Shown in pieces: positions 1-64,000 of a stretch of 64,000 nt of DNA. The DNA is from Sneathiella sp. GTDB taxonomy: Bacteria; Pseudomonadota; Alphaproteobacteria; Sneathiellales; Sneathiellaceae. The notes under the pieces are model-generated. The model was not told the origin of the DNA, made no database searches, and saw nothing but the letters and a program-made list of their open reading frames with translations. Within the stretch, counting starts at the first letter, position 1, and each line of letters opens with the position of its first letter. The stretch spans positions 905 through 64,904 of the forward strand of contig JAEPMY010000002.1 of assembly GCA_017643685.1 (NCBI GenBank), written 5' to 3'. Position numbers and translations under genes: made by a program.

Positions 1-803
1 CGCGTTCGCTCCAGATGTCCCAGAACGCGTGGATCAATATAACGGCTGATAAACAGATACCCATCAAGGATACGATCAACCTGAACCAACGCGCGAACCC
101 GCTCGTCGCCATCTTCGGCAGAAATCACAACCCGCGTTGAGGTCGCCTTATCCATCAATTCCGGTGACATTTGATCAAATTCTGTCAGAAAACTGAGGCT
201 GGACTGCGCAATAATTCGCTTATTACTGTCCACAACCACGGCCTCACTCAGGCCACGGGCGTTTACCTGTTCTGTTAGAAACCGACTGAACAAATCAGGG
301 TTTTGAAGAATTTGCGGAGGAACGCGGTTTATATCCGCAGCAATCCCAAGGGCATCAATGCGAATATTCTGAATATTTTCTTTGATATAGGCATCCGCAA
401 CGCCAAGAGCTTCCGTAACCGCTTCATTCACGGGCTCAGAGAAATGACGCTGGAAATAGATGTTAAAAAAGAGCGCAGAAAAAAGCGCCACCATCAGTGC
501 AGGCGCAACCGCGATTAACAGAAACAGCCGCACCACACGGCGGTGCATGGCACTGCCTGCTTTGCCGCTTTTATTTCGCTGCCACATACGGATCAGACGC
601 TGGCTTACCAACCCCGCCAAAACAACCAGCAGAACGATATCAGCGATCACCAGAAATTTGGTAATTTCATTGTCGCCACTTGTCAGAGAGCCATAAGTTG
701 CGATGCCAGATGCGATTGCAAGCAGCGCAACCGCAAGGGAGCTTTTTGGACCGAGGCCGAATTTACGGCTCACCCGTTTCCAGATACCCGATTGCTTGGT
801 CAT
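1..803 (-). CDS. ntrY: Sensor histidine kinase NtrY, N-terminal part (3' end runs off the window)
   Basis: Absent from the ORF track because it is open at the window edge. My own minus-strand translation from the ATG at 803..801 gives MTKQSGIWKRVSRKFGLGPKSSLAVALLAIASG...RRVVRLFLLIAVAPALMVALFSALFFN...LFISRYIDPRVLGHLERT, with no stop before position 1. The multi-TM N-terminus and the position directly downstream of ntrBC match the alphaproteobacterial ntrBC-ntrYX arrangement. Confidence 0.75.
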   Translation of the reverse strand, partial: MTKQSGIWKRVSRKFGLGPKSSLAVALLAIASGIATYGSLTSGDNEITKFLVIADIVLLVVLAGLVSQRLIRMWQRNKSGKAGSAMHRRVVRLFLLIAVAPALMVALFSALFFNIYFQRHFSEPVNEAVTEALGVADAYIKENIQNIRIDALGIAADINRVPPQILQNPDLFSRFLTEQVNARGLSEAVVVDSNKRIIAQSSLSFLTEFDQMSPELMDKATSTRVVISAEDGDERVRALVQVDRILDGYLFISRYIDPRVLGHLERT

Positions 804-898
804 GTTGTCCTGCAATTGGGTCACAGCTGTGCCAAAAATGCAGAATTGCGCCAAAATGACATTTTAAAAATTTGCCCCCGACAGATCGTCATAATTCC

Positions 899-922
899 TA
901 AATACCACATATGTGGTATTTA
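899..922. repeat. 24-bp perfect palindrome TAAATACCACAT/ATGTGGTATTTA between ntrC and ntrY
   Basis: Read directly from the sequence. It lies 4 nt downstream of the ntrC stop (927..929) and about 96 nt upstream of the ntrY ATG. No U-tract follows on the minus strand, so it is not a canonical intrinsic terminator. Confidence 0.6.
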
Positions 923-926
923 AGCA

Positions 927-2369
927 TCACTTAACGCCGCGAACAACCTGAATGTCAAGCTCTCTAATCTTTTTCCGCAAGGTATTTCGGTTGAGACCCA
1001 ACAATTCTGCGGTTCTGATCTGATTGCCATTTGTCGCATCCAGTGAGAGGGTGATCAACGGACGCTCCACCTCCCGAATAACCCGTTCATACAAACCGGT
1101 TGGCGGAAGCGAACCTGGATGAGCTGCAAAATACTTGGCAATATGCCGCTCAACCGCATCTCCAAGGCTTTCATCATCTGGAATAGCATCCACCGATGGC
1201 GTGCTGGCAACGGGCTGTAATTCAGTTGCGACGACTTTGGCGTCGATTACTTCTTCTGAATAAAGGGCGACAAGACGCTGAACGAGATTCTCAAGCTCGC
1301 GAACGTTACCCGGCCATTTATGCTTTTTAAGGATCTCCAATGCCTCATTGTCGATACTTTTAACCGGAAGCCCTTCATCCTGCGCCAACGCAAGGAAGTG
1401 GCGCACCAGATCCGGGATATCTTCTGTCCGCTCCCGAAGAGGTGGCAGGCGCAGCGGCACAACGTTCAACCGGTAGAACAGATCCTCACGGAAAAGGCCC
1501 TGACGAACAAATTGGCGTAAATCCCGGTTCGTCGCCGCCACAATGCGGACATCGGTTTTAATTGGGGTGCGGCCACCAACGGTCGTATATTCACCCTGCT
1601 GCAAAACACGAAGCAGCCGAGTTTGTGCATCAAGGGGCATATCCCCGATTTCATCCAAGAAAAGTGTACCGCCCTGCGCCTGTTCAAACCGCCCAACCGC
1701 ACGGCTTTCTGCGCCAGTAAACGCCCCTTTTTCATGACCGAAAAGTTCCGATTCAATCAATTCCTTCGGAATAGCCGCCATATTGATCGGCACAAAGGGG
1801 CCATTTTTTCGCTTCCCATATTCATGTAGCGCGCGGGCAACCAGCTCCTTACCCGTACCGCTCTCACCAGTAATCATAACGGTGAGATCAGTGCCCATCA
1901 GGCGGGCGAGGACGCGATATATCTCCTGCATCGCGGGGGAGCGACCGATCAGCGGGATTTTGCCATCCCCCTCATCTTCGTCCACATCGCTTTTACGAAC
2001 TTTCTTCGGCTTGGAGAGTGCCCGCTCCACCACTTGAAGCATTTCTTTCAAATCAAAGGGCTTTGGCAGGTAATCATACGCCCCGCGTTCTGTCGCTTTA
2101 ATCGCAGTTAGAAGCGTATTTTGGGCGCTCATCACAATAATGGGCAGCTCTGGCCGGATTTTCTTCAATCTTGGCAGCAAATCCAACCCGTTTTCATCTG
2201 GCATCACAACATCGGTTAAAACCAGATCACCCTCACCTTCCAGCACCCAATTATACAGGGTTGCGGCGTTACCGGTGGATCGGACCGTATAATTGGCGCG
2301 GGACAGAGCCTGATCCAAAACAGTGCGGATCCCTTGGTCGTCATCGGCGACAAGAATTGTTCCAGCCAT
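927..2369 (-). CDS. ntrC: Sigma-54-dependent nitrogen response regulator NtrC
   Basis: 480 aa. It has an N-terminal receiver (ILVADDD...[10 protein letters not shown]), an AAA+ sigma-54 activator core ([32 protein letters not shown]) and a C-terminal Fis-type HTH. Its start overlaps the ntrB stop by 1 nt. Confidence 0.92.
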
Positions 2370-3472
2370 TAGTTTTCTTCTTTCTGTTTCGCAATGTCAT
2401 AGACCGGCAGGCGGATCAAAAACTGTCCTCCCGTACCGGCGCCGTCATATTCCACAATGCCCCCATGGTCGCCGACGATTTTGGCAACCAACGCAAGACC
2501 AAGCCCGCTGCCACCCGTTTTGGTGGTCACGAACGGATCAAAGATATGGGGAAGAATTTCTTCTGAAATACCGGGGCCATTATCCTTAACCCCAACCTCA
2601 AGAGGGAGCTGCACCCGATCGGTGTTACCCGGAACCGCAAGGCGAACCCCCGGCCGGTAAGCCGTGGTGAGCGTAATCTCGCCGCCCTCTTCGGGCACGG
2701 ACTCCGCTGCATTTTTCACCAGATTGAGTAGTACCTGGACCAATTGATCCCGGTTTCCATAAACATAAGGTAGCGAGGGGTCATATTGCTCTATGAATTT
2801 GATTTTCTTACCAAATCCGTTTCTCGCAATCATGCGGACATGCTCTAGAACTTCGTGGATATTAACCGCATCCCGCTCAATTGGGCGATCATCGGAGAAA
2901 GCTTCCATCCGATCGACAATGGCACAAATACGATCCGTCTCGTCACAGATCAGGCGGGTGAGCGCCCTGTCCGCATCGCTGGCATTCATCTCAAGTAATT
3001 GCGCAGATCCCCGAATACCGGAAAGCGGGTTCTTCACCTCGTGGGCCAGCATCGCCGCCATCGCGGTGACGGAGCGCGCCGCCCCGCGGTGGGTTAATTG
3101 CCGATCCATTTTGGAGGCCATCGTCCGCTCTTCAATCTGAACGACGACCTGATCATTATCATAAACGGGAGAGACCTGAATATTGACCTTTTTAACCCCG
3201 GTTTTAGGCGTCCCAAGATCAACTTCATATTCGGAAATACGGTCTTTATATTCGCGAACCTGTTCCACCAATGAAATGAGCGGGCTACCAAAGGGGACCA
3301 ACTGGTCGAGCTTCGTTTTGCGGAGAACCTTCACGGAAGACTGAAAAAACTCTTCCCCGGCAGGGTTCGCGTAAGAAATGAAACCGTCATTATTAACGAC
3401 GATAATCGGGTCCGAAAGCGATGACAGGATCGCGGTTGGATCAGGTTTTTTACTCTCAAGCCCTAACATCAC
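2369..3472 (-). CDS. ntrB: Nitrogen regulation sensor histidine kinase NtrB
   Basis: 367 aa with a PAS domain, the H box [13 protein letters not shown], the N box [11 protein letters not shown], and G boxes DNGPGI and GGSGLGLA. It lies upstream of ntrC. Confidence 0.9.
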
Positions 3473-4465
3473 TTATGCAACCTCTACCCCTTCACGTTCT
3501 AGCTGATCATAGAAATTGAAAATTTCGTCGCGGACGGCCTGAAAATTATCCATTCGAACGACCCGATCTCGAAAGGCTTTCCCGCCGGGCAAGCGTTCGG
3601 AATACCATCCTAGATGCTTGCGGGCGACGCGGGTTCCGACCCGCTCCCCATATAGTTCAATAATGCCGTCATAATGCTCGACCACCACATCCCTTTGTTC
3701 TTGAAAATCAGGGCGGGCTAGAACTTTTCCATCTGTCAGATATTCACAAACTTGTGCGACAAACCATGGACGACCGTAGGCACCTCGGCCGATCATCACA
3801 CCATCAGCCCCCGATTGATCAAGGGCAGAGCGCGCATCTTCCACGGTTTGAATGTCACCATTCGCAATGACCGGAAGGCTCACTGCGTCCTTTACATTGC
3901 GAATAAAGCTCCAATCCGCGCTACCTTTAAAAAACTGGCAGCGGGTGCGACCATGAACGGTCAGCATCTTAATGCCGACATCCTCGGCAATTTTGGCAAG
4001 CTCGGGGGCATTGCGGCTCTCGTCATCCCAGCCAGTTCGCATTTTAAGCGTCACGGGAATACTAACCGCCTCAACAGTGGCCTTCAGGATTTTTCCAGCA
4101 TGCTCCAAATCCCGCATCAATGACGAGCCAGCCATCCCGGATGTCACTTTTTTAACCGGGCAACCCATATTGATATCGAGGATTTTGGCGCCCATTTGTT
4201 CGTTCAACCGTGCCGCATCCGCCATAATATCCGGATCACAACCAGCCAGTTGCACCGCCATCAGGTCCACATCGTCATCTTTGCGAATAATCCGCAAAGA
4301 ACGACGGGTTTCTGCGACCATTGCCTTACTTGCCACCATTTCGGAAAAGACCAGCCCTGCCCCATAGCGGGACACAATCCGCCGAAAAGGCAGATCCGTA
4401 ATACCTGCCATAGGCGCCAGCAGCGCCGGACGGTTCAGGGTTATATTTCCAATCTGAATGGTCAT
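3473..4465 (-). CDS. dusB: tRNA-dihydrouridine synthase B (NifR3-like)
   Basis: Dus family TIM barrel ([24 protein letters not shown]) in the classic position upstream of ntrBC. The ORF extends to 4534, but the ATG at 4465 ([10 protein letters not shown]) fits family N-termini better. Confidence 0.88.
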
Positions 4466-4595
4466 TTTTTGTGCAAATATAAAATTGACTATCTTTTGTG
4501 CAATATACGGGAATTTATGTTGCGATGCAACCAAATCTTACATGCCTTTGTCATTTTCATTGAACGCGGATGCGGACCCCCGTAAATTGGGCGTC

Positions 4596-5738
4596 ATGAC
4601 AACTGTTGCCCTTATTGTTGCCGCCGGCTCCGGCAGCCGCACCGGCCTCGACTTTCCCAAGCAATATTTGAAACTTGGGGATGAAATGATGCTGAGCAAA
4701 ACCATCCGTGCGTTTTATGATCACCCTGCCATTGATCAGGTGCAGGTGGTCATCAACCCCAATGATCTTGATTTGTATCGGGAGGCCAGCCGCGATTTTC
4801 GCCTCCCTCATTGGGTGGATGGCGGCGCAACACGACAGAAAAGTGTGGCCCTTGGCCTTGAAGCCATTGAACGCTTTGCCCCCACAAAAGTGCTAATCCA
4901 TGACGCGGCGCGCCCGTTTGTGAGCGCAGAGCTTATCGACAGGTGCCTTGAATCGCTGGAGAAATACCGCGCCGTTCTACCTGCCCTGCCCGTTGTTGAT
5001 ACCCTCAAAAGCATTCGGGACAGCGAAGTAACCGACACGCTGGATCGCAGTAAAATCGTTGCCGCGCAGACACCGCAATGCTTTGATTATGATGCTATTA
5101 TCGGCGCACACCGAATTTACGAGTCGCAGGATGTCACAGATGACATCGCCCTGGCAGAGCTTGCCGGTATTCCCGTTCACTGGGTCCAAGGATCACAGCA
5201 GAATATCAAAATCACCACCCATGAAGATATCGCCATGATCAATCATCGATCCCTTACCGACATTCGAACAGGCCTTGGATTTGACGTGCATAAATTTGCG
5301 GACAATCGGGATTTATGGCTGGGCGGCGTGCAAATCCCGCACGATAAGGGGCTGGCTGGGCATTCTGACGCTGATGTGGCGCTTCATGCCATTACGGATG
5401 CAATCCTGGGCGCCATTGGGGATGGGGATATTGGGACCCACTTCCCGCCATCAGATGATAAGTGGAAAGGGGCCGCTTCTGATCGGTTTTTAGCATATGC
5501 GGCGGAACTGGTTGCCAATCGCGGCGGTATGATTTCCCATATTGACCTCACCATCATATGCGAGGCCCCGAAAATTGGGCCTCACCGGGAAAAAATCCGA
5601 ACCCGCATCGCGGAAATACTCAGCGTGTCAGAAGATCGCGTCTCTATAAAAGGAACAACCACCGAAAAGCTCGGCTTCACCGGTCGGGGCGAAGGCATCG
5701 CGGCGCAAGCCGTTGCCACGGTTAAATTGCCGGAATAA
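4596..5738 (+). CDS. ispDF: Bifunctional 2-C-methyl-D-erythritol 4-phosphate cytidylyltransferase / MEcPP synthase IspDF
   Basis: IspD motif VAAGSGSRTG at the N-terminus and IspF motifs GFDVHKF and GHSDADVALHA in the C-terminal half. The ORF opens at 4458; ATG 4596 (MTTVALIV) is the likely start and 4542 is an alternative. Confidence 0.92.
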   Translation: MTTVALIVAAGSGSRTGLDFPKQYLKLGDEMMLSKTIRAFYDHPAIDQVQVVINPNDLDLYREASRDFRLPHWVDGGATRQKSVALGLEAIERFAPTKVLIHDAARPFVSAELIDRCLESLEKYRAVLPALPVVDTLKSIRDSEVTDTLDRSKIVAAQTPQCFDYDAIIGAHRIYESQDVTDDIALAELAGIPVHWVQGSQQNIKITTHEDIAMINHRSLTDIRTGLGFDVHKFADNRDLWLGGVQIPHDKGLAGHSDADVALHAITDAILGAIGDGDIGTHFPPSDDKWKGAASDRFLAYAAELVANRGGMISHIDLTIICEAPKIGPHREKIRTRIAEILSVSEDRVSIKGTTTEKLGFTGRGEGIAAQAVATVKLPE

Positions 5739-5744
5739 TCAACA

Positions 5745-6224
5745 ATGACAAATACAAAATCATCTATGTCGCGGCTCCACCCGGCACATATTCTGGCAAC
5801 CTGGTTCTGGACGGGGCTGAGCCCGAAAGCGCCCGGAACCATCGGCTCTCTCGCCGCCCTGCCCTTCGGTTTTGCGCTGATGTATTATGGCGGTCAGTTT
5901 TATCTGATGATCGGTATTGTCGCGGTTTTCGTCATCGGCACGGTTGCCACGCATATATATTGCACCCAAACCGGCCGCACAGACCCCGGCGAAGTGGTCA
6001 TTGATGAGGTTGCCGGTCAATGGATCCCGCTTCTGGTTGCAGGCTTTAACCCCCTTTATTACGCCATCGCGTTTGCTCTCTTCCGCCTATTCGACATTTG
6101 GAAGCCTTGGCCAATTGGCTGGCTGGATCAACGTGTCAAAGGCGCATTTGGGGTGATGGTGGATGACATCGCCGCGGGCCTCGCCGCTATGGGCGGCCTT
6201 ATCCTTCTACAAAAGGTAATCTGA
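5745..6224 (+). CDS. pgpA: Phosphatidylglycerophosphatase A
   Basis: 159 aa membrane protein with GLSPKAPGTIGSLAALP and FRLFDIWKPWPI, which are PgpA family signatures. Confidence 0.85.
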   Translation: MTNTKSSMSRLHPAHILATWFWTGLSPKAPGTIGSLAALPFGFALMYYGGQFYLMIGIVAVFVIGTVATHIYCTQTGRTDPGEVVIDEVAGQWIPLLVAGFNPLYYAIAFALFRLFDIWKPWPIGWLDQRVKGAFGVMVDDIAAGLAAMGGLILLQKVI

Positions 6225-6724
6225 TGAGCATTCTTCCAAGCAATATTGAAACTCTCGCCGCCAAAGTGATTAAGCTCGGCGCAGAAAAAGGCGTCTATGT
6301 CGCCACCGCAGAAAGCTGCACAGGCGGCCTGATCGGTGGCGCGCTGACGGATATCGCAGGCTCTTCTGCCGTGGTGGATCGGGGGTTCATAACCTATACC
6401 AACAAGGCGAAAATGCAGGTTCTTGGGGTATCTGCGGACACCCTTCGTGATGTCGGCGCGGTGGCAGAAGCAACCGCCCGAGAAATGGCAGCGGGCGCCA
6501 TCCGCAAATCTGCGGCGCATCTTGCCGTGGCGGTTACCGGTATCGCAGGCCCCGGCGGATCAGAGCATAAACCCGGCGGTCGCGTTCATCTGGCAACCGC
6601 AGGACGGGAGGGCGTTATTCTGCATAAAAAGATGGATTACGGTGATATCGGCCGCGATAAAGTCCGCCTTGCCACCATTGAAACAGCCCTTGAAATGCTG
6701 TTATCCGCGCTAGAAGAGATGTAA
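6224..6724 (+). CDS. CinA-family C-terminal domain protein / nicotinamide-nucleotide amidohydrolase (PncC-like)
   Basis: 166 aa with ATAESCTGGLIGGALTDIAGSS and AVAVTGIAGPGG, typical of the CinA C-domain. Its start overlaps the pgpA stop (TGATG). Confidence 0.85.
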   Translation: MSILPSNIETLAAKVIKLGAEKGVYVATAESCTGGLIGGALTDIAGSSAVVDRGFITYTNKAKMQVLGVSADTLRDVGAVAEATAREMAAGAIRKSAAHLAVAVTGIAGPGGSEHKPGGRVHLATAGREGVILHKKMDYGDIGRDKVRLATIETALEMLLSALEEM

Positions 6725-7132
6725 CTAACCGGGCATCCCGTCAAACTTTGGGGCGTCCGGCATCTTTTCTTCCCAGTTCGCCGCATCGGCCATACATAAA
6801 TGAGCGTTTGGCTTAACGTCAACGGGCGTGTCCAATGACCCTGCAGGCACCATCACCAGTCCCGGCCCCGCCACCGGCACCGGGGAGCCACAGGATTTAC
6901 AGAAACTCCGCACATGGCGGGTCCCCTCAACCGCGTAAGTTGAGATATTATCCGAACCGGAGAGCCAGTTTAACTGCGCCTCGGAACTGAACAGATTGGC
7001 CGCATGCGCCGATCCCGTTCCCTTTTGACAGCGATGACAATGACAGAGGAAAAACTGCTGCAACGGTCCCTCAATCTCATAAGAAACCGCCCCACACAAA
7101 CAAGAACCCGAACACATATCCGCCATCAACAC
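6725..7132 (-). CDS. GFA (glutathione-dependent formaldehyde-activating / CENP-V-like) family protein
   Basis: 135 aa with the Cys-rich zinc motifs CLCGAV, CHCHRCQKGTGSAH and CKSCGSP. It is convergent with the cinA-like gene, with no gap between them. Confidence 0.8.
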   Translation of the reverse strand: MLMADMCSGSCLCGAVSYEIEGPLQQFFLCHCHRCQKGTGSAHAANLFSSEAQLNWLSGSDNISTYAVEGTRHVRSFCKSCGSPVPVAGPGLVMVPAGSLDTPVDVKPNAHLCMADAANWEEKMPDAPKFDGMPG

Positions 7133-7199
7133 CTCCCACTGATTTATATATGCGTTAGTGTAAGAGATAGATTAAATCGAATAACAGTAAAGTAAAGAT

Positions 7200-7658
7200 C
7201 TACTCCCGAACACCCACACCATCCGGGGCGCCATAAAGGTCTTTGGCGCGGGTTTCGAAGGCGGCGATCATGCGGTGGACGGCTTCGTTGAAGAGCATGC
7301 CGATGGTTTTTTGCAGGATCATGGATTTAAATTCGAAATCCACATAGAAATCGATTTCGCAGCCGTCCGGGTGGGGATTGAAAACCCAGTGGTTATTAAG
7401 GTATTTGAACGGTCCGTCTTTATATTCCACATCAATCCGTGGCTGCTCCGGTTTCAGGGCGACGTGGGATGTGAAGCGTTCCCGAAACATCTTAAAACCG
7501 ATCACCAGATCAGCGACCATATGACTTTCAGAGCGTTCGCGAATGCGCGCGCCCACACACCAGGGCAGAAACTCCGGGTATTTATCCACTGCCTCGACCA
7601 GAGCGTATAACTGTTCCGGTGTGTAGGGAAGAACCCGTTTTTCTGCATGTGTGGGCAT
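7200..7658 (-). CDS. SRPBCC-fold RatA / COQ10-like ubiquinone-binding protein
   Basis: 152 aa with polyketide-cyclase/START-like sequence. It sits downstream of lipA, as is commonly seen in alphaproteobacteria. Confidence 0.78.
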   Translation of the reverse strand: MPTHAEKRVLPYTPEQLYALVEAVDKYPEFLPWCVGARIRERSESHMVADLVIGFKMFRERFTSHVALKPEQPRIDVEYKDGPFKYLNNHWVFNPHPDGCEIDFYVDFEFKSMILQKTIGMLFNEAVHRMIAAFETRAKDLYGAPDGVGVRE

Positions 7659-7694
7659 GGCTACTCTTGTACGCGATTAGTCTTGTTATTTAGT

Positions 7695-8651
7695 TCAGGC
7701 CTGCTTGGCGTTCAGCTTTTCCCGGGCCGCTTTCAACTTGGCGAAATCTTCGCCAGCGTGGTGACTGGAACGGGTCAGCGGCGAGGACGATACCATCAAG
7801 AAGCCTTTGTTATAAGCCTGTTTTTCATAGGCGTTAAATTCATCTGGCGTCACGAAACGGTCAATGCCGTGGTGCTTGATGGTTGGCTGTAGATATTGCC
7901 CGATGGTCAGAAAATCGATATCCGCAACGCGCATATCATCCATAACCTGCGCCACTTCGTCTTTGTTTTCGCCAAGGCCGACCATAATGCCGGATTTGGT
8001 AAAGATAGTGGGATCCAGCTCCTTCACCCGCTGCAGTAGCCGGAGGGAATGGAAGTAACGGGCGCCCGGGCGAACCGTTGTGTAAAGTTTCGGGACTGTT
8101 TCCAGGTTGTGGTTAAACACGTCTGGTTTCGCCGCAACAACAACCTCTAGCGCGCCGTCTTTTTTCAGGAAATCCGGTGTCAGAATTTCGATTGTTGTCT
8201 CTGGGGAGGCTTCGCGGATGGCCTGAATGACCTCTGCGAAATGCTGGGCACCACCGTCGGCCAGATCATCCCGGTCGACGGAGGTAATCACAACATGGTT
8301 GAGCCCCATCGTAGAGACAGCCTTCGCCACGTTAAACGGCTCAAACGGATCAAGCGCATTTGGCTTACCCGTTGAGACATTACAAAACGCGCAGGCACGG
8401 GTACAAATCTCCCCCATGATCATCATGGTCGCATGCTTCTTGGACCAGCATTCGCCAATATTCGGGCAGGATGCTTCCTCGCACACGGTGGTGAGGTTGA
8501 GCCCGCGCATCAATTCGCGCGTTTCGTTATACTGCTTGGAGACAGGCGCCTTTACGCGGATCCAGCTTGGTTTGCGCTGGATCGGGTTGTCTGGCTTGTG
8601 CGCCTTTTCTGGGTGGCGAACACGTTTTGTCTCACTGGCAACATCTGTCAT
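7695..8651 (-). CDS. lipA: Lipoyl synthase
   Basis: 318 aa with the radical-SAM motif [10 protein letters not shown] and the auxiliary cluster motif [12 protein letters not shown]. Confidence 0.95.
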
Positions 8652-8695
8652 GGCGTATCCAATTTCTGGAACTGAAACTACAAAAAAACTTAAAC

Positions 8696-10096
8696 CTACA
8701 TATGGATGACCTTGCCATACGCATCAAGGACGGATTCATGCATCATTTCCGACAATGTCGGATGCGGGAATACCGTATGCATCAGCTCCAGCTCCGTTGT
8801 TTCAAGGGTTTTAGCAATGCCGTAGCCTTGAATCAACTCTGTAACTTCTGCGCCGATCATGTGGGCACCCAAAAGCTCGCCGGTTTTCTCATCAAAGATC
8901 GTTTTGATAAGCCCTTCCGGCTCGCCAAGAGCAATGGCTTTCCCGTTTCCGATAAATGGAAAACGGCCCACTTTCAGCTTATAGCCTTTTTCCTTGGCCG
9001 CTGCCTCGGTCAGGCCAACACTGGCGACCTGCGGGTGGCAGTAAGTACAGCCCGGAATGTTCTGAACCTCTAGCGGATGCACATCTTTAACGCCGGCAAG
9101 TTTCTCAACGCAGATCACCGCTTCATGAGAGGCTTTATGGGCGAGCCAAGGCGGACCTGTCAGGTCACCAATGGCATAAACGCCCTCTTCCCCGGTACGG
9201 GAAAACTCATCAACCTCAATATGGGTGCGATCAACTTTGATTTTCGTGCCTTCAAGCCCGATATTTTCCACATTACCCACAATCCCAACGGCCATGATCA
9301 CACGGTCATAATCACCGGTGCTGGTTTTGCCTTTGGCATCTTTGAACGTGGCGGTCACATGGTTCGCAGACCTCTTAAGTCCCTCAACCGTTGTGCCTTT
9401 TTTGATGGTCATCCCCTGCTTCTTGAAAGATTTCTCCGCAAAATCAGAGATATCTTTATCTTCAACCGGCAGAACCCTATCCATCACCTCAACAACGGTA
9501 ACATCACTGCCGAGGGCATTAAAGAAGCTCGCAAACTCAATACCGATGGCGCCAGAGCCCACAACCAGCAACCGTTTTGGGGTTGTGTCGGGAACCAAAG
9601 CTTCTTTGTAGGACCAGATGAATTTCCCATCTGGCTCCATCCCCGGCAATGTCCGCGCACGCGCGCCCGTTGCCAGAATGATATGTTTAGCGGAAATCGT
9701 TGTGTTTTTCCCGTCTTTCTCGACAGCAACTTTGCCTTTACCGGCAAGTTTGCCATGCCCTTCCAACACGGTGACTTTGTTCTTTTTCAAAAGACCAGAA
9801 ACACCGCCAGAGAGCTGCGCCGCTACCTGACGAGAGCGTTTTACCGTCGCCTCAAGATCAACAGATGCACCGTCTACCTTAATGCCGTAGCCGGCAGCAT
9901 GTTGGATATTCCGGTAAATATCCGCAGTCCGAAGCAAGGCTTTCGTTGGGATACAGCCCCAATTCAGGCAAATACCGCCCAGATGTTCCCGCTCGATGAC
10001 TGCGGACTTCAGGCCCAATTGCGCCGCGCGAATAGCCGCGACATACCCGCCGGGGCCGGATCCGATAACCACTAGGTCAAAATTCTGATCGCTCAT
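8696..10096 (-). CDS. lpdA: Dihydrolipoyl dehydrogenase (E3)
   Basis: 466 aa with the FAD fold GSGPGGY, the redox disulfide [13 protein letters not shown] and a C-terminal HPTLSE interface motif. Confidence 0.95.
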
Positions 10097-10106
10097 GTCG
10101 GCCCCC

Positions 10107-11411
10107 TTACAGCATCATTGTCAAAGGCTCTTCGATATAGCCTTTGAAGTATTTAAGAAGTTCCGCACCAAGCGCGCCGTCAATCACCCGGTGATCACAG
10201 GACAATGTCACGCTCATCATTGTGGCAACGGTCAATTCACCGTCTTTTACAATTGGACGTTGCTCCCCTGCCCCAACGGCGAGGATCGCAGACTGCGGCG
10301 GGTTAATCACAGCAGAGAATTCTTTAATGCCGAACATGCCAAGGTTCGAGATCGAGAAACATCCACCCTGATATTCTTCCGGCATCAATTTACCGTCCCG
10401 CGCTTTACCGGCGAGGGTTTTCATATCCTCGGAAATATCGGCAAGGCCGCGCTTATCCGCGTTTTTCACAACGGGTGTGATCAGACCACCATCAATAGCC
10501 ACCGCGACGGAGATGTCGATATCTTTATATTGGAGTATCTTATCACCGCCCCAGATCGCATTTGCCGCGGGCAGTTTTTTCAGCGCCAACGCACTTGCCC
10601 GAATGATGAAATCATTGACGGAGATTTTATAATCATCAGAGCGAGAATTAAGCTCTTTTCGCATCGCCAGCAAATTATCCAGCTCACATTCAATGGTGAG
10701 ATAGAAATGCGGGATGGTCTGCTTGGCTTCGGTCAAGCGCTTAGCAATGGTTTTCCGCATGCCGGTAAGCGGAATTTCCTCACGCTCCCCTTCATGCGGC
10801 GGTGTTGTGCCAACGGGCGCCGCAGCGGCGGCAGGCGCAGATGCGGCACTTGCCGCTTTCGGTGCCTCGCTTGGTGCTGCGGATTTCCCGCCGCCTGCGA
10901 TAAAGGCATCCACATCAGCGCGGATCACCCGGCCATGCGGCCCGGTTCCCATAATATCACCAATGCTGACGCCCGCATCAGCCGCAATTCGGCGGGCCAG
11001 TGGGCTTGAGAAAATACGTCCCCCATCACCGGATTTTGGCGCGGCAGGCGCTGGCGTATTTGACGCCGCCGGTGCTGATGCTTCAACCTCAGCTTTTGCT
11101 TCTGCTGCGGTCTCTGGCTTACTTGCGGCAGGTGCAGCGCTCATATTCTCAAGCGCGCTTTCATCCTCTCCCTCTTCCAGAAGATAAGCGATGGGGTCAT
11201 TGACCTGCACATTATCGGTTCCGGCCTCAATCAGGATTTTTCCAACCGTACCTTCGTCAACGGCTTCCACTTCCATGGTCGCCTTATCGGTTTCAATCTC
11301 TGCAAGCACGTCACCTGAGGAGACAGTATCTCCTTCTTTGACATGCCATATCGCCAGTTTCCCCTCAGTCATTGTGGGGGACAGGGCGGGCATTGTAATG
11401 GTAATTGGCAT
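10107..11411 (-). CDS. pdhC: Pyruvate dehydrogenase E2, dihydrolipoamide acetyltransferase
   Basis: 434 aa. It has a lipoyl domain ([13 protein letters not shown]), an Ala/Pro linker, an E3-binding domain (SPLARRIA) and the catalytic motif DHRVIDGA. Confidence 0.93.
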
Positions 11412-11422
11412 CCTGTTTCCCC

Positions 11423-12835
11423 TTATTTCCGATAGGTGACAAGTTTGGACGCTTCAACCACTTCCTGAACACTTGGAAGGGCCAGTTTTTCAAGATTTGC
11501 CGCATATGGCATCGGCACATCTTTACCTGCCACACGGATCACAGGCGCATCCAGATAATCAAATGCTTTTTCCATGATTTGCGCGGAAAGTTCGGCCCCA
11601 ACGCCATGCTGCGGCCAGCCTTCTTCCACTGTGACGCAGCGGTTTGTTTTCCGAACAGAAGCCAGAACCGTATCCATATCAAGCGGGCGAATGGTCCGAA
11701 GGTCGATCACCTCGGCGGAGATCCCGTCTTCTGCCAGTTTCTCAGCCGCGCCAAGCGCATAAGTCATCCCCATCCCAAAGGAAACAATGGTCACATCGTC
11801 ACCAGAGCGGGCGACCTTCGCCTTACCCAGCGGGATCGTGAAATCATCCATAACAGGCACATCAAAGCTGTGACCATAAAGGATCTCATTCTCAAGGAAG
11901 ATAACCGGATTATCGTCACGGATAGCCGATTTTAGAAGTCCTTTCGCGTCTGCTGCGGTATGCGGCGCAACAACGATCAGGCCGGGCACATGGCCGTACC
12001 AAGCAGCAAAACATTGCGAATGCTGCGCACCCACACGAGATGCCGCGCCGTTTGGACCCCGGAACACCATCGGGCTGGCCATTTGCCCACCGGACATATA
12101 ACGGGTCTTGGCGGCAGAGTTTACAATCTGGTCAATCGCCTGCATGGCAAAGTTAAACGTCATAAACTCAACGATTGGACGCAGACCGTGGAATGCAGCC
12201 CCAACACCGACACCGGCAAACCCATGCTCGGTAATCGGGGTGTCAATCACACGGCGCGGACCAAATTCATCCAGCAGACCTTGGGTAACTTTATATGCCC
12301 CCTGATATTCAGCGACCTCTTCCCCCATGATAAAGACACGCTCATCACCGCGCATTTCCTCCGCCATGGCATCCCGAAGGGCTTCGCGGACGCTGGTGCT
12401 TTTCATTTCTGTGCCCGCCGGAATTTCCTGCGATGCGTCATAACCCTTAGCATTAGCTGCAACTGGCATCACGGCATTTGATCCACCGCTCGCAGGGCTT
12501 TCCTCAGCCTCAGCCTCAGCCTCAGCCTCGGCCTCCGCCGCAGGGGCTGCGGCTTCCCCTCCGCTATAATTATCGACAGCACTTGCATCCTCGCCCTCTT
12601 CCAAAAGCAGGGCAATCGGTGTGTTGACGGCCACGTTATCTGTATCCCCATCGATGAGGATTTTACCGATAACACCTTCGTCAACGGCTTCCACTTCCAT
12701 GGTCGCTTTATCTGTTTCAATTTCGGCGAGAACGTCACCAGAGGCGACTTCATCCCCTTCTTTTACCAGCCAGCGGGCTAACTTACCTTCGGTCATGGTC
12801 GGCGACAGAGCCGGCATGAGAATTTCTGTAGGCAT
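11423..12835 (-). CDS. pdhB: Pyruvate dehydrogenase E1 beta subunit with N-terminal lipoyl domain
   Basis: 470 aa. An N-terminal lipoyl domain ([17 protein letters not shown]) and an (AE)n linker are followed by a transketolase-like pyrimidine-binding domain and C-terminal domain. Confidence 0.93.
12502..12535. repeat. Tandem hexanucleotide repeat (CCTCAG x4, then CCTCGG CCTC) encoding the (AE)6 linker of PdhB
   Basis: Read directly: cctcagcctcagcctcagcctcagcctcggcctc. It translates on the minus strand to [12 protein letters not shown]. Confidence 0.9.
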
Positions 12836-12869
12836 TTGATTTCCTCTATGTCTTATCTGCTCTGTAGGT

Positions 12870-13868
12870 TTAAGCCGTGATATCCGTCATCAGCTCATCT
12901 GGATGTGGCTCTGGGCTCTCTTGTGCAAACTCAACGGCTTCTGCAACGATGCTCTTCACTTCGCGGTCGATCTCTTTCAGCTCTTCCTCGGTGTAGATTT
13001 TCTCATTGAGAAGTTTTTCGCGAACCCGTTCGATCGGATCGCTTTCCGCCCGCTTCTTATTCACTTCTTCCTTGGAGCGATATTTCGCCGGATCAGACAT
13101 AGAGTGACCCCGGTAGCGATATGTTTTCATCTCAAGGATATATGGACCTTTACCGCTTCTCGCCCATTCAACAGCTTTACGCCCCGCTTCGGCAACAGCG
13201 AAGACATCCATCCCATCAACCTGTTCACCCGGTACGTTAAAGCTCTCGCCCCGACGATACAGTTCTGGCTGAGACGATGCCCGCTTGACGGATGTGCCCA
13301 TGGCATATTCGTTATTTTCAATCACATAGACAACTGGCAGATCCCAAAGCTCTGCCATGTTGAAGCTTTCATAGACCTGGCCTTGGTTCACTGTGCCGTC
13401 CCCCATATAACAAAGGGTGACCTGACCATTATCCTGATATTTCTGGCTAAAAGCGAGACCCGTTCCAAGAGGGACACAGGCACCCACGATACCGTGGCCA
13501 CCATAGAAATTCTTCTCTTTGGAGAACATATGCATGGAGCCGCCCTTACCTTTGGAATAGCCGCCTTCACGGCCGGTAAGTTCTGCCATCACACCTTTCG
13601 GATCCATGTCACACGCCAACATATGACCGTGATCCCGATAAGAGGTTATGACCGCATCGTCATCATTGATTGTGGATTGCATGCCCACAACCACCGCTTC
13701 CTGACCGATATACAGGTGACAAAAGCCACCGATCAATCCCATGCCGTAAATCTGACCCGCTTTCTCTTCAAAACGGCGAATTAACAACATATCGCGAAAA
13801 TATTTCTTGGTGAGTTCCGGATCGACCTTCGCTTTTCTGCGCCGGGTCGTTGAAGCCGCTTTAGCCAT
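12870..13868 (-). CDS. pdhA: Pyruvate dehydrogenase E1 alpha subunit
   Basis: 332 aa with the TPP-binding motif [17 protein letters not shown] and [10 protein letters not shown]. Confidence 0.95.
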
Positions 13869-13954
13869 TATCTCTCCCTTGGGTTAGAGATTGCAATCGG
13901 GGCAGCAATGGATTCATCACTGCCAGCTTGTTGGTTAATGTATGCAGGACTGTG

Positions 13955-13997
13955 AAGAAAAAAAGCGTTAATCACAAGGAAAACTATTGTGATTAAC
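13955..13997 (-). terminator. Rho-independent terminator downstream of ftsB
   Basis: An 11-bp perfect inverted repeat, GTTAATCACAA (13967..13977) and TTGTGATTAAC (13987..13997), has a 9-nt loop. On the minus strand it is followed by GCTTTTTTTCTT. The stem is AU-rich and lies about 170 nt downstream of the ftsB stop. Confidence 0.55.
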
Positions 13998-14168
13998 TTT
14001 ATTACAGTTAATCAGGTTAAATTATTGCAACGCAACATCAAATTTAAAGCGCACAAACAAAAACAAATTGATTTGAAATATTAATTCAGCACATAGCCAA
14101 CCATGAGAAATTTAATTCCCACAAACACAGAAAGCGACTTATAAAATAACGAAGGTAACGGCTGTAAC

Positions 14169-14480
14169 TTATTTATTATAGATGACCAGCTCATCTGGAT
14201 GCGCCAGCCCCAGAACGGATCTTGCCCGCTCTTCCAGCATGTCCAAATCCAGATTCTCAGGGCGGAGCAACTCAACACGTCGCTCCAGCTTCTCTCTCTC
14301 CCCCGAAGTCAGGGCAAGTTCAGCATTTGCTGTCTGGATATCCTGCTGCAGTTTCAAATACGCAAAAAGCCCCCTGTCCCCTTGGACAAGGTGATAACTG
14401 AAATAGCAAATCGCCAGCAAACCCAGAATTGGGGCCGTCGATACCTTCAGTCTTTTACGAATTTCATAACCTGCGCTCAT
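14169..14480 (-). CDS. ftsB: Septum formation initiator FtsB/DivIC family protein
   Basis: 103 aa with a single N-terminal TM and a coiled coil (LKLQQDIQTANAELALTSGEREKLERRVELL). It sits upstream of the pdh genes, as in many alphaproteobacteria. Confidence 0.8.
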   Translation of the reverse strand: MSAGYEIRKRLKVSTAPILGLLAICYFSYHLVQGDRGLFAYLKLQQDIQTANAELALTSGEREKLERRVELLRPENLDLDMLEERARSVLGLAHPDELVIYNK

Positions 14481-14518
14481 GGGGTGAGTGAATCAAATTC
14501 ACGGCACCCGGTCAACAC

Positions 14519-16987
14519 TTAACTGGTTCTAGCACCAGTATTTTTTTGTTTTTCTAATTGGAGATACTCATTCAGCACACGAATGCTTTTTGCGAAGGTT
14601 CTCTGCAGATGTTTGATATCCGCGCTGCAATCCTCACCAGAGAGCATTTTCACCTCAATCGTGGAGGCAATATCCGCAACGGAAACCAATCCGGCATTAG
14701 AAGACATCCCTTTGATCTCATGAGCAAACCGGCTGCGTTTCTCGTTAGTCAGTTTCCGGTCCAGCAACTTTGGCACATTATGATTCAATGTCTCCTGCAG
14801 CGATTTGATCAAGATATCCAGCTGAGCCTGCGTCATGAGCTTGGTTATCGGCTCTAGAATATCCTTGTCAATTAACGGGGCATCACTGCTGCCGTCCAGT
14901 TCTTCACCGCCGCCCGCGTTTCGGTTTCTCTCATCCAATATGATGGACGCGATGACATTTCGGACGTCAGCATGAACAATTGGCTTGGTCAAAATCTTCT
15001 GCATACCCGCTTCAAGATACTTATCGACCTGATTTTTCAGGGTATTTGCAGTCATTGCAACAATTGGAAGGTCTTCAACAGTCACGCCGCCCTCCCGAAT
15101 TGCCTGAGTTGCGTCAATGCCGTTCATAACAGGCATCTGGATATCCATAAGGACCAGATCAAACTTTTGCGGATTTTCCCGAATGACAGAGACAGCCTGC
15201 GCCCCGTTATCGCATATGGATACCTGATGCCCATCTTTCACCAGCATCTCTCTCACGATCATTTGGTTGATGTCGCTATCTTCCACCAGCAGGATGTTCA
15301 AATTCGGAATTTCAACATCCTGACCAAGAAGTGTGACTTTGGGAAGCTTCCGAACAGAACTTAACAGCGGGATTTTAAAGTTAAGCGTTAGATTTGCCGG
15401 ATGGGTTTGAAATTCGGTCACTTCCGCATCCAGAATAACCAGCAAAGTCTCGTTCAGTTTTAGCTCACTGTCAGCTCTGTTCGTCTGGATAAACTGATCA
15501 TCCTGTTGATATGTGATCTCAACATCCAGAAGATACCCCTCCTCTTGCGGATTGACACTCACCAACGCCCCAAGAGAGCCCTGCTCCCTTTTACTCAGCA
15601 TCTCACGGAACAATTCGAACAGAAATTGGCGAAGCACAGGCGCGTATCCCCGATAAACCTGCTCGCTATCGCCGACAATATTATAATGAATATTGATATT
15701 CCGGCGCTCGGACAAAGGACGGAACAGTGTGACAAGGCCAGAGATCAACTGCTCCAGATCAAAATCAACCTCATCCCCTGCATGAATTTTATCATCACGC
15801 AGGCCAAGCTCGATAATACGCCCAATTAGGGACAACATATAAAACGTAGAGTTTTTCGCAGAACGCACATGATCCCGAACATTTTGGGGGAACTGGTCCT
15901 TATCCAGATGCGGTACAATCTGCATCAAATTGTCCAGCGACATGCGCGTATCCGCCAACAGATGATCCAAAAGCCACTTGCGGCTCTTTTCTTCCGACTG
16001 CTTGATTTCAAGCTCTTTCTTGAACTCCGCCTGCCGCTGCACCAGTAGATCAATGCTATTTTGCTTGGCACTGATTTTGCGATCCGCGCCCCCAAGGAGC
16101 CAAAGTGTTACCGAAGTAACAACACACAGCAGGAACAGAAGGAAGGCCGCCAAATCTTCCGGTAAGGTTTCGAACTTATCGACCAGAACATCGGTCGGCC
16201 GGACCGATAGCGCGAAATCGAAGTTATTATTGACGATATTAAACTCCCTGATCCATTCGCGGTTGTTTGGGGTTGAATATCGAGGGCTTTCAAAAAGGGT
16301 GGTTTCATCAATTGAAAGGGCCAATTCAAACATCGGATCTTCAAACGCGTTTGTTCTGGCCCTTAACACATCGCGAACCCAGGGCGCCGGACGCAGCACG
16401 ATCATCAGCCTGCGGATTTGCTGTGACTCCCCATAAATCGGAATCCACAGCACCAAAAAATTATGGCCGCCGTTTAGATTTCCATCACCGGGAAGCGACA
16501 CAAACTGTCCCCTCTCCTTGCTAATGATGCTGCTGTCGATCCGCTGAATAATATCACGGAGCACAACCCCCGTTGATTTATGAAAATTCCACAGCAGACT
16601 TCCGTCATGTTCGGTAATTGCAACGGTTAAAACACCGGGCCCGGTTGTTAAAAACTCGGACCAGTCATCGATATTGCCAAGCAACGCCTCACGGGGGCTC
16701 GTATGATATCTCTCGGATAAGAATTCCAGTGCATTGAATTTTGCGGTTAAGTCAGAATTGATCGCATCTGCAATCAGGTCACCTTCAACGGAGATCACTT
16801 TTTCTAAGTACGACGCGTGATTTTCCTGGACTGCCTGCCAAGCAAACCAAGACCCTAAAACGCCCCCAATCAGGATCAAAACCGCCAATGACCGAAGTAT
16901 CAGACTTTTATCAAGCCGAAGAACCATACTGACTTCCATAACAAGAGGCGCTACCGGCACCCTAAAAATATAGTTGGATGCGGTCAC
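14519..16987 (-). CDS. Membrane sensor protein with a degenerate HK-like core, a receiver domain and a C-terminal Hpt domain
   Basis: 822 aa with two TM segments flanking a periplasmic region of about 230 aa. It has a REC domain (ILLVEDSDINQ...DLVLMDIQMPVMNG...KP) and an Hpt domain (RFAHEIKGMSSNAGL). The region between TM2 and REC resembles DHp/CA but lacks clear H, N, G1 and G2 boxes. The start is GTG at 16987; downstream ATGs are possible. Confidence 0.8.
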   Translation of the reverse strand: MTASNYIFRVPVAPLVMEVSMVLRLDKSLILRSLAVLILIGGVLGSWFAWQAVQENHASYLEKVISVEGDLIADAINSDLTAKFNALEFLSERYHTSPREALLGNIDDWSEFLTTGPGVLTVAITEHDGSLLWNFHKSTGVVLRDIIQRIDSSIISKERGQFVSLPGDGNLNGGHNFLVLWIPIYGESQQIRRLMIVLRPAPWVRDVLRARTNAFEDPMFELALSIDETTLFESPRYSTPNNREWIREFNIVNNNFDFALSVRPTDVLVDKFETLPEDLAAFLLFLLCVVTSVTLWLLGGADRKISAKQNSIDLLVQRQAEFKKELEIKQSEEKSRKWLLDHLLADTRMSLDNLMQIVPHLDKDQFPQNVRDHVRSAKNSTFYMLSLIGRIIELGLRDDKIHAGDEVDFDLEQLISGLVTLFRPLSERRNINIHYNIVGDSEQVYRGYAPVLRQFLFELFREMLSKREQGSLGALVSVNPQEEGYLLDVEITYQQDDQFIQTNRADSELKLNETLLVILDAEVTEFQTHPANLTLNFKIPLLSSVRKLPKVTLLGQDVEIPNLNILLVEDSDINQMIVREMLVKDGHQVSICDNGAQAVSVIRENPQKFDLVLMDIQMPVMNGIDATQAIREGGVTVEDLPIVAMTANTLKNQVDKYLEAGMQKILTKPIVHADVRNVIASIILDERNRNAGGGEELDGSSDAPLIDKDILEPITKLMTQAQLDILIKSLQETLNHNVPKLLDRKLTNEKRSRFAHEIKGMSSNAGLVSVADIASTIEVKMLSGEDCSADIKHLQRTFAKSIRVLNEYLQLEKQKNTGARTS

Positions 16988-17140
16988 CTTAAAATGAATG
17001 TGAAATTATATGTTACATATACCTAATACAATCAATCGCAATTAGAGATTTTATTCCCAAAATGTTAGATTTTCCCTGAAAAGAATAAAAACTCCCAGTA
17101 ACCAGAGTACATCCTTAAAAGTTATTAAATCATTTACGAC

Positions 17141-17806
17141 TTATGGGCTAGATAGTTTTTTTATACCTTCAACCATACATAGCAAAGAAGTTTGAAGGCT
17201 TGCCGCAAAATCAATCCTGAGAGGCGAGAGTCTCTTATCTTCCAAAACTTCATTAACCACCGGTGAAATATCTGTCATCTGCCCCCATCCAATGATTTGA
17301 CAATGAATGGCCGCGAGGATTTCAACTCCCTGCCCCTGATGCACAAAGGGTAACACCCTTTCAATCTCAGCCCCGGCAATTTCAGAGTGATTTAACAAAT
17401 CCAGTTTGAAATTCAGCACTTCCTCGCGAGAGACATTCTGTTCCAGCACCAGATGTAGCAATGAGAGCAGGCGAATAGCGGTTTGTCGCCCCTCCAACGT
17501 CGCCATGACCGCCTTTACAAAAGCGTGTGTCTCCGGATTTTCTGGCAGATTTTGTAATTTGCTTATTAAATCCTCAAACCAGATTTCCAAATCGCGGCGC
17601 GACAATTCCAAGAACAGCTCTTCTTTGGTTTTGTAATAAAGATACACCGTTCCCTTCGCCATAGCAGCTCGCTTGGCAATCATGGCCATGCTGACATCAA
17701 AAAAACCGGCTTCTACAAAAAGCTCCCGCGCGGCGGTGAGCAACGCTTCACGCCGCAGGTTCTTTTGATGTGCGCTAACGGCGCGTTTTCCCAGCATTTT
17801 ATTCAT
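17141..17806 (-). CDS. TetR/AcrR family transcriptional regulator
   Basis: 221 aa with the N-terminal HTH region LLTAARELFVEAGFFDVSMAMIAKRAAMAKGTVYLYYKTKEELF. It is divergent from iorAB. Confidence 0.85.
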   Translation of the reverse strand: MNKMLGKRAVSAHQKNLRREALLTAARELFVEAGFFDVSMAMIAKRAAMAKGTVYLYYKTKEELFLELSRRDLEIWFEDLISKLQNLPENPETHAFVKAVMATLEGRQTAIRLLSLLHLVLEQNVSREEVLNFKLDLLNHSEIAGAEIERVLPFVHQGQGVEILAAIHCQIIGWGQMTDISPVVNEVLEDKRLSPLRIDFAASLQTSLLCMVEGIKKLSSP

Positions 17807-17915
17807 TACGATTATCCATATTCTTTTTCAGCCGTTTTTATAGGAAAACGAGAAAAAGAAAAGCTTCATATAACAATTTTCAAGATTGACACCGATACCA
17901 ACTTCACCACATTAT

Positions 17916-17932
17916 AATGACCGGCGGTCATT
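17916..17932. promoter_or_regulatory. Candidate TetR operator: inverted repeat AATGACC-ggc-GGTCATT
   Basis: Read directly. It lies in the TetR/iorA divergent region and overlaps a TATAAT-like hexamer (17913..17918). A TTGACA at 17886..17891 is 21 nt upstream, which is too far for a canonical sigma-70 spacer. Confidence 0.35.
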
Positions 17933-17955
17933 TAAACAATATCAGGTTTGAGCAC

Positions 17956-18414
17956 ATGATAAAACTAACCATTAATGGACAGCCACATGAACTTGATGTG
18001 GAGGAAGACACCCCCCTGTTATGGGCCATTCGGGATACCGTAGGGCTGACAGGGACAAAATTTGGCTGTGGGGTTGCGGCATGTGGCGCCTGCACCGTTC
18101 ACATTGATGGAGAGGCCGTGAGATCCTGTTCTTACCCGGTTGCTGCCGCCATCGATACCAACATCACCACGATTGAAGGGATCGGCGCGGACAAGCAAAG
18201 TGCGGTTCAGGCAGCGTGGGTCGCTGAACAAGTGCCGCAATGTGGCTATTGCCAATCTGGAATGATTATGGCGGTTACCGCGCTCCTCTCCGAAAATCCA
18301 AATCCAACAGATGAAGATATTGATGACGCCATCACCAATATCTGTCGCTGCGGCACATACCCACGGGTTCGCAAAGCCATTCATCAGGCTGTTAAACTGC
18401 AAGCGGGGGCGTAA
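17956..18414 (+). CDS. iorA: Molybdenum hydroxylase small subunit, (2Fe-2S)-binding (IorA / aldehyde oxidoreductase type)
   Basis: MIKLTINGQ..., with two [2Fe-2S] motifs: [11 protein letters not shown] and CGYCQSG...CRCGTY. The ORF opens at 17917; the ATG at 17956 is preferred. Confidence 0.88.
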
Positions 18415-18418
18415 AATC

Positions 18419-20674
18419 ATGGCAAAACTTATTTCCAGAAGAAACGTCCTGATTGCAGGTGGCCTCATTGGCGGCGGTATTGCTGTTGCTTATGCCTTTG
18501 GTGGTGGCGATGACGTCTCAAACTTTGAAAAAGCGGCAAAAGACGGTGAATATGCCCTGAATGCGTGGGTTAAAATTGGAACAGATGGCAAAATCACGGT
18601 TGCCATCTCTCAGGCAGAAATGGGCCAAGGCGTCTACACTGCCCTTTCCATGCTGGTCGCAGAGGAGCTAAATGTTCCAATTGATGCCATTACACCTGAA
18701 GCAGCACCAGTTGACCCCAAATACGCCAATGTAACCGCCGTGATGGACAGCCTTCCTTTTTCTGATGGCCATCATAACGGAGAAGCCACAGTTGGTGCCT
18801 GGGCTATGAAAAATGTCGGTGAGATGCTCGGCCTTCAAGTCACCGGCGGCAGCACAAGCGTCCGTAATTTCTGGGAACCAATGCGTCATGCCGGGGCAAC
18901 CGCTCGCGAAATGCTGATTATGGCCGCGGCCGCAAAATTTGGGGTAACCGCATCAGACTGCGTTGCTGAAAATGGGATCGTCAAAAGCAAAGACGGAAGC
19001 CATCAGGCTACATATGCAGACTTGGCGGCAGAGGCTACAACCTTAAACGCCCCAATTGACGTTCGGCTAAAAGACCCATCAGAGTGGACAATTATCGGCA
19101 AACCGCAAAAACGTCTCGATATTCCTGCCAAAACTGATGGATCCGCTGAATTTGGCATTGACGTAAAACTGCCGGATATGGCTTTTGCTGCGGTAAAGAT
19201 GGCCCCCGTATTTGGCGGAACAGTCAAAGATTGGGATGAAACTGCTATCAAAGCCATGCCCGGTGTTATCAAAGCGGTCAAAGTGGACAATGCTGTCGCG
19301 GTAATCGCTGACAGTTTCTGGCGTGCCAAAACAGCTGTAGAGGCCCTGCCCGTCACTTTTGAAGAGGGTGAGAATGCCGACCTGAACATGGATGGCATTT
19401 ACAAAATGTTTGCGGATAATATTGCCGCAAATGAGGGCCGTTCATATGTGGATGAAGGAGATACGCTCACTATTTTGCAGGAAAGCGATGATGTTTTAAC
19501 GGCAGAATACAAAGTTCCTTTCCTTGCCCATGCGACGATGGAGCCGATGAATTGCACCGCCAAAGTTGGTGATAACGATGTTGAGGTGTGGATCGCCCAC
19601 CAATCGGCTACTTTGGTTGCTTGGCTTGCAGAACAGGCAGCGGATGTTCCTGCGGAAAATGTAAAGGTTCACAGTACCTATCTCGGGGGTGGTTTTGGCC
19701 GCCGCGCCGAGGTGGATTTCCTTGTCATGGCAGTGAATATCGCCAAAGAGCTCCGCGGTCGGCCCGTCAAACTTGTCTGGACCCGTGAACAGGATATGCA
19801 GCATGATATGTATCGCCCTGCTGCCCTCTCTCGCTTTGCCGCAAAAGTTGGCACCGATGGCAGTGTAGAGGCATGGCATAATCAGGTCGCCAGCCCATCC
19901 ATCACCCGCCAGTTTACAGAGCGTCTCCTCCCTTGGGCGGGATCGGATATGCCGGATAACACAACGGCGGAAGGCTCCGCTGATATTCCATACGCATATA
20001 CAAACCGGTTGATGGAACATTTCCCCTCTCCAACACCGGTGCCAATTGGATATTGGCGAAGTGTCGGGCATTCCTACAACGCCTTCTTTACCGAAAGCTT
20101 TATGGATGAAATGGCGCATAAAGCGGGTAAAGATCCCGTTGAATTTCGTCTTAATCAATTAGGGGCGCATAAAGACTTTCATGATGTGTTGAGCAAACTC
20201 GCCAAACTTAGCAAGTGGGACAGTCCTCTGCCGGCTGGTAAAGGCCGCGGTGTTGCTCTGCATGAAAGCTTCGCCTCCATCGTTGGTCAGGTGGCTGAAG
20301 TCACGGTTGAGGGGGATAATGTGCGTGTGGACAAGGTTTACTGCGTTATTGACTGCGGAACTGCAGTTAATCCCGACACAATCGTCGCACAAATGGAAAG
20401 CGGGATCATTTTTGGTCTTACTGCCGCATTTTATGGTGACATTACGCTGGAAGATGGTCGGGTAGTGGAAGGAAACTTCCCTGACTATGAAATGGTGACC
20501 ATGGCCAATTGCCCCGAGATAATTGTGGAAGTCGCCCCGTCCGGGCGTCGCCTTGGTGGTGTTGGGGAACCCGGCACACCACCAATTGCTCCCGCAGTTA
20601 CCAACGCGATTTTCGATGCCACCGGCAAACGAATTCGGGAACTTCCCATTCGAAAAGCAGGATTTACGGCTTAA
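18419..20674 (+). CDS. iorB: Molybdopterin-binding large subunit (IorB / membrane-bound aldehyde dehydrogenase type) with Tat signal
   Basis: [26 protein letters not shown] is a twin-arginine leader. It is followed by xanthine-dehydrogenase-family MoCo-binding domains ([18 protein letters not shown]). The ORF opens at 18311 inside iorA, and the ATG at 18419 follows the iorA stop. Confidence 0.88.
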
Positions 20675-20683
20675 TCCAAAACG

Positions 20684-20720
20684 AGGAGGTCAGATCAACT
20701 GACCTCCTTTATTTTTTTAA
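20684..20720. terminator. Bidirectional intrinsic terminator between convergent iorB and the LuxQ-like kinase gene
   Basis: The hairpin is AGGAGGTCAG-atcaa-CTGACCTCCT, followed by TTATTTTTTTAA on the plus strand. On the minus strand it is followed by CGTTTTGG. The right arm and T-run also encode the last residues (KKIKEVS) of the minus-strand kinase. Confidence 0.6.
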
Positions 20721-23310
20721 CGGCTATAGCGTTGTAAAGCGCCTCTGAAAGATGCTGTTTTGTGAACGGCTTCATCAGGATTTCACTATTTTCTGTAATC
20801 CCCCGCTTCTGTTTGAGCGGCAGGTTATTGCCCGTAAATCCAGACATCAACACCAAGGGAAGGTCCGGGTGCACATTTTTCACATGCTCCGCAATGTCGA
20901 AACCGTTCATATTCCCCGGCATGATCACATCAACCAATAAAGCATCGGCTTTATCTTCTTCCAATGCCAGGATGCCAGCGGATGAATCCAGATAGACTTC
21001 AGGGGTATACCCGATGGCCTGTAGCTGCCGGGCGATCATCTCGGCAACTTTTGGATCATCCTCGATGACAACAACTGTCTCTCCACCCCCAAATTTAATA
21101 CTCGAATGAACAGGGCTTACCCCCTCTTCTTCATCATCACTAAGGGCCCGCGGCAGGTAAAGCTTAATGCTCGTCCCCACACCTTCTTCACTATAGATAC
21201 CAACACTGCCACCTGACTGCTTGGCAAAGCCGAAAACCATGCTCAGCCCAAGACCGCTCCCTTTACCGACTTCCTTAGTGGTGAAGAAAGGCTCAAAAAT
21301 ACGTGATTGCGTTTCCTTGTTCATTCCCGAACCGGTGTCGGTGACGCAAATACAGACATACTCCCCTGTCTCAAGCTCGTGCTCACTTTCCACGCCATCA
21401 TTTTCAACAACCATATTAAAGCTCTCAATAGAGATTTCACCGCCAAGCGGCATCGCATCTCGAGAGTTGATCAACAGGTTCATCAACGCATTTTCAAGCT
21501 CATTAGGATCAACCGTAATGCTCCAATTACTCTCCAAATAGGTTTTCAGAGAAACGCTCTCACCAACCGCTCGCTTAAAAAGGCTGAACATCTCAGTCAC
21601 AATTTTTTGCGGTTGGATGACGGACGGCTGCAATGTCTGTTGACGGGAATAGGCCAGTAACTGATGGGTTAAAGAGGCGCCGCGCTCTGCCCCGCGCACA
21701 GCATCACCTAACATTTTCCGAGTCGTAGGATCGAGCTTTTCATCTTCCAACGCCAGCTCCAGGTTCCCCAAAACGACCGCAAGCAAGTTATTGAAATCAT
21801 GAGCAATTCCGCCTGTTAATTGACCAACAACTTCAAGCTTCTGAGACTGTCTTAGCTGCTCTTGAACTTTCTCCGCTTCTTGCTGGGCCAATTGCTCCGC
21901 AGTGATATTACTGGAAGTACCGCGATACCCTAAATATTTACCGTTTTGATCAAAACGAGGACGCCCGCTGGCAGACCAGTACTCCACATTTCCAAGCGGG
22001 TTTACGCGCCGAAAAATAAAACCACGGAAAGGCTCATGCTTAGCCAAGAGGGCTTTATGGCCTTCCCAGTCTCCGTAATTCTCGTCTATCCCTTCCACTT
22101 CCCAACGGCGCTTTCCAATAAGGCCACCATAACGAAGTGGATTTGGAGTAGATTTGTCACGGGACACAAACGTATAGCGGTGCTCAGGATCAGTTTCCCA
22201 AACGGAATCTGATGTCACATTTGCAAAATCCTGAAAGCGCTGTTCACTTTCTATAAAGTTGGTAAACACGCTTTTCAGTGTCCGTGCCAACTCGTTGAAT
22301 TCACGTGCCGAAAACTCTGGCACGACTATGTTCTTATCGCGCTTATCAAGTCTTTTCGCGTAAGAGATCAACCGGGTCAGCGGTGTTACAAATAACGAAT
22401 TTCCAAGGGAATAAGAAAACAGCGAGAGGATCAGAATGATACCGAACCCAAGCGTTCCGGAGACAACGTACAATTCCCGAAGCGAGCGGTAATTTTCATC
22501 GCGATAATGAACGGTTGCGGTCAAATTCGAATTTGGGAAGGCTGCCTGCTGAATTTTCGGCATAAATACCAGTTCATCAGGGTACAGGGTTTCCAATTCT
22601 TTAGCGGAGAGTGTGTAATCAATCAGTTCATTCGCCTCCCCAATTTGGCCAATGATCTCCCCATCCCAACGAAGTGCAACATATTCCGCTTCTGTCCGGG
22701 TTGAAATCTCTTCCAGCAACGAAATATTCTCATTCACAAATAGGCCAGAGACAATAAATCCATCTACCTTGCCAGTAAAACGGTTCAGAATTTCTGTTCG
22801 GTAATACAGGATCACTTGCGGATCGCCGCCGTCATGGCCCGGCTCAACCGCCCAATACCAGTCTTTTGGTTGGGCGAGTTGCTGTGTAATCTGTTTGCGG
22901 ATGGCCGGAAATTGATACAGCTGGATGTGAATTTCTTCGACGATATCACCTTGCTCTGTCAGCAGGGCAATATAATCTACATTCCCTTCTTTCTGGGTAT
23001 AGAAAGCAGTTTCGATAAAACTATAGATATCCTCTAATTGTCCGGCGTCTTTTCCCGCGATTTCCTCGGATATCAGGTCGGCGAACTGCTTCGCCGCATC
23101 AAGGCGTTTTTCCAACACCAGATCAACAATTGTTCCGGTTTTGCCAGAAATTTGTTCCCGCTCGTTTTCGACCACAAGACTAGAGCTGAAGAAGGTTACC
23201 ACCAAAATGGCGAGGACAAGCAGAGACAGGACCCCAAACAGGCCACCTGCCAGCAATACCGGAAGCTTATATCCGGTGCCCTTCTTAGTTTTCGGAGTAT
23301 CTAAATGCAC
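20695..23310 (-). CDS. Hybrid sensor histidine kinase/response regulator, LuxQ-like periplasmic sensor architecture
   Basis: 871 aa. TM1 is at about aa 15-41, followed by a periplasmic region of about 240 aa and TM2 at about aa 281-307. Then come PAS, the H box GGIAHDFNNLLAV, the N box LMNLLINSRDAM, G1 DTGSGM, G2 GSGLGLS and a C-terminal REC domain (VVVIEDD...LLVDVIMPGNMNG). The GTG start overlaps the luxP 3' end by 26 nt. Confidence 0.85.
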   Translation of the reverse strand: MHLDTPKTKKGTGYKLPVLLAGGLFGVLSLLVLAILVVTFFSSSLVVENEREQISGKTGTIVDLVLEKRLDAAKQFADLISEEIAGKDAGQLEDIYSFIETAFYTQKEGNVDYIALLTEQGDIVEEIHIQLYQFPAIRKQITQQLAQPKDWYWAVEPGHDGGDPQVILYYRTEILNRFTGKVDGFIVSGLFVNENISLLEEISTRTEAEYVALRWDGEIIGQIGEANELIDYTLSAKELETLYPDELVFMPKIQQAAFPNSNLTATVHYRDENYRSLRELYVVSGTLGFGIILILSLFSYSLGNSLFVTPLTRLISYAKRLDKRDKNIVVPEFSAREFNELARTLKSVFTNFIESEQRFQDFANVTSDSVWETDPEHRYTFVSRDKSTPNPLRYGGLIGKRRWEVEGIDENYGDWEGHKALLAKHEPFRGFIFRRVNPLGNVEYWSASGRPRFDQNGKYLGYRGTSSNITAEQLAQQEAEKVQEQLRQSQKLEVVGQLTGGIAHDFNNLLAVVLGNLELALEDEKLDPTTRKMLGDAVRGAERGASLTHQLLAYSRQQTLQPSVIQPQKIVTEMFSLFKRAVGESVSLKTYLESNWSITVDPNELENALMNLLINSRDAMPLGGEISIESFNMVVENDGVESEHELETGEYVCICVTDTGSGMNKETQSRIFEPFFTTKEVGKGSGLGLSMVFGFAKQSGGSVGIYSEEGVGTSIKLYLPRALSDDEEEGVSPVHSSIKFGGGETVVVIEDDPKVAEMIARQLQAIGYTPEVYLDSSAGILALEEDKADALLVDVIMPGNMNGFDIAEHVKNVHPDLPLVLMSGFTGNNLPLKQKRGITENSEILMKPFTKQHLSEALYNAIAVKKIKEVS

Positions 23311-24406
23311 GCTGTCTTAATTCCGAAATTTGACGTTGAGTAGTCGTTTGATCCACGATGATCATGGAACCGGAATAAACCGTCGGCAATTCAGCACCTT
23401 TTCCGATGCTATCCAAAATAATTGCTTCGGCCATTGCAACGCCATTGTCATCATTCATACGCATGACTGTGAATTCCAATTCGCCTTTTTCAATGGCAAG
23501 CAATTCACTATCTCCCCCGCCCCAGCCATTGGTAATTACCTGGCCGAGTCTTCCCGTCTCTTTAAGTGCATCCACAACCCCAAGCGCAATATCTGTGGAG
23601 CAGCTAAAGATAAAATCTAATTTTCCGCTGGTTTTTAAAACGTCTTTTGTCGCCAAATAGGCTTTTTCGCGATTAAATCCAACATGGTAGCTTGAAACAA
23701 GCTCCATATTCTCATGCTCGGCCATAATCTCCTGAAAACGGCCGCAACGCATATCACTCACATAACCTTTTTCGCCAAACATGATGGCAAAGGTGGCTCC
23801 GTCCTTAAATTTCTTCAGATACTGTTCTGCCAGATATTCAGTTCCCGTCACATGATCAAAACCGACGTAAAGAAAAGGCTGCTGCAGCCGGAAAACTTTT
23901 AGCGGTGTCGTAATATTCTGCAGGATCACCTTTGATGATTTATGTTTAATCAGTTGCTTGATCAAAACACGATGCTGATCCGCATTGAGCGTAAACACAA
24001 CATAATCAGGTTTCTCTGACAAAAACTCAGTCAGCTTTTTGCTTTGTTCCCGAAAAACCTCGCCGGGCCGGGTGAAATGGGTCTGCAATTCATACACGGC
24101 CCCATATTCAGCCAGACGCCGCTCCATTGAAACAATGCTCCGCCGCCAATAATCAGACACCTGAAATCCTGGCAGCACCATCACAATTTTAATAACTTTT
24201 CCAACATCTATTTCAGATATAGGGGGGGTTTGGACCCGATTACCGAACTCTTCGGATTTGGAAATCTGATCTTGGTTTAAGGCCAAATATTCCTCAACGG
24301 TCCAATAGCTCTGGAACCGGCTGTCGGCGGCCGCGCCGTGAATATTGGCCATAGAGAAGCTCAAAAAGAGTGCTGAAAGAAGCAATCCTCTTGCTGTTAG
24401 TCCCAT
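23285..24406 (-). CDS. luxP: Periplasmic autoinducer-2 binding protein LuxP
   Basis: 373 aa with a signal peptide. It shows end-to-end block similarity to Vibrio harveyi LuxP as I recall that sequence: QVSDYW, ILQNITTP, QPFLYVGFDH, GYVSDMR, CSTDIALG, NGWGGG, TVMRMNDDNGVAMAEAI, PTVYSG and RAFRYSEN. It is followed by an overlapping hybrid kinase, as in luxPQ. Confidence 0.85.
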   Translation of the reverse strand: MGLTARGLLLSALFLSFSMANIHGAAADSRFQSYWTVEEYLALNQDQISKSEEFGNRVQTPPISEIDVGKVIKIVMVLPGFQVSDYWRRSIVSMERRLAEYGAVYELQTHFTRPGEVFREQSKKLTEFLSEKPDYVVFTLNADQHRVLIKQLIKHKSSKVILQNITTPLKVFRLQQPFLYVGFDHVTGTEYLAEQYLKKFKDGATFAIMFGEKGYVSDMRCGRFQEIMAEHENMELVSSYHVGFNREKAYLATKDVLKTSGKLDFIFSCSTDIALGVVDALKETGRLGQVITNGWGGGDSELLAIEKGELEFTVMRMNDDNGVAMAEAIILDSIGKGAELPTVYSGSMIIVDQTTTQRQISELRQRAFRYSEN

Positions 24407-24612
24407 ACAACTTCTCCACTTAAACTAAACTCTGAATTAGTTTAGGTCCAAATACCTAAATAATATCTTAAAGATTTATCTAAAATGACGCTAAAAATGG
24501 CATAGTTCATTGATATTAATCATTTTTGGCTGGTTTTGATGGAGGTGCTATTTGCAAATCATTCTCGAAGGTTTATGATGGAAAAACCGACCATAAAAAA
24601 TAAGAAAAATCC

Positions 24613-25743
24613 ATGTCTTTACCGCTTGAAAATCTGCTTGTTGTCTCACTGGAGCAAGCTGTTGCCGCTCCTTATCTGTCTTCCCGCCTTGCGGATGCGG
24701 GGGCACGTGTTATTAAAATTGAACGTGAAGAAGGCGATTTCGCCCGCCACTATGACAGTGTCGTTAATGGCCAAAGTGCCTATTTTGTCTGGCTTAACCG
24801 CGGTAAGGAAAGCCTTCAGCTCGATATCAAAAACGCGGATGATTTAAAACTGCTGAAGACCATCATCGCCAAGGCCGATGTCTTTATTCAAAACCTGGCC
24901 CCAAATGTAGTCAACAAATACGGGCTTGATAGCGAAAGCTTAAGAAGCACCAATAAACGTCTGATTACAGTAGACATTTCAGGCTACGGCGAAGAAGGCC
25001 CGTATGCCAAAATGAAAGCCTATGACATGCTGGTGCAATCAGAAACCGGCCTTGCCATGGTGACTGGATCTCCGGCGGAACCCGGCCGTGTGGGGGTATC
25101 CGTCTGTGATATTGCGGCTGGTATGCATGGCCTCGTTGCCGTTTTGGAAGCGTTATACGAACGGGAACACACAGGAGAGGGAAAATCTGTAAAATCCACG
25201 CTGTTTGCTGGAATGGCAGATTGGATGACGGTTCCCCTGCTCCATCAACAATATGGCGGTAAAGCTCCGGGCCGCGGCGGTCTCAGCCACCCGTCCATTG
25301 CACCGTATGAAGCCTTCACCGCGAAAGATGGCGGTGAAGTTGTGATCTCTATCCAGAACCAAACCGAATGGCGCAATTTGTGCGAAAAGGTTCTGTTAAT
25401 GCCAGAAATGGCAGATCAGCCGGAATATCAAAATAACGAAAAGCGCGTTGAAAACCGGCATCAGCTTCACGCTGATATCCAGGCCATTTTTGGCGCGGAA
25501 ACCCGTGAAGAAATGGCAAAACGCCTTCTGGAAGCCCGCATTGCTTTTGGCGCGCTGAACACGGTCAATGACCTGATTAATCACCCGCAATTGGAACGCA
25601 CAGAGGTTATGTCAGAGGCAGGCCCCGTTAGTTTGGTTGCATCGCCCATTAGATTTGCGGGGGCAAGTGATGATTTTGGACCGATCCCTGCGCTAGGTGA
25701 GCATAATGCAGCGCTCAGGGCTGAATTTGGTGGTGATGAATGA
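24613..25743 (+). CDS. Family III CoA-transferase (CaiB/BaiF family)
   Basis: 376 aa with the typical N-terminus LENLLVVSLEQAVAAPYLSSRLADAGARVIKIER and a conserved Asp region (VCDIAAG). Confidence 0.87.
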   Translation: MSLPLENLLVVSLEQAVAAPYLSSRLADAGARVIKIEREEGDFARHYDSVVNGQSAYFVWLNRGKESLQLDIKNADDLKLLKTIIAKADVFIQNLAPNVVNKYGLDSESLRSTNKRLITVDISGYGEEGPYAKMKAYDMLVQSETGLAMVTGSPAEPGRVGVSVCDIAAGMHGLVAVLEALYEREHTGEGKSVKSTLFAGMADWMTVPLLHQQYGGKAPGRGGLSHPSIAPYEAFTAKDGGEVVISIQNQTEWRNLCEKVLLMPEMADQPEYQNNEKRVENRHQLHADIQAIFGAETREEMAKRLLEARIAFGALNTVNDLINHPQLERTEVMSEAGPVSLVASPIRFAGASDDFGPIPALGEHNAALRAEFGGDE

Positions 25744-27230
25744 GTGAACCAAAACCGCAATCACGTAATGAGTATCTAAAAGCCCGCTACGGGGAAGCCT
25801 ATAAATGGACAGCGGGCGGCGCGGTTGTTCTAGGGCTTCTCACCACAATCTTTTCATCCACTATGGTCAATGTGGCACTCACCGACGTGATGGCCACATT
25901 TGACGTCACCCAAGGCTCGGCCCAATGGCTATCCACTGGTTTTCTTTGTGCCAGTAGCGTTGCTATGCTGACGACCGCATGGTTAGTCTCCCAATTTGGG
26001 GCGCGGGCAACCTTTCTGATTGCGATTGCCGTTTTTATCGTCGGCAGCTTGCTGGGATGGCAATCTTACAACTTTGGTTTCCTTGTTTTCTCTCGTCTTC
26101 TTCAAGGCGCCGGTGCGGGCATCTTGCAGCCGCTTTCCATGTCATTGATTTTCAGCCTGTTCCCCGCGGAAATGAGGGGGCGTGCCATGGGCATGTTTGG
26201 AATGGGCGTGGTGATTGGCCCTGCGGTTGGACCGATTATCGGCGGTGTCATTACCGATAGTATGGATTGGCACACTACCTTTTTCGTGGTGATCCCATTG
26301 GCGTTGGTCGCTGGTGGTCTTGGCTTCCTGTTCCTGCCCAACCGCACCGGAGAGCGGGATCGCGTCAAATTCAATTATATCAGCTTCGCCTTAGTGGGAT
26401 TGTCTGTAGCCTGCCTTTTGACAGCCTTTACCAATACCCAGTTCAAACCGGTCACCAGTCTTGATGTATATCCATTCTTCTTCATCGCTATCGTTGGATT
26501 TATCCTGTTTTTCATTCGTGATCTGAAAAGCCAGGCACCATTGGTGCAGCTGCGGCTATTTAAGAATATGAAATTCACGTCTTCTGTCGCTATTGGGGTG
26601 CTGACAAGTGCCGGGATGTTCTCCAGCTTCTATATGATCCCGCTCTTTGCGAGGACCGTTCAAAATGCGTCTGCAACAGATGCGGGAATGCTCTTGCTGC
26701 CCGCGGGGTTAACGCTTGTGGTGACATTTCCGATTGTGGGGCGCTTGATTGATATGATGCCCGCCCACCGGCTCATTATCTTTGGCTCTGTTGTTTTTAT
26801 TATCTCGACCATCGCCATTAGTTATAGCGACCAAGCCACCACTTATGTCTATCTTTCAATCCTGATTATCTGCGGCCGTGTGGGGCTGGGCTTTATCATG
26901 CCGTCCTACAGCACCTTTGGTCTTTCTGCGGTCTCTCCCAAGCGGGTCACACAGGCCTCTGGTGCACTTAACTTCGTGCGAATGCTTGGGGGATCAATGG
27001 GCGTGAATTTAACCGCGATCCTGATCACGGCAGAAAATGAAAAATACGCACTGGAACTTGCGGGCAAAAGCATCGATCAACTTGGCGAGGCCGAACATCT
27101 TGCCGTCATGACACACACGTTCCATGACGTGTTTCAGACAACCGCATTTGTGTTTGCCCTTGTCTTTATCCCGACCATTTACATGCTCATAAGCCATCGC
27201 AGGGAAAAATCACAAGCCATTGCTTCATAA
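25740..27230 (+). CDS. MFS transporter, DHA2 (EmrB/QacA, 14-TM) family
   Basis: 496 aa, about 14 hydrophobic segments, with the MFS motifs LSTGFL...FGAR and RLLQGAGAG. Its start overlaps the stop of the CoA-transferase (ATGA). Confidence 0.87.
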   Translation: MSEPKPQSRNEYLKARYGEAYKWTAGGAVVLGLLTTIFSSTMVNVALTDVMATFDVTQGSAQWLSTGFLCASSVAMLTTAWLVSQFGARATFLIAIAVFIVGSLLGWQSYNFGFLVFSRLLQGAGAGILQPLSMSLIFSLFPAEMRGRAMGMFGMGVVIGPAVGPIIGGVITDSMDWHTTFFVVIPLALVAGGLGFLFLPNRTGERDRVKFNYISFALVGLSVACLLTAFTNTQFKPVTSLDVYPFFFIAIVGFILFFIRDLKSQAPLVQLRLFKNMKFTSSVAIGVLTSAGMFSSFYMIPLFARTVQNASATDAGMLLLPAGLTLVVTFPIVGRLIDMMPAHRLIIFGSVVFIISTIAISYSDQATTYVYLSILIICGRVGLGFIMPSYSTFGLSAVSPKRVTQASGALNFVRMLGGSMGVNLTAILITAENEKYALELAGKSIDQLGEAEHLAVMTHTFHDVFQTTAFVFALVFIPTIYMLISHRREKSQAIAS

Positions 27231-27232
27231 AC

Positions 27233-27263
27233 AAAAAACCCCGCTGAGATAGCGGGGTTTTTC
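27233..27263. terminator. Bidirectional intrinsic terminator between the MFS gene and the convergent fadJ-like gene
   Basis: AAAAAA-CCCCGCT-gagat-AGCGGGG-TTTTT: a perfect 7-bp GC-rich stem flanked by an A-run and a T-run. Confidence 0.7.
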
Positions 27264-27280
27264 ATCAAGTCGAGCTTGGA

Positions 27281-29365
27281 TTAAAGGTCTTTAAAACCTT
27301 TACCTTCTTTCGCCAGCTTCTCTAACAGAGCTGCAGGCTTGAAGAAGTCGCCGTGTTTTTCCTGATATTCGCAAAGCTTCTTGTAAACTTTGTCGAGACC
27401 AACCGCATCACCGTAGCGCATTGGGCCACCGCGATAGACAGGCCAACCATAACCATAGACCCAGGTAACGTCGATATCACTGGCGCGAGAGGCGATGCCC
27501 TCTTCCAGGATTTTCGCCCCTTCATTAATCATTGGGTAGATACACCGCTCCAGAATTTCCTCATCGGAAATATTCCGGCGCTCAATGCCCGCTTCTTTAG
27601 ACGCGTTGACAATGATTTCTTCAACAACCGGATCTGGTTTCGGTGTCCGGCTACCATCTTCATAGAGGTAATAACCGGCGCCTGTTTTCTGACCAAAACG
27701 GCCCATTTCACAGATCGTGTCAGCAACGGCGCTTTTCACACCTTTACCCTGACGGATACGCCATCCAACATCGTTACCGGCAAGATCAGCCATCGCAAAT
27801 GGACCCATTGGCAAACCGAAGTCATACAAAACGCGGTCCACATCCTGTGGCAGTGCCCCTTCCATAATCAGAGCAGTTGCCTGCTCTGTCCGGCGGTGCA
27901 GGATACGGTTACCCACAAAACCTTCACAAACGCCGACCATAACAGGTATTTTGCCGATCCGTTTTGCCAGGTTCATACAAGTTGCCATAACCTCTTTACT
28001 GGTTTTCTTGGTACGCACTTCTTCCAGCAACTTCATGACATTTGCCGGGCTGAAGAAATGCAGACCGATGACAGATTCAGGGCGTTTTGTGACGCTACCG
28101 ATTTCATCTATATCCAGTGTGGAGGTGTTTGTTGCCAGAATGGCGTCTTCTTTACAGATCGCATCCAGTTTCTGGAACAGCTCTTTTTTCACTTCCATAT
28201 TCTCGAAAATGGCTTCGATGACGATATCCGCATCTTTTACATCTTCAAGATTGGTTGTGCCGGTCAGCAGGCTCATGCATTTATCCATCGCTTCCTGCTT
28301 CATCCGTCCCTTGGAAACGGTTGCCGCATAGTTCTTACGGATAATTTCAAGACCATTGTCCAGACCTTCCTGAGAAGTCTCAACAATCGTAACCGGAATA
28401 CCAGCCTGCAGGAAGTTCATGGCGATACCGCCGCCCATAGTGCCTGCCCCAATGATACCGCAAGTATTGATATCAAAAGTTTTTGTCTCCCGCGGGACAT
28501 CAGGAATTTTCATAGCCTGACGCTCTGCGAAGAACATGTAGCGCTGGCTGATAGACTGCTCACCTGTCATCAATTCCATAAACAGTTCACGCTCGCGCTT
28601 CAACCCATCAGGGAATGGCAGATTAACGGCACCTTCAATGGCTTTGATGCAGTTTTCTGGCGCCAGGAAACCACGTGTTTTACGGGCGATGGATTTGCGG
28701 AAATCATCAAAAATCGCAGGATTGTCTTTCGCTTCCTGCAACTTATCGTCCTGATCAGAGATTTTGACCAGCGGACGGCCTTCATCGGCAACTTTCTGTG
28801 CAAAAGCTTTCGCGCCTTCTTTCAGATCGCCGTCAACAATTTCGCTGACCAAGCCTACTTCCAATGCTTTGGCCGCTTTGATCGGATTACCGCTTGTAAT
28901 CATCTGAAGTGCCATTGGCACCCCAACAACACGCGGCAGACGCTGCGTTCCGCCAGCACCTGGAAGGATACCCAGTTTCACTTCTGGCAGACCAACCTGC
29001 GCAGTTGGGCTACACACCCGGTAATGACACCCAAGAGCTGTCTCAAGACCACCGCCGAGCGCTGTACCGTGAACGGCCGCAACAACTGGCTTTTTGGAGT
29101 TCTCGATCGCCTCAATTACAGCATTCAGGCTCGGCTCTTGTGGTGGTTTACCAAATTCGGTGATATCCGCACCTGCGATAAATGTCCGTCCCGCGCAGTG
29201 AAGAACGATGGATGTCACACTGTCATCCGCATTCGCCGCTTCGATACCACCTTTGATACCGGCACGAACCGCGGCGGCCAGTGCGTTCACTGGTGGATTG
29301 TCCACCGTGATAACCCCAACATTACCCTCTGCTTCGTAACTTACTTTATCCGTAATGGCAGTCAT
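27281..29365 (-). CDS. Multifunctional enoyl-CoA hydratase / 3-hydroxyacyl-CoA dehydrogenase (FadB/FadJ-like)
   Basis: The N-terminal crotonase fold ([23 protein letters not shown]) is followed by a 3-HCDH Rossmann fold ([12 protein letters not shown]) and C-terminal domains. The ORF opens with TTG at 29380. The ATG at 29365 is preceded by GGAAGGAA. Confidence 0.9.
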
Positions 29366-29404
29366 ATGTATTCCTTCCAAGGTTTTGACTGTTCTTATTC
29401 AGGA

Positions 29405-30439
29405 TTAATCCCGTGTTGGATCCTCGGAAACCTGTACCAACAGCTTTCCGAAATTTTTGCCTTTCAGCAGACCAAGAAACGCCTCTGGGGCGTTTTCAAT
29501 ACCCTGTACAATATCTTCTTTATACTTAACTTCGCCGGTGCGGATCCAGTTTCCAAGGTCCCGCACAACGTCCGGGAAGCGATCATAATGATCAAAACTT
29601 ATAAAACCTCTTAACATAATACGTTTTACCAGCATGGTTCCCATAAAGGCCGGTAATTTGTTCGGACCATCTGGATCGCCCGTCATGTTATAGTTGGCAA
29701 TCCGACCACAAAGCGGGATCCGCGCGAAGTCATTCATCAATGGGAATACCGCATCAAAGACGCGACCACCCACATTTTCAAAATAAACATCAACGCCATT
29801 TGGGCAGGCTTTTTCAAGCTGAGCCTCAAAGTCATCATCTTTATAGTTGAGGCACTCATCCATGCCCAGCTCATCAACAACATAACGGCATTTATCTTCG
29901 GAACCGGCAACACCGATCACGCGGCAGCCTTTGATTTTGGCGATCTGCCCAACGATAGAGCCCACAGCACCGGATGCCGCAGAGACCACAACCGTCTCAC
30001 CCTCTTTTGGCTGACCAATATCCAGCAGACCCACATAAGCCGTCAGGCCAGGCATACCCAAAATACCAACACCTGTTGAAATTGGGGCGTTGGATGGGTC
30101 AACTTTCATCACGCCTTGGCCGTTGGATACGGAATGTGACTGCCACAGGGTATGGCTAACCACATAATCGCCTTCTTTGAATTTTGGATTGTTGCTGCTC
30201 ACCACAACAGAAACGCCAGTACCACTCATTGGCTGGCCGATTTCAGCACTTGCCGCGTAGCTTTTAGACTCGTTCATCCGACCACGCATATACGGGTCCA
30301 GTGACATGTAAATGGTTTTCAGCAGCATTTCACCTTCGCCCGGTGTTGGCACAGGTGTTTCAACATATTCCCAGTTATCAAGCGTTGGTTCTCCCACAGG
30401 GCGGGATTTCAGAAGCCATTGTTTGTTCATTTCAGTCAT
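29405..30439 (-). CDS. NADP-dependent alkenal/enone oxidoreductase (MDR superfamily, YncB/CurA/PTGR1-like)
   Basis: 344 aa with the zinc-free MDR nucleotide motif VVSAASGAVGSIVGQIAKIKGCRVIGVAGS and a typical C-terminus GKNFGKLLVQV. Confidence 0.87.
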   Translation of the reverse strand: MTEMNKQWLLKSRPVGEPTLDNWEYVETPVPTPGEGEMLLKTIYMSLDPYMRGRMNESKSYAASAEIGQPMSGTGVSVVVSSNNPKFKEGDYVVSHTLWQSHSVSNGQGVMKVDPSNAPISTGVGILGMPGLTAYVGLLDIGQPKEGETVVVSAASGAVGSIVGQIAKIKGCRVIGVAGSEDKCRYVVDELGMDECLNYKDDDFEAQLEKACPNGVDVYFENVGGRVFDAVFPLMNDFARIPLCGRIANYNMTGDPDGPNKLPAFMGTMLVKRIMLRGFISFDHYDRFPDVVRDLGNWIRTGEVKYKEDIVQGIENAPEAFLGLLKGKNFGKLLVQVSEDPTRD

Positions 30440-32304
30440 TACATTCTTTCCATTTTTCTAAGGTTCAGCACATCCGCGCTGTCATTATTTTGATAAAGCC
30501 GTTCCACGAGTTGCGCCCTGTTTTCCAGAACGGCGGACTGATTGATATACTGTTTATCTGTAATTTCGTTTTTGTCCGGTGATAATGGGTATGACATGGC
30601 GATTGCATGTCCGACCCGCCTACTCCCTGATCCGTTATTATTGTTATATGTTTTTAGTTTTTCTTCGACCTTCTGAAGGTATTCAGGATCGGTCACTGTA
30701 TCAAGGGGGTTTTGCACTTCCAGACCGCGTTTTTTCATTGCTGCCATGGCGGGCTCGCTGGGGACAATCAAAATACCGATTTCATTCTGATTATGTCCCG
30801 CAACAACCACATCTCGCGCCAACGGATCAAGGGCATCAATCAGGGCCAATCTCAGACTACCCACTTCAACCCATGTGCCGTTGGACAACTTAAAGTCTTC
30901 GGATACTCGCCCTGCGAATACCATTCCGTGGGATGGATCCTTCGCATCAATGAATTTCACCGCATCCCGAATGCAATAGAACCCTTCTTCATCGAAATAT
31001 TCAGAGGTCAAATCCGGGCGTTTATAATATCCATCAAGGATGGCCGGACCTTTCACACGAATTTCAAACTTCCCGGCAACCGGAACCAGCTTCACGTCGA
31101 TGCCGGAATAAGGCACGCCGATCAGGCCAACCTTTTCCTCATCCCAATACACAGACGTGCCGACGGCCGTTGTCTCCGTCGATCCCCAACCCGTGCCAAA
31201 GGGCATACGATACCCCGTGTATTTAATGGCAAGGACCTGCATCCGTTCGAACAACTCCTGCGACAAGGCTGCCCCACCATACTGGCACAGGCGCACCCGA
31301 TCAAAGAACGCCGTTGCCAGCTCTTCATCCTCTTCCATTTCATCAAGTAGGAAGCTATAGGCCGTTGGAACGCTGCTGAACCGTGTTGGTTTTACCTGTT
31401 TCAAATTTGAGATAGTCCGGTCAAACAATCCGGGGACCGGCTTCCCATCATCCAGATACATGGTCCCTTTCACTCGCATGATGCTGAAAAAGTTCATGTT
31501 GCCACCATAGGTATGGTGCCAAGGCAGCCAATCCAGCACGACGGTCGGATCTGTTGCAGGATCCGTCTGCTCCGTAATCAACTCCGCCATGCGCTGCGCA
31601 GAACACAGCATCCGCTGGGTGTTTGCAACGGCTTTTGGCATCCCAGTTGATCCGGATGTAAACAGAATTTTTGCGATATTCTCATGGGTAACGGCATCGC
31701 GTTTTGGGGCGATTACCGCCTCCTCCGCCGGGATCAGCAACTCGTCAAAAGCCATCCCCCCATCAACAACACCAGACGCCGTCACAAAGTCCCGCTTTCC
31801 GTCTTTTAAAACGGTCATGGCCTTACCAAACATATCTGCACTTTCAGCAAAAATCATTTTCGGCTCGGTCAAATCAGCTGCGTATCTCAGCTTCTCATAA
31901 TCCTGTGTCATCAGGGAGAAAGACGGCGAGACAGGCACAATCGGCACACCAACTTGCAAGGCACCCATGGACAGGATCGCATGAGCAAAACTGTTGGTGG
32001 AGAGGATCATAATGGATGTTGTCTCGTCATACCCATTATTGATCAGCCAGGTGCTGACCATATCCGCCTTGTCTCTGGCTTCCTTGTAGGTCAGCTCTGG
32101 CCATGTCTCCGACGGGGAGCATTGCACCAGAAATGGCCGGTCTGGAAATTCTTCCGCCGCCCGATGCCAAAGGGCGGATACATTTTTTTCATATTCTCCG
32201 ATTGCAATGTTACTGCGCATCAGATAAGAGCCGTCATCACGTTTGGTAACGGAGATATCGGGCAGAGGTCTATTTAAGGGCCGGAACGGAATGGCGGCAG
32301 ACAT
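30439..32304 (-). CDS. AMP-dependent acyl-CoA synthetase/ligase (feruloyl/long-chain-like)
   Basis: 621 aa with the AMP-binding motifs LFTSGSTGMPKAV and GWGSTE. Its stop overlaps the reductase start by 1 nt. Confidence 0.85.
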   Translation of the reverse strand: MSAAIPFRPLNRPLPDISVTKRDDGSYLMRSNIAIGEYEKNVSALWHRAAEEFPDRPFLVQCSPSETWPELTYKEARDKADMVSTWLINNGYDETTSIMILSTNSFAHAILSMGALQVGVPIVPVSPSFSLMTQDYEKLRYAADLTEPKMIFAESADMFGKAMTVLKDGKRDFVTASGVVDGGMAFDELLIPAEEAVIAPKRDAVTHENIAKILFTSGSTGMPKAVANTQRMLCSAQRMAELITEQTDPATDPTVVLDWLPWHHTYGGNMNFFSIMRVKGTMYLDDGKPVPGLFDRTISNLKQVKPTRFSSVPTAYSFLLDEMEEDEELATAFFDRVRLCQYGGAALSQELFERMQVLAIKYTGYRMPFGTGWGSTETTAVGTSVYWDEEKVGLIGVPYSGIDVKLVPVAGKFEIRVKGPAILDGYYKRPDLTSEYFDEEGFYCIRDAVKFIDAKDPSHGMVFAGRVSEDFKLSNGTWVEVGSLRLALIDALDPLARDVVVAGHNQNEIGILIVPSEPAMAAMKKRGLEVQNPLDTVTDPEYLQKVEEKLKTYNNNNGSGSRRVGHAIAMSYPLSPDKNEITDKQYINQSAVLENRAQLVERLYQNNDSADVLNLRKMERM

Positions 32305-32367
32305 GCGGTGTTTCCCCCAGTTTTATTTTGTTTTTTTATATTTTGTTTTTTTGTAACGTAGAGACAA

Positions 32368-32380
32368 TGACAAATTGTCA
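32368..32380. promoter_or_regulatory. Candidate TetR operator: palindrome TGACAA-a-TTGTCA
   Basis: Read directly in the divergent region between the acyl-CoA synthetase gene and the TetR gene. It overlaps a second dyad, GACAAT-n5-ATTGTC. Confidence 0.35.
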
Positions 32381-32428
32381 CATAAATTTCCAGCGGCAGC
32401 TGCAAAAAAATAATAAGGGGCAGTTTTA

Positions 32429-33070
32429 ATGGGCAGCATTGTGGATGGCCGGGTGGCCGGCGATCGCGCCAGCAAGCGCAAGGCAGAGAAAAGAGAGAGG
32501 CTTCTGGCGGCAGCTCGTAAGTTATTTATCCAAAAAGGCTACCATGAAACCCGGCCGCAGGATATCGCCCGCGAGGCCGATGTCGCCCACGGGACTTTCT
32601 ACAGTCATTTCAACGATAAACGAGAAATTTTCCTCGCGTTTGCTTATGAGGCACAGGAAGACCTGACCAATTATGTAGTCGATCGCATTCCTGAAGTTAA
32701 AAATTTTGAGGAATATCTAAACCACGCCCTGACCGCAATTCAGGAATTTGCGGAACAGAACCCCGGCCTGCTCCGGTCCGCGCTCGTCGATATCAAGGTA
32801 TTTGATCCGACAGATAAGATGGCAAAAGTTGTTCGAAGCAAATTTGCCGCGGGCTTTATCCGCATCATCAGTGACGCAAAAGAACGCGGAGAGCTTTATG
32901 ATGATGTGGACCCTGAATTGATGGGCCACGCCATGATGGGGGTTATTCAATCGGCCGCGCCGCAAGCCTACCGCATGGGTAAAAGCCGGGAGGAGTTTGT
33001 GAAACTCCTCGCCAACTTCCTGGCACGGGCCATGATTAAAGAACCCAGCACATCCGTCACCAACGACTAA
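32429..33070 (+). CDS. TetR/AcrR family transcriptional regulator
   Basis: 213 aa with the HTH region [44 protein letters not shown]. It is divergent from the acyl-CoA ligase cluster. Confidence 0.85.
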
Positions 33071-34027
33071 TTCCAGGGATTATTATCGTCCGGTTTCGAT
33101 TTACCGCCCACTTCCGGGATACCGCTTGTTCCGCGGCGGGTTGTTGTCGGCTTTTGACGCGGCGCTGACCGCTCAGGCGCCCGCCGGAACATGGATGCCG
33201 CCAATTCACGAAGACGTTCAATCCGGTTCGCTGTCGATGGATGGGTTGAAAAAAGATTATCCGCCCGATGCCCACTTAAGGGGTTCACAATGAAAAGACT
33301 TGCCGATGCGGGGTTTCGTTCCGCCTCGTAATTCTCGATATGGCGGGCCCCATTTTCCAATTTGGCAAGCGCTGACGCCAGACTTTCTGGATTACCGCAA
33401 ATCTGACCGCCCAGCTTATCTGCGGAATATTCCCGCGTCCGGCTAATGGCCATCTGAACCAGCATCGCCGCAATAGGTGCCAGCAGCGCAGTCGCGATGA
33501 TACCAATAAATCCGGTGTTATTATCGCGATTTCCACCAAAAAACATGGCAAAGTTTGCCAGCATGCTGATCGCACCGGCAAGGGTTGCGGTAATCGTCAT
33601 GATCAGCGTGTCGCGATTTTTGACATGTGCAAGTTCGTGGGCCATCACACCGGCAATTTCATCGCGGTTCAGAATTTTCAATAGGCCTGTTGTCGCAGCA
33701 ACGGCTGCATTTTCAGGGTTCCGACCTGTCGCAAACGCGTTTGGCTGCGGATTTTCCATGATGTAGACCCGTGGCATTGGCAAATCCGCCCGCATGGCAA
33801 GATCCGCCTACCAGTTTATAAAATTCCGGTGCTGTCGTGGCGTCCACTTCTTTCGCGCCATACATCCGAAGCACCATTTTATCGGAATTCCAGTAGGCGA
33901 AGAAGTTCATGCCGACGGCAATCACAAAGGCAATAATCATCCCCTGCTGACCACCAATCATAGCGCCAACACCAAGGAAAATGGCTGTAATGGCCGCAAT
34001 CAACATGCCTGTTTTAAGGTAATTCAT
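33067..34027 (-). pseudogene. htpX: Protease HtpX homologue interrupted by a +1 frameshift (or a sequencing error)
   Basis: Two ORFs in different frames each cover part of one HtpX. ORF 33713..34027 gives the genuine N-terminus MNYLKTGML...APEFYKLV, then nonsense. ORF 33067..33795 gives [24 protein letters not shown]...[10 protein letters not shown] onward. In the second frame, ADLA precedes MRADL directly after a TAG. Confidence 0.8.
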
Positions 34028-34247
34028 TTCCTATATTCCAGAAAAACAATCGTCTCAGATATATGGATATTTCATGTCGGCTTAACAAGTGGTGAGAGAT
34101 AAATCGAAGGCTTATTAGATTTATCTAAAAATACGTCATATAATAGACGTGCATTCAATGAAATTGCCGCGGCCTGCCAGCCTGAGGCAACACATAATAA
34201 TAAATACAATAATGACGTAAGTAGTCTGTAATAGAGAGGTATTAAGT

Positions 34248-34631
34248 ATGAATAAAGTACCAGCATCCTTTTACATGATGGGCACCCTGTTTGCGATTTG
34301 CGGAATGATCTGGGGCATATATATGTCTGCAACACATGACCACATACTGTCCCCTGCCCATGGCCACCTAAACCTGATCGGTTTTGTCACTATGTTTATC
34401 TTTGGCACTTATTATGCGCTGACGCCGTCCGCCGCCAACAGTAATCTTGCGAAAATACACCTTGGTTTGGCCGTGTTATCAGTTGTGACCATCACTCCGG
34501 GAATTGCGTTTGCACTTACAGGCCAGACTGAAGTTCTAGCGAAAATCGGATCTTTGCTCACACTTCTGGCAATGTTGCTGTTTGGATTTATCATATTCAA
34601 GCATGGGGTTGGACAAAAGCAAACGAGCTAA
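34248..34631 (+). CDS. Small 4-TM membrane protein with a conserved His cluster, function unknown
   Basis: 127 aa with four hydrophobic segments and the motif THDHILSPAHGHLNLIGF. I recognise no family with certainty. Confidence 0.55.
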   Translation: MNKVPASFYMMGTLFAICGMIWGIYMSATHDHILSPAHGHLNLIGFVTMFIFGTYYALTPSAANSNLAKIHLGLAVLSVVTITPGIAFALTGQTEVLAKIGSLLTLLAMLLFGFIIFKHGVGQKQTS

Positions 34632-34790
34632 GACGTATATGCCTGCCACAAAAATTCCTTTTGCAGGTCACAAACTTGTCTGAAATGCATGTGATAAATC
34701 AAACTCCCCGATTAAGCTATTGAACAAGCAGCGTTTCGGGGGACCGAGAGTCACTCGGAGGCGTTCTGTGCTCCCAATGGCGCAGAAGAA

Positions 34791-34821
34791 GCGGCAGCCC
34801 CAAAAGGCTGCCGCTTTTATT
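34791..34821. terminator. Intrinsic terminator hairpin just downstream of alaS (convergent region)
   Basis: GCGGCAGCC-ccaaaa-GGCTGCCGC followed by TTTTATT on the plus strand. On the minus strand it is followed by TTCTTCT and sits 6 nt after the alaS stop. Confidence 0.6.
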
Positions 34822-34826
34822 ATGGA

Positions 34827-37478
34827 TTAGCCTGCGATGGCTTCTTTAATGGCCGCAATGGCCTCATCTGCTTTTGATCCATCCGGACCACCAGCCTGCG
34901 CCATATCAGGACGGCCACCGCCGCCTTTACCACCAAGCGCTGCGGAGCCAACACGCACCAGATCAACCGCGCTCACCTTATCGGTCACATCGTCAGTCAC
35001 ACCGACAACGATAGAGGCTTTACCGTCGTTCACGGCAATCAGAACCGCAACACCGCTGCCAACCTGTTTCTTGATGTCGTCGGCCATCGGCTTCAGATCT
35101 TTTGGCGGTACATCTTCCAGAACCTTGGCAATAACAGCAACGCCGTTCACGTCTTCTTTGTCATTACCGGCGCTTCCGCCGCCCGTAGCCAGCTTTTTAC
35201 GTGTATCGGATAGTTCCCGCTCAAGACGTTTACGCTCATCCAAAAGCGCTGAGATACGAGTTGTGAGCTCATTAGGTGCAACTTTCAACGCACCAGCGGC
35301 ACCTTGCAGCAACGCTTCCTGACCGTTGACATAATCAAGCGCGGCTTCACCTGCGACTGCCTCAATCCGGCGAACACCGGCGGCAAGACCACCTTCGCTG
35401 ATGATTTTCAGCATCCCAATGTCACCAGTGCGGCCCACGTGGGTACCACCACAAAGCTCAACAGAATATGTTTTGCCGGCGCCTTTGTTGATATCGTCAC
35501 CACCCATGGAGACAACACGAACCTCATCGCCGTATTTTTCACCAAAGAGGGCCATCGCACCGCCTTTAATGGCATCTTCCGGAGTTGTCAGTTTGACGCC
35601 AACCTCAGCGTTCAGGCGAATACGGTCATTCACATCTTTTTCGATCTGGCGCAGCTCTTCGGTGCTGATCGCTTTTGGATGCGAGATGTCAAAACGCAGA
35701 CGATCCTCGGCAACCAAGGAGCCTTTCTGTGTCACGTGATCCCCAAGACGCTGACGCAATGCTTCATGCAACAAGTGTGTGGCAGAGTGATGCGCCCGCA
35801 GACGCGCCCGGCGTCCCCCATCTACATGGGTTTCAACAACATCATCAGTTGCGACAGTCCCTTCAACAACTTTACCAATGTGAACATGCAGGTTCTCACG
35901 TTTCTGCGTGTCTGTAATATCGATAACCAGACCGTTTTCAGATGTGAGTTGGCCTTTATCACCTTCCTGACCGCCGGACTCTCCGTAGAAAGACGTTTGG
36001 TTCAGAACGAGCATGACCTCATCACCAGCGGATGCTTTTTCAGCTTCTTCACCGTTCACAAGAACAGCCTGAACCTGACCTTCAGCGCTTTCCGTCTGAT
36101 AACCAAGGAATTCAGTGGCACCAAAGCGATCATAAAGATCGAACCAGACCTTATCCGTCGCCGCCTCACCTGAGCCAGACCAGGCCGCACGGGCAGCCTC
36201 TTTCTGTTTCTGCATGGCAGCGTCAAAGCCTGCTTCGTCCAGATCTCGGCCCTGACCGCGCAGGATGTCTTTTGTCAAATCAAGCGGGAAGCCAAAAGTA
36301 TCGTAGAGTTTAAACGCCACGTCACCGGAAAGTGCCTGACTACCGCCCAGCTTGTCCGTTTCGTCTTCCAGAAGCTTCAGACCACGGCCAAGCGTTTCCT
36401 TGAACCGGGTTTCTTCCAGTTTCAATGTCTCTGTGATCAGGGACTGCGCACGTTCCAACTCTGGGAAGGCTGCGCCCATCTCGTCCACCAGTGTCTGCAC
36501 CAGTTTATAAACCATCGGGTCTTTTGCGCCCAATAGATGCGCGTGACGCATGGCGCGGCGCATAATGCGGCGCAGCACATAACCACGACCTTCGTTAGAT
36601 GGTAGCACACCATCCGCAATCAGGAAGGAAGAAGACCGCAAATGGTCTGCAATCACACGGTGGGATACAGCCAGATCACCATCTGCATCCACATTTGAGA
36701 AATGTGCAGACGCTTCGATGATGCGGCGCATCAGGTCGATATCATAGTTGTCGTGCTTGCCCTGCAAAACAGCGGCAATTCGCTCAAGCCCCATGCCGGT
36801 ATCAATTGACGGACGCGGCAGATTGGTACGCTCACCACTTGCCTGCTGTTCGAACTGCATGAACACCAGGTTCCAGATTTCAATAAACCGATCCCCATCC
36901 TCATCAGGAGAGCCCGGAGGGCCACCAGGAATGCCTTCGCCGTGATCGAAGAAAATCTCGGAGCATGGACCACATGGACCTGTGTCCCCCATGGACCAGA
37001 AGTTATCAGATGTGGCAATACGAATGATTTTATCATCGTTAAAGCCGCCGATTTTCTTCCAAAGATCAACGGCTTCATCATCATCGTGATAAACAGTTAC
37101 CAGCAACTTGTCTTTGGCAAGACCAAACTCTTTGGTTAGCAGGTTCCACGCCAGATGAATGGCTTCTTCCTTGAAGTAATCGCCAAAAGAGAAGTTCCCT
37201 AGCATTTCAAAGAATGTGTGGTGGCGGGCTGTGTAGCCGACATTTTCAAGGTCGTTATGTTTACCACCGGCCCGCACACATTTCTGTGTGGTTACCGCTC
37301 GGCTGTAAGGACGTTTCTCCTGACCGGTGAAAACGTTTTTAAACTGGACCATACCCGCATTGGTAAACAGCAGGGTTGGATCGTTCCGCGGAACCAGCGG
37401 AGAGCTTTCTACGATTTCGTGTCCGTTTTTGCCGTAAAAATTCAAAAACGAAGAACGTATTTCCTTAGCCGTTGTCAT
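34827..37478 (-). CDS. alaS: Alanine--tRNA ligase
   Basis: 883 aa with the class II core [18 protein letters not shown], the editing domain HSATHLLH...CGGTHV and a C-terminal DHHA1 domain ([15 protein letters not shown]). Confidence 0.97.
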
Positions 37479-37720
37479 TCTCTAACTCCTGTGCACCGCC
37501 TGCTTTTAACGGGGGACAGTTATATAATAAATAGTTGCCTTTTCACGCCTTTTACCCTGCCAGAGGATGACTGTCCAGTGACGATAGCGGGCGCACGCCT
37601 CGCAAAAGCTGGAAATTATGATGACTTCCTGCTAAGGAAGTTCAAGAATAAAACCAAACAACAAAAAATCGGCGGCCATTCGTTTCAGGGCAGGTCGCCA
37701 AAAAGAAACGGAATTTTCGC

Positions 37721-38668
37721 GTGACCCTTATAGATAAAGACCCGACCGCCGCCATTGCCGACATTCAAAAACGTTTCGAGGGTGCGGGCTATATATGTGA
37801 TCGCCATATCGCAACATCCATCTATCTTTCCCGGAAACTGGATAAACCCATTCTGGTTGAGGGACCTCCGGGTGTTGGTAAAACGGAACTGGCCAAAGCC
37901 ACCGCTGAATTGATGGGCGCAGATCTGGTGCGCCTGCAATGCTATGAGGGGCTTGATGAAAGCAAGGCGCTGTATGAATGGAAATATGGCAAACAGCTTC
38001 TCTATACGCAAATCCTGAAAGAAAAGCTCGGCGATCTGTTGGAAGATGCCCAAGGCATTGATGCGTCGATGGAAAAACTCCATACGTTCGGGGATCAGTT
38101 CTTCTCTCATAATTTTCTGGAGGCACGCCCGCTTCTGCAGGCGTTGATGTCAGACAATCAAACCGTTCTTCTGATTGACGAGATTGATAAATCCGACCAC
38201 GAATTTGAAGCTTATCTGCTGGAAATTCTGTCAGATTATCAGATCACGGTCCCGGAGATTGGTACCATTAAAGCCATCCACAAACCGGTTGTGTTCCTGA
38301 CCAGTAACAACAGCCGGGAAATGGGCGATGCACTGAAACGTCGGTGCCTGCATCTCTACATTCCCTTCCCAGATGCGGATCGGGAACGCCAGATTATTCA
38401 GGCCCGTATTCCAGAAATTGACGAAAATTTGCGGAACCAGCTTGTCGCCTTTGTGCAGCAGCTTCGCACACAGGATTTGAAAAAACTGCCTGCGGTTAGC
38501 GAAACCATTGACTGGGCGCGGACCCTAATGCTGTTGCATGCGGAAAGTCTGGATACGGACATGGTTCGGAATACCCTCAATATGCTTCTGAAATTCGAAG
38601 ACGATATTGATAATATGGATAGCGAAATTCCAAAACTGGTCACCGCCGCCAAGAAAGAGGCGCGCTGA
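37721..38668 (+). CDS. MoxR-family AAA+ ATPase (CoxD-like)
   Basis: 315 aa with a GTG start, Walker A GPPGVGKTE, Walker B LLIDEIDK and sensor regions. The stop overlaps the start of the VWA gene (TGATG). Confidence 0.87.
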   Translation: MTLIDKDPTAAIADIQKRFEGAGYICDRHIATSIYLSRKLDKPILVEGPPGVGKTELAKATAELMGADLVRLQCYEGLDESKALYEWKYGKQLLYTQILKEKLGDLLEDAQGIDASMEKLHTFGDQFFSHNFLEARPLLQALMSDNQTVLLIDEIDKSDHEFEAYLLEILSDYQITVPEIGTIKAIHKPVVFLTSNNSREMGDALKRRCLHLYIPFPDADRERQIIQARIPEIDENLRNQLVAFVQQLRTQDLKKLPAVSETIDWARTLMLLHAESLDTDMVRNTLNMLLKFEDDIDNMDSEIPKLVTAAKKEAR

Positions 38669-40125
38669 TGAGCCGCCCCCTCGCCGATTTTGTGGATATG
38701 CTCCGTCATGCGGATGTACCTGTCTCAATCGGAGAGGCGATTGACGCTGCCCGCACCATCGAGCTGCTCGGCTATGAGGATCGCGGCCTGTTGAAAAGCG
38801 CGCTGGGTCAGGTGATGGCCAAAACCACCGACGAGATGGAAAGCTTTGATCATTGCTTCGATGAGTTTTTCAAAATCGAAACCAAGCTGGATATGGGCGG
38901 AGACCTGACAGAGCAGCTTGGCGAAGATGAAGAGAGCGACGGCAATGGAATGGAAGCCCCATCCTTGCTGGATAATCTGGATGATGGTTCTCCCTCTTCT
39001 TCTCCTTCCGGATCGGAAGGCGGCGGTGGTGGGGGATCGGGTCAATCTGCAGCTGAAGACGGCGAAGGCGGCCCTGCAACGTCCTTGACCGAGATGCTAG
39101 AAGCTGGCGATCGCACAGGCCTTCAAATGCGGATGGGCGAAGCCGCCGATGAGGTAGGTCTTTCAAACATTGTTCTCTCCACCCAGCGGGGGCTCTTCAC
39201 CCGCCGAATTATGGAGGCAATGGGCCTTGATGGCGTTAATCAGGATATTCGGGATCGCCGCGCCAACGAAGCAGACGACAGCGCGGATGAGTTGGAGCGC
39301 CGCCTTAATGTGTTGTTCGAAGCAACCCGCGATATGGTGGACCGGCAACTGGCCATGACCGCGCAAGGCAAAAGCACTGAATTTCGTCAGAATGTCCTTA
39401 AAAAGGTGCGCCTTTCCAATATCGAACACCGCGATTTCCGTCTCATGCGGGAAATGACCCGCAAGATGGCGAAGCGTCTGACCGATATGAACTCGCGGGT
39501 GAAAAAGGTCAAAAATCGCGGACATCTGGATATTCGCAAAACCATGCGCCGCAATGTGGCCTATGATGGCATTCTGTTTGAAACCCATTGGAAGCAAAAG
39601 GAAAAAGACCGGCCAAAGGTGATGGCCGTGTGTGATGTCAGTGGCTCTGTCGCCTCTGTCGCACGTTTTCTGCTCCTCTTCCTCTACAGCATGAACGAGG
39701 TTCTACCCAACGTTCGCTCCTTCGCCTTTTCCGGCGATTTAGGGGAAATTACCGATCTCTTAAAAGAAAATGGCCCCGAAGAGGCAGTGCCTGCCGCCAT
39801 TGATAAATACGGGGGGCGCTCCACCGATTATGGACGCGCCATGCAGGATTTCAAAGATCTGGTCTTTAACGAGATTGATAATCGGACCACCATTATTATT
39901 CTGGGCGATGGCCGCTCCAACGGGTCGGATCCGCGTGTGGATATCCTGAAAGACATTAAAACCCGGGCAAAGCGCGTTATCTGGTTGAACCCTGAACGGA
40001 AATCCATCTGGGGTTCAGGGGATAGCGAAATGCTGCGGATTGCGCCATATTGCACGGTAGCTGAGACCTGTAACTCCTTGAATAAGCTTGAACTTGTTAT
40101 TCGTGACCTTCTTAAAACTTCCTGA
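38668..40125 (+). CDS. VWA domain-containing CoxE-like protein
   Basis: 485 aa. The N-terminal region has an acidic and Gly/Ser-rich linker (SPSSSPSGSEGGGGGGSG). The C-terminal VWA domain has an intact MIDAS motif (CDVSGSV) and LGDGRSN. Confidence 0.85.
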   Translation: MSRPLADFVDMLRHADVPVSIGEAIDAARTIELLGYEDRGLLKSALGQVMAKTTDEMESFDHCFDEFFKIETKLDMGGDLTEQLGEDEESDGNGMEAPSLLDNLDDGSPSSSPSGSEGGGGGGSGQSAAEDGEGGPATSLTEMLEAGDRTGLQMRMGEAADEVGLSNIVLSTQRGLFTRRIMEAMGLDGVNQDIRDRRANEADDSADELERRLNVLFEATRDMVDRQLAMTAQGKSTEFRQNVLKKVRLSNIEHRDFRLMREMTRKMAKRLTDMNSRVKKVKNRGHLDIRKTMRRNVAYDGILFETHWKQKEKDRPKVMAVCDVSGSVASVARFLLLFLYSMNEVLPNVRSFAFSGDLGEITDLLKENGPEEAVPAAIDKYGGRSTDYGRAMQDFKDLVFNEIDNRTTIIILGDGRSNGSDPRVDILKDIKTRAKRVIWLNPERKSIWGSGDSEMLRIAPYCTVAETCNSLNKLELVIRDLLKTS

Positions 40126-40143
40126 CGAGAGAGTAGTGTAAGT

Positions 40144-40980
40144 ATGTTTGAATTTGCCGGACAGGATACAGAACTTCTGATGTTGATGGGGGCCGCGTTG
40201 GTCGGCACCGGAATTGTCGCCGGTATTCTGGCGGGGCTTTTGGGTGTTGGCGGCGGTATCGTTATCGTACCGGTTCTCTACCACCTGCTCTCTTACATCG
40301 GGATTGCCGAAGAGGTCCGCATGCATGTGGCGGTGGGAACGTCCCTTGCCACTATTATTCTAACCTCCATCTCGTCCGCCCGGGCTCATTATAAAAAAGG
40401 GGCTGTGGATACAGCGCTGTTGAAAAGTTGGGGAATTGTTATTTTCCTCGGCGTTCTTGGCGGGACATGGATGGCGAGCATTGTAAACGCCACAATCCTG
40501 ACCGGTATCTTCGCCGTTCTGGCTCTTGTGGTTGCCGCAAATATGGCCTTCCGCCCCGAAGGAGTTCATATCTCTGACAAGTTGCCAAAATCTCCCTTAA
40601 AAGAGGTACTGGCGCTCTTTATCGGTTGGTTCTCTGCCATGATGGGGATCGGCGGGGGGACATTCTCTGTGCCTATTCTAACGCTGTTCAACTACCCCAT
40701 TCGGCAGGCCGTTGGAACAGCATCGGCCATTGGCTTGATCATCGCTATTCCGGGCACAGTGGGCTTTCTCCTCGCGGGTCTTGAGGCTGCAAATCTGCCG
40801 CCTGGTAACTTTGGGTATGTCAATATTCTGGGCTTTTTGGTTATTGTACCGATGACCATTATTTTTGCCCCTGTTGGCGCCCATATCGCCCATAGCATCA
40901 ATACAGGAATGCTGAAAAAAGCTTTTGCCTTTTTCCTGTTCCTAACCTCCATTCGGATGTTCTATGGCATCCTCGGCTAA
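40144..40980 (+). CDS. TauE/SafE family sulfite/anion exporter-like membrane protein
   Basis: 278 aa with about 8 TM segments and the repeated motif GLLGVGGGIVIVP / MMGIGGGTFSVP typical of the family. Confidence 0.85.
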   Translation: MFEFAGQDTELLMLMGAALVGTGIVAGILAGLLGVGGGIVIVPVLYHLLSYIGIAEEVRMHVAVGTSLATIILTSISSARAHYKKGAVDTALLKSWGIVIFLGVLGGTWMASIVNATILTGIFAVLALVVAANMAFRPEGVHISDKLPKSPLKEVLALFIGWFSAMMGIGGGTFSVPILTLFNYPIRQAVGTASAIGLIIAIPGTVGFLLAGLEAANLPPGNFGYVNILGFLVIVPMTIIFAPVGAHIAHSINTGMLKKAFAFFLFLTSIRMFYGILG

Positions 40981-41839
40981 TATTGCGGAGGCGCTGGAAT
41001 GGGTGATCACATCGCCCTTTCTGTTAAAAGGCAAGGTCGAACCTGATCTGTGGTCACTTCCCGAAAGCCAGGAGTTGATAACAAGGGTGCGGCATGACCC
41101 CGCGCCCTTAAATGCCTATTTGGCCAAGCGAAAACGTAAAAATCTTGGCTCTCTCTTTGAATATCTCACTTTTTACTGGCTTGAAAATCTGCCAGATGTT
41201 CGGGTTATCGGTCATAACCTTCAGCTTCGGGATGAGAAAAACACCTATGGAGAGATTGACCTACTTTTTGAATATGCAGGACATATCTATCAGTGGGAAT
41301 TGGCGATTAAATTCTACGCCTGTGATGGCACACCAGAGGATGAAGCCAACTGGCTAGGGCCGCTTCGGCGCGATAATCTGAAACGAAAACTGGATCGCCT
41401 ACTGGATTTTCAGCTTCATCACCTTAATGAACCTTATGCGCAAACTCTGCTAAGTGACCTTGGGATATCAGATAGGCCAATTCAGTGTTTTCCTTTTGTA
41501 AAAGGCTGTCTTTACTCCCCTCATTCAAGCACGGAAATCATCCTGCCGCCCCGTCTCGCCCCCGATGGCTTGCATGGAAAATGGCTTCCTCTTCACCATC
41601 TGGATAGCTATCTATCAGAGTGGAAAATTAGCCATTTTGCCATACTGACCAAAGCCGATTGGCTAAATTCTGTGCCTGACGACAAATGGCAAGCGACCGA
41701 GATGAAGTTGACAGAGGCGCTGAATCAAATCTTCAACGAAAATCCGACCCCGCGGCAAGTCGCTTTAAAAGCAGGTGACGTAGAAATCGCACGTCCCTTT
41801 ATCATGCCCGATAGCTGGTCAAGCCTCCCTCGGGTTTAG
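40964..41839 (+). CDS. DUF1853 family protein (PD-(D/E)XK-like fold)
   Basis: 291 aa with the motif GEIDLLFEY...YQWELAIKFY, consistent with a restriction-endonuclease-like core. The ATG overlaps the tauE-like 3' end by 17 nt. The family assignment is from memory. Confidence 0.65.
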   Translation: MASSANIAEALEWVITSPFLLKGKVEPDLWSLPESQELITRVRHDPAPLNAYLAKRKRKNLGSLFEYLTFYWLENLPDVRVIGHNLQLRDEKNTYGEIDLLFEYAGHIYQWELAIKFYACDGTPEDEANWLGPLRRDNLKRKLDRLLDFQLHHLNEPYAQTLLSDLGISDRPIQCFPFVKGCLYSPHSSTEIILPPRLAPDGLHGKWLPLHHLDSYLSEWKISHFAILTKADWLNSVPDDKWQATEMKLTEALNQIFNENPTPRQVALKAGDVEIARPFIMPDSWSSLPRV

Positions 41840-43080
41840 TGAATTTCTCTCAAAGAAGCTAATAACCGCAATGACGCTTGGACATAATCTGTCCCTAAAT
41901 ATCTGAATTTTTCCATATCACATGACGTGGCTAATTCATCCACCGCTGATTGAGGGCCTGCCGCATAAATCATGATCCCCGATGATACCGCCTCGTTGCA
42001 AGCAGCAGCGAAATCAGCTTGATCATCAGCATTATTTGTAGGGGCCGCCGACACCATCATAAAAATAATCTGTTTCTCTGGGTTTGGGATGCGCGCCTCT
42101 CCTCGCCACACACCTTTCCACTTGGGTGACAATGTTCGAAGTCCCCAAACAAGGCCGCGCCCCGGATAGAAATCACCACTATCGTTTAGATTTTGCACGG
42201 CCTGTCGCGCGGCAGTTTGATCTGCTTTGAGCGGGGTAATAGACACTGCAGGACATTCGTCCGTTGTCGTCACGGCATATTCATCCGTTCCATCAGCGGC
42301 GGTTTCAACCGTGATTTCCATCGCTATCTCAAAAGGTTGCATGGCGGGTGGATTGGACGTTTTTCGGACGCCGCCAGGGCGTGGATGAACGCACCATCGC
42401 TGATCCTCAAGCGCGCCTGACCACATGGCGCGCCCCGGTACATTTGGCGGCACCGCAGCGGGCCAATGCCCCGGCATCACCCATTCTTTGTGGGGCGCCA
42501 CATTTATCAGATTGGTGGCATTTGGAATAAGGGCGAGCCTTATTTCCTCCGCTGAATTTATGGCCGTCAGCTTGGATAAGAAATATTCCGCGGTGGCTCT
42601 GATATCCGGATTTGTCGCCGCATGGTCCAAAACCATTCCGATATGAGATGGGATAGGTTCCGATCGCCGAACGCTATTTACACTAACCTGAAAGCCCGCC
42701 TTAATACCAAGCGTACTGAGCAGAAAGGGGGTCAGCTCTCCCTTGATAGTGACGGAAAAATCGGTGGAACTGTGGCTTCCCTCAATCAGGGACAGAGAAT
42801 AATCCCGGCGAGCGAGAGAGAGAAACCCATCATCCTCACCAAGCTCAGACCTCACGATCAGGCGGATACTGGCAAGAAGTTCTTCCTCAGGCAGCAAATC
42901 CGACATTTCCGCCCCATATCCCGCCGCCATATGAGCCACGTTCAACAGCCTGTTTTTCAGGAGAAAATAGCGCCCCCCATCCAACAAGACAGCCAGCATT
43001 CCCATTAATAATATTAATGACAAGACAGCCCACGGCAAAAGGCTCCCACGCTCGTCCGATAACAACCGGTGCATCGTCAT
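41836..43080 (-). CDS. tadG: TadG-like pilus assembly protein (TadG N-terminal domain plus vWA-like region)
   Basis: 414 aa with the N-terminal motif ERGSLLPWAVLSLILLMGMLAVLLDGGRYF, typical of the TadE/G-like N-terminus. It is the last gene of the tad operon. Confidence 0.72.
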   Translation of the reverse strand: MTMHRLLSDERGSLLPWAVLSLILLMGMLAVLLDGGRYFLLKNRLLNVAHMAAGYGAEMSDLLPEEELLASIRLIVRSELGEDDGFLSLARRDYSLSLIEGSHSSTDFSVTIKGELTPFLLSTLGIKAGFQVSVNSVRRSEPIPSHIGMVLDHAATNPDIRATAEYFLSKLTAINSAEEIRLALIPNATNLINVAPHKEWVMPGHWPAAVPPNVPGRAMWSGALEDQRWCVHPRPGGVRKTSNPPAMQPFEIAMEITVETAADGTDEYAVTTTDECPAVSITPLKADQTAARQAVQNLNDSGDFYPGRGLVWGLRTLSPKWKGVWRGEARIPNPEKQIIFMMVSAAPTNNADDQADFAAACNEAVSSGIMIYAAGPQSAVDELATSCDMEKFRYLGTDYVQASLRLLASLREIH

Positions 43081-43538
43081 CCCGCAATCCCCAGAGGATA
43101 ATAATGCACGGACCGCAAGGTTATGGGGCCGCTGATAAAGCCAGAAATCAGATCATCCTCCGTCAACATCAAACAAACCGTCACTTTGCCAAAGGGGACC
43201 TTGAATGCGCCTTTCATCTCTTCACGAAAATCATTTTTTGGTGCGCAACTAAGTCCGGCAGGACTAAAACTATCCTCAATCGTCCCTTCTGCCTTACCCG
43301 GTGCGAAAACCTGCTGCGTTGCGACGATTTTACCGGAAAGTAATGGGCTTAATATCCCATTGCTAAAATGAGCGTGGGACAGCCGAACGGCTGTTGCATC
43401 CAACTCTGCCCGCAGGGTCATAATCTTATAAAAATCCAGCGATGCAAAAATAAGCGCCACTATCAGGGGTAAAAAAAGCGCCAACTCAACGCTAATATTC
43501 CCTGATTTATGGTGCCAGAAACCTCTATTGCCCTTCAT
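43077..43538 (-). CDS. TadE/TadF-like pseudopilin
   Basis: 153 aa with the TadE-like N-terminus SGNISVELALFLPLIVALIFASLDF. Confidence 0.75.
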   Translation of the reverse strand: MKGNRGFWHHKSGNISVELALFLPLIVALIFASLDFYKIMTLRAELDATAVRLSHAHFSNGILSPLLSGKIVATQQVFAPGKAEGTIEDSFSPAGLSCAPKNDFREEMKGAFKVPFGKVTVCLMLTEDDLISGFISGPITLRSVHYYPLGIAG

Positions 43539-43923
43539 AAACCCATCCTAGATAGATCAGGTTATCAGGCACCAGTTTTGTAAAACCGAGGGGAGAAATT
43601 GATTGATAAGGATGGCTCACGGCCCAGCCCACCGCGCTACCCCCCTCACTTTTGTGCAGCTTTATCTCAGTGGTAATCAGCGCCCCGCCCGACATCATCG
43701 GAATGACAGCATCAAACCTGGATTTAAGATCGGCCAGCGTGATATCTTTAAGGTCCGGCCCCAATTGCATAAAAACCTGCTGACTACTCACCCTTAAAAT
43801 CAGGTTCAAATAAAAATAGCGGGAGAGATCAATCCCCCCCAACGTGATGGTCAACAACACCGGAAGTAACAATGCCGCTTCTACCGCGGCTGACCCGTTG
43901 GACGACCGCCAGAAGCGCCTCAT
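43525..43923 (-). CDS. tadE: TadE-like pseudopilin
   Basis: 132 aa with the N-terminus NGSAAVEAALLLPVLLTITLGGIDLSRYF. Confidence 0.75.
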   Translation of the reverse strand: MRRFWRSSNGSAAVEAALLLPVLLTITLGGIDLSRYFYLNLILRVSSQQVFMQLGPDLKDITLADLKSRFDAVIPMMSGGALITTEIKLHKSEGGSAVGWAVSHPYQSISPLGFTKLVPDNLIYLGWVYEGQ

Positions 43924-44747
43924 GAAATTTCCCCTACACCAAGCAGGGTTGCTTTTATCGCCCTCAGATCACGGCTCTGGCGAAGCTGCCGGTATATCTT
44001 TAGATTGCTTCTGGCTTGATCAGGCGGCAGGTCCATCAAGGCCACGTATAAAGCACCCTCTTCATCCCCTTGCAGCGCCATCACAAGCGCGAGATTTTGC
44101 CTGATTGTAAAAGCCTCATCCTTCGCATACGCAAATCTCTCCAGCAGCTGACGTGCGGCTGCCAAATCCCCCACCATGACCAATGCCAAGGCGTAATTAT
44201 TCTGTCGCCGCTGATCTTCAGGGTTTTCCGCCGCGGTCTCATATAGGATTTGTAGCGCCGCCGGATCGCCTGATTGAATGATTTGCGCCAAAGCCAACTC
44301 TTCCCGCGCGGCGGCATGGGTTGGCTCGACTTTTAGACAATGCTCATATCGAAGCGCGGCAAGACTGACCCGGCCAAGCGCAAATAACGATTTTCCAAGC
44401 CCTAAATCTACCTCACAGATATCACTTTTCACCTCACTCGCAGCAAGAAAGCTGTCGATCGCTGGCTCATACTGTCCCGTCAGGTGCTGCGCCTGCCCCA
44501 GTTTGGTGAGCAACCGCCCCCGTTCCAATTCCGTTAGCGATAAAAGCAGTTTTTGATAAATGGGGATGGCGGCTGCGGGTCTGCCCACGTTCACTAACTG
44601 ATCGGCAACCGCCTCCCCCCTCTCCCGTTTTTCCATCCCCTCAAGAGGATAATTGAGATCAACACCAAACAAATCGAGTGAGGCACATCCGGACAGGACC
44701 GATAGAGCCAATATGATAAAGATGACCTTCATGTCAGCCACCGCCAA
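43920..44747 (-). CDS. tadD: TPR-repeat lipoprotein TadD
   Basis: 275 aa with the lipobox LSVLSGC and several TPR-like repeats, positioned after tadC. Confidence 0.75.
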   Translation of the reverse strand: MAVADMKVIFIILALSVLSGCASLDLFGVDLNYPLEGMEKRERGEAVADQLVNVGRPAAAIPIYQKLLLSLTELERGRLLTKLGQAQHLTGQYEPAIDSFLAASEVKSDICEVDLGLGKSLFALGRVSLAALRYEHCLKVEPTHAAAREELALAQIIQSGDPAALQILYETAAENPEDQRRQNNYALALVMVGDLAAARQLLERFAYAKDEAFTIRQNLALVMALQGDEEGALYVALMDLPPDQARSNLKIYRQLRQSRDLRAIKATLLGVGEIS

Positions 44748-45678
44748 TTGCAGCCATCAGACTGATAAATCCCGGCCCCGTGGATAAAACAATTACCGGC
44801 GGCAGGATGAGGAGCATTAAGGGCAGGCTTAAGAAAACGGGAAGCCGCCGGGCTGCCGCCCCCCTTTTGTGCAGCATTTCCTGACGTGTTTCCAACCTCA
44901 CCCGGCGAAGTGATTGGGCGATAGGGGTGCCATATATCTCCCCCTGCATCAGGGAGAGTTTCAGGCTCTTAAAACCTTCCGCGCCCGTCCTTGCGATCAG
45001 ATTATCAAAGGCAGTTTCCCGCTCTGGCAGGATCAACAATTCTCTTGATAATAATTTAAACTCAGCAGAGAGCCGCGGGGCACTTTCCTTGATCAGATCA
45101 GATATCTTGAGTACAGCCTGATCGAAGCTAAGTCCCACCTCCACAGAGAGGGTGAGAAGGTCCAAAACGTCGGGGACTTTCGCCTCTATCTCCGTCTGAC
45201 GTTTCTGCAGATATCGCCTCATCCCCCACTCAGGCAGCAAAATCGCAAAGGCCAGCGACAGGCTAAAGATGATCACTTTATGATCGATGGTGATATCACC
45301 GGACACCGTTGCCCAGAACGTCCAACTCAACATCAAAGAACTGATCAAAAACACCAAAAGCTTCAAGGTAAGTGACAACGACACATGGTATTTCTTTGGG
45401 ATCTCAAATGCGGACCAATACCGCTCCGACGTTTCTCTGCCAGCTGCGGCCGCAAAATGCAGGGGATCGGCCTTTAACAAATCCCCCCCCTCGAACCGTC
45501 GCCAGAGCAAAAGTCGTTTCGGGCGCTGTTTTGGGGTCTGATCAGACGGTGTCTCGCATAATCCGACGCGGTGAAAATAATGATCCCGTCTCTCTCGCCG
45601 CCGCATCAGAATTGAGGTTATGGCAAAAATAATCGAAGCCACTATTAATCCTGACATCACCCAAAGCTCTGCGATCAC
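44734..45678 (-). CDS. tadC: Tad pilus inner-membrane platform protein TadC (T2SS F family)
   Basis: 314 aa with a T2SSF domain (VPDVLDLLTLSVEVGLSFDQA) and flanking TMs. Confidence 0.85.
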   Translation of the reverse strand: MIAELWVMSGLIVASIIFAITSILMRRRERRDHYFHRVGLCETPSDQTPKQRPKRLLLWRRFEGGDLLKADPLHFAAAAGRETSERYWSAFEIPKKYHVSLSLTLKLLVFLISSLMLSWTFWATVSGDITIDHKVIIFSLSLAFAILLPEWGMRRYLQKRQTEIEAKVPDVLDLLTLSVEVGLSFDQAVLKISDLIKESAPRLSAEFKLLSRELLILPERETAFDNLIARTGAEGFKSLKLSLMQGEIYGTPIAQSLRRVRLETRQEMLHKRGAAARRLPVFLSLPLMLLILPPVIVLSTGPGFISLMAAIGGG

Positions 45679-46571
45679 GACACCCTCCTCACCATATGGC
45701 GGATGACCACAAACCCCAGCAGGCTGCTAACCAATCCATAGATCAAAAGTCCCTGCCCTTTCTCATGGGTGATTAAAAAATCAAACTGCGCCCGGTTCAT
45801 GAAGAACAGCATCCCAATTGAAACGAAGGAGAGGATACCAACCACTTTCGCTGCCGCCCTCGCTTCCGACGTGATCACTTTGACTTTCTGTTCCTGTTGA
45901 AACTTCTCCCTGACGGATTGGGCTAAAAGCTCAATCACTTCTGCGTAATTCCCGCCCACTTTTCGGTGCAATGTCATGATGGATTGCAAGGTCTTGAGAT
46001 CATCGATGGGATAGCGACCAAAGGCGCGTTTCATGGCCTGCTCAGTGGATAAACCAACTTTTGTATAGTGGCTCACCTCCCCAAATATGGTGCCGATTGG
46101 ATGATTGAGTTCAGGGCTCAAGCGCTTAAAAATATGCTCCGGGGTAATGCCCGTCCGCGCCATGCGCGCCATCATGTCAAATGCGTCGGGAACCTGCTCC
46201 GATATCTTATGGCATTCCCGCCGCCATTTCCAATTGGCCCCACCATACAATCCCCAAAAGATCAAATTGGAAAAGATCGCCACTACCCAAATAATCTCTG
46301 ATGTTGGCGCAACTGTTATAGCGGCAATCGCGCCGCCGCTGATCAAAATGCAAATTGCCCTCATTTTGGAGGAGCGGACCTTTTCCTGCATTTTTTGTAT
46401 TTTTGACGTTATTTCCTGTATTTTTTGAGATTGTTTTGGCTCTTTTTCGGCCCCATCTTCAATTCTGCGGAGCATTTTAACACGTTTCTCCCGCTCTGCC
46501 TGTCTCCAAAGCCAGACCCCGCTCCCGCCTCCAATAAGGAATAAAAGAAAGGCGATCCCCAATAGCTTCAT
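45675..46571 (-). CDS. tadB: Tad pilus inner-membrane platform protein TadB (T2SS F family)
   Basis: 298 aa with a T2SSF domain (VPDAFDMMARMARTGITPE). Confidence 0.85.
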   Translation of the reverse strand: MKLLGIAFLLFLIGGGSGVWLWRQAEREKRVKMLRRIEDGAEKEPKQSQKIQEITSKIQKMQEKVRSSKMRAICILISGGAIAAITVAPTSEIIWVVAIFSNLIFWGLYGGANWKWRRECHKISEQVPDAFDMMARMARTGITPEHIFKRLSPELNHPIGTIFGEVSHYTKVGLSTEQAMKRAFGRYPIDDLKTLQSIMTLHRKVGGNYAEVIELLAQSVREKFQQEQKVKVITSEARAAAKVVGILSFVSIGMLFFMNRAQFDFLITHEKGQGLLIYGLVSSLLGFVVIRHMVRRVS

Positions 46572-47908
46572 CCGCGCACCCCTTCCGTCATCACTGATAA
46601 AAGCCGGTCGGAAAGCCCAAAGAACCCAACCTTTTCAAGGCAGTGCGGGCGAATGTCATGGCGGGTAAATTCTGGCGTTCCGCTAGTACCACGGGCCCCT
46701 GAAAACAGCTCCTGCATGGTGATGGCATCGCTTTCGATACCCGTTACCTCTGTAATCGATTTGATAAATCGATTACCCTGAAAATCCCGCACCACATGCA
46801 CCACCAAATCAATGGCAGAGGTAAGCTGACGGCGAACCGCATGCGGATTAAAATTGGTGAGAGAGCTTAGAACCAGATCCTCGACCCGCACCAATGCATC
46901 GCGCGGGGAATTGGCATGAATGGTGGACATGGACCCGTCATGCCCCGTGTTCATGGCTTGCAACATATCATGAGCTTCAACGCCCCGAACCTCACCCACA
47001 ATTATCCGGTCTGGTCGCATCCGAAGCGCATTTCGAAGAAGATCCCGCTGTGACACTTCACAGCTGCCTTCCATATTCCGCTGACGGGTTTCAAGACTGA
47101 TCACATGCGGTTGTTGCAGGTTAATCTCTGCGGCATCCTCAATGGTGACAATCCGCTCTAATGGAGAGACATTTCCAGACATTGCATTCAAAATTGTCGT
47201 CTTTCCGGCGCCAGTGCCTCCAGAAATGAGGACATTCAGGCGGCAAAAGGCGGCAATTTCCAAAAATTCGGCCATTGTCCCGCTCATGGCCTGCTTGTCG
47301 GCCAACTCTTCAAGCGTGACCTGGTGATTTGGAAATTTCCTAATAGAGACAATTGTCCCATGAATGGAGAGCGGCGGAATGATGATATTAACCCGGCTAC
47401 CATCTGCGAGCCGCGCATCAATCATCGGGCTGCTTTCATCAACGCGGCGCCCTACGCTGCCGGCTATTCTCTTGGCAACTGAGAGCAAATGACTTTCGTC
47501 GCGAAAATGAAAAGAGGTTTGCTCCAACCGGCCCTGACGCTCCGCAAAAATATGATGGGGGCCATTGATCAGAATATCCGTCACACCCTGATCTTTCAGA
47601 AGATACTCAACCGGTCCTAGACCTGTGATGTCGTTTTTAAGCTCTTGGGCCGCGGCTTTTTGCTCCTCCCGGTCGATGGGCAGTTTTGCCTGATCCACAA
47701 TATCGGCAACGGCCTGCTCAATTTTGGCAAACAGCGCTTCTTCAGATAAATCTGACGCAAAATTCGGATTAAGACGCGCAAAAAAAGCATCCCGAATGAA
47801 TTGCATATGATCTGCCGATGGCAGATTTTGAGGAGATAACCTCGCCGGATGAGTGACGTCCGCCGCCTCCTCCAAAGCCGCAATAGTGTCATTTCTACGC
47901 CCGAACAT
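46568..47908 (-). CDS. cpaF: Tad pilus secretion ATPase CpaF/TadA
   Basis: 446 aa with Walker [10 protein letters not shown], Asp box, Walker B IIVGEVRG and His box motifs of the VirB11/GspE-like ATPases. Confidence 0.93.
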
Positions 47909-49085
47909 ATGCCCCCCTTAACCGCCCAAATAAAGAAGGGTCGGTAGTAGGTCGCCCGGTCAGAATACTGGATAGTTCAAGATAGGATTGACGCATTCGA
48001 CGAGAGATTTGAACAGTGGCTCTCCCCTCCCCCTCAGCTTTGGAAAACAGCCGTGGTTTGTGCGGCAATTGTACAGCGATTTTCTGATCCAGTATCCGCT
48101 CAATTTCGCTCTTGGTGACATCAGTGGAGTATACTGGACGTGGATGGTTCAAAATCAGTTTTGGTAATGGCAGGCCTTGGGCCATCATAAAATCAGATAT
48201 CACTTTCGCCCTTTTCAATGACGGTAAAGATCTAGTTAGAACCAGAAAATGCAGGTCAGATTTAAGATAAAATGACATGTTTTCGCGGCTAGAGGACATC
48301 CCGAAATCCATCAACAAATAATGCGCATTTTTTCCAAGCCTCTCCCCGATAGCTTCCAGTTTATCAAACGGGAGGGCATCGGTGATGTCATCGCCAAACC
48401 CAAGTAACGCCGCCCGATCGCTCAAATTTTGTTGGGTGCGGGAGAGAATTAAATCATCAACATTCTGATCGCGCTTTATCAGGTTATGAAGCTCTCCGGT
48501 ATCCACAAGACCAAATAAAAGCGCCATCCCGCCGCGCGCTGTCAGATCCAGCCCGACGGCCCGCCGATGAGCAAAATCTGTCAAAACAGACAAGAGATTA
48601 GCCGCGATGCTTGTGCAGCCAGCCCCGCCCACTGTTCCCAATATTCCAACGGACGTGGCGCTAGCGGTTTTTGTCATCTCGCCATCGCCTCGCAACCGGT
48701 TCAGACTTTCCCGAAGGAGGGGCTCCGGCATGGGTGTCACCAGATAATCATCCACACCTCGTTTCAGCAGCGCGCGATAAAGCCCAACACTATCTTCTTT
48801 TCCCAAAACGATTACCCGTGTATGAGGGGAGCTAACAGCCGCCAGGTCATCCACAAAATTGAGCGGAAATTGCAAACCTGATACATCTACGATCAGAACA
48901 TCGGGGGATGTTGCCGTTTGGTAATATTTCACCGCATCCCGGATATCACCTTTTGGGGAGATGGCAGATTGAAGCCCAATAGAATTTGCAATCTGACGGA
49001 TCATCTTTGCTGTCTGATCGTCTTTGGTAAAATAGCTCAGACTGGATAGACCCTCGGATATTGATTTTGGACTGAGAAGGTTCAT
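47895..49085 (-). CDS. cpaE: Pilus assembly protein CpaE/TadZ (receiver-like N-domain plus MinD/ParA-like domain)
   Basis: 396 aa with an atypical P-loop, GILGTVGGAGCTSIAANL, positioned between cpaD and cpaF. Confidence 0.83.
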   Translation of the reverse strand: MNLLSPKSISEGLSSLSYFTKDDQTAKMIRQIANSIGLQSAISPKGDIRDAVKYYQTATSPDVLIVDVSGLQFPLNFVDDLAAVSSPHTRVIVLGKEDSVGLYRALLKRGVDDYLVTPMPEPLLRESLNRLRGDGEMTKTASATSVGILGTVGGAGCTSIAANLLSVLTDFAHRRAVGLDLTARGGMALLFGLVDTGELHNLIKRDQNVDDLILSRTQQNLSDRAALLGFGDDITDALPFDKLEAIGERLGKNAHYLLMDFGMSSSRENMSFYLKSDLHFLVLTRSLPSLKRAKVISDFMMAQGLPLPKLILNHPRPVYSTDVTKSEIERILDQKIAVQLPHKPRLFSKAEGEGRATVQISRRMRQSYLELSSILTGRPTTDPSLFGRLRGAYVRA

Positions 49086-49657
49086 TTTTCGTCTCTCTCA
49101 GTCTTTAGCCAGCCGGGTTTTTGAAATTGAATAACCCGCTCATCCGGCACAGTTTCGTATAATGCTGGCCGCGCCTGCTTGAGCGGTTTTCGAACGGGTG
49201 AGAGTGTCTGCAGATCAGATGTGCGGTTCATCGTCACCGCGCAACCAAGCCGATAGCGACCTGATGCATCGTGGCAGTTCATATTCTGGATTTTCGCGCG
49301 ATAAAGGCGAAGAGTAGTCGACACATCCGCTGCCCCTGGTGCCGCCGCAATGCGAAGCGGGCGCTTCGAATAGTCAGTCCAGATTTCAGCGATATCCGGC
49401 CCCGCAATCAAATGGGGTGCTGAGATCAACAATAATTCATCATTTAAATCAATTTCTTGTTCCGTGAGCCATTGCCGCAATTCGCCGCGCCAACCCCGAT
49501 CGGACAGATCAAGTGGATATTCGATATGATGATACGTGACCTCAGCTTTGGTGATCACATCTGGCGGCATTGCATATTCATCGGGCATATGGATGCAGCC
49601 ACTTAGCAGCAGAAAAAGACTGCCGCTGATTATGGAATGTAAAAACGCCCCCCTCAT
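49082..49657 (-). CDS. cpaD: Pilus assembly lipoprotein CpaD
   Basis: 191 aa with the lipobox LLLSGC. The call rests mainly on its position between cpaC and cpaE. Confidence 0.62.
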   Translation of the reverse strand: MRGAFLHSIISGSLFLLLSGCIHMPDEYAMPPDVITKAEVTYHHIEYPLDLSDRGWRGELRQWLTEQEIDLNDELLLISAPHLIAGPDIAEIWTDYSKRPLRIAAAPGAADVSTTLRLYRAKIQNMNCHDASGRYRLGCAVTMNRTSDLQTLSPVRKPLKQARPALYETVPDERVIQFQKPGWLKTERDEK

Positions 49658-50997
49658 TTCATAAACCCATGAGGCCCATATAAAACACGGCCACCGCTTT
49701 TGTGAATTGCCCGGCTATCTGGTAGCGGGTTTAGATTTTGCCCAGTTTCCATTTTCCGACGAACATCCAAGGGGCTGCGATATGTATCCTCATAGGTTGG
49801 CCGAACGATATTGACGGTTGCGATAATGACCAGCTCACTCTCTGAGTTTTGAAACTTTTTAGAGCGAAAAAGCGGCCCCAACACATCCATGTCCCCAAGC
49901 CACGGCACTTTGCTCACCGTATCCTGCCTTTGATTTTGAAACATGCCCGCGACCGCGAAACTCTGCCCGTCCCCAAGCTCGATCGTTGCCTCTGTTCGGC
50001 GAATGGCGACCCCCGGAATGGATATCCCTTCGGTGATAATGGCACCTGTGGCGGTGAGTTCGCTAACCTCTGGCCGGATGTGAAGGCGAATTTTGTCAGG
50101 CGATAAAATGGTTGGGGTCATATCCAGTATCACCCCAAATTTTTTGAACTCGATCGTCAACTGGTCATTATCAGCCGCCACCGGGATCGGAAATTCGCCG
50201 CCCGCAAAAAAGCTGGCCGTACTTCCAGAACGCGAGGTTAAATTCGGCTCTGCCAGTACCGTGACCAGTTGATCTTTGGACAAGGCATCAATAATCGACG
50301 AGATGCTGCCATCAGCACCATTAGATCCGATACGCGCGGACATCCCGCCGCCGCCCGTTCCCAGGTTTGGCAGAAACTGCCCGCCCGCCCCTTGCGCCAG
50401 ACGCCCTGACACCACATTAATGGCGAGGGAGCCGGGATTGAGGAGAATATCCCAATTAAGGCCAATTTCCCGAATGGCGACCCGGTTCATTTCCATCACC
50501 CGAACTTTTAAATTCACCTGATTTGGACCAAGGAGGGTCATCTGGTTCAAAACATGCATTCCTTCACCGGCAAAGCCTTCGGTTAGTTTCAAGGCGTTAT
50601 GCATCGCCGCGCTACTTTCGATTAAGCCGGATAAAATAAGGCTGCCAGGCGTTGATGAGACAAGGAGCCGGCTATTAGGAAAGTTATGATCCAATGAGGA
50701 TTGAAGGCGCGTTAGATTGGCCATCACTGCAATCGACCGGCTATAAAGAACACGATCATTCTGCCCTAAAACCACCAACTGTGTTTCGCCAATTCGTTTG
50801 CCATATACGAATAAATTGCGATCCTGCGTCAGGCGAATATCCGCAATATCGGGATTTGTAATCACCACATCCTGAATAGTGTCAGAGATGCGAATAAGCT
50901 GTCCCTCATTTACCATCAGTTCAAGCGGTGCAGCCTGTGCCAATGAGGCGCCCCCATAGAGAAGGCTTGCGACAAATACTAATATCTTAACGCGCAT
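49654..50997 (-). CDS. cpaC: Tad pilus secretin CpaC/RcpA
   Basis: Signal peptide MRVKILVFVASLLYGGASLAQA, a BON-like N-domain and a C-terminal secretin domain (VLAEPNLTSRSGSTASFFAGGEFP...VPWLGDMDVLGPLFRS). The ORF opens at 51036; the ATG at 50997 is preferred. Confidence 0.9.
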   Translation of the reverse strand: MRVKILVFVASLLYGGASLAQAAPLELMVNEGQLIRISDTIQDVVITNPDIADIRLTQDRNLFVYGKRIGETQLVVLGQNDRVLYSRSIAVMANLTRLQSSLDHNFPNSRLLVSSTPGSLILSGLIESSAAMHNALKLTEGFAGEGMHVLNQMTLLGPNQVNLKVRVMEMNRVAIREIGLNWDILLNPGSLAINVVSGRLAQGAGGQFLPNLGTGGGGMSARIGSNGADGSISSIIDALSKDQLVTVLAEPNLTSRSGSTASFFAGGEFPIPVAADNDQLTIEFKKFGVILDMTPTILSPDKIRLHIRPEVSELTATGAIITEGISIPGVAIRRTEATIELGDGQSFAVAGMFQNQRQDTVSKVPWLGDMDVLGPLFRSKKFQNSESELVIIATVNIVRPTYEDTYRSPLDVRRKMETGQNLNPLPDSRAIHKSGGRVLYGPHGFMK

Positions 50998-51784
50998 TCG
51001 TGCCCCCTTTAACAGAGGCCCGCCTGATAATCCCACCGCCAGCTGTATCTCTAACCGGCAGCTCAGTAACTTTGCTGCCCCTGTGAATGCGAAGGGCGCG
51101 CGGCGGAGTTGATATCACGGGTGCCTTGATTGGCTCTTTGTTTAAGATCTCCTTTAAAATTTGGTCAGCATCAATCTGATCAGAAGCTGCCAGTTGATCC
51201 GTTTGAACAAAGGTGAGTTTCCCGCTTCCTTGCGCCGTCAGATAGAGTTTCAACTGAGATTTAGGAATTTCCAGATGACGCTCACCTTCGGCGCTTTCCA
51301 ATACACGAAGGGAGGCGGCAATTTGAATAATTCGAGGAGCTGTCCCGGCAAGTGACAGGAAGATATCCAACCGCTCCCCATTGTGGAGGTCCTTAACATC
51401 CCCCGCGTTGGTCAAAGGTAGAAGCGCGTGATGGCGGCGGAGGGCAGATTTCAAAAATGCCGGATCAGCTTTTGAGATAAGCGACACTTTTTCAATAACT
51501 TGCCCTCGCTTGATCCCCCTTCCGACGGCGTAGGTTTTATTTTTGGTCTCACTTTTTATCAGAAAATCCTGTGTATCTTCCGTGTCCGGCATTCTGATCC
51601 ACCCCAAATCAGAGCCGCTGACAAGATCCCCCTGCTCATACGGCCTGTTGGCAACGGCAATATCAATCATTTTATGCGCCCTGATCTGTTTTGTTTCAGG
51701 GGCAGCCCAATAAGCGCGAGCGCCCAGAAAAGCGGCCCCCGACAGGCACAAAACGCAGAAGATGAAAAGAATTGCTGATCGCAT
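50987..51784 (-). CDS. cpaB: Flp pilus assembly protein CpaB (SAF domain)
   Basis: 265 aa with an N-terminal TM and a SAF-like region (VAVANRPYEQGDLVSGSDL), positioned between cpaA and cpaC. Confidence 0.83.
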   Translation of the reverse strand: MRSAILFIFCVLCLSGAAFLGARAYWAAPETKQIRAHKMIDIAVANRPYEQGDLVSGSDLGWIRMPDTEDTQDFLIKSETKNKTYAVGRGIKRGQVIEKVSLISKADPAFLKSALRRHHALLPLTNAGDVKDLHNGERLDIFLSLAGTAPRIIQIAASLRVLESAEGERHLEIPKSQLKLYLTAQGSGKLTFVQTDQLAASDQIDADQILKEILNKEPIKAPVISTPPRALRIHRGSKVTELPVRDTAGGGIIRRASVKGGTNAR

Positions 51785-51805
51785 AACAAACGCGCCAATC
51801 GACTG

Positions 51806-52318
51806 TTAAATTTTAAGTAAAATCATGATCGCAGCGAGGGAGATAGGAATGCCATAAGGAATAGAGCGGGCAGTTGGATAACAGTTCTGCAGATCCGGCC
51901 TTGATAATAAATAAGCTGCGCCCATCCACATCAGCCTTGGCAACGGAAGGAAAACAAATACCGAAAACCCAATGCCGAAAATCGCAAGCCATGTCAGAAA
52001 GTCACCCATAGCGGATAGGCCGACAATAACAGCCGATACAACGATTAATTTAACATCGCCTGCGCCCATTTTGCGCTTTACATAAAGCGGAAACAAGCTC
52101 AGCAGGCAGAGAAGCCCCAGACCAGCATCCCACAAAAAATCCGACACCCCACGGGTCATGATTAGATAAGGAACAGCCCCACAAAGAAGTATCACCAAAG
52201 ATTGATTGGGGATGCGCCGATGCAAACCATCACAGATACCGATATATCCATTTAAAAAAACCGCAAATAGGGTGAAAACGAACGCAAAACTGTCCCCCTC
52301 GACATTCAGGTTCAACAT
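51806..52318 (-). CDS. cpaA: Prepilin peptidase CpaA/TadV (A24 family)
   Basis: 170 aa polytopic membrane protein with catalytic Asp contexts ICDGLHRRIPN and MGAGDVKL. Confidence 0.85.
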   Translation of the reverse strand: MLNLNVEGDSFAFVFTLFAVFLNGYIGICDGLHRRIPNQSLVILLCGAVPYLIMTRGVSDFLWDAGLGLLCLLSLFPLYVKRKMGAGDVKLIVVSAVIVGLSAMGDFLTWLAIFGIGFSVFVFLPLPRLMWMGAAYLLSRPDLQNCYPTARSIPYGIPISLAAIMILLKI

Positions 52319-52344
52319 TCGTTTTCACCTCCCCTCAAACACAG

Positions 52345-52554
52345 TTAGTCGAACTGACCTCCGCTCCCGCTTCCACTTCCGGAACCACTACCGTCATCTT
52401 CGGCCATGATCCCGTCGAAGAAACTTCCAAGATCGGAATAAAATCCTGTGGCAACGCCGCCAACCGTCGCTGCGGCTGCGGACGCGAGCAACGCATATTC
52501 AACGGCTGTCACGCCGTCTTCTTCTTTTAAGAATGTGGATATCAGCTTTTTCAT
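52345..52554 (-). CDS. flp: Flp family type IVb pilin with an acidic (Gly-Ser)5 C-terminal tail
   Basis: 69 aa. The Flp motif EEDG/VTAVEYALLASAAA is present, and a strong RBS (GGGGG) lies upstream. It is the first gene of the tad operon. The C-terminus is AEDDGSGSGSGSGSGGQFD. Confidence 0.9.
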   Translation of the reverse strand: MKKLISTFLKEEDGVTAVEYALLASAAAATVGGVATGFYSDLGSFFDGIMAEDDGSGSGSGSGSGGQFD

Positions 52555-52969
52555 AAATTACCCCCTAGCAAAAAGCCGCTGAACAAGTTATCAAAAGCCA
52601 CGCGAAAGATGAGTTCCCGCCTCAAACTCTGGGCCTAAGATGACGTGGATTGTGAATTGAGATTTATTGGGGTGTCATCAAATTAATACCTCTCAATTTT
52701 ATTAATTTTATAATTTGATTAATCTGATTTTTAAAATTTCAGGCTTGTTTTAGGCAGATTCCGGGAGATTATTTGTCAGAACTAATTTTTGTATTATTAT
52801 TTACTTCATGTTTATTATATGAATTATTCATCAAGTAAATAATACTTAAAAGATGTGATATTCATCTCATTGATTATTGCCGTAGAATCATATGTAAGAA
52901 GGAATTCACAATCGAATGTTACTTTCCTGATGAATTCGAGTTTCTAACCCGTTATACAGGGGGCTGAGC
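52555..52969. promoter_or_regulatory. AT-rich divergent control region between flp and the glycosyltransferase gene
   Basis: This 415-bp non-coding stretch is much more AT-rich than its flanks and has many ATTAAT / TTAAT / TATAAT-like words. An exact 11-bp inverted repeat pairs GATTGTGAATT (52648..52658) with AATTCACAATC (52903..52913). Confidence 0.45.
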
Positions 52970-53002
52970 TTGAGTAAGGTAAAACGGGACCGGGGGGCAC
53001 TT

Positions 53003-54238
53003 ATGAGCACCAACACCGAAGCACGGCGCATTTTGATCTACAGCCATGACAGTTTTGGTCTTGGCCACCTAAGGCGCTGCCGAACCCTCGCCCATGCGCT
53101 GGTGGAGCAAAACCAGAATTTATCTGTTTTGATCCTGTCTGGCTCTCCTATCATTGGCAGCTTTGATTTCCGGGCCCGCGTTGATTTTGTCCGCATTCCC
53201 GGCATTATCAAGCTCAGAAATGGTGAATATACCTCCCTTAGCCTGCATATTGACACCGAACAGACGCTGGCCATGCGCGCGTCTATTATCCAGCACACGG
53301 CTGAAACGTTTGATCCAGATATCTTCATCGTTGATAAAGAGCCTTTTGGCCTGCGCGGTGAGGTCGAAGATACCCTTAAAATGCTGAAAGAGCGTGGAAC
53401 ACGTCTTGTGCTGGGTCTTCGTGATGTGCTGGATGATCCGTCCCTTCTTGTACCGGAATGGGAACGGAAAAATGTTCTACCCGCATTGAATAATCTCTAT
53501 GATGATATTTGGGTTTTTGGTGTAGAACAGCTCTATAACCCATTGAAAGAATTGAACCTTCCGGCTGGCGTGAAACGTAAAATCACCTATACGGGATATC
53601 TGCCACGCACCGTTCAACAATCGGCCGAACCTGCCATTTTGGAAGAAATGGATAAGCCCTACTTACTGGTTACTGTGGGCGGCGGCGGCGATGGGGATCT
53701 GCTCACCGATTGGGTTCTGCGTGCTTATGAAGCGGATAAAAACATGCCGCTGAACGCCCTTTTTGTTCTGGGGCCATTCATGCCACCAGAGGTGCGCGCA
53801 AACTTCCGGGAGCGGATCAGCAAACTGGAGAATGCCACAGCCGTAACCTTTAACAATAACATGGAAAGCCTGATGTCGAACGCAGAGGCAGTGGTGGCCA
53901 TGGGTGGTTACAACACCTTCTGTGAAGTGATTTCCATGGATAAACGAGCGCTGATTATCCCGCGCACCGTCCCCCGGCTGGAGCAGTATATCCGGGCGAC
54001 ACGGGCCGCGGAACTTGGACTGATCAGTGTTCTGGTAGATGATGAAGTACGGGATGCAGACACAATGGCAACCGCGCTTAAACAGCTTTGTCAGCAGAAA
54101 AAACCATCGGAAGTTGTCATTCCGGGATTGCTGGATGGATTGATAAATGTCAATCGCCTTGCTCGTCTCCGCTTTGAAGAGCGCGATCGCGCCCGTGAGG
54201 AAATTCAGCTGAAACTTGGCAAACAATCCCGAATGTGA
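53003..54238 (+). CDS. GT-B glycosyltransferase (GT28 C-terminal-domain / MurG-like, COG4671-type)
   Basis: The N-terminus RILIYSHDSFGLGHLRRCRTLAHAL and the C-terminal half VTVGGGGDG...AMGGYNTFCE are typical of MurG-like GT-B enzymes. The ORF opens with TTG at 52970; the ATG at 53003 follows a GGGGGG RBS-like run. Confidence 0.78.
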   Translation: MSTNTEARRILIYSHDSFGLGHLRRCRTLAHALVEQNQNLSVLILSGSPIIGSFDFRARVDFVRIPGIIKLRNGEYTSLSLHIDTEQTLAMRASIIQHTAETFDPDIFIVDKEPFGLRGEVEDTLKMLKERGTRLVLGLRDVLDDPSLLVPEWERKNVLPALNNLYDDIWVFGVEQLYNPLKELNLPAGVKRKITYTGYLPRTVQQSAEPAILEEMDKPYLLVTVGGGGDGDLLTDWVLRAYEADKNMPLNALFVLGPFMPPEVRANFRERISKLENATAVTFNNNMESLMSNAEAVVAMGGYNTFCEVISMDKRALIIPRTVPRLEQYIRATRAAELGLISVLVDDEVRDADTMATALKQLCQQKKPSEVVIPGLLDGLINVNRLARLRFEERDRAREEIQLKLGKQSRM

Positions 54239-54279
54239 AAAACTCCGTTTGGGTGCTCTAACTTCAAGCGATCATAAAA

Positions 54280-54615
54280 ATGCGCAAACTGCTGAAAAAC
54301 ATAACATTTAGTCTGATTTTCTGCCTTTTTGGCACGGCCGCTGCACAGGCAACTTCCTACAATGCCAAAGAGTGCCGCGCCACCATTCAGGAAATTTACG
54401 AGAATATCGATATCGGTAAACTCACACTGAAATCAGATAGCTTTCTGCCAATTTATGGTGGTTTCGGCGACAGCGGTACGATCACAGGGTACGAAACCTG
54501 GTATTCCTTTAATGAATGCAAAGGAAATCTGGTTATTCACGTGGATAAAAGCTGCACTTTTGCGCAAACCTACTCCACAACTGAGTGTGAAATTGAAGGT
54601 ATTCCCCACTACTAA
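54280..54615 (+). CDS. Small secreted Cys-containing protein, function unknown
   Basis: 111 aa with the signal peptide MRKLLKNITFSLIFCLFGTAAAQA and four Cys in the mature part. I recognise no family. Confidence 0.5.
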   Translation: MRKLLKNITFSLIFCLFGTAAAQATSYNAKECRATIQEIYENIDIGKLTLKSDSFLPIYGGFGDSGTITGYETWYSFNECKGNLVIHVDKSCTFAQTYSTTECEIEGIPHY

Positions 54616-54629
54616 GGGAATGCCGTTAG

Positions 54630-56282
54630 TCACCTGATTTTCACCAAATCCATTTTGGCAAGCCATCCTGCGAACAGGATGGTGTAACGCGGATTTGTCC
54701 CAAGCAGGATCGCGGCATCGGCCACTGTCTTGGGGCCCTCCGACGACAGGGTTTGCAGCAAGGCTTCCAGCTTTTCATCATCTGGCAGCATGTGAGACAC
54801 GCCCCGTGTTAATCCATGCTTACTATATTGAGATACGCGGCCTGCCGCACCGTCCTGATATTCTAGGATGCTTTTCGCGGTGATCAATTCTGTCGGATAA
54901 TGTTCGAAAGTTGCAAATGGATCATCCACCAGAGGGTTAGCGCAGCGCCTCACTCCAACAGGTTCTTTAGGCCGGCGCGCGGCCAAATCGGCCCATAAAT
55001 CCTGGTATTTTGGAACGAGAACCGACCAATCAAAGGTTTTTCGGACATACTCGTAGCCCGCCTGTCCCATTTTCTGGCGCTTTTCATCATTTTCAATCAG
55101 GTCAAGATACTGGGCTGCACAATGATCGGTATCCACATTTGTAAAAAGGCTCGCTTGTCCAATATACCGGTCATAACTATCGATACCGCCGCTATAGCGA
55201 TAGGAAAGCGCTATGCCGCTCCCCGCTTCTGGCATTTGGGTTTTCACCAGAAGGCTTTCCGCGCCGTCCCGCATTGTCTCGCGATACCCATCCCAATCCG
55301 TTGCCACGACCGGAAGCCCCGCAGCCATAGCCTCAATCGGGGTGATGCCGAAGGTTTCCTGAATATTATCACTAAGCGTCGTGAAAACATCAGCCACATG
55401 CCAAATATGCTGCCGCACCGCCGGTAAACGCCCATCAATAAAAATAGCATTCACAGAAGGGCAAAACTCCTCCGCCCCTTGTTTAAAGACTTCTCCAATG
55501 GTCGGAGACGCGAACCAGCCAGCCTGAATAAGGTGAATTTTTTTAGATGTTTTCTGAGCCGCTTTCTCAAGCGCATGATACATGGGAAGCGGATGCGCCT
55601 TAGCGTGGGAGGCCAACCGCCCCACAAACAGAAACACAACATCTCCGTCGTTAATGCCATGCTCCGCCTTGAATTTTTTCACAAACGGTGCTGTCGCCTT
55701 TGTTTTTTCAAAGTCATCGCAGTTAATACCAAGCGGAATAACGGGCAATTGCGCGCGAACTTTCGGCTTTCCGCCGGTTCTCTCTTTTAAATATTCTGCC
55801 CAGTTTTCGTGTATATGCTCGGCTGTTTTCCGAACTGAATGAGACGTACAGATAAGCGCATCCCATTCTTCAACAGGGCCTGTAATCAGATCCGCAATAG
55901 ACTGCATTGCCTCCGCTGAGCAGGTGGTGTGCGTCAAGCCGCAAAGGGAGAAACTGCCTGCATTGAAATGCCGACGCTGCCACGCGAAGGGTGCAATGGA
56001 GGGGCCAGAATAAAAAAGACTGCCAGCTTGGCTGAGCTCCTGGATGCGATTTGCCGAAATCCAGTTATATTCCGCCGGCTTTTTCAGATACCCCTGCACC
56101 TGATCACGGAACATTTTGAACTTTCCCGGATGATCGGTGAAGCCGTGAAATACCTCAACGCCGGAATGCAGCGCGAACCCTTTTAAAAAGCTCTCCCCTG
56201 CGGCTTGTCGGCCCAACAGGCGATTACCATTGGTTTTAAAGCCATCCGCTTCATAGAAAATGGCTGCGTTCCGCGTTGTCAT
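54630..56282 (-). CDS. Family 4 (GT-B, group 1) glycosyltransferase with a C-terminal extension of about 110 aa
   Basis: 550 aa with the EX7E-type motif ETFGITPIEAMAAGLPVVATDWDGYRE. Confidence 0.8.
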   Translation of the reverse strand: MTTRNAAIFYEADGFKTNGNRLLGRQAAGESFLKGFALHSGVEVFHGFTDHPGKFKMFRDQVQGYLKKPAEYNWISANRIQELSQAGSLFYSGPSIAPFAWQRRHFNAGSFSLCGLTHTTCSAEAMQSIADLITGPVEEWDALICTSHSVRKTAEHIHENWAEYLKERTGGKPKVRAQLPVIPLGINCDDFEKTKATAPFVKKFKAEHGINDGDVVFLFVGRLASHAKAHPLPMYHALEKAAQKTSKKIHLIQAGWFASPTIGEVFKQGAEEFCPSVNAIFIDGRLPAVRQHIWHVADVFTTLSDNIQETFGITPIEAMAAGLPVVATDWDGYRETMRDGAESLLVKTQMPEAGSGIALSYRYSGGIDSYDRYIGQASLFTNVDTDHCAAQYLDLIENDEKRQKMGQAGYEYVRKTFDWSVLVPKYQDLWADLAARRPKEPVGVRRCANPLVDDPFATFEHYPTELITAKSILEYQDGAAGRVSQYSKHGLTRGVSHMLPDDEKLEALLQTLSSEGPKTVADAAILLGTNPRYTILFAGWLAKMDLVKIR

Positions 56283-56375
56283 ATAGGATTTCCCCCTTGC
56301 CCCTTATCTCCTCGCGTGGGCGAAGATTAGCATAGAGAGATTAGGAAACGCAGCCTTAGATTTGGTTAATTTGTA

Positions 56376-57452
56376 TTAGAGATCAAAATCGACAATCACA
56401 TCCTCGGTAATCGGGTGTGACTGACAGGTGAGAACATAACCTTCCTCAACCTCATCATCCTCAAGGGCATAATTCACATCCATGCGGACCTCGCCCTGAA
56501 TAACTTTCGCACGGCATGTGCAGCAAACGCCGCCTTTACATGCAAAGGGAACATCCACATCTGCCTGCAATGCCGCATCCAAAATGGAAACGCCGTCTTC
56601 GGGGATCGTAACCGTTGTCTGATGCCCATCCATGATGACGGTAACCGCATGCCGCGGCCCGGAAGCTTCACTAGTTTCTTTCTTCGGGGCGTTAGAGGCC
56701 GCAATGGCGGCATCGGTCACGAACAGTTCGAAATGAATATGATCTTCTGACATCCCCTGATTTTTCAGGAAGTCTTTCACATCCATAATCATCTGCTCAG
56801 GGCCGCATAGGAATGCGTCATCCAGGCGGGACCTGTCGATAATACCACCAAACAAATCCCCGCATTTTTCTGCGGTGATACGCCCGTTGAAAATGTCGCT
56901 ATCCTGTGGCTCCCGGCTCAGGATATGAACCGCATTAAACCGTTTCGGATATTTGTTCTTCAAGTCCTCAAGCGTCTCAAGGAATAGGATGCTGCCAACA
57001 GTCCGGTTCCCATAAATCAGCGTAAAGGTGCTGTTTGGCTCGGTTGTCAGGGTTGTCTTAATGATGGACATGATCGGCGTAATGCCACTTCCAGCCGCAA
57101 CGGCCAGATAGTTTTTGGCATTGCTCGGCGACAGCGGCGTGAAGAAGCGGCCCTGCGGGACCATCACGTCAATTTCCTGCCCTTTTGCAAAATTCTGATT
57201 GGCAAAGGAAGAAAACTTACCGTTCTCGATCTGTTTGATCGCTACCTGAAGGCATCCTTCATCCACTCCGGTGCAGATGGAGTAAGAACGGCGTAGTTCC
57301 TCACCGTCTATCGTGGATTTCAGGGTAAGGTGCTGACCTTGTGTGAATTTATATTCTTTCTTGAGCGCCTCTGGCACGTCAAAGGTTACAGAAATCGCGT
57401 CATCAGTCTCCCTGACGACCTCTGCAATCTTCAGGCTGTGAAAGATTGTCAT
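56376..57452 (-). CDS. paaE: Phenylacetyl-CoA 1,2-epoxidase reductase subunit PaaE
   Basis: 358 aa with an FNR-like FAD/NAD module (RSYSIC, AAGSGITP) and a C-terminal plant-type ferredoxin (CKGGVCCTCRAKV...LTCQ). Confidence 0.92.
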   Translation of the reverse strand: MTIFHSLKIAEVVRETDDAISVTFDVPEALKKEYKFTQGQHLTLKSTIDGEELRRSYSICTGVDEGCLQVAIKQIENGKFSSFANQNFAKGQEIDVMVPQGRFFTPLSPSNAKNYLAVAAGSGITPIMSIIKTTLTTEPNSTFTLIYGNRTVGSILFLETLEDLKNKYPKRFNAVHILSREPQDSDIFNGRITAEKCGDLFGGIIDRSRLDDAFLCGPEQMIMDVKDFLKNQGMSEDHIHFELFVTDAAIAASNAPKKETSEASGPRHAVTVIMDGHQTTVTIPEDGVSILDAALQADVDVPFACKGGVCCTCRAKVIQGEVRMDVNYALEDDEVEEGYVLTCQSHPITEDVIVDFDL

Positions 57453-57461
57453 TATTTTATC

Positions 57462-57965
57462 CTAGACACATTTGAAATAGTCGAACGGTTCCATACAGTC
57501 ATTACATTTATACAGCGCTTTGCACGCTGTGGAACCGAATTCACTGACAATTGAGGTGTTTTGTGATCCACATTGCGGGCAGGATACCGGATCGATACCC
57601 AGCATTGCACCCTTAGATCCCACGTCCGAAGGCGGCGCAATCCCATACTCCCGCATTCTCTCCCGCCCCCGCTCGGTGATCATATCCGAACTCCAAGCAG
57701 GAGATAGCACGGTTTTAATTTCCACATCGCCATAGCCATGCAGCTTTAATGTGGTGCTGATGTCGTTTGAAATATGCTCCATCGCGGGACAGCCGGAATA
57801 TGTCGGGGTGATGGACACGATGACCTTCTCCCCTTCGATATCCACGTCACGGATAATGCCCATATCCTCTACGGTCAGAACCGGAATTTCCGGATCCTTG
57901 ACCATTTCCAGAATGGCACCAACCGCCGCTTTGTCATATTGCGGTGCAGGTAGTGTCATCGGCAC
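57462..57965 (-). CDS. paaD: Phenylacetyl-CoA epoxidase assembly subunit PaaD
   Basis: 167 aa with a DUF59/SufT-like N-domain (DPEIPVLTVEDMGIIRDV) and a C-terminal Cys cluster (CPQCGS...CNDC). Confidence 0.9.
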   Translation of the reverse strand: MPMTLPAPQYDKAAVGAILEMVKDPEIPVLTVEDMGIIRDVDIEGEKVIVSITPTYSGCPAMEHISNDISTTLKLHGYGDVEIKTVLSPAWSSDMITERGRERMREYGIAPPSDVGSKGAMLGIDPVSCPQCGSQNTSIVSEFGSTACKALYKCNDCMEPFDYFKCV

Positions 57966-58724
57966 TTACCAGCTTGCATCCGGATAGGCACGTGGCAGGA
58001 ATTGCATTTCCGCCAGCAGATAGCCCAGATGCTCGGAATGTTTTCCCTCCCGGCTGCCGCGAACTTCCCATGTCACGTCAGGACGTTTCAGGGTAGCCTC
58101 CGTCAGGATGGCATTAATACGGGCATCCCATTCATCCCGAAGGGTCGAAACATCGACACCGATCCCGGCATCCACCATGGCCTGCTCAACCGCATCCATA
58201 TCAAACATCTCAGGGGTGAAGCCCCAAAGCTGATCCAAGGCATTTTGCATCCGCTCATGGCTTTCATCTGTTCCATCCCCAAGACGGATCACCCAGTCGC
58301 TGCTATGGCGAACGTGGTATTTGATCTCTTTCAGAGATTTAGCCGCAATCTCTGAAATTGTCTGATCTTTGGACTTCACCAAAGCTTCAAATTGAAGCTG
58401 CTGAAACAGATCAAAATAAAGCTGACGCGCCATTGTGACCGCAAAATCTCCATTTGGTTGCTCAACCAAAAGAAGGTTGCGCCAATCCTGCGCATCACGG
58501 TGATAAGCCAGCTTGTCTTCGTCACGGCCTGCGCCTTCAACTTTACCCGCATAATCCAGGATCAGGCGCGCCTGACCGACAAGGTCCAGCCCCACATTCA
58601 TCAGGGCCATTTCCTCTTCCAGAACAGGTGCTTTGCCGCACCATTCTGCAAGCCGCTGGCTTAAGATAACGCAGTTATCACCAAGGCGCAGAAGATATTC
58701 GAATAGCATCTCTTTATCAGTCAT
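57966..58724 (-). CDS. paaC: Phenylacetyl-CoA epoxidase subunit PaaC
   Basis: 252 aa with a ferritin-like fold (LLRLGDNCVILSQRLAEWCG), positioned between paaB and paaD. Confidence 0.9.
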   Translation of the reverse strand: MTDKEMLFEYLLRLGDNCVILSQRLAEWCGKAPVLEEEMALMNVGLDLVGQARLILDYAGKVEGAGRDEDKLAYHRDAQDWRNLLLVEQPNGDFAVTMARQLYFDLFQQLQFEALVKSKDQTISEIAAKSLKEIKYHVRHSSDWVIRLGDGTDESHERMQNALDQLWGFTPEMFDMDAVEQAMVDAGIGVDVSTLRDEWDARINAILTEATLKRPDVTWEVRGSREGKHSEHLGYLLAEMQFLPRAYPDASW

Positions 58725-58739
58725 AATCTGACCCCCAGC

Positions 58740-59033
58740 TTACATATGGCCGACTTCGTCGGGGATATTATAGAAAGTTGGGTGACGATACATTTTGTCG
58801 TCATTCGGATCATAGAAAGAGGCTTTATCCTCTGGCTGAGACGCCACAACATTATCAGTTTTCACAACCCAGATGCTGACACCTTCGCTTCGGCGTGTGT
58901 AAACGTCACGGGCATTTGTCAGTGCCATTTCATCATCAGAGGCATGCAGACTTCCCACATGTTTATGGTGCAGGCCATTTTTGCTACGGATGAAAACCTC
59001 GTAAAGGGGCAGTTCACTTGCTGTATTGCTCAT
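58740..59033 (-). CDS. paaB: Phenylacetyl-CoA epoxidase subunit PaaB
   Basis: 97 aa with the highly conserved LYEVFIRSKNGLHHKHVGSLHA...IWVV. Confidence 0.93.
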   Translation of the reverse strand: MSNTASELPLYEVFIRSKNGLHHKHVGSLHASDDEMALTNARDVYTRRSEGVSIWVVKTDNVVASQPEDKASFYDPNDDKMYRHPTFYNIPDEVGHM

Positions 59034-59056
59034 CTTGATTATCCTCTATAGCTCTT

Positions 59057-60031
59057 TTAGGCGGCCTGCTTGGCAGCGCGTTTTTTCCGTTTTTCAGCGT
59101 AAGCCAGGGCCGCATCGCGCACCCATTTACCGCCATCATGGGCATCGCGGCGTGTTTGCAGACGTTCGCGGTTACAAAGGCCATTCCCGGCAACCACATT
59201 GGCAAACTCGTCCCAATCGATTTCGCCCCAGTCATAAGACTGTTTTTCTTCATTCCATTTCAATTTGTCATCTGGAATAGTCAGATCGAGATATTCAGCC
59301 TGCGGCACGGTCGCATCAATGAAACGCTGACGCAGCTCATCGTTGGAGGTGCGCTTGATCTTCCATTTCATATTCTGTGTGGAATGGGTGCTTTCGCTAT
59401 CATGTGGGCCGAACATCATCAGGGCTGGCCACCACCAACGGTTCAGCGCATCCTGCGCCATCGCCTTTTGCTCTTTGGTGCCTTCCGCCATGACCATCAT
59501 AATCTCGTAGCCTTGACGCTGATGGAAGCTTTCTTCTTTACAGACTTTCACCATTGCGCGGGCATAGGGACCGTAAGAACAGCGACAAAGTGCAATCTGA
59601 TTTGTAATCGCAGCGCCATCCACAAGCCAGCCAATAGCCCCAACATCCGCCCAGTTCAGGGTTGGATAGTTAAAGATAGACGAATATTTCGCCTTGCCAG
59701 TATGCAACTGCTCATACATTTCATCGCGAGAAATACCGAGAGTTTCTGCGGCGCTGTAAAGATAAAGGCCGTGCCCGCCCTCATCCTGAATTTTCGCCAT
59801 CAGAACGCCTTTACGCTTCAATGAAGGCGCACGGGTCAGCCAGTTCCCTTCTGGCAGCATACCAACAACTTCGGAATGGGCATGCTGGGACATCTGGCGG
59901 ATCAAAGTCCGGCGATACCCCTCAGGCATCCAATCCTTTGGCTCAATTTTCAGCTCTGCATCAACTTTTGCCTGAAAGGCCTCATTCAGCGCTATTTCTT
60001 CGCGATCATCAGTCACAGGAGAAACCATCAC
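59057..60031 (-). CDS. paaA: Phenylacetyl-CoA epoxidase catalytic subunit PaaA
   Basis: 324 aa di-iron protein with motifs [16 protein letters not shown] and EESFHQRQG. Confidence 0.95.
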
Positions 60032-60061
60032 ACACCTTGCCTCGTTGTTTGTTTGATAAAC

Positions 60062-60112
60062 TTAATATGATACATAATTTTTAAAATATCAACACAAAAC
60101 GTATCATATTAA
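60062..60112. repeat. 12-bp perfect inverted repeat TTAATATGATAC ... GTATCATATTAA (27-nt spacer) upstream of paaA
   Basis: Read directly. The arms are at 60062..60073 and 60101..60112, which is 31 to 81 nt upstream of the paaA start codon. Confidence 0.5.
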
Positions 60113-60177
60113 AAACTTCCTGCTTTTCGGTGCATTTTTTTCTTGTATGGTAGCGTTTGATGCATATTCTGCCCTCA

Positions 60178-60193
60178 CCAAACGATCGTTTGG
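60178..60193. promoter_or_regulatory. 16-bp perfect palindrome CCAAACGATCGTTTGG, candidate PaaR-type operator
   Basis: Read directly in the paaA/can divergent region. Its inner 14 nt, CAAACGATCGTTTG, fit the CNAACGNNCGTTNG consensus I recall for the TetR-family repressor PaaR. Confidence 0.45.
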
Positions 60194-60220
60194 GATGGAG
60201 ATTAAACTGGGGAATCTGAA

Positions 60221-60859
60221 ATGACGAAAATCACTCCGGAAGAGTTGTTTGAAAGAAACAAAAAATGGGCATCCAAGAAGCTGTCTCTTGACCCGGACTT
60301 TTTCAACCGATTACGCGACATTCAGGAACCCAAGTATCTGTGGATCGGCTGCGCCGACAGCCGCGTACCAGCCAATGAAATCGTGGACATGGATCCGGGT
60401 GAATTATTTGTGCACCGGAATGTGGCCAATGTTGTACCGCATAGTGATGCGAACTGCCTCGCGGTTATTCAGTATGCGGTTGAGGTCCTGAAAGTCGAAC
60501 ATATCATCGTCACCGGGCATTATAACTGCGGTGGTGTGCGTGCGGCGCTTGGCGATCAGGATCACGGACAGATTGATAACTGGCTTGCCAATATCAAGGA
60601 CGTGCTTCGCAACAATTTTGACGAAATCAATGCAATCGATAACGTCGATGATCAGGTCGACCGCTTGGTGGAACTGAATGTTGCACAGCAAGTTAAAAAC
60701 GTTGCGAAGACTTCTATTGTTCAAAACGCATGGCGCAAAGGTCAGGAGCTTACTATTCATGGCTGGGTTTACAGCCTGCAGGATGGTCTGATCCGTGACA
60801 TGAATGTGGATATGAATTCGATCGACCAGATCCACCCAGCCTACCAAATTCATACCTGA
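60221..60859 (+). CDS. can: Beta-class carbonic anhydrase
   Basis: 212 aa with zinc ligand motifs WIGCADSRVP and GHYNCGGV. Confidence 0.92.
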   Translation: MTKITPEELFERNKKWASKKLSLDPDFFNRLRDIQEPKYLWIGCADSRVPANEIVDMDPGELFVHRNVANVVPHSDANCLAVIQYAVEVLKVEHIIVTGHYNCGGVRAALGDQDHGQIDNWLANIKDVLRNNFDEINAIDNVDDQVDRLVELNVAQQVKNVAKTSIVQNAWRKGQELTIHGWVYSLQDGLIRDMNVDMNSIDQIHPAYQIHT

Positions 60860-60885
60860 TTTATCTCCTTACAGAGATTTAAGCC

Positions 60886-60917
60886 GGGGTCGCCTCAGGC
60901 GACGACCCTGGTTTTTT
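60886..60917 (+). terminator. Probable intrinsic terminator of can, overlapping the 3' end of the convergent GntR gene
   Basis: An imperfect GC-rich hairpin, GGGGTCGCC-tca-GGCGACGACCC, is followed by TGGTTTTTTCA. Confidence 0.45.
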
Positions 60918-61641
60918 CATTCTGCAAATCCAAGATGGCCTCGTGATCACGTACCGCGAGCGAGCGAACGGCACTCACTGCCGCCTCCACATCTCCATTT
61001 CGAATTTTATCGAAAATCAGATAATACCATCTCAGATTAAAATCAGCCACAGCCCCCTCTAACCGATGCCGATTATAATGGTAATCAAGCACCAGCTTGA
61101 CCACATTTGCTTGCGTCCTCAAATATTCATTTCCACATCGCTCCATCAGAAACATGTGAAATGAAACCCTCAGCTCATGCAGTTTAACGACATCTCCCGC
61201 TTGGTCCGCCCGCTCCATCTGACGCAATGATATCAACATCTGCTCAAGATCCGTATCCGTGACATTATTCTGAGTGAATAATTTCGCAGCTTCCGGCTCA
61301 ATCAAACGTCTCAACTCGGACAGGTTACGGACTTTCTTTTCTTCTAATGCCGTAGGGTCGTGCCACGATAAAACATCCGGATCACAAAGGTTCCAATATT
61401 GCTGCAACCGAACATGTGTGCCCGCACGCTGCCGTGCTTCTAACAAACCTTTGGCAGATAAAACACGCAAAGCTTCACGTATTGCAGTCCGGCTCCCGTG
61501 GAAGCGCTCAATGAAAACGGTTTCGTTTGGCAATCTTTCACCTGGTTTAAAGACCCCTCTCACGATGTCCTTGCCAAGTTCATGGACCACCCGTCCATGT
61601 ATACCCGTTGTCGGATACTCTCTCGAAATAGTTTGCAACAT
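60895..61641 (-). CDS. GntR family transcriptional regulator, FadR subfamily (FCD domain)
   Basis: 248 aa with a winged HTH (LPNETVFIERFHGSRTAIREALRVLSAKGLLEARQRAGTHV) and an all-helical FCD-like C-domain. Confidence 0.85.
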   Translation of the reverse strand: MLQTISREYPTTGIHGRVVHELGKDIVRGVFKPGERLPNETVFIERFHGSRTAIREALRVLSAKGLLEARQRAGTHVRLQQYWNLCDPDVLSWHDPTALEEKKVRNLSELRRLIEPEAAKLFTQNNVTDTDLEQMLISLRQMERADQAGDVVKLHELRVSFHMFLMERCGNEYLRTQANVVKLVLDYHYNRHRLEGAVADFNLRWYYLIFDKIRNGDVEAAVSAVRSLAVRDHEAILDLQNEKTRVVA

Positions 61642-61780
61642 TTTTACCCCCCATGCTGCTTCATTTCTCGTTTAGGTTATAACACTCCTTACTACTTCCA
61701 GTACCAGAATGATGATTATCTTTCACAATTTAGTTTTCAAGAAAAAACTTATATATTTACAAATTAAATTAGGACAATCG

Positions 61781-62668
61781 TCATAAGTCGACATTCTCTG
61801 CCCACGGTATCGAACTTTGCGCACCAGCCCGCATACAGGCTAATCCAGCACCTTTAGTTGCATAGATAACCGCATGATTTAATGGTTTCTGTTGATCTAA
61901 CGCAGCCGTAAAATAACCCGTAAAGCAATCTCCAGCAGCGGTTGTATCGACAGCCTTCACCCGCATAGCGTTAATATGAATTATTTCTGTTCCCATCGTA
62001 TAAAATACGCCTTTATCGCCTAGCGTGAGAATACAGGTAACGTGAAGTTCTTCAGATAAGTAGAAGCACTTATCCCGCATTTCTGCGGCTGCCCCCCCTA
62101 AATGCGTGACCAGATTCGTGGCCTCTGTCTCGTTCACGATCAAATAGTCGATATTCGCGAACGCGCTTCGATCCATCGGCGCATAAGGGGCAAGGTTCAA
62201 TACTGTTTTGGCGCCATACTCTTTCGCGATGGCAGCAGCCTTAATCACTTCCTCTTGCGGGATCTCCATCTGTAGCGCTAAAAAGTCGCCTTCGCTTAAG
62301 GGGGTATCGCGAAGTTGATCAGCGGTGACCAGATTATTTGCGCCGCCATTAACAATGATGGAATTTTCGGCGCTGTCATCTACCCAGATTGACGCGGAAC
62401 CGGTTGGGAGGTTCGTGGTCTTCACCCCCACCACATTCACTTCATCCTGCTCCAGAAGAGAGAGCGCCACTTCACGGTTGGCATCATCCCCTACCGCGCC
62501 CAGCATAATCACCTCTGATCCGGCGCGGCGTGCGGCAAGCGCCTGATTGCCTCCCTTACCGCCTGGCACCTGCAAATATCCGTGCCCCATTCGGGTCTCC
62601 CCCGGTTTGGGAAGCTGATCCACCTGATACACCTGATCAACATTGATGGAACCGAGGACAATAATCAT
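61781..62668 (-). CDS. rbsK: Ribokinase (PfkB family)
   Basis: 295 aa with GSINVDQV, PGGKGGNQA and a C-terminal DTTAAGDCF anion-hole/catalytic Asp motif. Confidence 0.88.
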   Translation of the reverse strand: MIIVLGSINVDQVYQVDQLPKPGETRMGHGYLQVPGGKGGNQALAARRAGSEVIMLGAVGDDANREVALSLLEQDEVNVVGVKTTNLPTGSASIWVDDSAENSIIVNGGANNLVTADQLRDTPLSEGDFLALQMEIPQEEVIKAAAIAKEYGAKTVLNLAPYAPMDRSAFANIDYLIVNETEATNLVTHLGGAAAEMRDKCFYLSEELHVTCILTLGDKGVFYTMGTEIIHINAMRVKAVDTTAAGDCFTGYFTAALDQQKPLNHAVIYATKGAGLACMRAGAQSSIPWAENVDL

Positions 62669-62699
62669 GGGTAAACTCCGTGTTTAAGACGGATGCAGT

Positions 62700-63539
62700 T
62701 TAACCCCGGCTAGTGCCCCCGGCAAATACCTCTTCACGGATTAGCCGGTGGGTGAACATCAAAAACAAGATGCCCGGCAGCGCCACAATCAGGGTAAGCC
62801 CGGCGGATACCGGATCAAGTGAGCCACCGCCACTCAATTTAGAGAATAGAATAGTCGCGAGGGTCTCCACCTGTCCCTGCCCCATATAAAAGGTGAGCAG
62901 AAAGATATTGGTTGAGATTAAGATGGCAAACAGCGCTGCGGCCATAACTCCGGGCAAAATGAGCGGAAACTCAACATGAATAAACCGCTGCAAAGGCCCT
63001 GCACCAAGCAAAGTTGCCTGATCCAGCAGACTTTCATCCATTTCGGAGTAAATGCCCGTCAAAACCCGAATAAGATAAGGCAACACCGGAACCAGATGCG
63101 ATAGGATAATCGCAATTAATGTTCCCTGAAGACCTGTTTGGGTGAAGATCAAATAAATCCCGATGCCCGTGGCAATTTCAGGAACAATGAGAGGACTGGC
63201 GAAAAAAAGCTCCATCACGGATTTCCCCTTGAACGCCTGTCGCCCCAATACCCGTGCTGCCGGAATGGCAAGCGCCAATGAAATCAGTGTAACAGCCCCC
63301 GCGATCAACAAAGTGTTCCCCATTGCCGGGATAATGCGAGAGACCGGATCCAGAATATAATCCCATGCAAGGGGCGTGTAGACCTGATCACGTTTCTCCC
63401 ACCACCAGATAGACGGTAATAGATCCGGCCACCCCCAACGAAAGGCCACAGATGAGATCCCAAGCGGAATAAAAGGGCCCACAATCATCAACAGAATGAA
63501 ACTGAGCAGGAGTTTACCGGTGAGTGAGAGCCGCCTCAT
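62700..63539 (-). CDS. ABC transporter permease (binding-protein-dependent, MetI-like)
   Basis: 279 aa with 6 TM segments and an EAA-type loop DESLLDQATLLGAGPLQRFIHVEFPLILPG. Confidence 0.85.
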   Translation of the reverse strand: MRRLSLTGKLLLSFILLMIVGPFIPLGISSVAFRWGWPDLLPSIWWWEKRDQVYTPLAWDYILDPVSRIIPAMGNTLLIAGAVTLISLALAIPAARVLGRQAFKGKSVMELFFASPLIVPEIATGIGIYLIFTQTGLQGTLIAIILSHLVPVLPYLIRVLTGIYSEMDESLLDQATLLGAGPLQRFIHVEFPLILPGVMAAALFAILISTNIFLLTFYMGQGQVETLATILFSKLSGGGSLDPVSAGLTLIVALPGILFLMFTHRLIREEVFAGGTSRG

Positions 63540-64000
63540 ACCCGCCCCCGCTTTCGTTCATATGCACGGTATAGACTGAGATAGACCAGCAGACAAAGGC
63601 CAGAGATCACACTCACTAGTGTCACAATCGCCATTGCCTTGGGACGGTTGGTGTAATCCGGGTCATCAAAAAGGCGCCAAGCCTCAACGGTTAAGGTATT
63701 GGGATAGCCTGCCCCCAGAATATACGGCACCTCAAACGCCCCAAAATTGAACGCAAAAACAATCAGGCTGCTGCTCACAATGGCGGGGATTAATCGCGGT
63801 AAAGTGACATGCCATAAAATCTGGACGCGATTAGCCCCAAGCAGAAGTGCACTTTCCTCTGGCTCCCGGCTGAGAACCAATAAATGCGCATATAGAACTA
63901 CGGTCATAAAGGGGACCTGTTTCCACAAATATACCAGCATAATTCCCCAACCTTCTGCCGTTTGCAAAAGCCGCGGAAAGTCGGACGGGCGATCGATGAT
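63536..64000 (-). CDS. ABC transporter permease, C-terminal part (5' end outside the window)
   Basis: EAA-type loop EESALLLGANRVQILWHVTLPRLIP. The ORF track starts it at an internal TTG (63967). I checked that the frame stays open to position 64000 (...IIDRPSDFPRLLQTAEGW). Its stop overlaps the next permease start. Confidence 0.8.
   Translation of the reverse strand: MIDRPSDFPRLLQTAEGWGIMLVYLWKQVPFMTVVLYAHLLVLSREPEESALLLGANRVQILWHVTLPRLIPAIVSSSLIVFAFNFGAFEVPYILGAGYPNTLTVEAWRLFDDPDYTNRPKAMAIVTLVSVISGLCLLVYLSLYRAYERKRGRV

Follow-up and report, generated by a model that had tools for sequence, protein, structure and literature searches.

A probable chromosomal luxPQ-type AI-2-sensing operon of an uncultured marine alphaproteobacterium of Sneathiellales type

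A two-gene luxPQ-type locus was found on the minus strand of a 64-kb stretch of Sneathiella sp. DNA (hereafter the window), and it is probably a chromosomal AI-2-sensing operon of an uncultured marine alphaproteobacterium of Sneathiellales type, working by the mechanism proposed below. The luxP-type gene (23285..24406) encodes a 373-aa periplasmic binding protein and the luxQ-like gene (20695..23310) an 871-aa membrane hybrid histidine kinase. The evidence comprises homology, predicted fold, conservation of the ligand pocket, operon structure, intact catalytic motifs and a Sneathiellales gene order. Sequence and predicted fold assign the 373-aa protein to the LuxP type, as do its pocket residues and its operon partner.

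An earlier note on this DNA had read the 373-aa ORF and quoted its N-terminus together with blocks matching Vibrio harveyi LuxP. The ORF and its N-terminus were confirmed, and all of the quoted blocks recurred in the HMMER alignment, in which the V. harveyi LuxP PDB chains 4yp9, 1zhh, 1jx6 and 2hj9 aligned to residues 32–373 of the query (E ~3e-84, 286 bits). The two proteins showed 43% identity (147/339) over the full length, a resemblance that at the sequence level is far beyond chance. In the PDB sequence search, ribose/allose-type binding proteins ranked second (51 bits, E 1e-12) and LsrB and TorT structures gave no match at E<=1e-3; compared with the LsrB, RbsB, AlsB and TorT families, LuxP was clearly the nearest, with 286 bits against 51 or fewer for any other solved binding protein. 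Pfam detected only PF13407 (Peripla_BP_4), and NCBIfam gave weak AlsB/RbsB matches far under their cutoffs (42 vs 335). A Sec signal peptide (MGLTARGLLLSALFLSFSMANIHGAAA; 24326..24406, minus strand, luxP codons 1–27) was predicted from the sequence; inspection and hydropathy showed an n/h/c-region layout with a basic n-region, a hydrophobic core (KD peak of 2.2 at residues 7–17) and small residues before the mature part, and homology to mature LuxP starts at residue 32. The AlphaFold model of the protein (pLDDT 91.9, pTM 0.87) had LuxP chains as all of its best eight Foldseek matches (TM 0.89–0.93, rmsd 2.1–2.7 A, E 5e-39 to 5e-36), some 20 orders of magnitude ahead of the family that followed at 1e-18. 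The structure closest to the predicted model was AI-2-bound 1jx6 (TM 0.93, rmsd 2.1 A).

All eight AI-2-contact residues that had been claimed as conserved were found aligned and identical to those of V. harveyi LuxP. With the V. harveyi numbering anchored on N26, positions 77, 79, 82, 159, 215, 266, 289 and 310 are Q, S, W, N, R, T, W and R, and they correspond in the alignment to Q82, S84, W87, N164, R220, T271, W295 and R316 of the query. AI-2 is hydrogen-bonded by N159, R215 and R310 of LuxP (PMC6452917), borate is bound by R215 and R310 (PMC3794749), and the remaining LuxP contact residues line the pocket (PMC9920117). The eight residues were invariant in 120/120 database homologues, and the eight-residue signature was intact in 78/82 sequences spanning all clades. 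Among the published pocket-lining positions, 20/24 were the same as in V. harveyi LuxP; the changes (F206 to G211, A239 to F244, D136 to N141 and I211 to V216, V. harveyi to query) are second-shell and, judged from sequence, could shift specificity relative to V. harveyi LuxP.

It is possible, though unlikely, that the architecture is of LuxPQ type and the ligand is another borate ester (furanosyl or polyol) or a mimic of AI-2 made by algae, yeasts or an animal host; because the ligand would then not be bacterial AI-2, the system would report a chemical habitat cue and not bacterial density. LuxP crystals do hold borated sugars other than AI-2, namely a formose-derived analogue in 4yp9 and 1-deoxy-L-xylulofuranose-1,2-borate in 4yr7, both among the best structural matches, and yeast and human AI-2 mimics sensed by LuxP are the subject of two papers (PMC8092285; bioRxiv 10.64898/2026.01.16.699917). 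The hydrophobic pocket wall (G211/F244/N141) unlike that of V. harveyi points the same way, as does a host lineage expected to be without luxS (PMC3386761). However, the polar and charged contacts are all invariant, both borate-binding arginines included, and the G/F state at G211/F244 is that of the family majority (119/122 and 113/122), V. harveyi being the exception. Besides, AI-2 binding was reported for three LuxP-type proteins drawn from Proteobacteria and Deferribacterota, non-Vibrio proteins included (PMC12268683).

The kinase was predicted to have the order TM, LuxQ-type periplasmic domain, TM, linker/PAS, HisKA, HATPase_c and REC, with two hydrophobic segments at aa 14–50 and 277–309. 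For its periplasmic sensor domain (about aa 48–280; 22471..23169, minus strand) a LuxQ periplasmic (tandem PAS/dCache-like) fold is predicted: Pfam detected PF09308 (34.8 bits vs a cutoff of 25.7) in addition to HisKA, HATPase_c and Response_reg, V. cholerae LuxQ 3c30 matched the domain in the PDB sequence search (E 2e-5), and its predicted model (pLDDT 84.5) had LuxQ periplasmic domains as its best six Foldseek matches (E 4e-11 to 2e-9, TM 0.67–0.78). The identity to Vibrio LuxQ was 13–18% in the fold alignment, a divergence so great that conservation of the LuxP-LuxQ interface is not to be assumed. The DHp/CA kinase core (aa 496–721; 21148..21825, minus strand) is of CckA/NodV type and not of Vibrio LuxQ type; its top PDB match was CckA 5idj (E 9e-41), and PRK13557 and CckA were the best NCBIfam models. 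The LuxQ equivalog NF041947 (LuxQ_Vibrio) scored 127 bits vs a cutoff of 1200 and aligned only with the N-terminal part, at aa 15–367, so that by the NCBIfam definition the kinase does not count as a LuxQ orthologue. Database matches outside Sneathiellales were alphaproteobacterial PAS hybrid kinases, covering only the C-terminal 45–60%. The C-terminal receiver domain (aa 746–858; 20737..21075, minus strand; Pfam Response_reg E 5e-13) contains a DVIMPG motif, and the catalytic motifs of the kinase are intact (H-box H504, N-box, G-box and the receiver phospho-acceptor D794). From sequence and predicted model, the sensor half is that of LuxPQ and the transmitter half alphaproteobacterial, of CckA/NodV type.

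luxP and the kinase gene form a two-gene operon, in which the luxP end and the kinase GTG start overlap by 26 nt (23285..23310, minus strand); the overlap was independently called on other assemblies, and translational coupling appears likely from the sequence. The luxP ATG is preceded, at a distance of 7 nt, by a GGAG ribosome-binding site (24414..24417, minus strand). The gap between luxP and its partner was at most 30 nt, or the genes overlapped, in 56/69 related loci, and a partner with a LuxQ periplasmic domain was directly downstream of luxP in 73/77 assessable loci of other species. Upstream, luxP and a CoA-transferase gene are separated by a divergent intergenic region (24407..24612), in which a luxPQ promoter is presumed to lie; a consensus scan of this region gave sigma-70-like hexamers on the plus strand only (24551–24579) and none on the minus strand. 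At the other end, where the luxQ-like gene converges with a molybdenum-hydroxylase gene, a GC-rich hairpin flanked by T-runs on either strand (20683..20709) is by pattern match a candidate bidirectional terminator, although terminator-like sites were no more numerous in this region than expected from shuffled sequence. The neighbours of luxP are kinase, CoA-transferase and MFS transporter genes, unrelated to ligand transport, and no ABC-transporter genes (permease, ATPase) were found among the neighbouring genes scanned.

In the mechanism proposed, the secreted LuxP-type protein would bind S-THMF-borate (borated AI-2) in the periplasm, in the same pocket as V. harveyi LuxP, and would dock on the LuxQ-type domain that the membrane hybrid kinase, translated together with it, exposes to the periplasm. 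Once ligand is bound, the kinase/phosphatase balance would change in this kinase (H504 to D794), which would feed an Hpt protein and a response regulator encoded elsewhere. The identity of the ligand as AI-2, contact between LuxP and LuxQ, the way in which the switch works, the partners further downstream and the sensing of AI-2 from other species are inferred parts of this mechanism. The transmitter is of alphaproteobacterial CckA/NodV type, and a Vibrio LuxU-LuxO-Qrr output is therefore not expected. No LuxU (Hpt), LuxO (sigma-54 response regulator) or luxS was found among the ORFs scanned in the 64-kb window, the sole sigma-54 regulator being a canonical NtrC in a dus-ntrB-ntrC cluster, and the conserved luxPQ neighbourhood held no Hpt or response-regulator partner. 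With a hand-entered LuxS sequence as probe, neither the window nor the DNA up to 10 kb from luxP in 80 loci showed a LuxS-like sequence. Alphaproteobacteria usually lack luxS; the host lineage is expected to be without it, and Sneathiellales probably lack it.

The gene order flanking luxPQ was shown to be common, on both sides, to nine Sneathiella/Sneathiellales-type loci, and the flanking genes were 60–83% identical to their Sneathiella/Sneathiellales counterparts. The chromosome is of alphaproteobacterial type, as had been noted earlier; the accompanying suggestion of a possible horizontal acquisition found no support for a recent event, given this gene order, the identity of the flanks and the tree position of the protein, which fell inside the Sneathiellales clade of the LuxP tree with V. 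harveyi LuxP as a distant branch. A recent horizontal transfer of the luxPQ pair from a Vibrio-like donor is very improbable: luxP has a GC of 0.448 and a GC3 of 0.46, somewhat under the window mean of 0.501, and some LuxP clades depart from taxonomy (Litoribrevibacter and Litoribacillus, both Gammaproteobacteria, nest among alphaproteobacterial sequences), but the GC3 is inside the range of the neighbouring genes and the kinase transmitter is alphaproteobacterial, in addition to the matching flanks and the tree position. The luxPQ genes here look inherited and not recently transferred, and alphaproteobacterial copies are to be seen as resident genes and not as recent imports. An ancient transfer of luxPQ into the ancestor of the order may have occurred.

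The effectively refuted reading of the 373-aa protein as an ordinary ribose/allose-type ABC-transporter or TorT-type binding protein merely resembling LuxP could draw on PF13407, which is common to it and RbsB/AlsB/LsrB, on the weak NCBIfam matches and on the NCBI name of its homologues ('substrate-binding domain-containing protein'), but the bit scores, the unmatched TorT and LsrB, the Foldseek gap, the NCBIfam cutoffs and the neighbouring genes given above all speak against it.

The LuxP-type protein was also compared with known systems. Like V. harveyi/campbellii LuxP (1JX6, 1ZHH, 2HJ9, 4YP9, 4YR7), it has an N-terminal helical extension before the binding-protein core, a signal peptide (predicted here) and a gene directly upstream of a LuxQ-type sensor, besides the identity, the TM scores of the predicted model and the eight AI-2/borate contacts already given; unlike it, the protein has G211/F244 and N141 for F206/A239 and D136, belongs to an alphaproteobacterial host and is known here from sequence and model. 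Vibrio LuxQ (NF041947; 2HJE, 3C30), the best fold match for the predicted periplasmic domain, has the same domain order as the 871-aa kinase (TM, tandem-PAS periplasmic, TM, PAS, HisKA, HATPase_c, REC), whereas the kinase core and receiver here are nearest to CckA/PRK13557/NodV-type alphaproteobacterial hybrid kinases and luxU/luxO are not nearby. V. harveyi LuxQ, with about 859 aa, is of similar size. Among bacteria without luxS, LuxP homologues are on record for Neptuniibacter (MED92_04774), Marinomonas (MED121_11334) and Desulfuromonas (Dace_1280) (Rezzonico and Duffy, 2008; PMC2561040), and eavesdropping was proposed for these Oceanospirillales and Deltaproteobacteria; they are likewise marine, and their LuxP-like protein shares an operon with a PAS-containing sensor unlike Vibrio LuxQ, but here the class is Alphaproteobacteria (Sneathiellales) and the partner keeps a recognisable LuxQ periplasmic domain and the full hybrid-kinase layout. 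The LsrB receptors of luxS-negative Alphaproteobacteria (Sinorhizobium meliloti, Rhodobacter; PMC3386761) are also AI-2-binding periplasmic proteins with PF13407; LsrB takes R-THMF without borate and delivers it to an ABC importer (lsrACD, lsrK, lsrR), whereas kinase signalling without uptake is proposed here. An Lsr transporter system was rejected, as the search at E<=1e-3 brought up no LsrB structure and no lsrACD-, lsrK- or lsrR-type genes (ABC transporter, kinase/repressor) were found in the luxP neighbourhood. TorT/TorS, XylFII/LytS and HptA/HptS (reviewed in PMC8050422) follow the same logic, a non-transport binding protein docking on a sensor kinase encoded next to it, but use other binding-protein families or sensor-domain folds. 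XylFII was a distant Foldseek match to the predicted LuxP-type model (E ~1e-15). TorT/TorS, with a Peripla_BP_1-type TorT, was rejected, as Pfam gave PF13407 only and no TorT structure matched; the NCBIfam TorS model reached 73 bits vs a cutoff of 676 on the kinase, in the kinase core only.

The earlier view that LuxP is essentially restricted to Vibrionales is outdated, as 1347 LuxP homologues were found in the database at E<=1e-20 and luxP was carried by at least 163 species-representative genomes of several phyla; the textbook confinement of LuxPQ to Vibrio is no longer valid. Hosts include Alphaproteobacteria, Oceanospirillales, Campylobacterota, Desulfobacterota and others, and all host taxa found were marine. 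Borate is abundant in marine settings. LuxPQ-type pairs are common in marine non-Vibrio bacteria and are already present in databases and papers: both non-Vibrio homologues from bacteria lacking luxS and the notion of eavesdropping were in print by 2008 (PMC2561040), alphaproteobacterial LuxP was used or listed in 2024–25 (PMC11069264, PMC12268683) and LuxP abundance was highest in ocean habitats (PMC12268683). By itself, the window adds one uncultured marine alphaproteobacterium to the LuxP carriers already recorded and matters little alone. Depending on lineage, the LuxQ-type sensor domain with LuxP was joined to different outputs: kinase, hybrid kinase, PAS-GGDEF-EAL, chemoreceptor or PP2C phosphatase. 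The chances seem about even that LuxP and the LuxQ-type periplasmic domain together are an old, portable borate/AI-2 sensing module of marine bacteria of several phyla, joined through recombination to five or more kinds of output. In Sneathiellales this module would have been vertically inherited and fused to a CckA/NodV-type transmitter, so that an alphaproteobacterial phosphorelay, and not LuxU-LuxO, would receive the input from foreign AI-2 or from a borated mimic. Vibrio quorum sensing would then be a special case within a much wider sensing system. Such a pattern would extend marine AI-2/borate sensing well past Vibrio; in lineages without AI-2 production of their own, this sensing would directly govern the turnover of c-di-GMP (Roseibium, Stappia, Labrenzia) as well as chemotaxis and partner-switching phosphatases. 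Proteins of this kind are already named LuxP/LuxQ in JGI and UniRef.

The luxP-type gene was found on the minus strand at 23285..24406, exactly where the earlier note had placed it, as an ORF of 373 aa with the N-terminus MGLTARGLLLSALFLSFSMANIHGAAA, an ATG at 24406 and a GGAG 7 nt upstream. Comparison with all PDB sequences (phmmer) showed V. harveyi LuxP (4yp9, 1zhh, 1jx6, and 2hj9) to be the best match, with E about 3e-84 and 286 bits over query residues 32-373 and essentially the whole mature LuxP. The two proteins showed 43% identity (147/339), and all LuxP blocks quoted in the earlier note were legible in the alignment. The next family, ribose/allose-type binding proteins, reached 51 bits (E 1e-12), and LsrB and TorT structures gave no match at E<=1e-3 in the same search, which places the protein closest to LuxP and not to TorT, LsrB or ribose-binding proteins. 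NCBIfam gave sub-threshold AlsB/RbsB matches only; it contains no model recognising LuxP and was therefore unusable for LuxP membership. With 58 homologues as input, AlphaFold2 gave a model (mean pLDDT 91.9, pTM 0.87) for which the top Foldseek matches in PDB were eight LuxP chains (E 5e-39 to 5e-36, TM 0.89-0.93, rmsd 2.1-2.7 A), the closest being AI-2-bound 1jx6, followed by designed allose binders and ribose-binding proteins with E about 1e-18.

The numbering of mature V. harveyi LuxP was rebuilt from the phmmer alignment with N26 as anchor, and positions 77, 79, 82, 159, 215, 266, 289, and 310 were shown to be Q, S, W, N, R, T, W, and R. Hydrogen bonds to AI-2 come from N159, R215, and R310 (PMC6452917), the borate is held by R215 together with R310 (PMC3794749), and Q77, S79, W82, T266, and W289 line the pocket (PMC9920117); a list of pocket residues was not found in PMC2561040. 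The conservation of these eight ligand residues, claimed in the earlier note, was borne out: a MAFFT alignment matched them to query Q82, S84, W87, N164, R220, T271, W295, and R316, and they were invariant in 120/120 retrieved database homologues. Among the published pocket-lining positions, 20/24 were identical between the window LuxP and that of V. harveyi, the others being F206, A239, D136, and I211 in V. harveyi and G211, F244, N141, and V216 in the window. Most family members share G211 and F244 (119/122 and 113/122, respectively), V. harveyi being the exception, and relative to F206/A239 the bulky hydrophobic side chain of the pocket wall seems to have swapped places between the two positions. 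The D136 to N141 change was specific to the Sneathiellales clade and may, together with this swap, affect the fine-specificity for the ligand.

The next gene on the same strand, luxQ-like (20695..23310), encodes a hybrid histidine kinase of 871 aa and starts with a GTG within the final luxP codons, giving an overlap of 26 nt that was found identically in independent gene calls from other assemblies. The kinase contains the Pfam domains LuxQ-periplasm (PF09308; 34.8 bits compared to a gathering score of 25.7), HisKA, HATPase_c, and Response_reg, and its H-box (AH504DFNNLL), N-box, G-box, and receiver D794 are all intact. Hydrophobic segments at aa 14-50 and 277-309 flank a periplasmic loop of about 233 residues, and both Pfam and structure matches assign a LuxQ-type periplasmic domain to 22471-23169 (minus strand). 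When the periplasmic part was modeled (pLDDT 84.5), the six best PDB matches were LuxQ periplasmic domains from V. cholerae and V. harveyi (Foldseek; E 4e-11 to 2e-9, TM 0.67-0.78), ahead of KinD and dCache chemoreceptors. There is good support for assigning the two proteins as a predicted LuxP-type receptor and its LuxQ-type partner.

The cytoplasmic half of the kinase, on the other hand, differs from that of Vibrio LuxQ. Compared to the NCBIfam LuxQ_Vibrio equivalog the protein scored 127 bits against a cutoff of 1200, with only aa 15-367 aligned; the best NCBIfam models were PRK13557 and CckA, and the best solved structure was the CckA kinase core 5idj (E 9e-41). A full-length search of a collection of 5.8 billion proteins detected the whole architecture in about 20 proteins only, all from Sneathiella/Sneathiellales, and the remaining matches covered only the C-terminal 45-60% and were alphaproteobacterial PAS hybrid kinases, some of them named NodV or CckA. 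Thus, a LuxQ-type periplasmic domain combined with a CckA/NodV-like cytoplasmic half makes this protein a LuxQ-type sensor on an alphaproteobacterial transmitter. An exhaustive HMMER search with the periplasmic domain gave 12 cluster representatives only at E<=1e-3 among 1.84 billion, and identity was 24-34% even with the nearest relatives. These few matches point to a fast-evolving sensor domain; LuxP is by contrast conserved, with 43-60% identity across phyla, and the rates at which the two partners evolve are very different.

Downstream, pattern matching alone gave a candidate bidirectional terminator at 20683-20709, an 11-bp GC-rich hairpin with T-runs on each strand that lies right at the junction of the convergent luxQ-like and molybdenum-hydroxylase genes. 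A promoter scan did not reveal a convincing minus-strand promoter upstream of luxP.

The gene pair was compared with 80 luxP-carrying loci from other species, of which 77 could be assessed, the other three ending too soon after luxP. A protein with a LuxQ-type periplasmic domain was encoded directly downstream of luxP in 73/77 loci, with a median gap of -1 nt and a distance of <=30 nt or an overlap in 56/69 measured cases. The output part of this partner was a plain histidine kinase in 35 loci (Kiloniella, Thalassobaculaceae, the Arcobacter group, Magnetococcales, and others), PAS-GGDEF-EAL in 20 loci, all from Roseibium, Labrenzia, and Stappia, and a hybrid kinase in 13 loci (Sneathiellales, Terasakiella, and one Desulfobacteraceae). 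In addition, HAMP-PAS-SpoIIE (PP2C phosphatase) was found in two loci (L054 and L058, Desulfobulbaceae and Desulfococcaceae) and a HAMP-MCP chemoreceptor in one (Ca. Vecturithrix L040); of the other two, L051 had its partner cut by the contig end and L080 had it split into two ORFs. The 4/77 exceptions comprised three orphan luxP genes without an adjacent partner (L048, L071, and L078 from Curvivirga, Terasakiella sp. A23, and a Methylocystaceae MAG), of which L071 and L078 grouped together in the LuxP tree, and Litoribrevibacter L018, where no LuxQ-type sensor is recognisable in the adjacent kinase and the next protein encoded is of the GGDEF-EAL type. The eight-residue pocket signature was intact in 78/82 sequences and in every output class. 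LuxP with a LuxQ-type sensor thereby appears, from sequence comparison, to be a portable module whose output varies by lineage. Such output diversity was not found described in the literature searched, and this modular pattern is of more interest than the single locus in the window.

The earlier note had described LuxP as generally treated as essentially restricted to Vibrionales, a view contradicted both by the searches and by literature since 2008. Relatives at E<=1e-20 amounted to 1347 proteins from several phyla, and at least 163 species-representative genomes were found to encode one. Besides Sneathiella, carriers included Kiloniella, Terasakiella, Roseibium/Labrenzia/Stappia, Thalassobaculaceae, Rhodovibrionaceae, Magnetovibrio, and Magnetococcales, and further Oceanospirillales-type Gammaproteobacteria, Arcobacter/Halarcobacter/Poseidonibacter, several Desulfobacterota, and Ca. 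Vecturithrix. In JGI and UniRef some relatives are named 'autoinducer 2-binding protein LuxP', and the S. chinensis kinase is named 'LuxQ'. A LuxP-type protein here is not unusual in sequence space. Rezzonico and Duffy (2008) concluded that complete LuxPQ circuits are confined to Vibrionales, and reported LuxP homologues in luxS-negative Neptuniibacter, Marinomonas, Desulfuromonas, and Desulfovibrio with PAS-containing operon partners unlike LuxQ, for which eavesdropping was proposed (PMC2561040). Two alphaproteobacterial candidates came out of a 2024 survey that relied on LuxP reference sequences from alpha- and gammaproteobacteria (PMC11069264), and a 2025 survey gives 267 LuxP-type proteins in RefSeq, with AI-2 binding reported for 3/267, from Proteobacteria and Deferribacterota (PMC12268683). 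The Vibrio-only view was repeated in reviews of 2012 (PMC3386761) and 2022 (PMC8895600), and the Vibrionales-only premise is probably traceable to such reviews. The system is of a known and widely distributed kind, and its distinguishing feature is the alphaproteobacterial transmitter.

From 17.1 to 32.3 kb, the gene order of the window matched that of nine loci from Sneathiella glossodoripedis (JCM 23214), S. chinensis (LMG 23452), Sneathiella MAGs, Sneathiellales MAGs, and related Alphaproteobacteria: AMP-binding enzyme, oxidoreductase, FadJ-like enzyme, MFS transporter, CoA-transferase, luxP, luxQ-like, molybdenum hydroxylase, 2Fe-2S subunit, and TetR regulator, with 60-83% identity between flanking proteins. 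The remainder of the window is core alphaproteobacterial housekeeping, including alaS and a block at 927-13868 with ntrC, ntrB, dus (nifR3), fused ispDF, lipA, lpd, pdhC, pdhB with an N-terminal lipoyl domain, and pdhA. The window LuxP fell within the Sneathiellales clade of a neighbour-joining tree and V. harveyi LuxP formed a distant branch beside Motiliproteus; this tree was midpoint-rooted without bootstrap or outgroup and is read for clade membership only. Shared gene order, housekeeping genes, and LuxP tree thus show the alphaproteobacterial context to be right, in agreement with the taxonomy of Sneathiella (Alphaproteobacteria, order Sneathiellales). The suggested horizontal acquisition found no support as a recent event, because of the gene order, the clade placement, and a GC3 like that of the neighbours: the GC content of luxP (0.448; GC3 0.46) is slightly below that of the window (0.501), with a GC3 inside the range of neighbouring genes. 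No LuxP >58% identical to the window copy was detected among species-representative genomes; a near-identical gene is present in the MAGs GCA_041939105.1 and GCA_041937745.1.

In Vibrio, (LuxPQ)2 takes on an asymmetric arrangement in response to AI-2 (review: PMC8050422). By analogy, a best-supported signaling route can be proposed beside the observed LuxP homology, fold, pocket, operon structure, and kinase catalytic motifs. The presumed ligand is AI-2: the secreted LuxP-type protein would bind S-THMF-borate, formed spontaneously from DPD in borate-rich seawater, and would dock through a putative LuxP-LuxQ interface on the periplasmic domain of the co-translated kinase. Ligand binding would then alter the kinase/phosphatase balance, and the phosphoryl group would pass from H504 to D794 and be relayed onward to an Hpt protein and a response regulator, both unlinked, as the putative output. 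The ORFs scanned within the 64-kb window included no luxS, pfs, luxU or luxO, and a six-frame LuxS probe (E. coli sequence) gave no match in the window or within 10 kb of luxP in the 80 loci; Alphaproteobacteria have SAH hydrolase in place of LuxS (PMC3386761). The only sigma-54 regulator encoded in the window is NtrC, which is no candidate for LuxO.

An 822-aa protein is encoded at 14519-16987 (minus strand), in a stretch of lower GC (0.45-0.46) at a distance of 3.7 kb from the luxQ-like gene. A receiver domain is clearly recognisable at aa 565-679, and aa 742-795 match Hpt below threshold (21.4 bits compared to a cutoff of 24.6). Its residues 321-560 showed about 25% identity to a kinase core in L071, and on this basis the protein could be a divergent hybrid kinase of the unorthodox type. 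It was rejected as the missing Hpt partner, being absent from Sneathiella loci with the same gene order, and a link to the LuxQ-like relay is speculation.

A 306-kb contig labelled MAG: Pseudomonas marincola (JBALWO010000001.1; L002) was found to carry a Sneathiellales-type luxPQ locus with the same flanking order and proteins 63-81% identical to those of the window, and the name Pseudomonas probably reflects an error of binning or labelling. In the window, two adjacent overlapping ORFs of 414 and 153 aa (41836-43080 and 43077-43538, both minus strand) beside DUF1853 and TauE-family exporter genes gave no Pfam match at E<=1e-5. An ORF of 753 aa at 27353-29614 (plus strand) is antisense to the well-supported FadJ-like gene at 27281-29380 (minus strand) and in all likelihood represents a shadow ORF rather than a gene.
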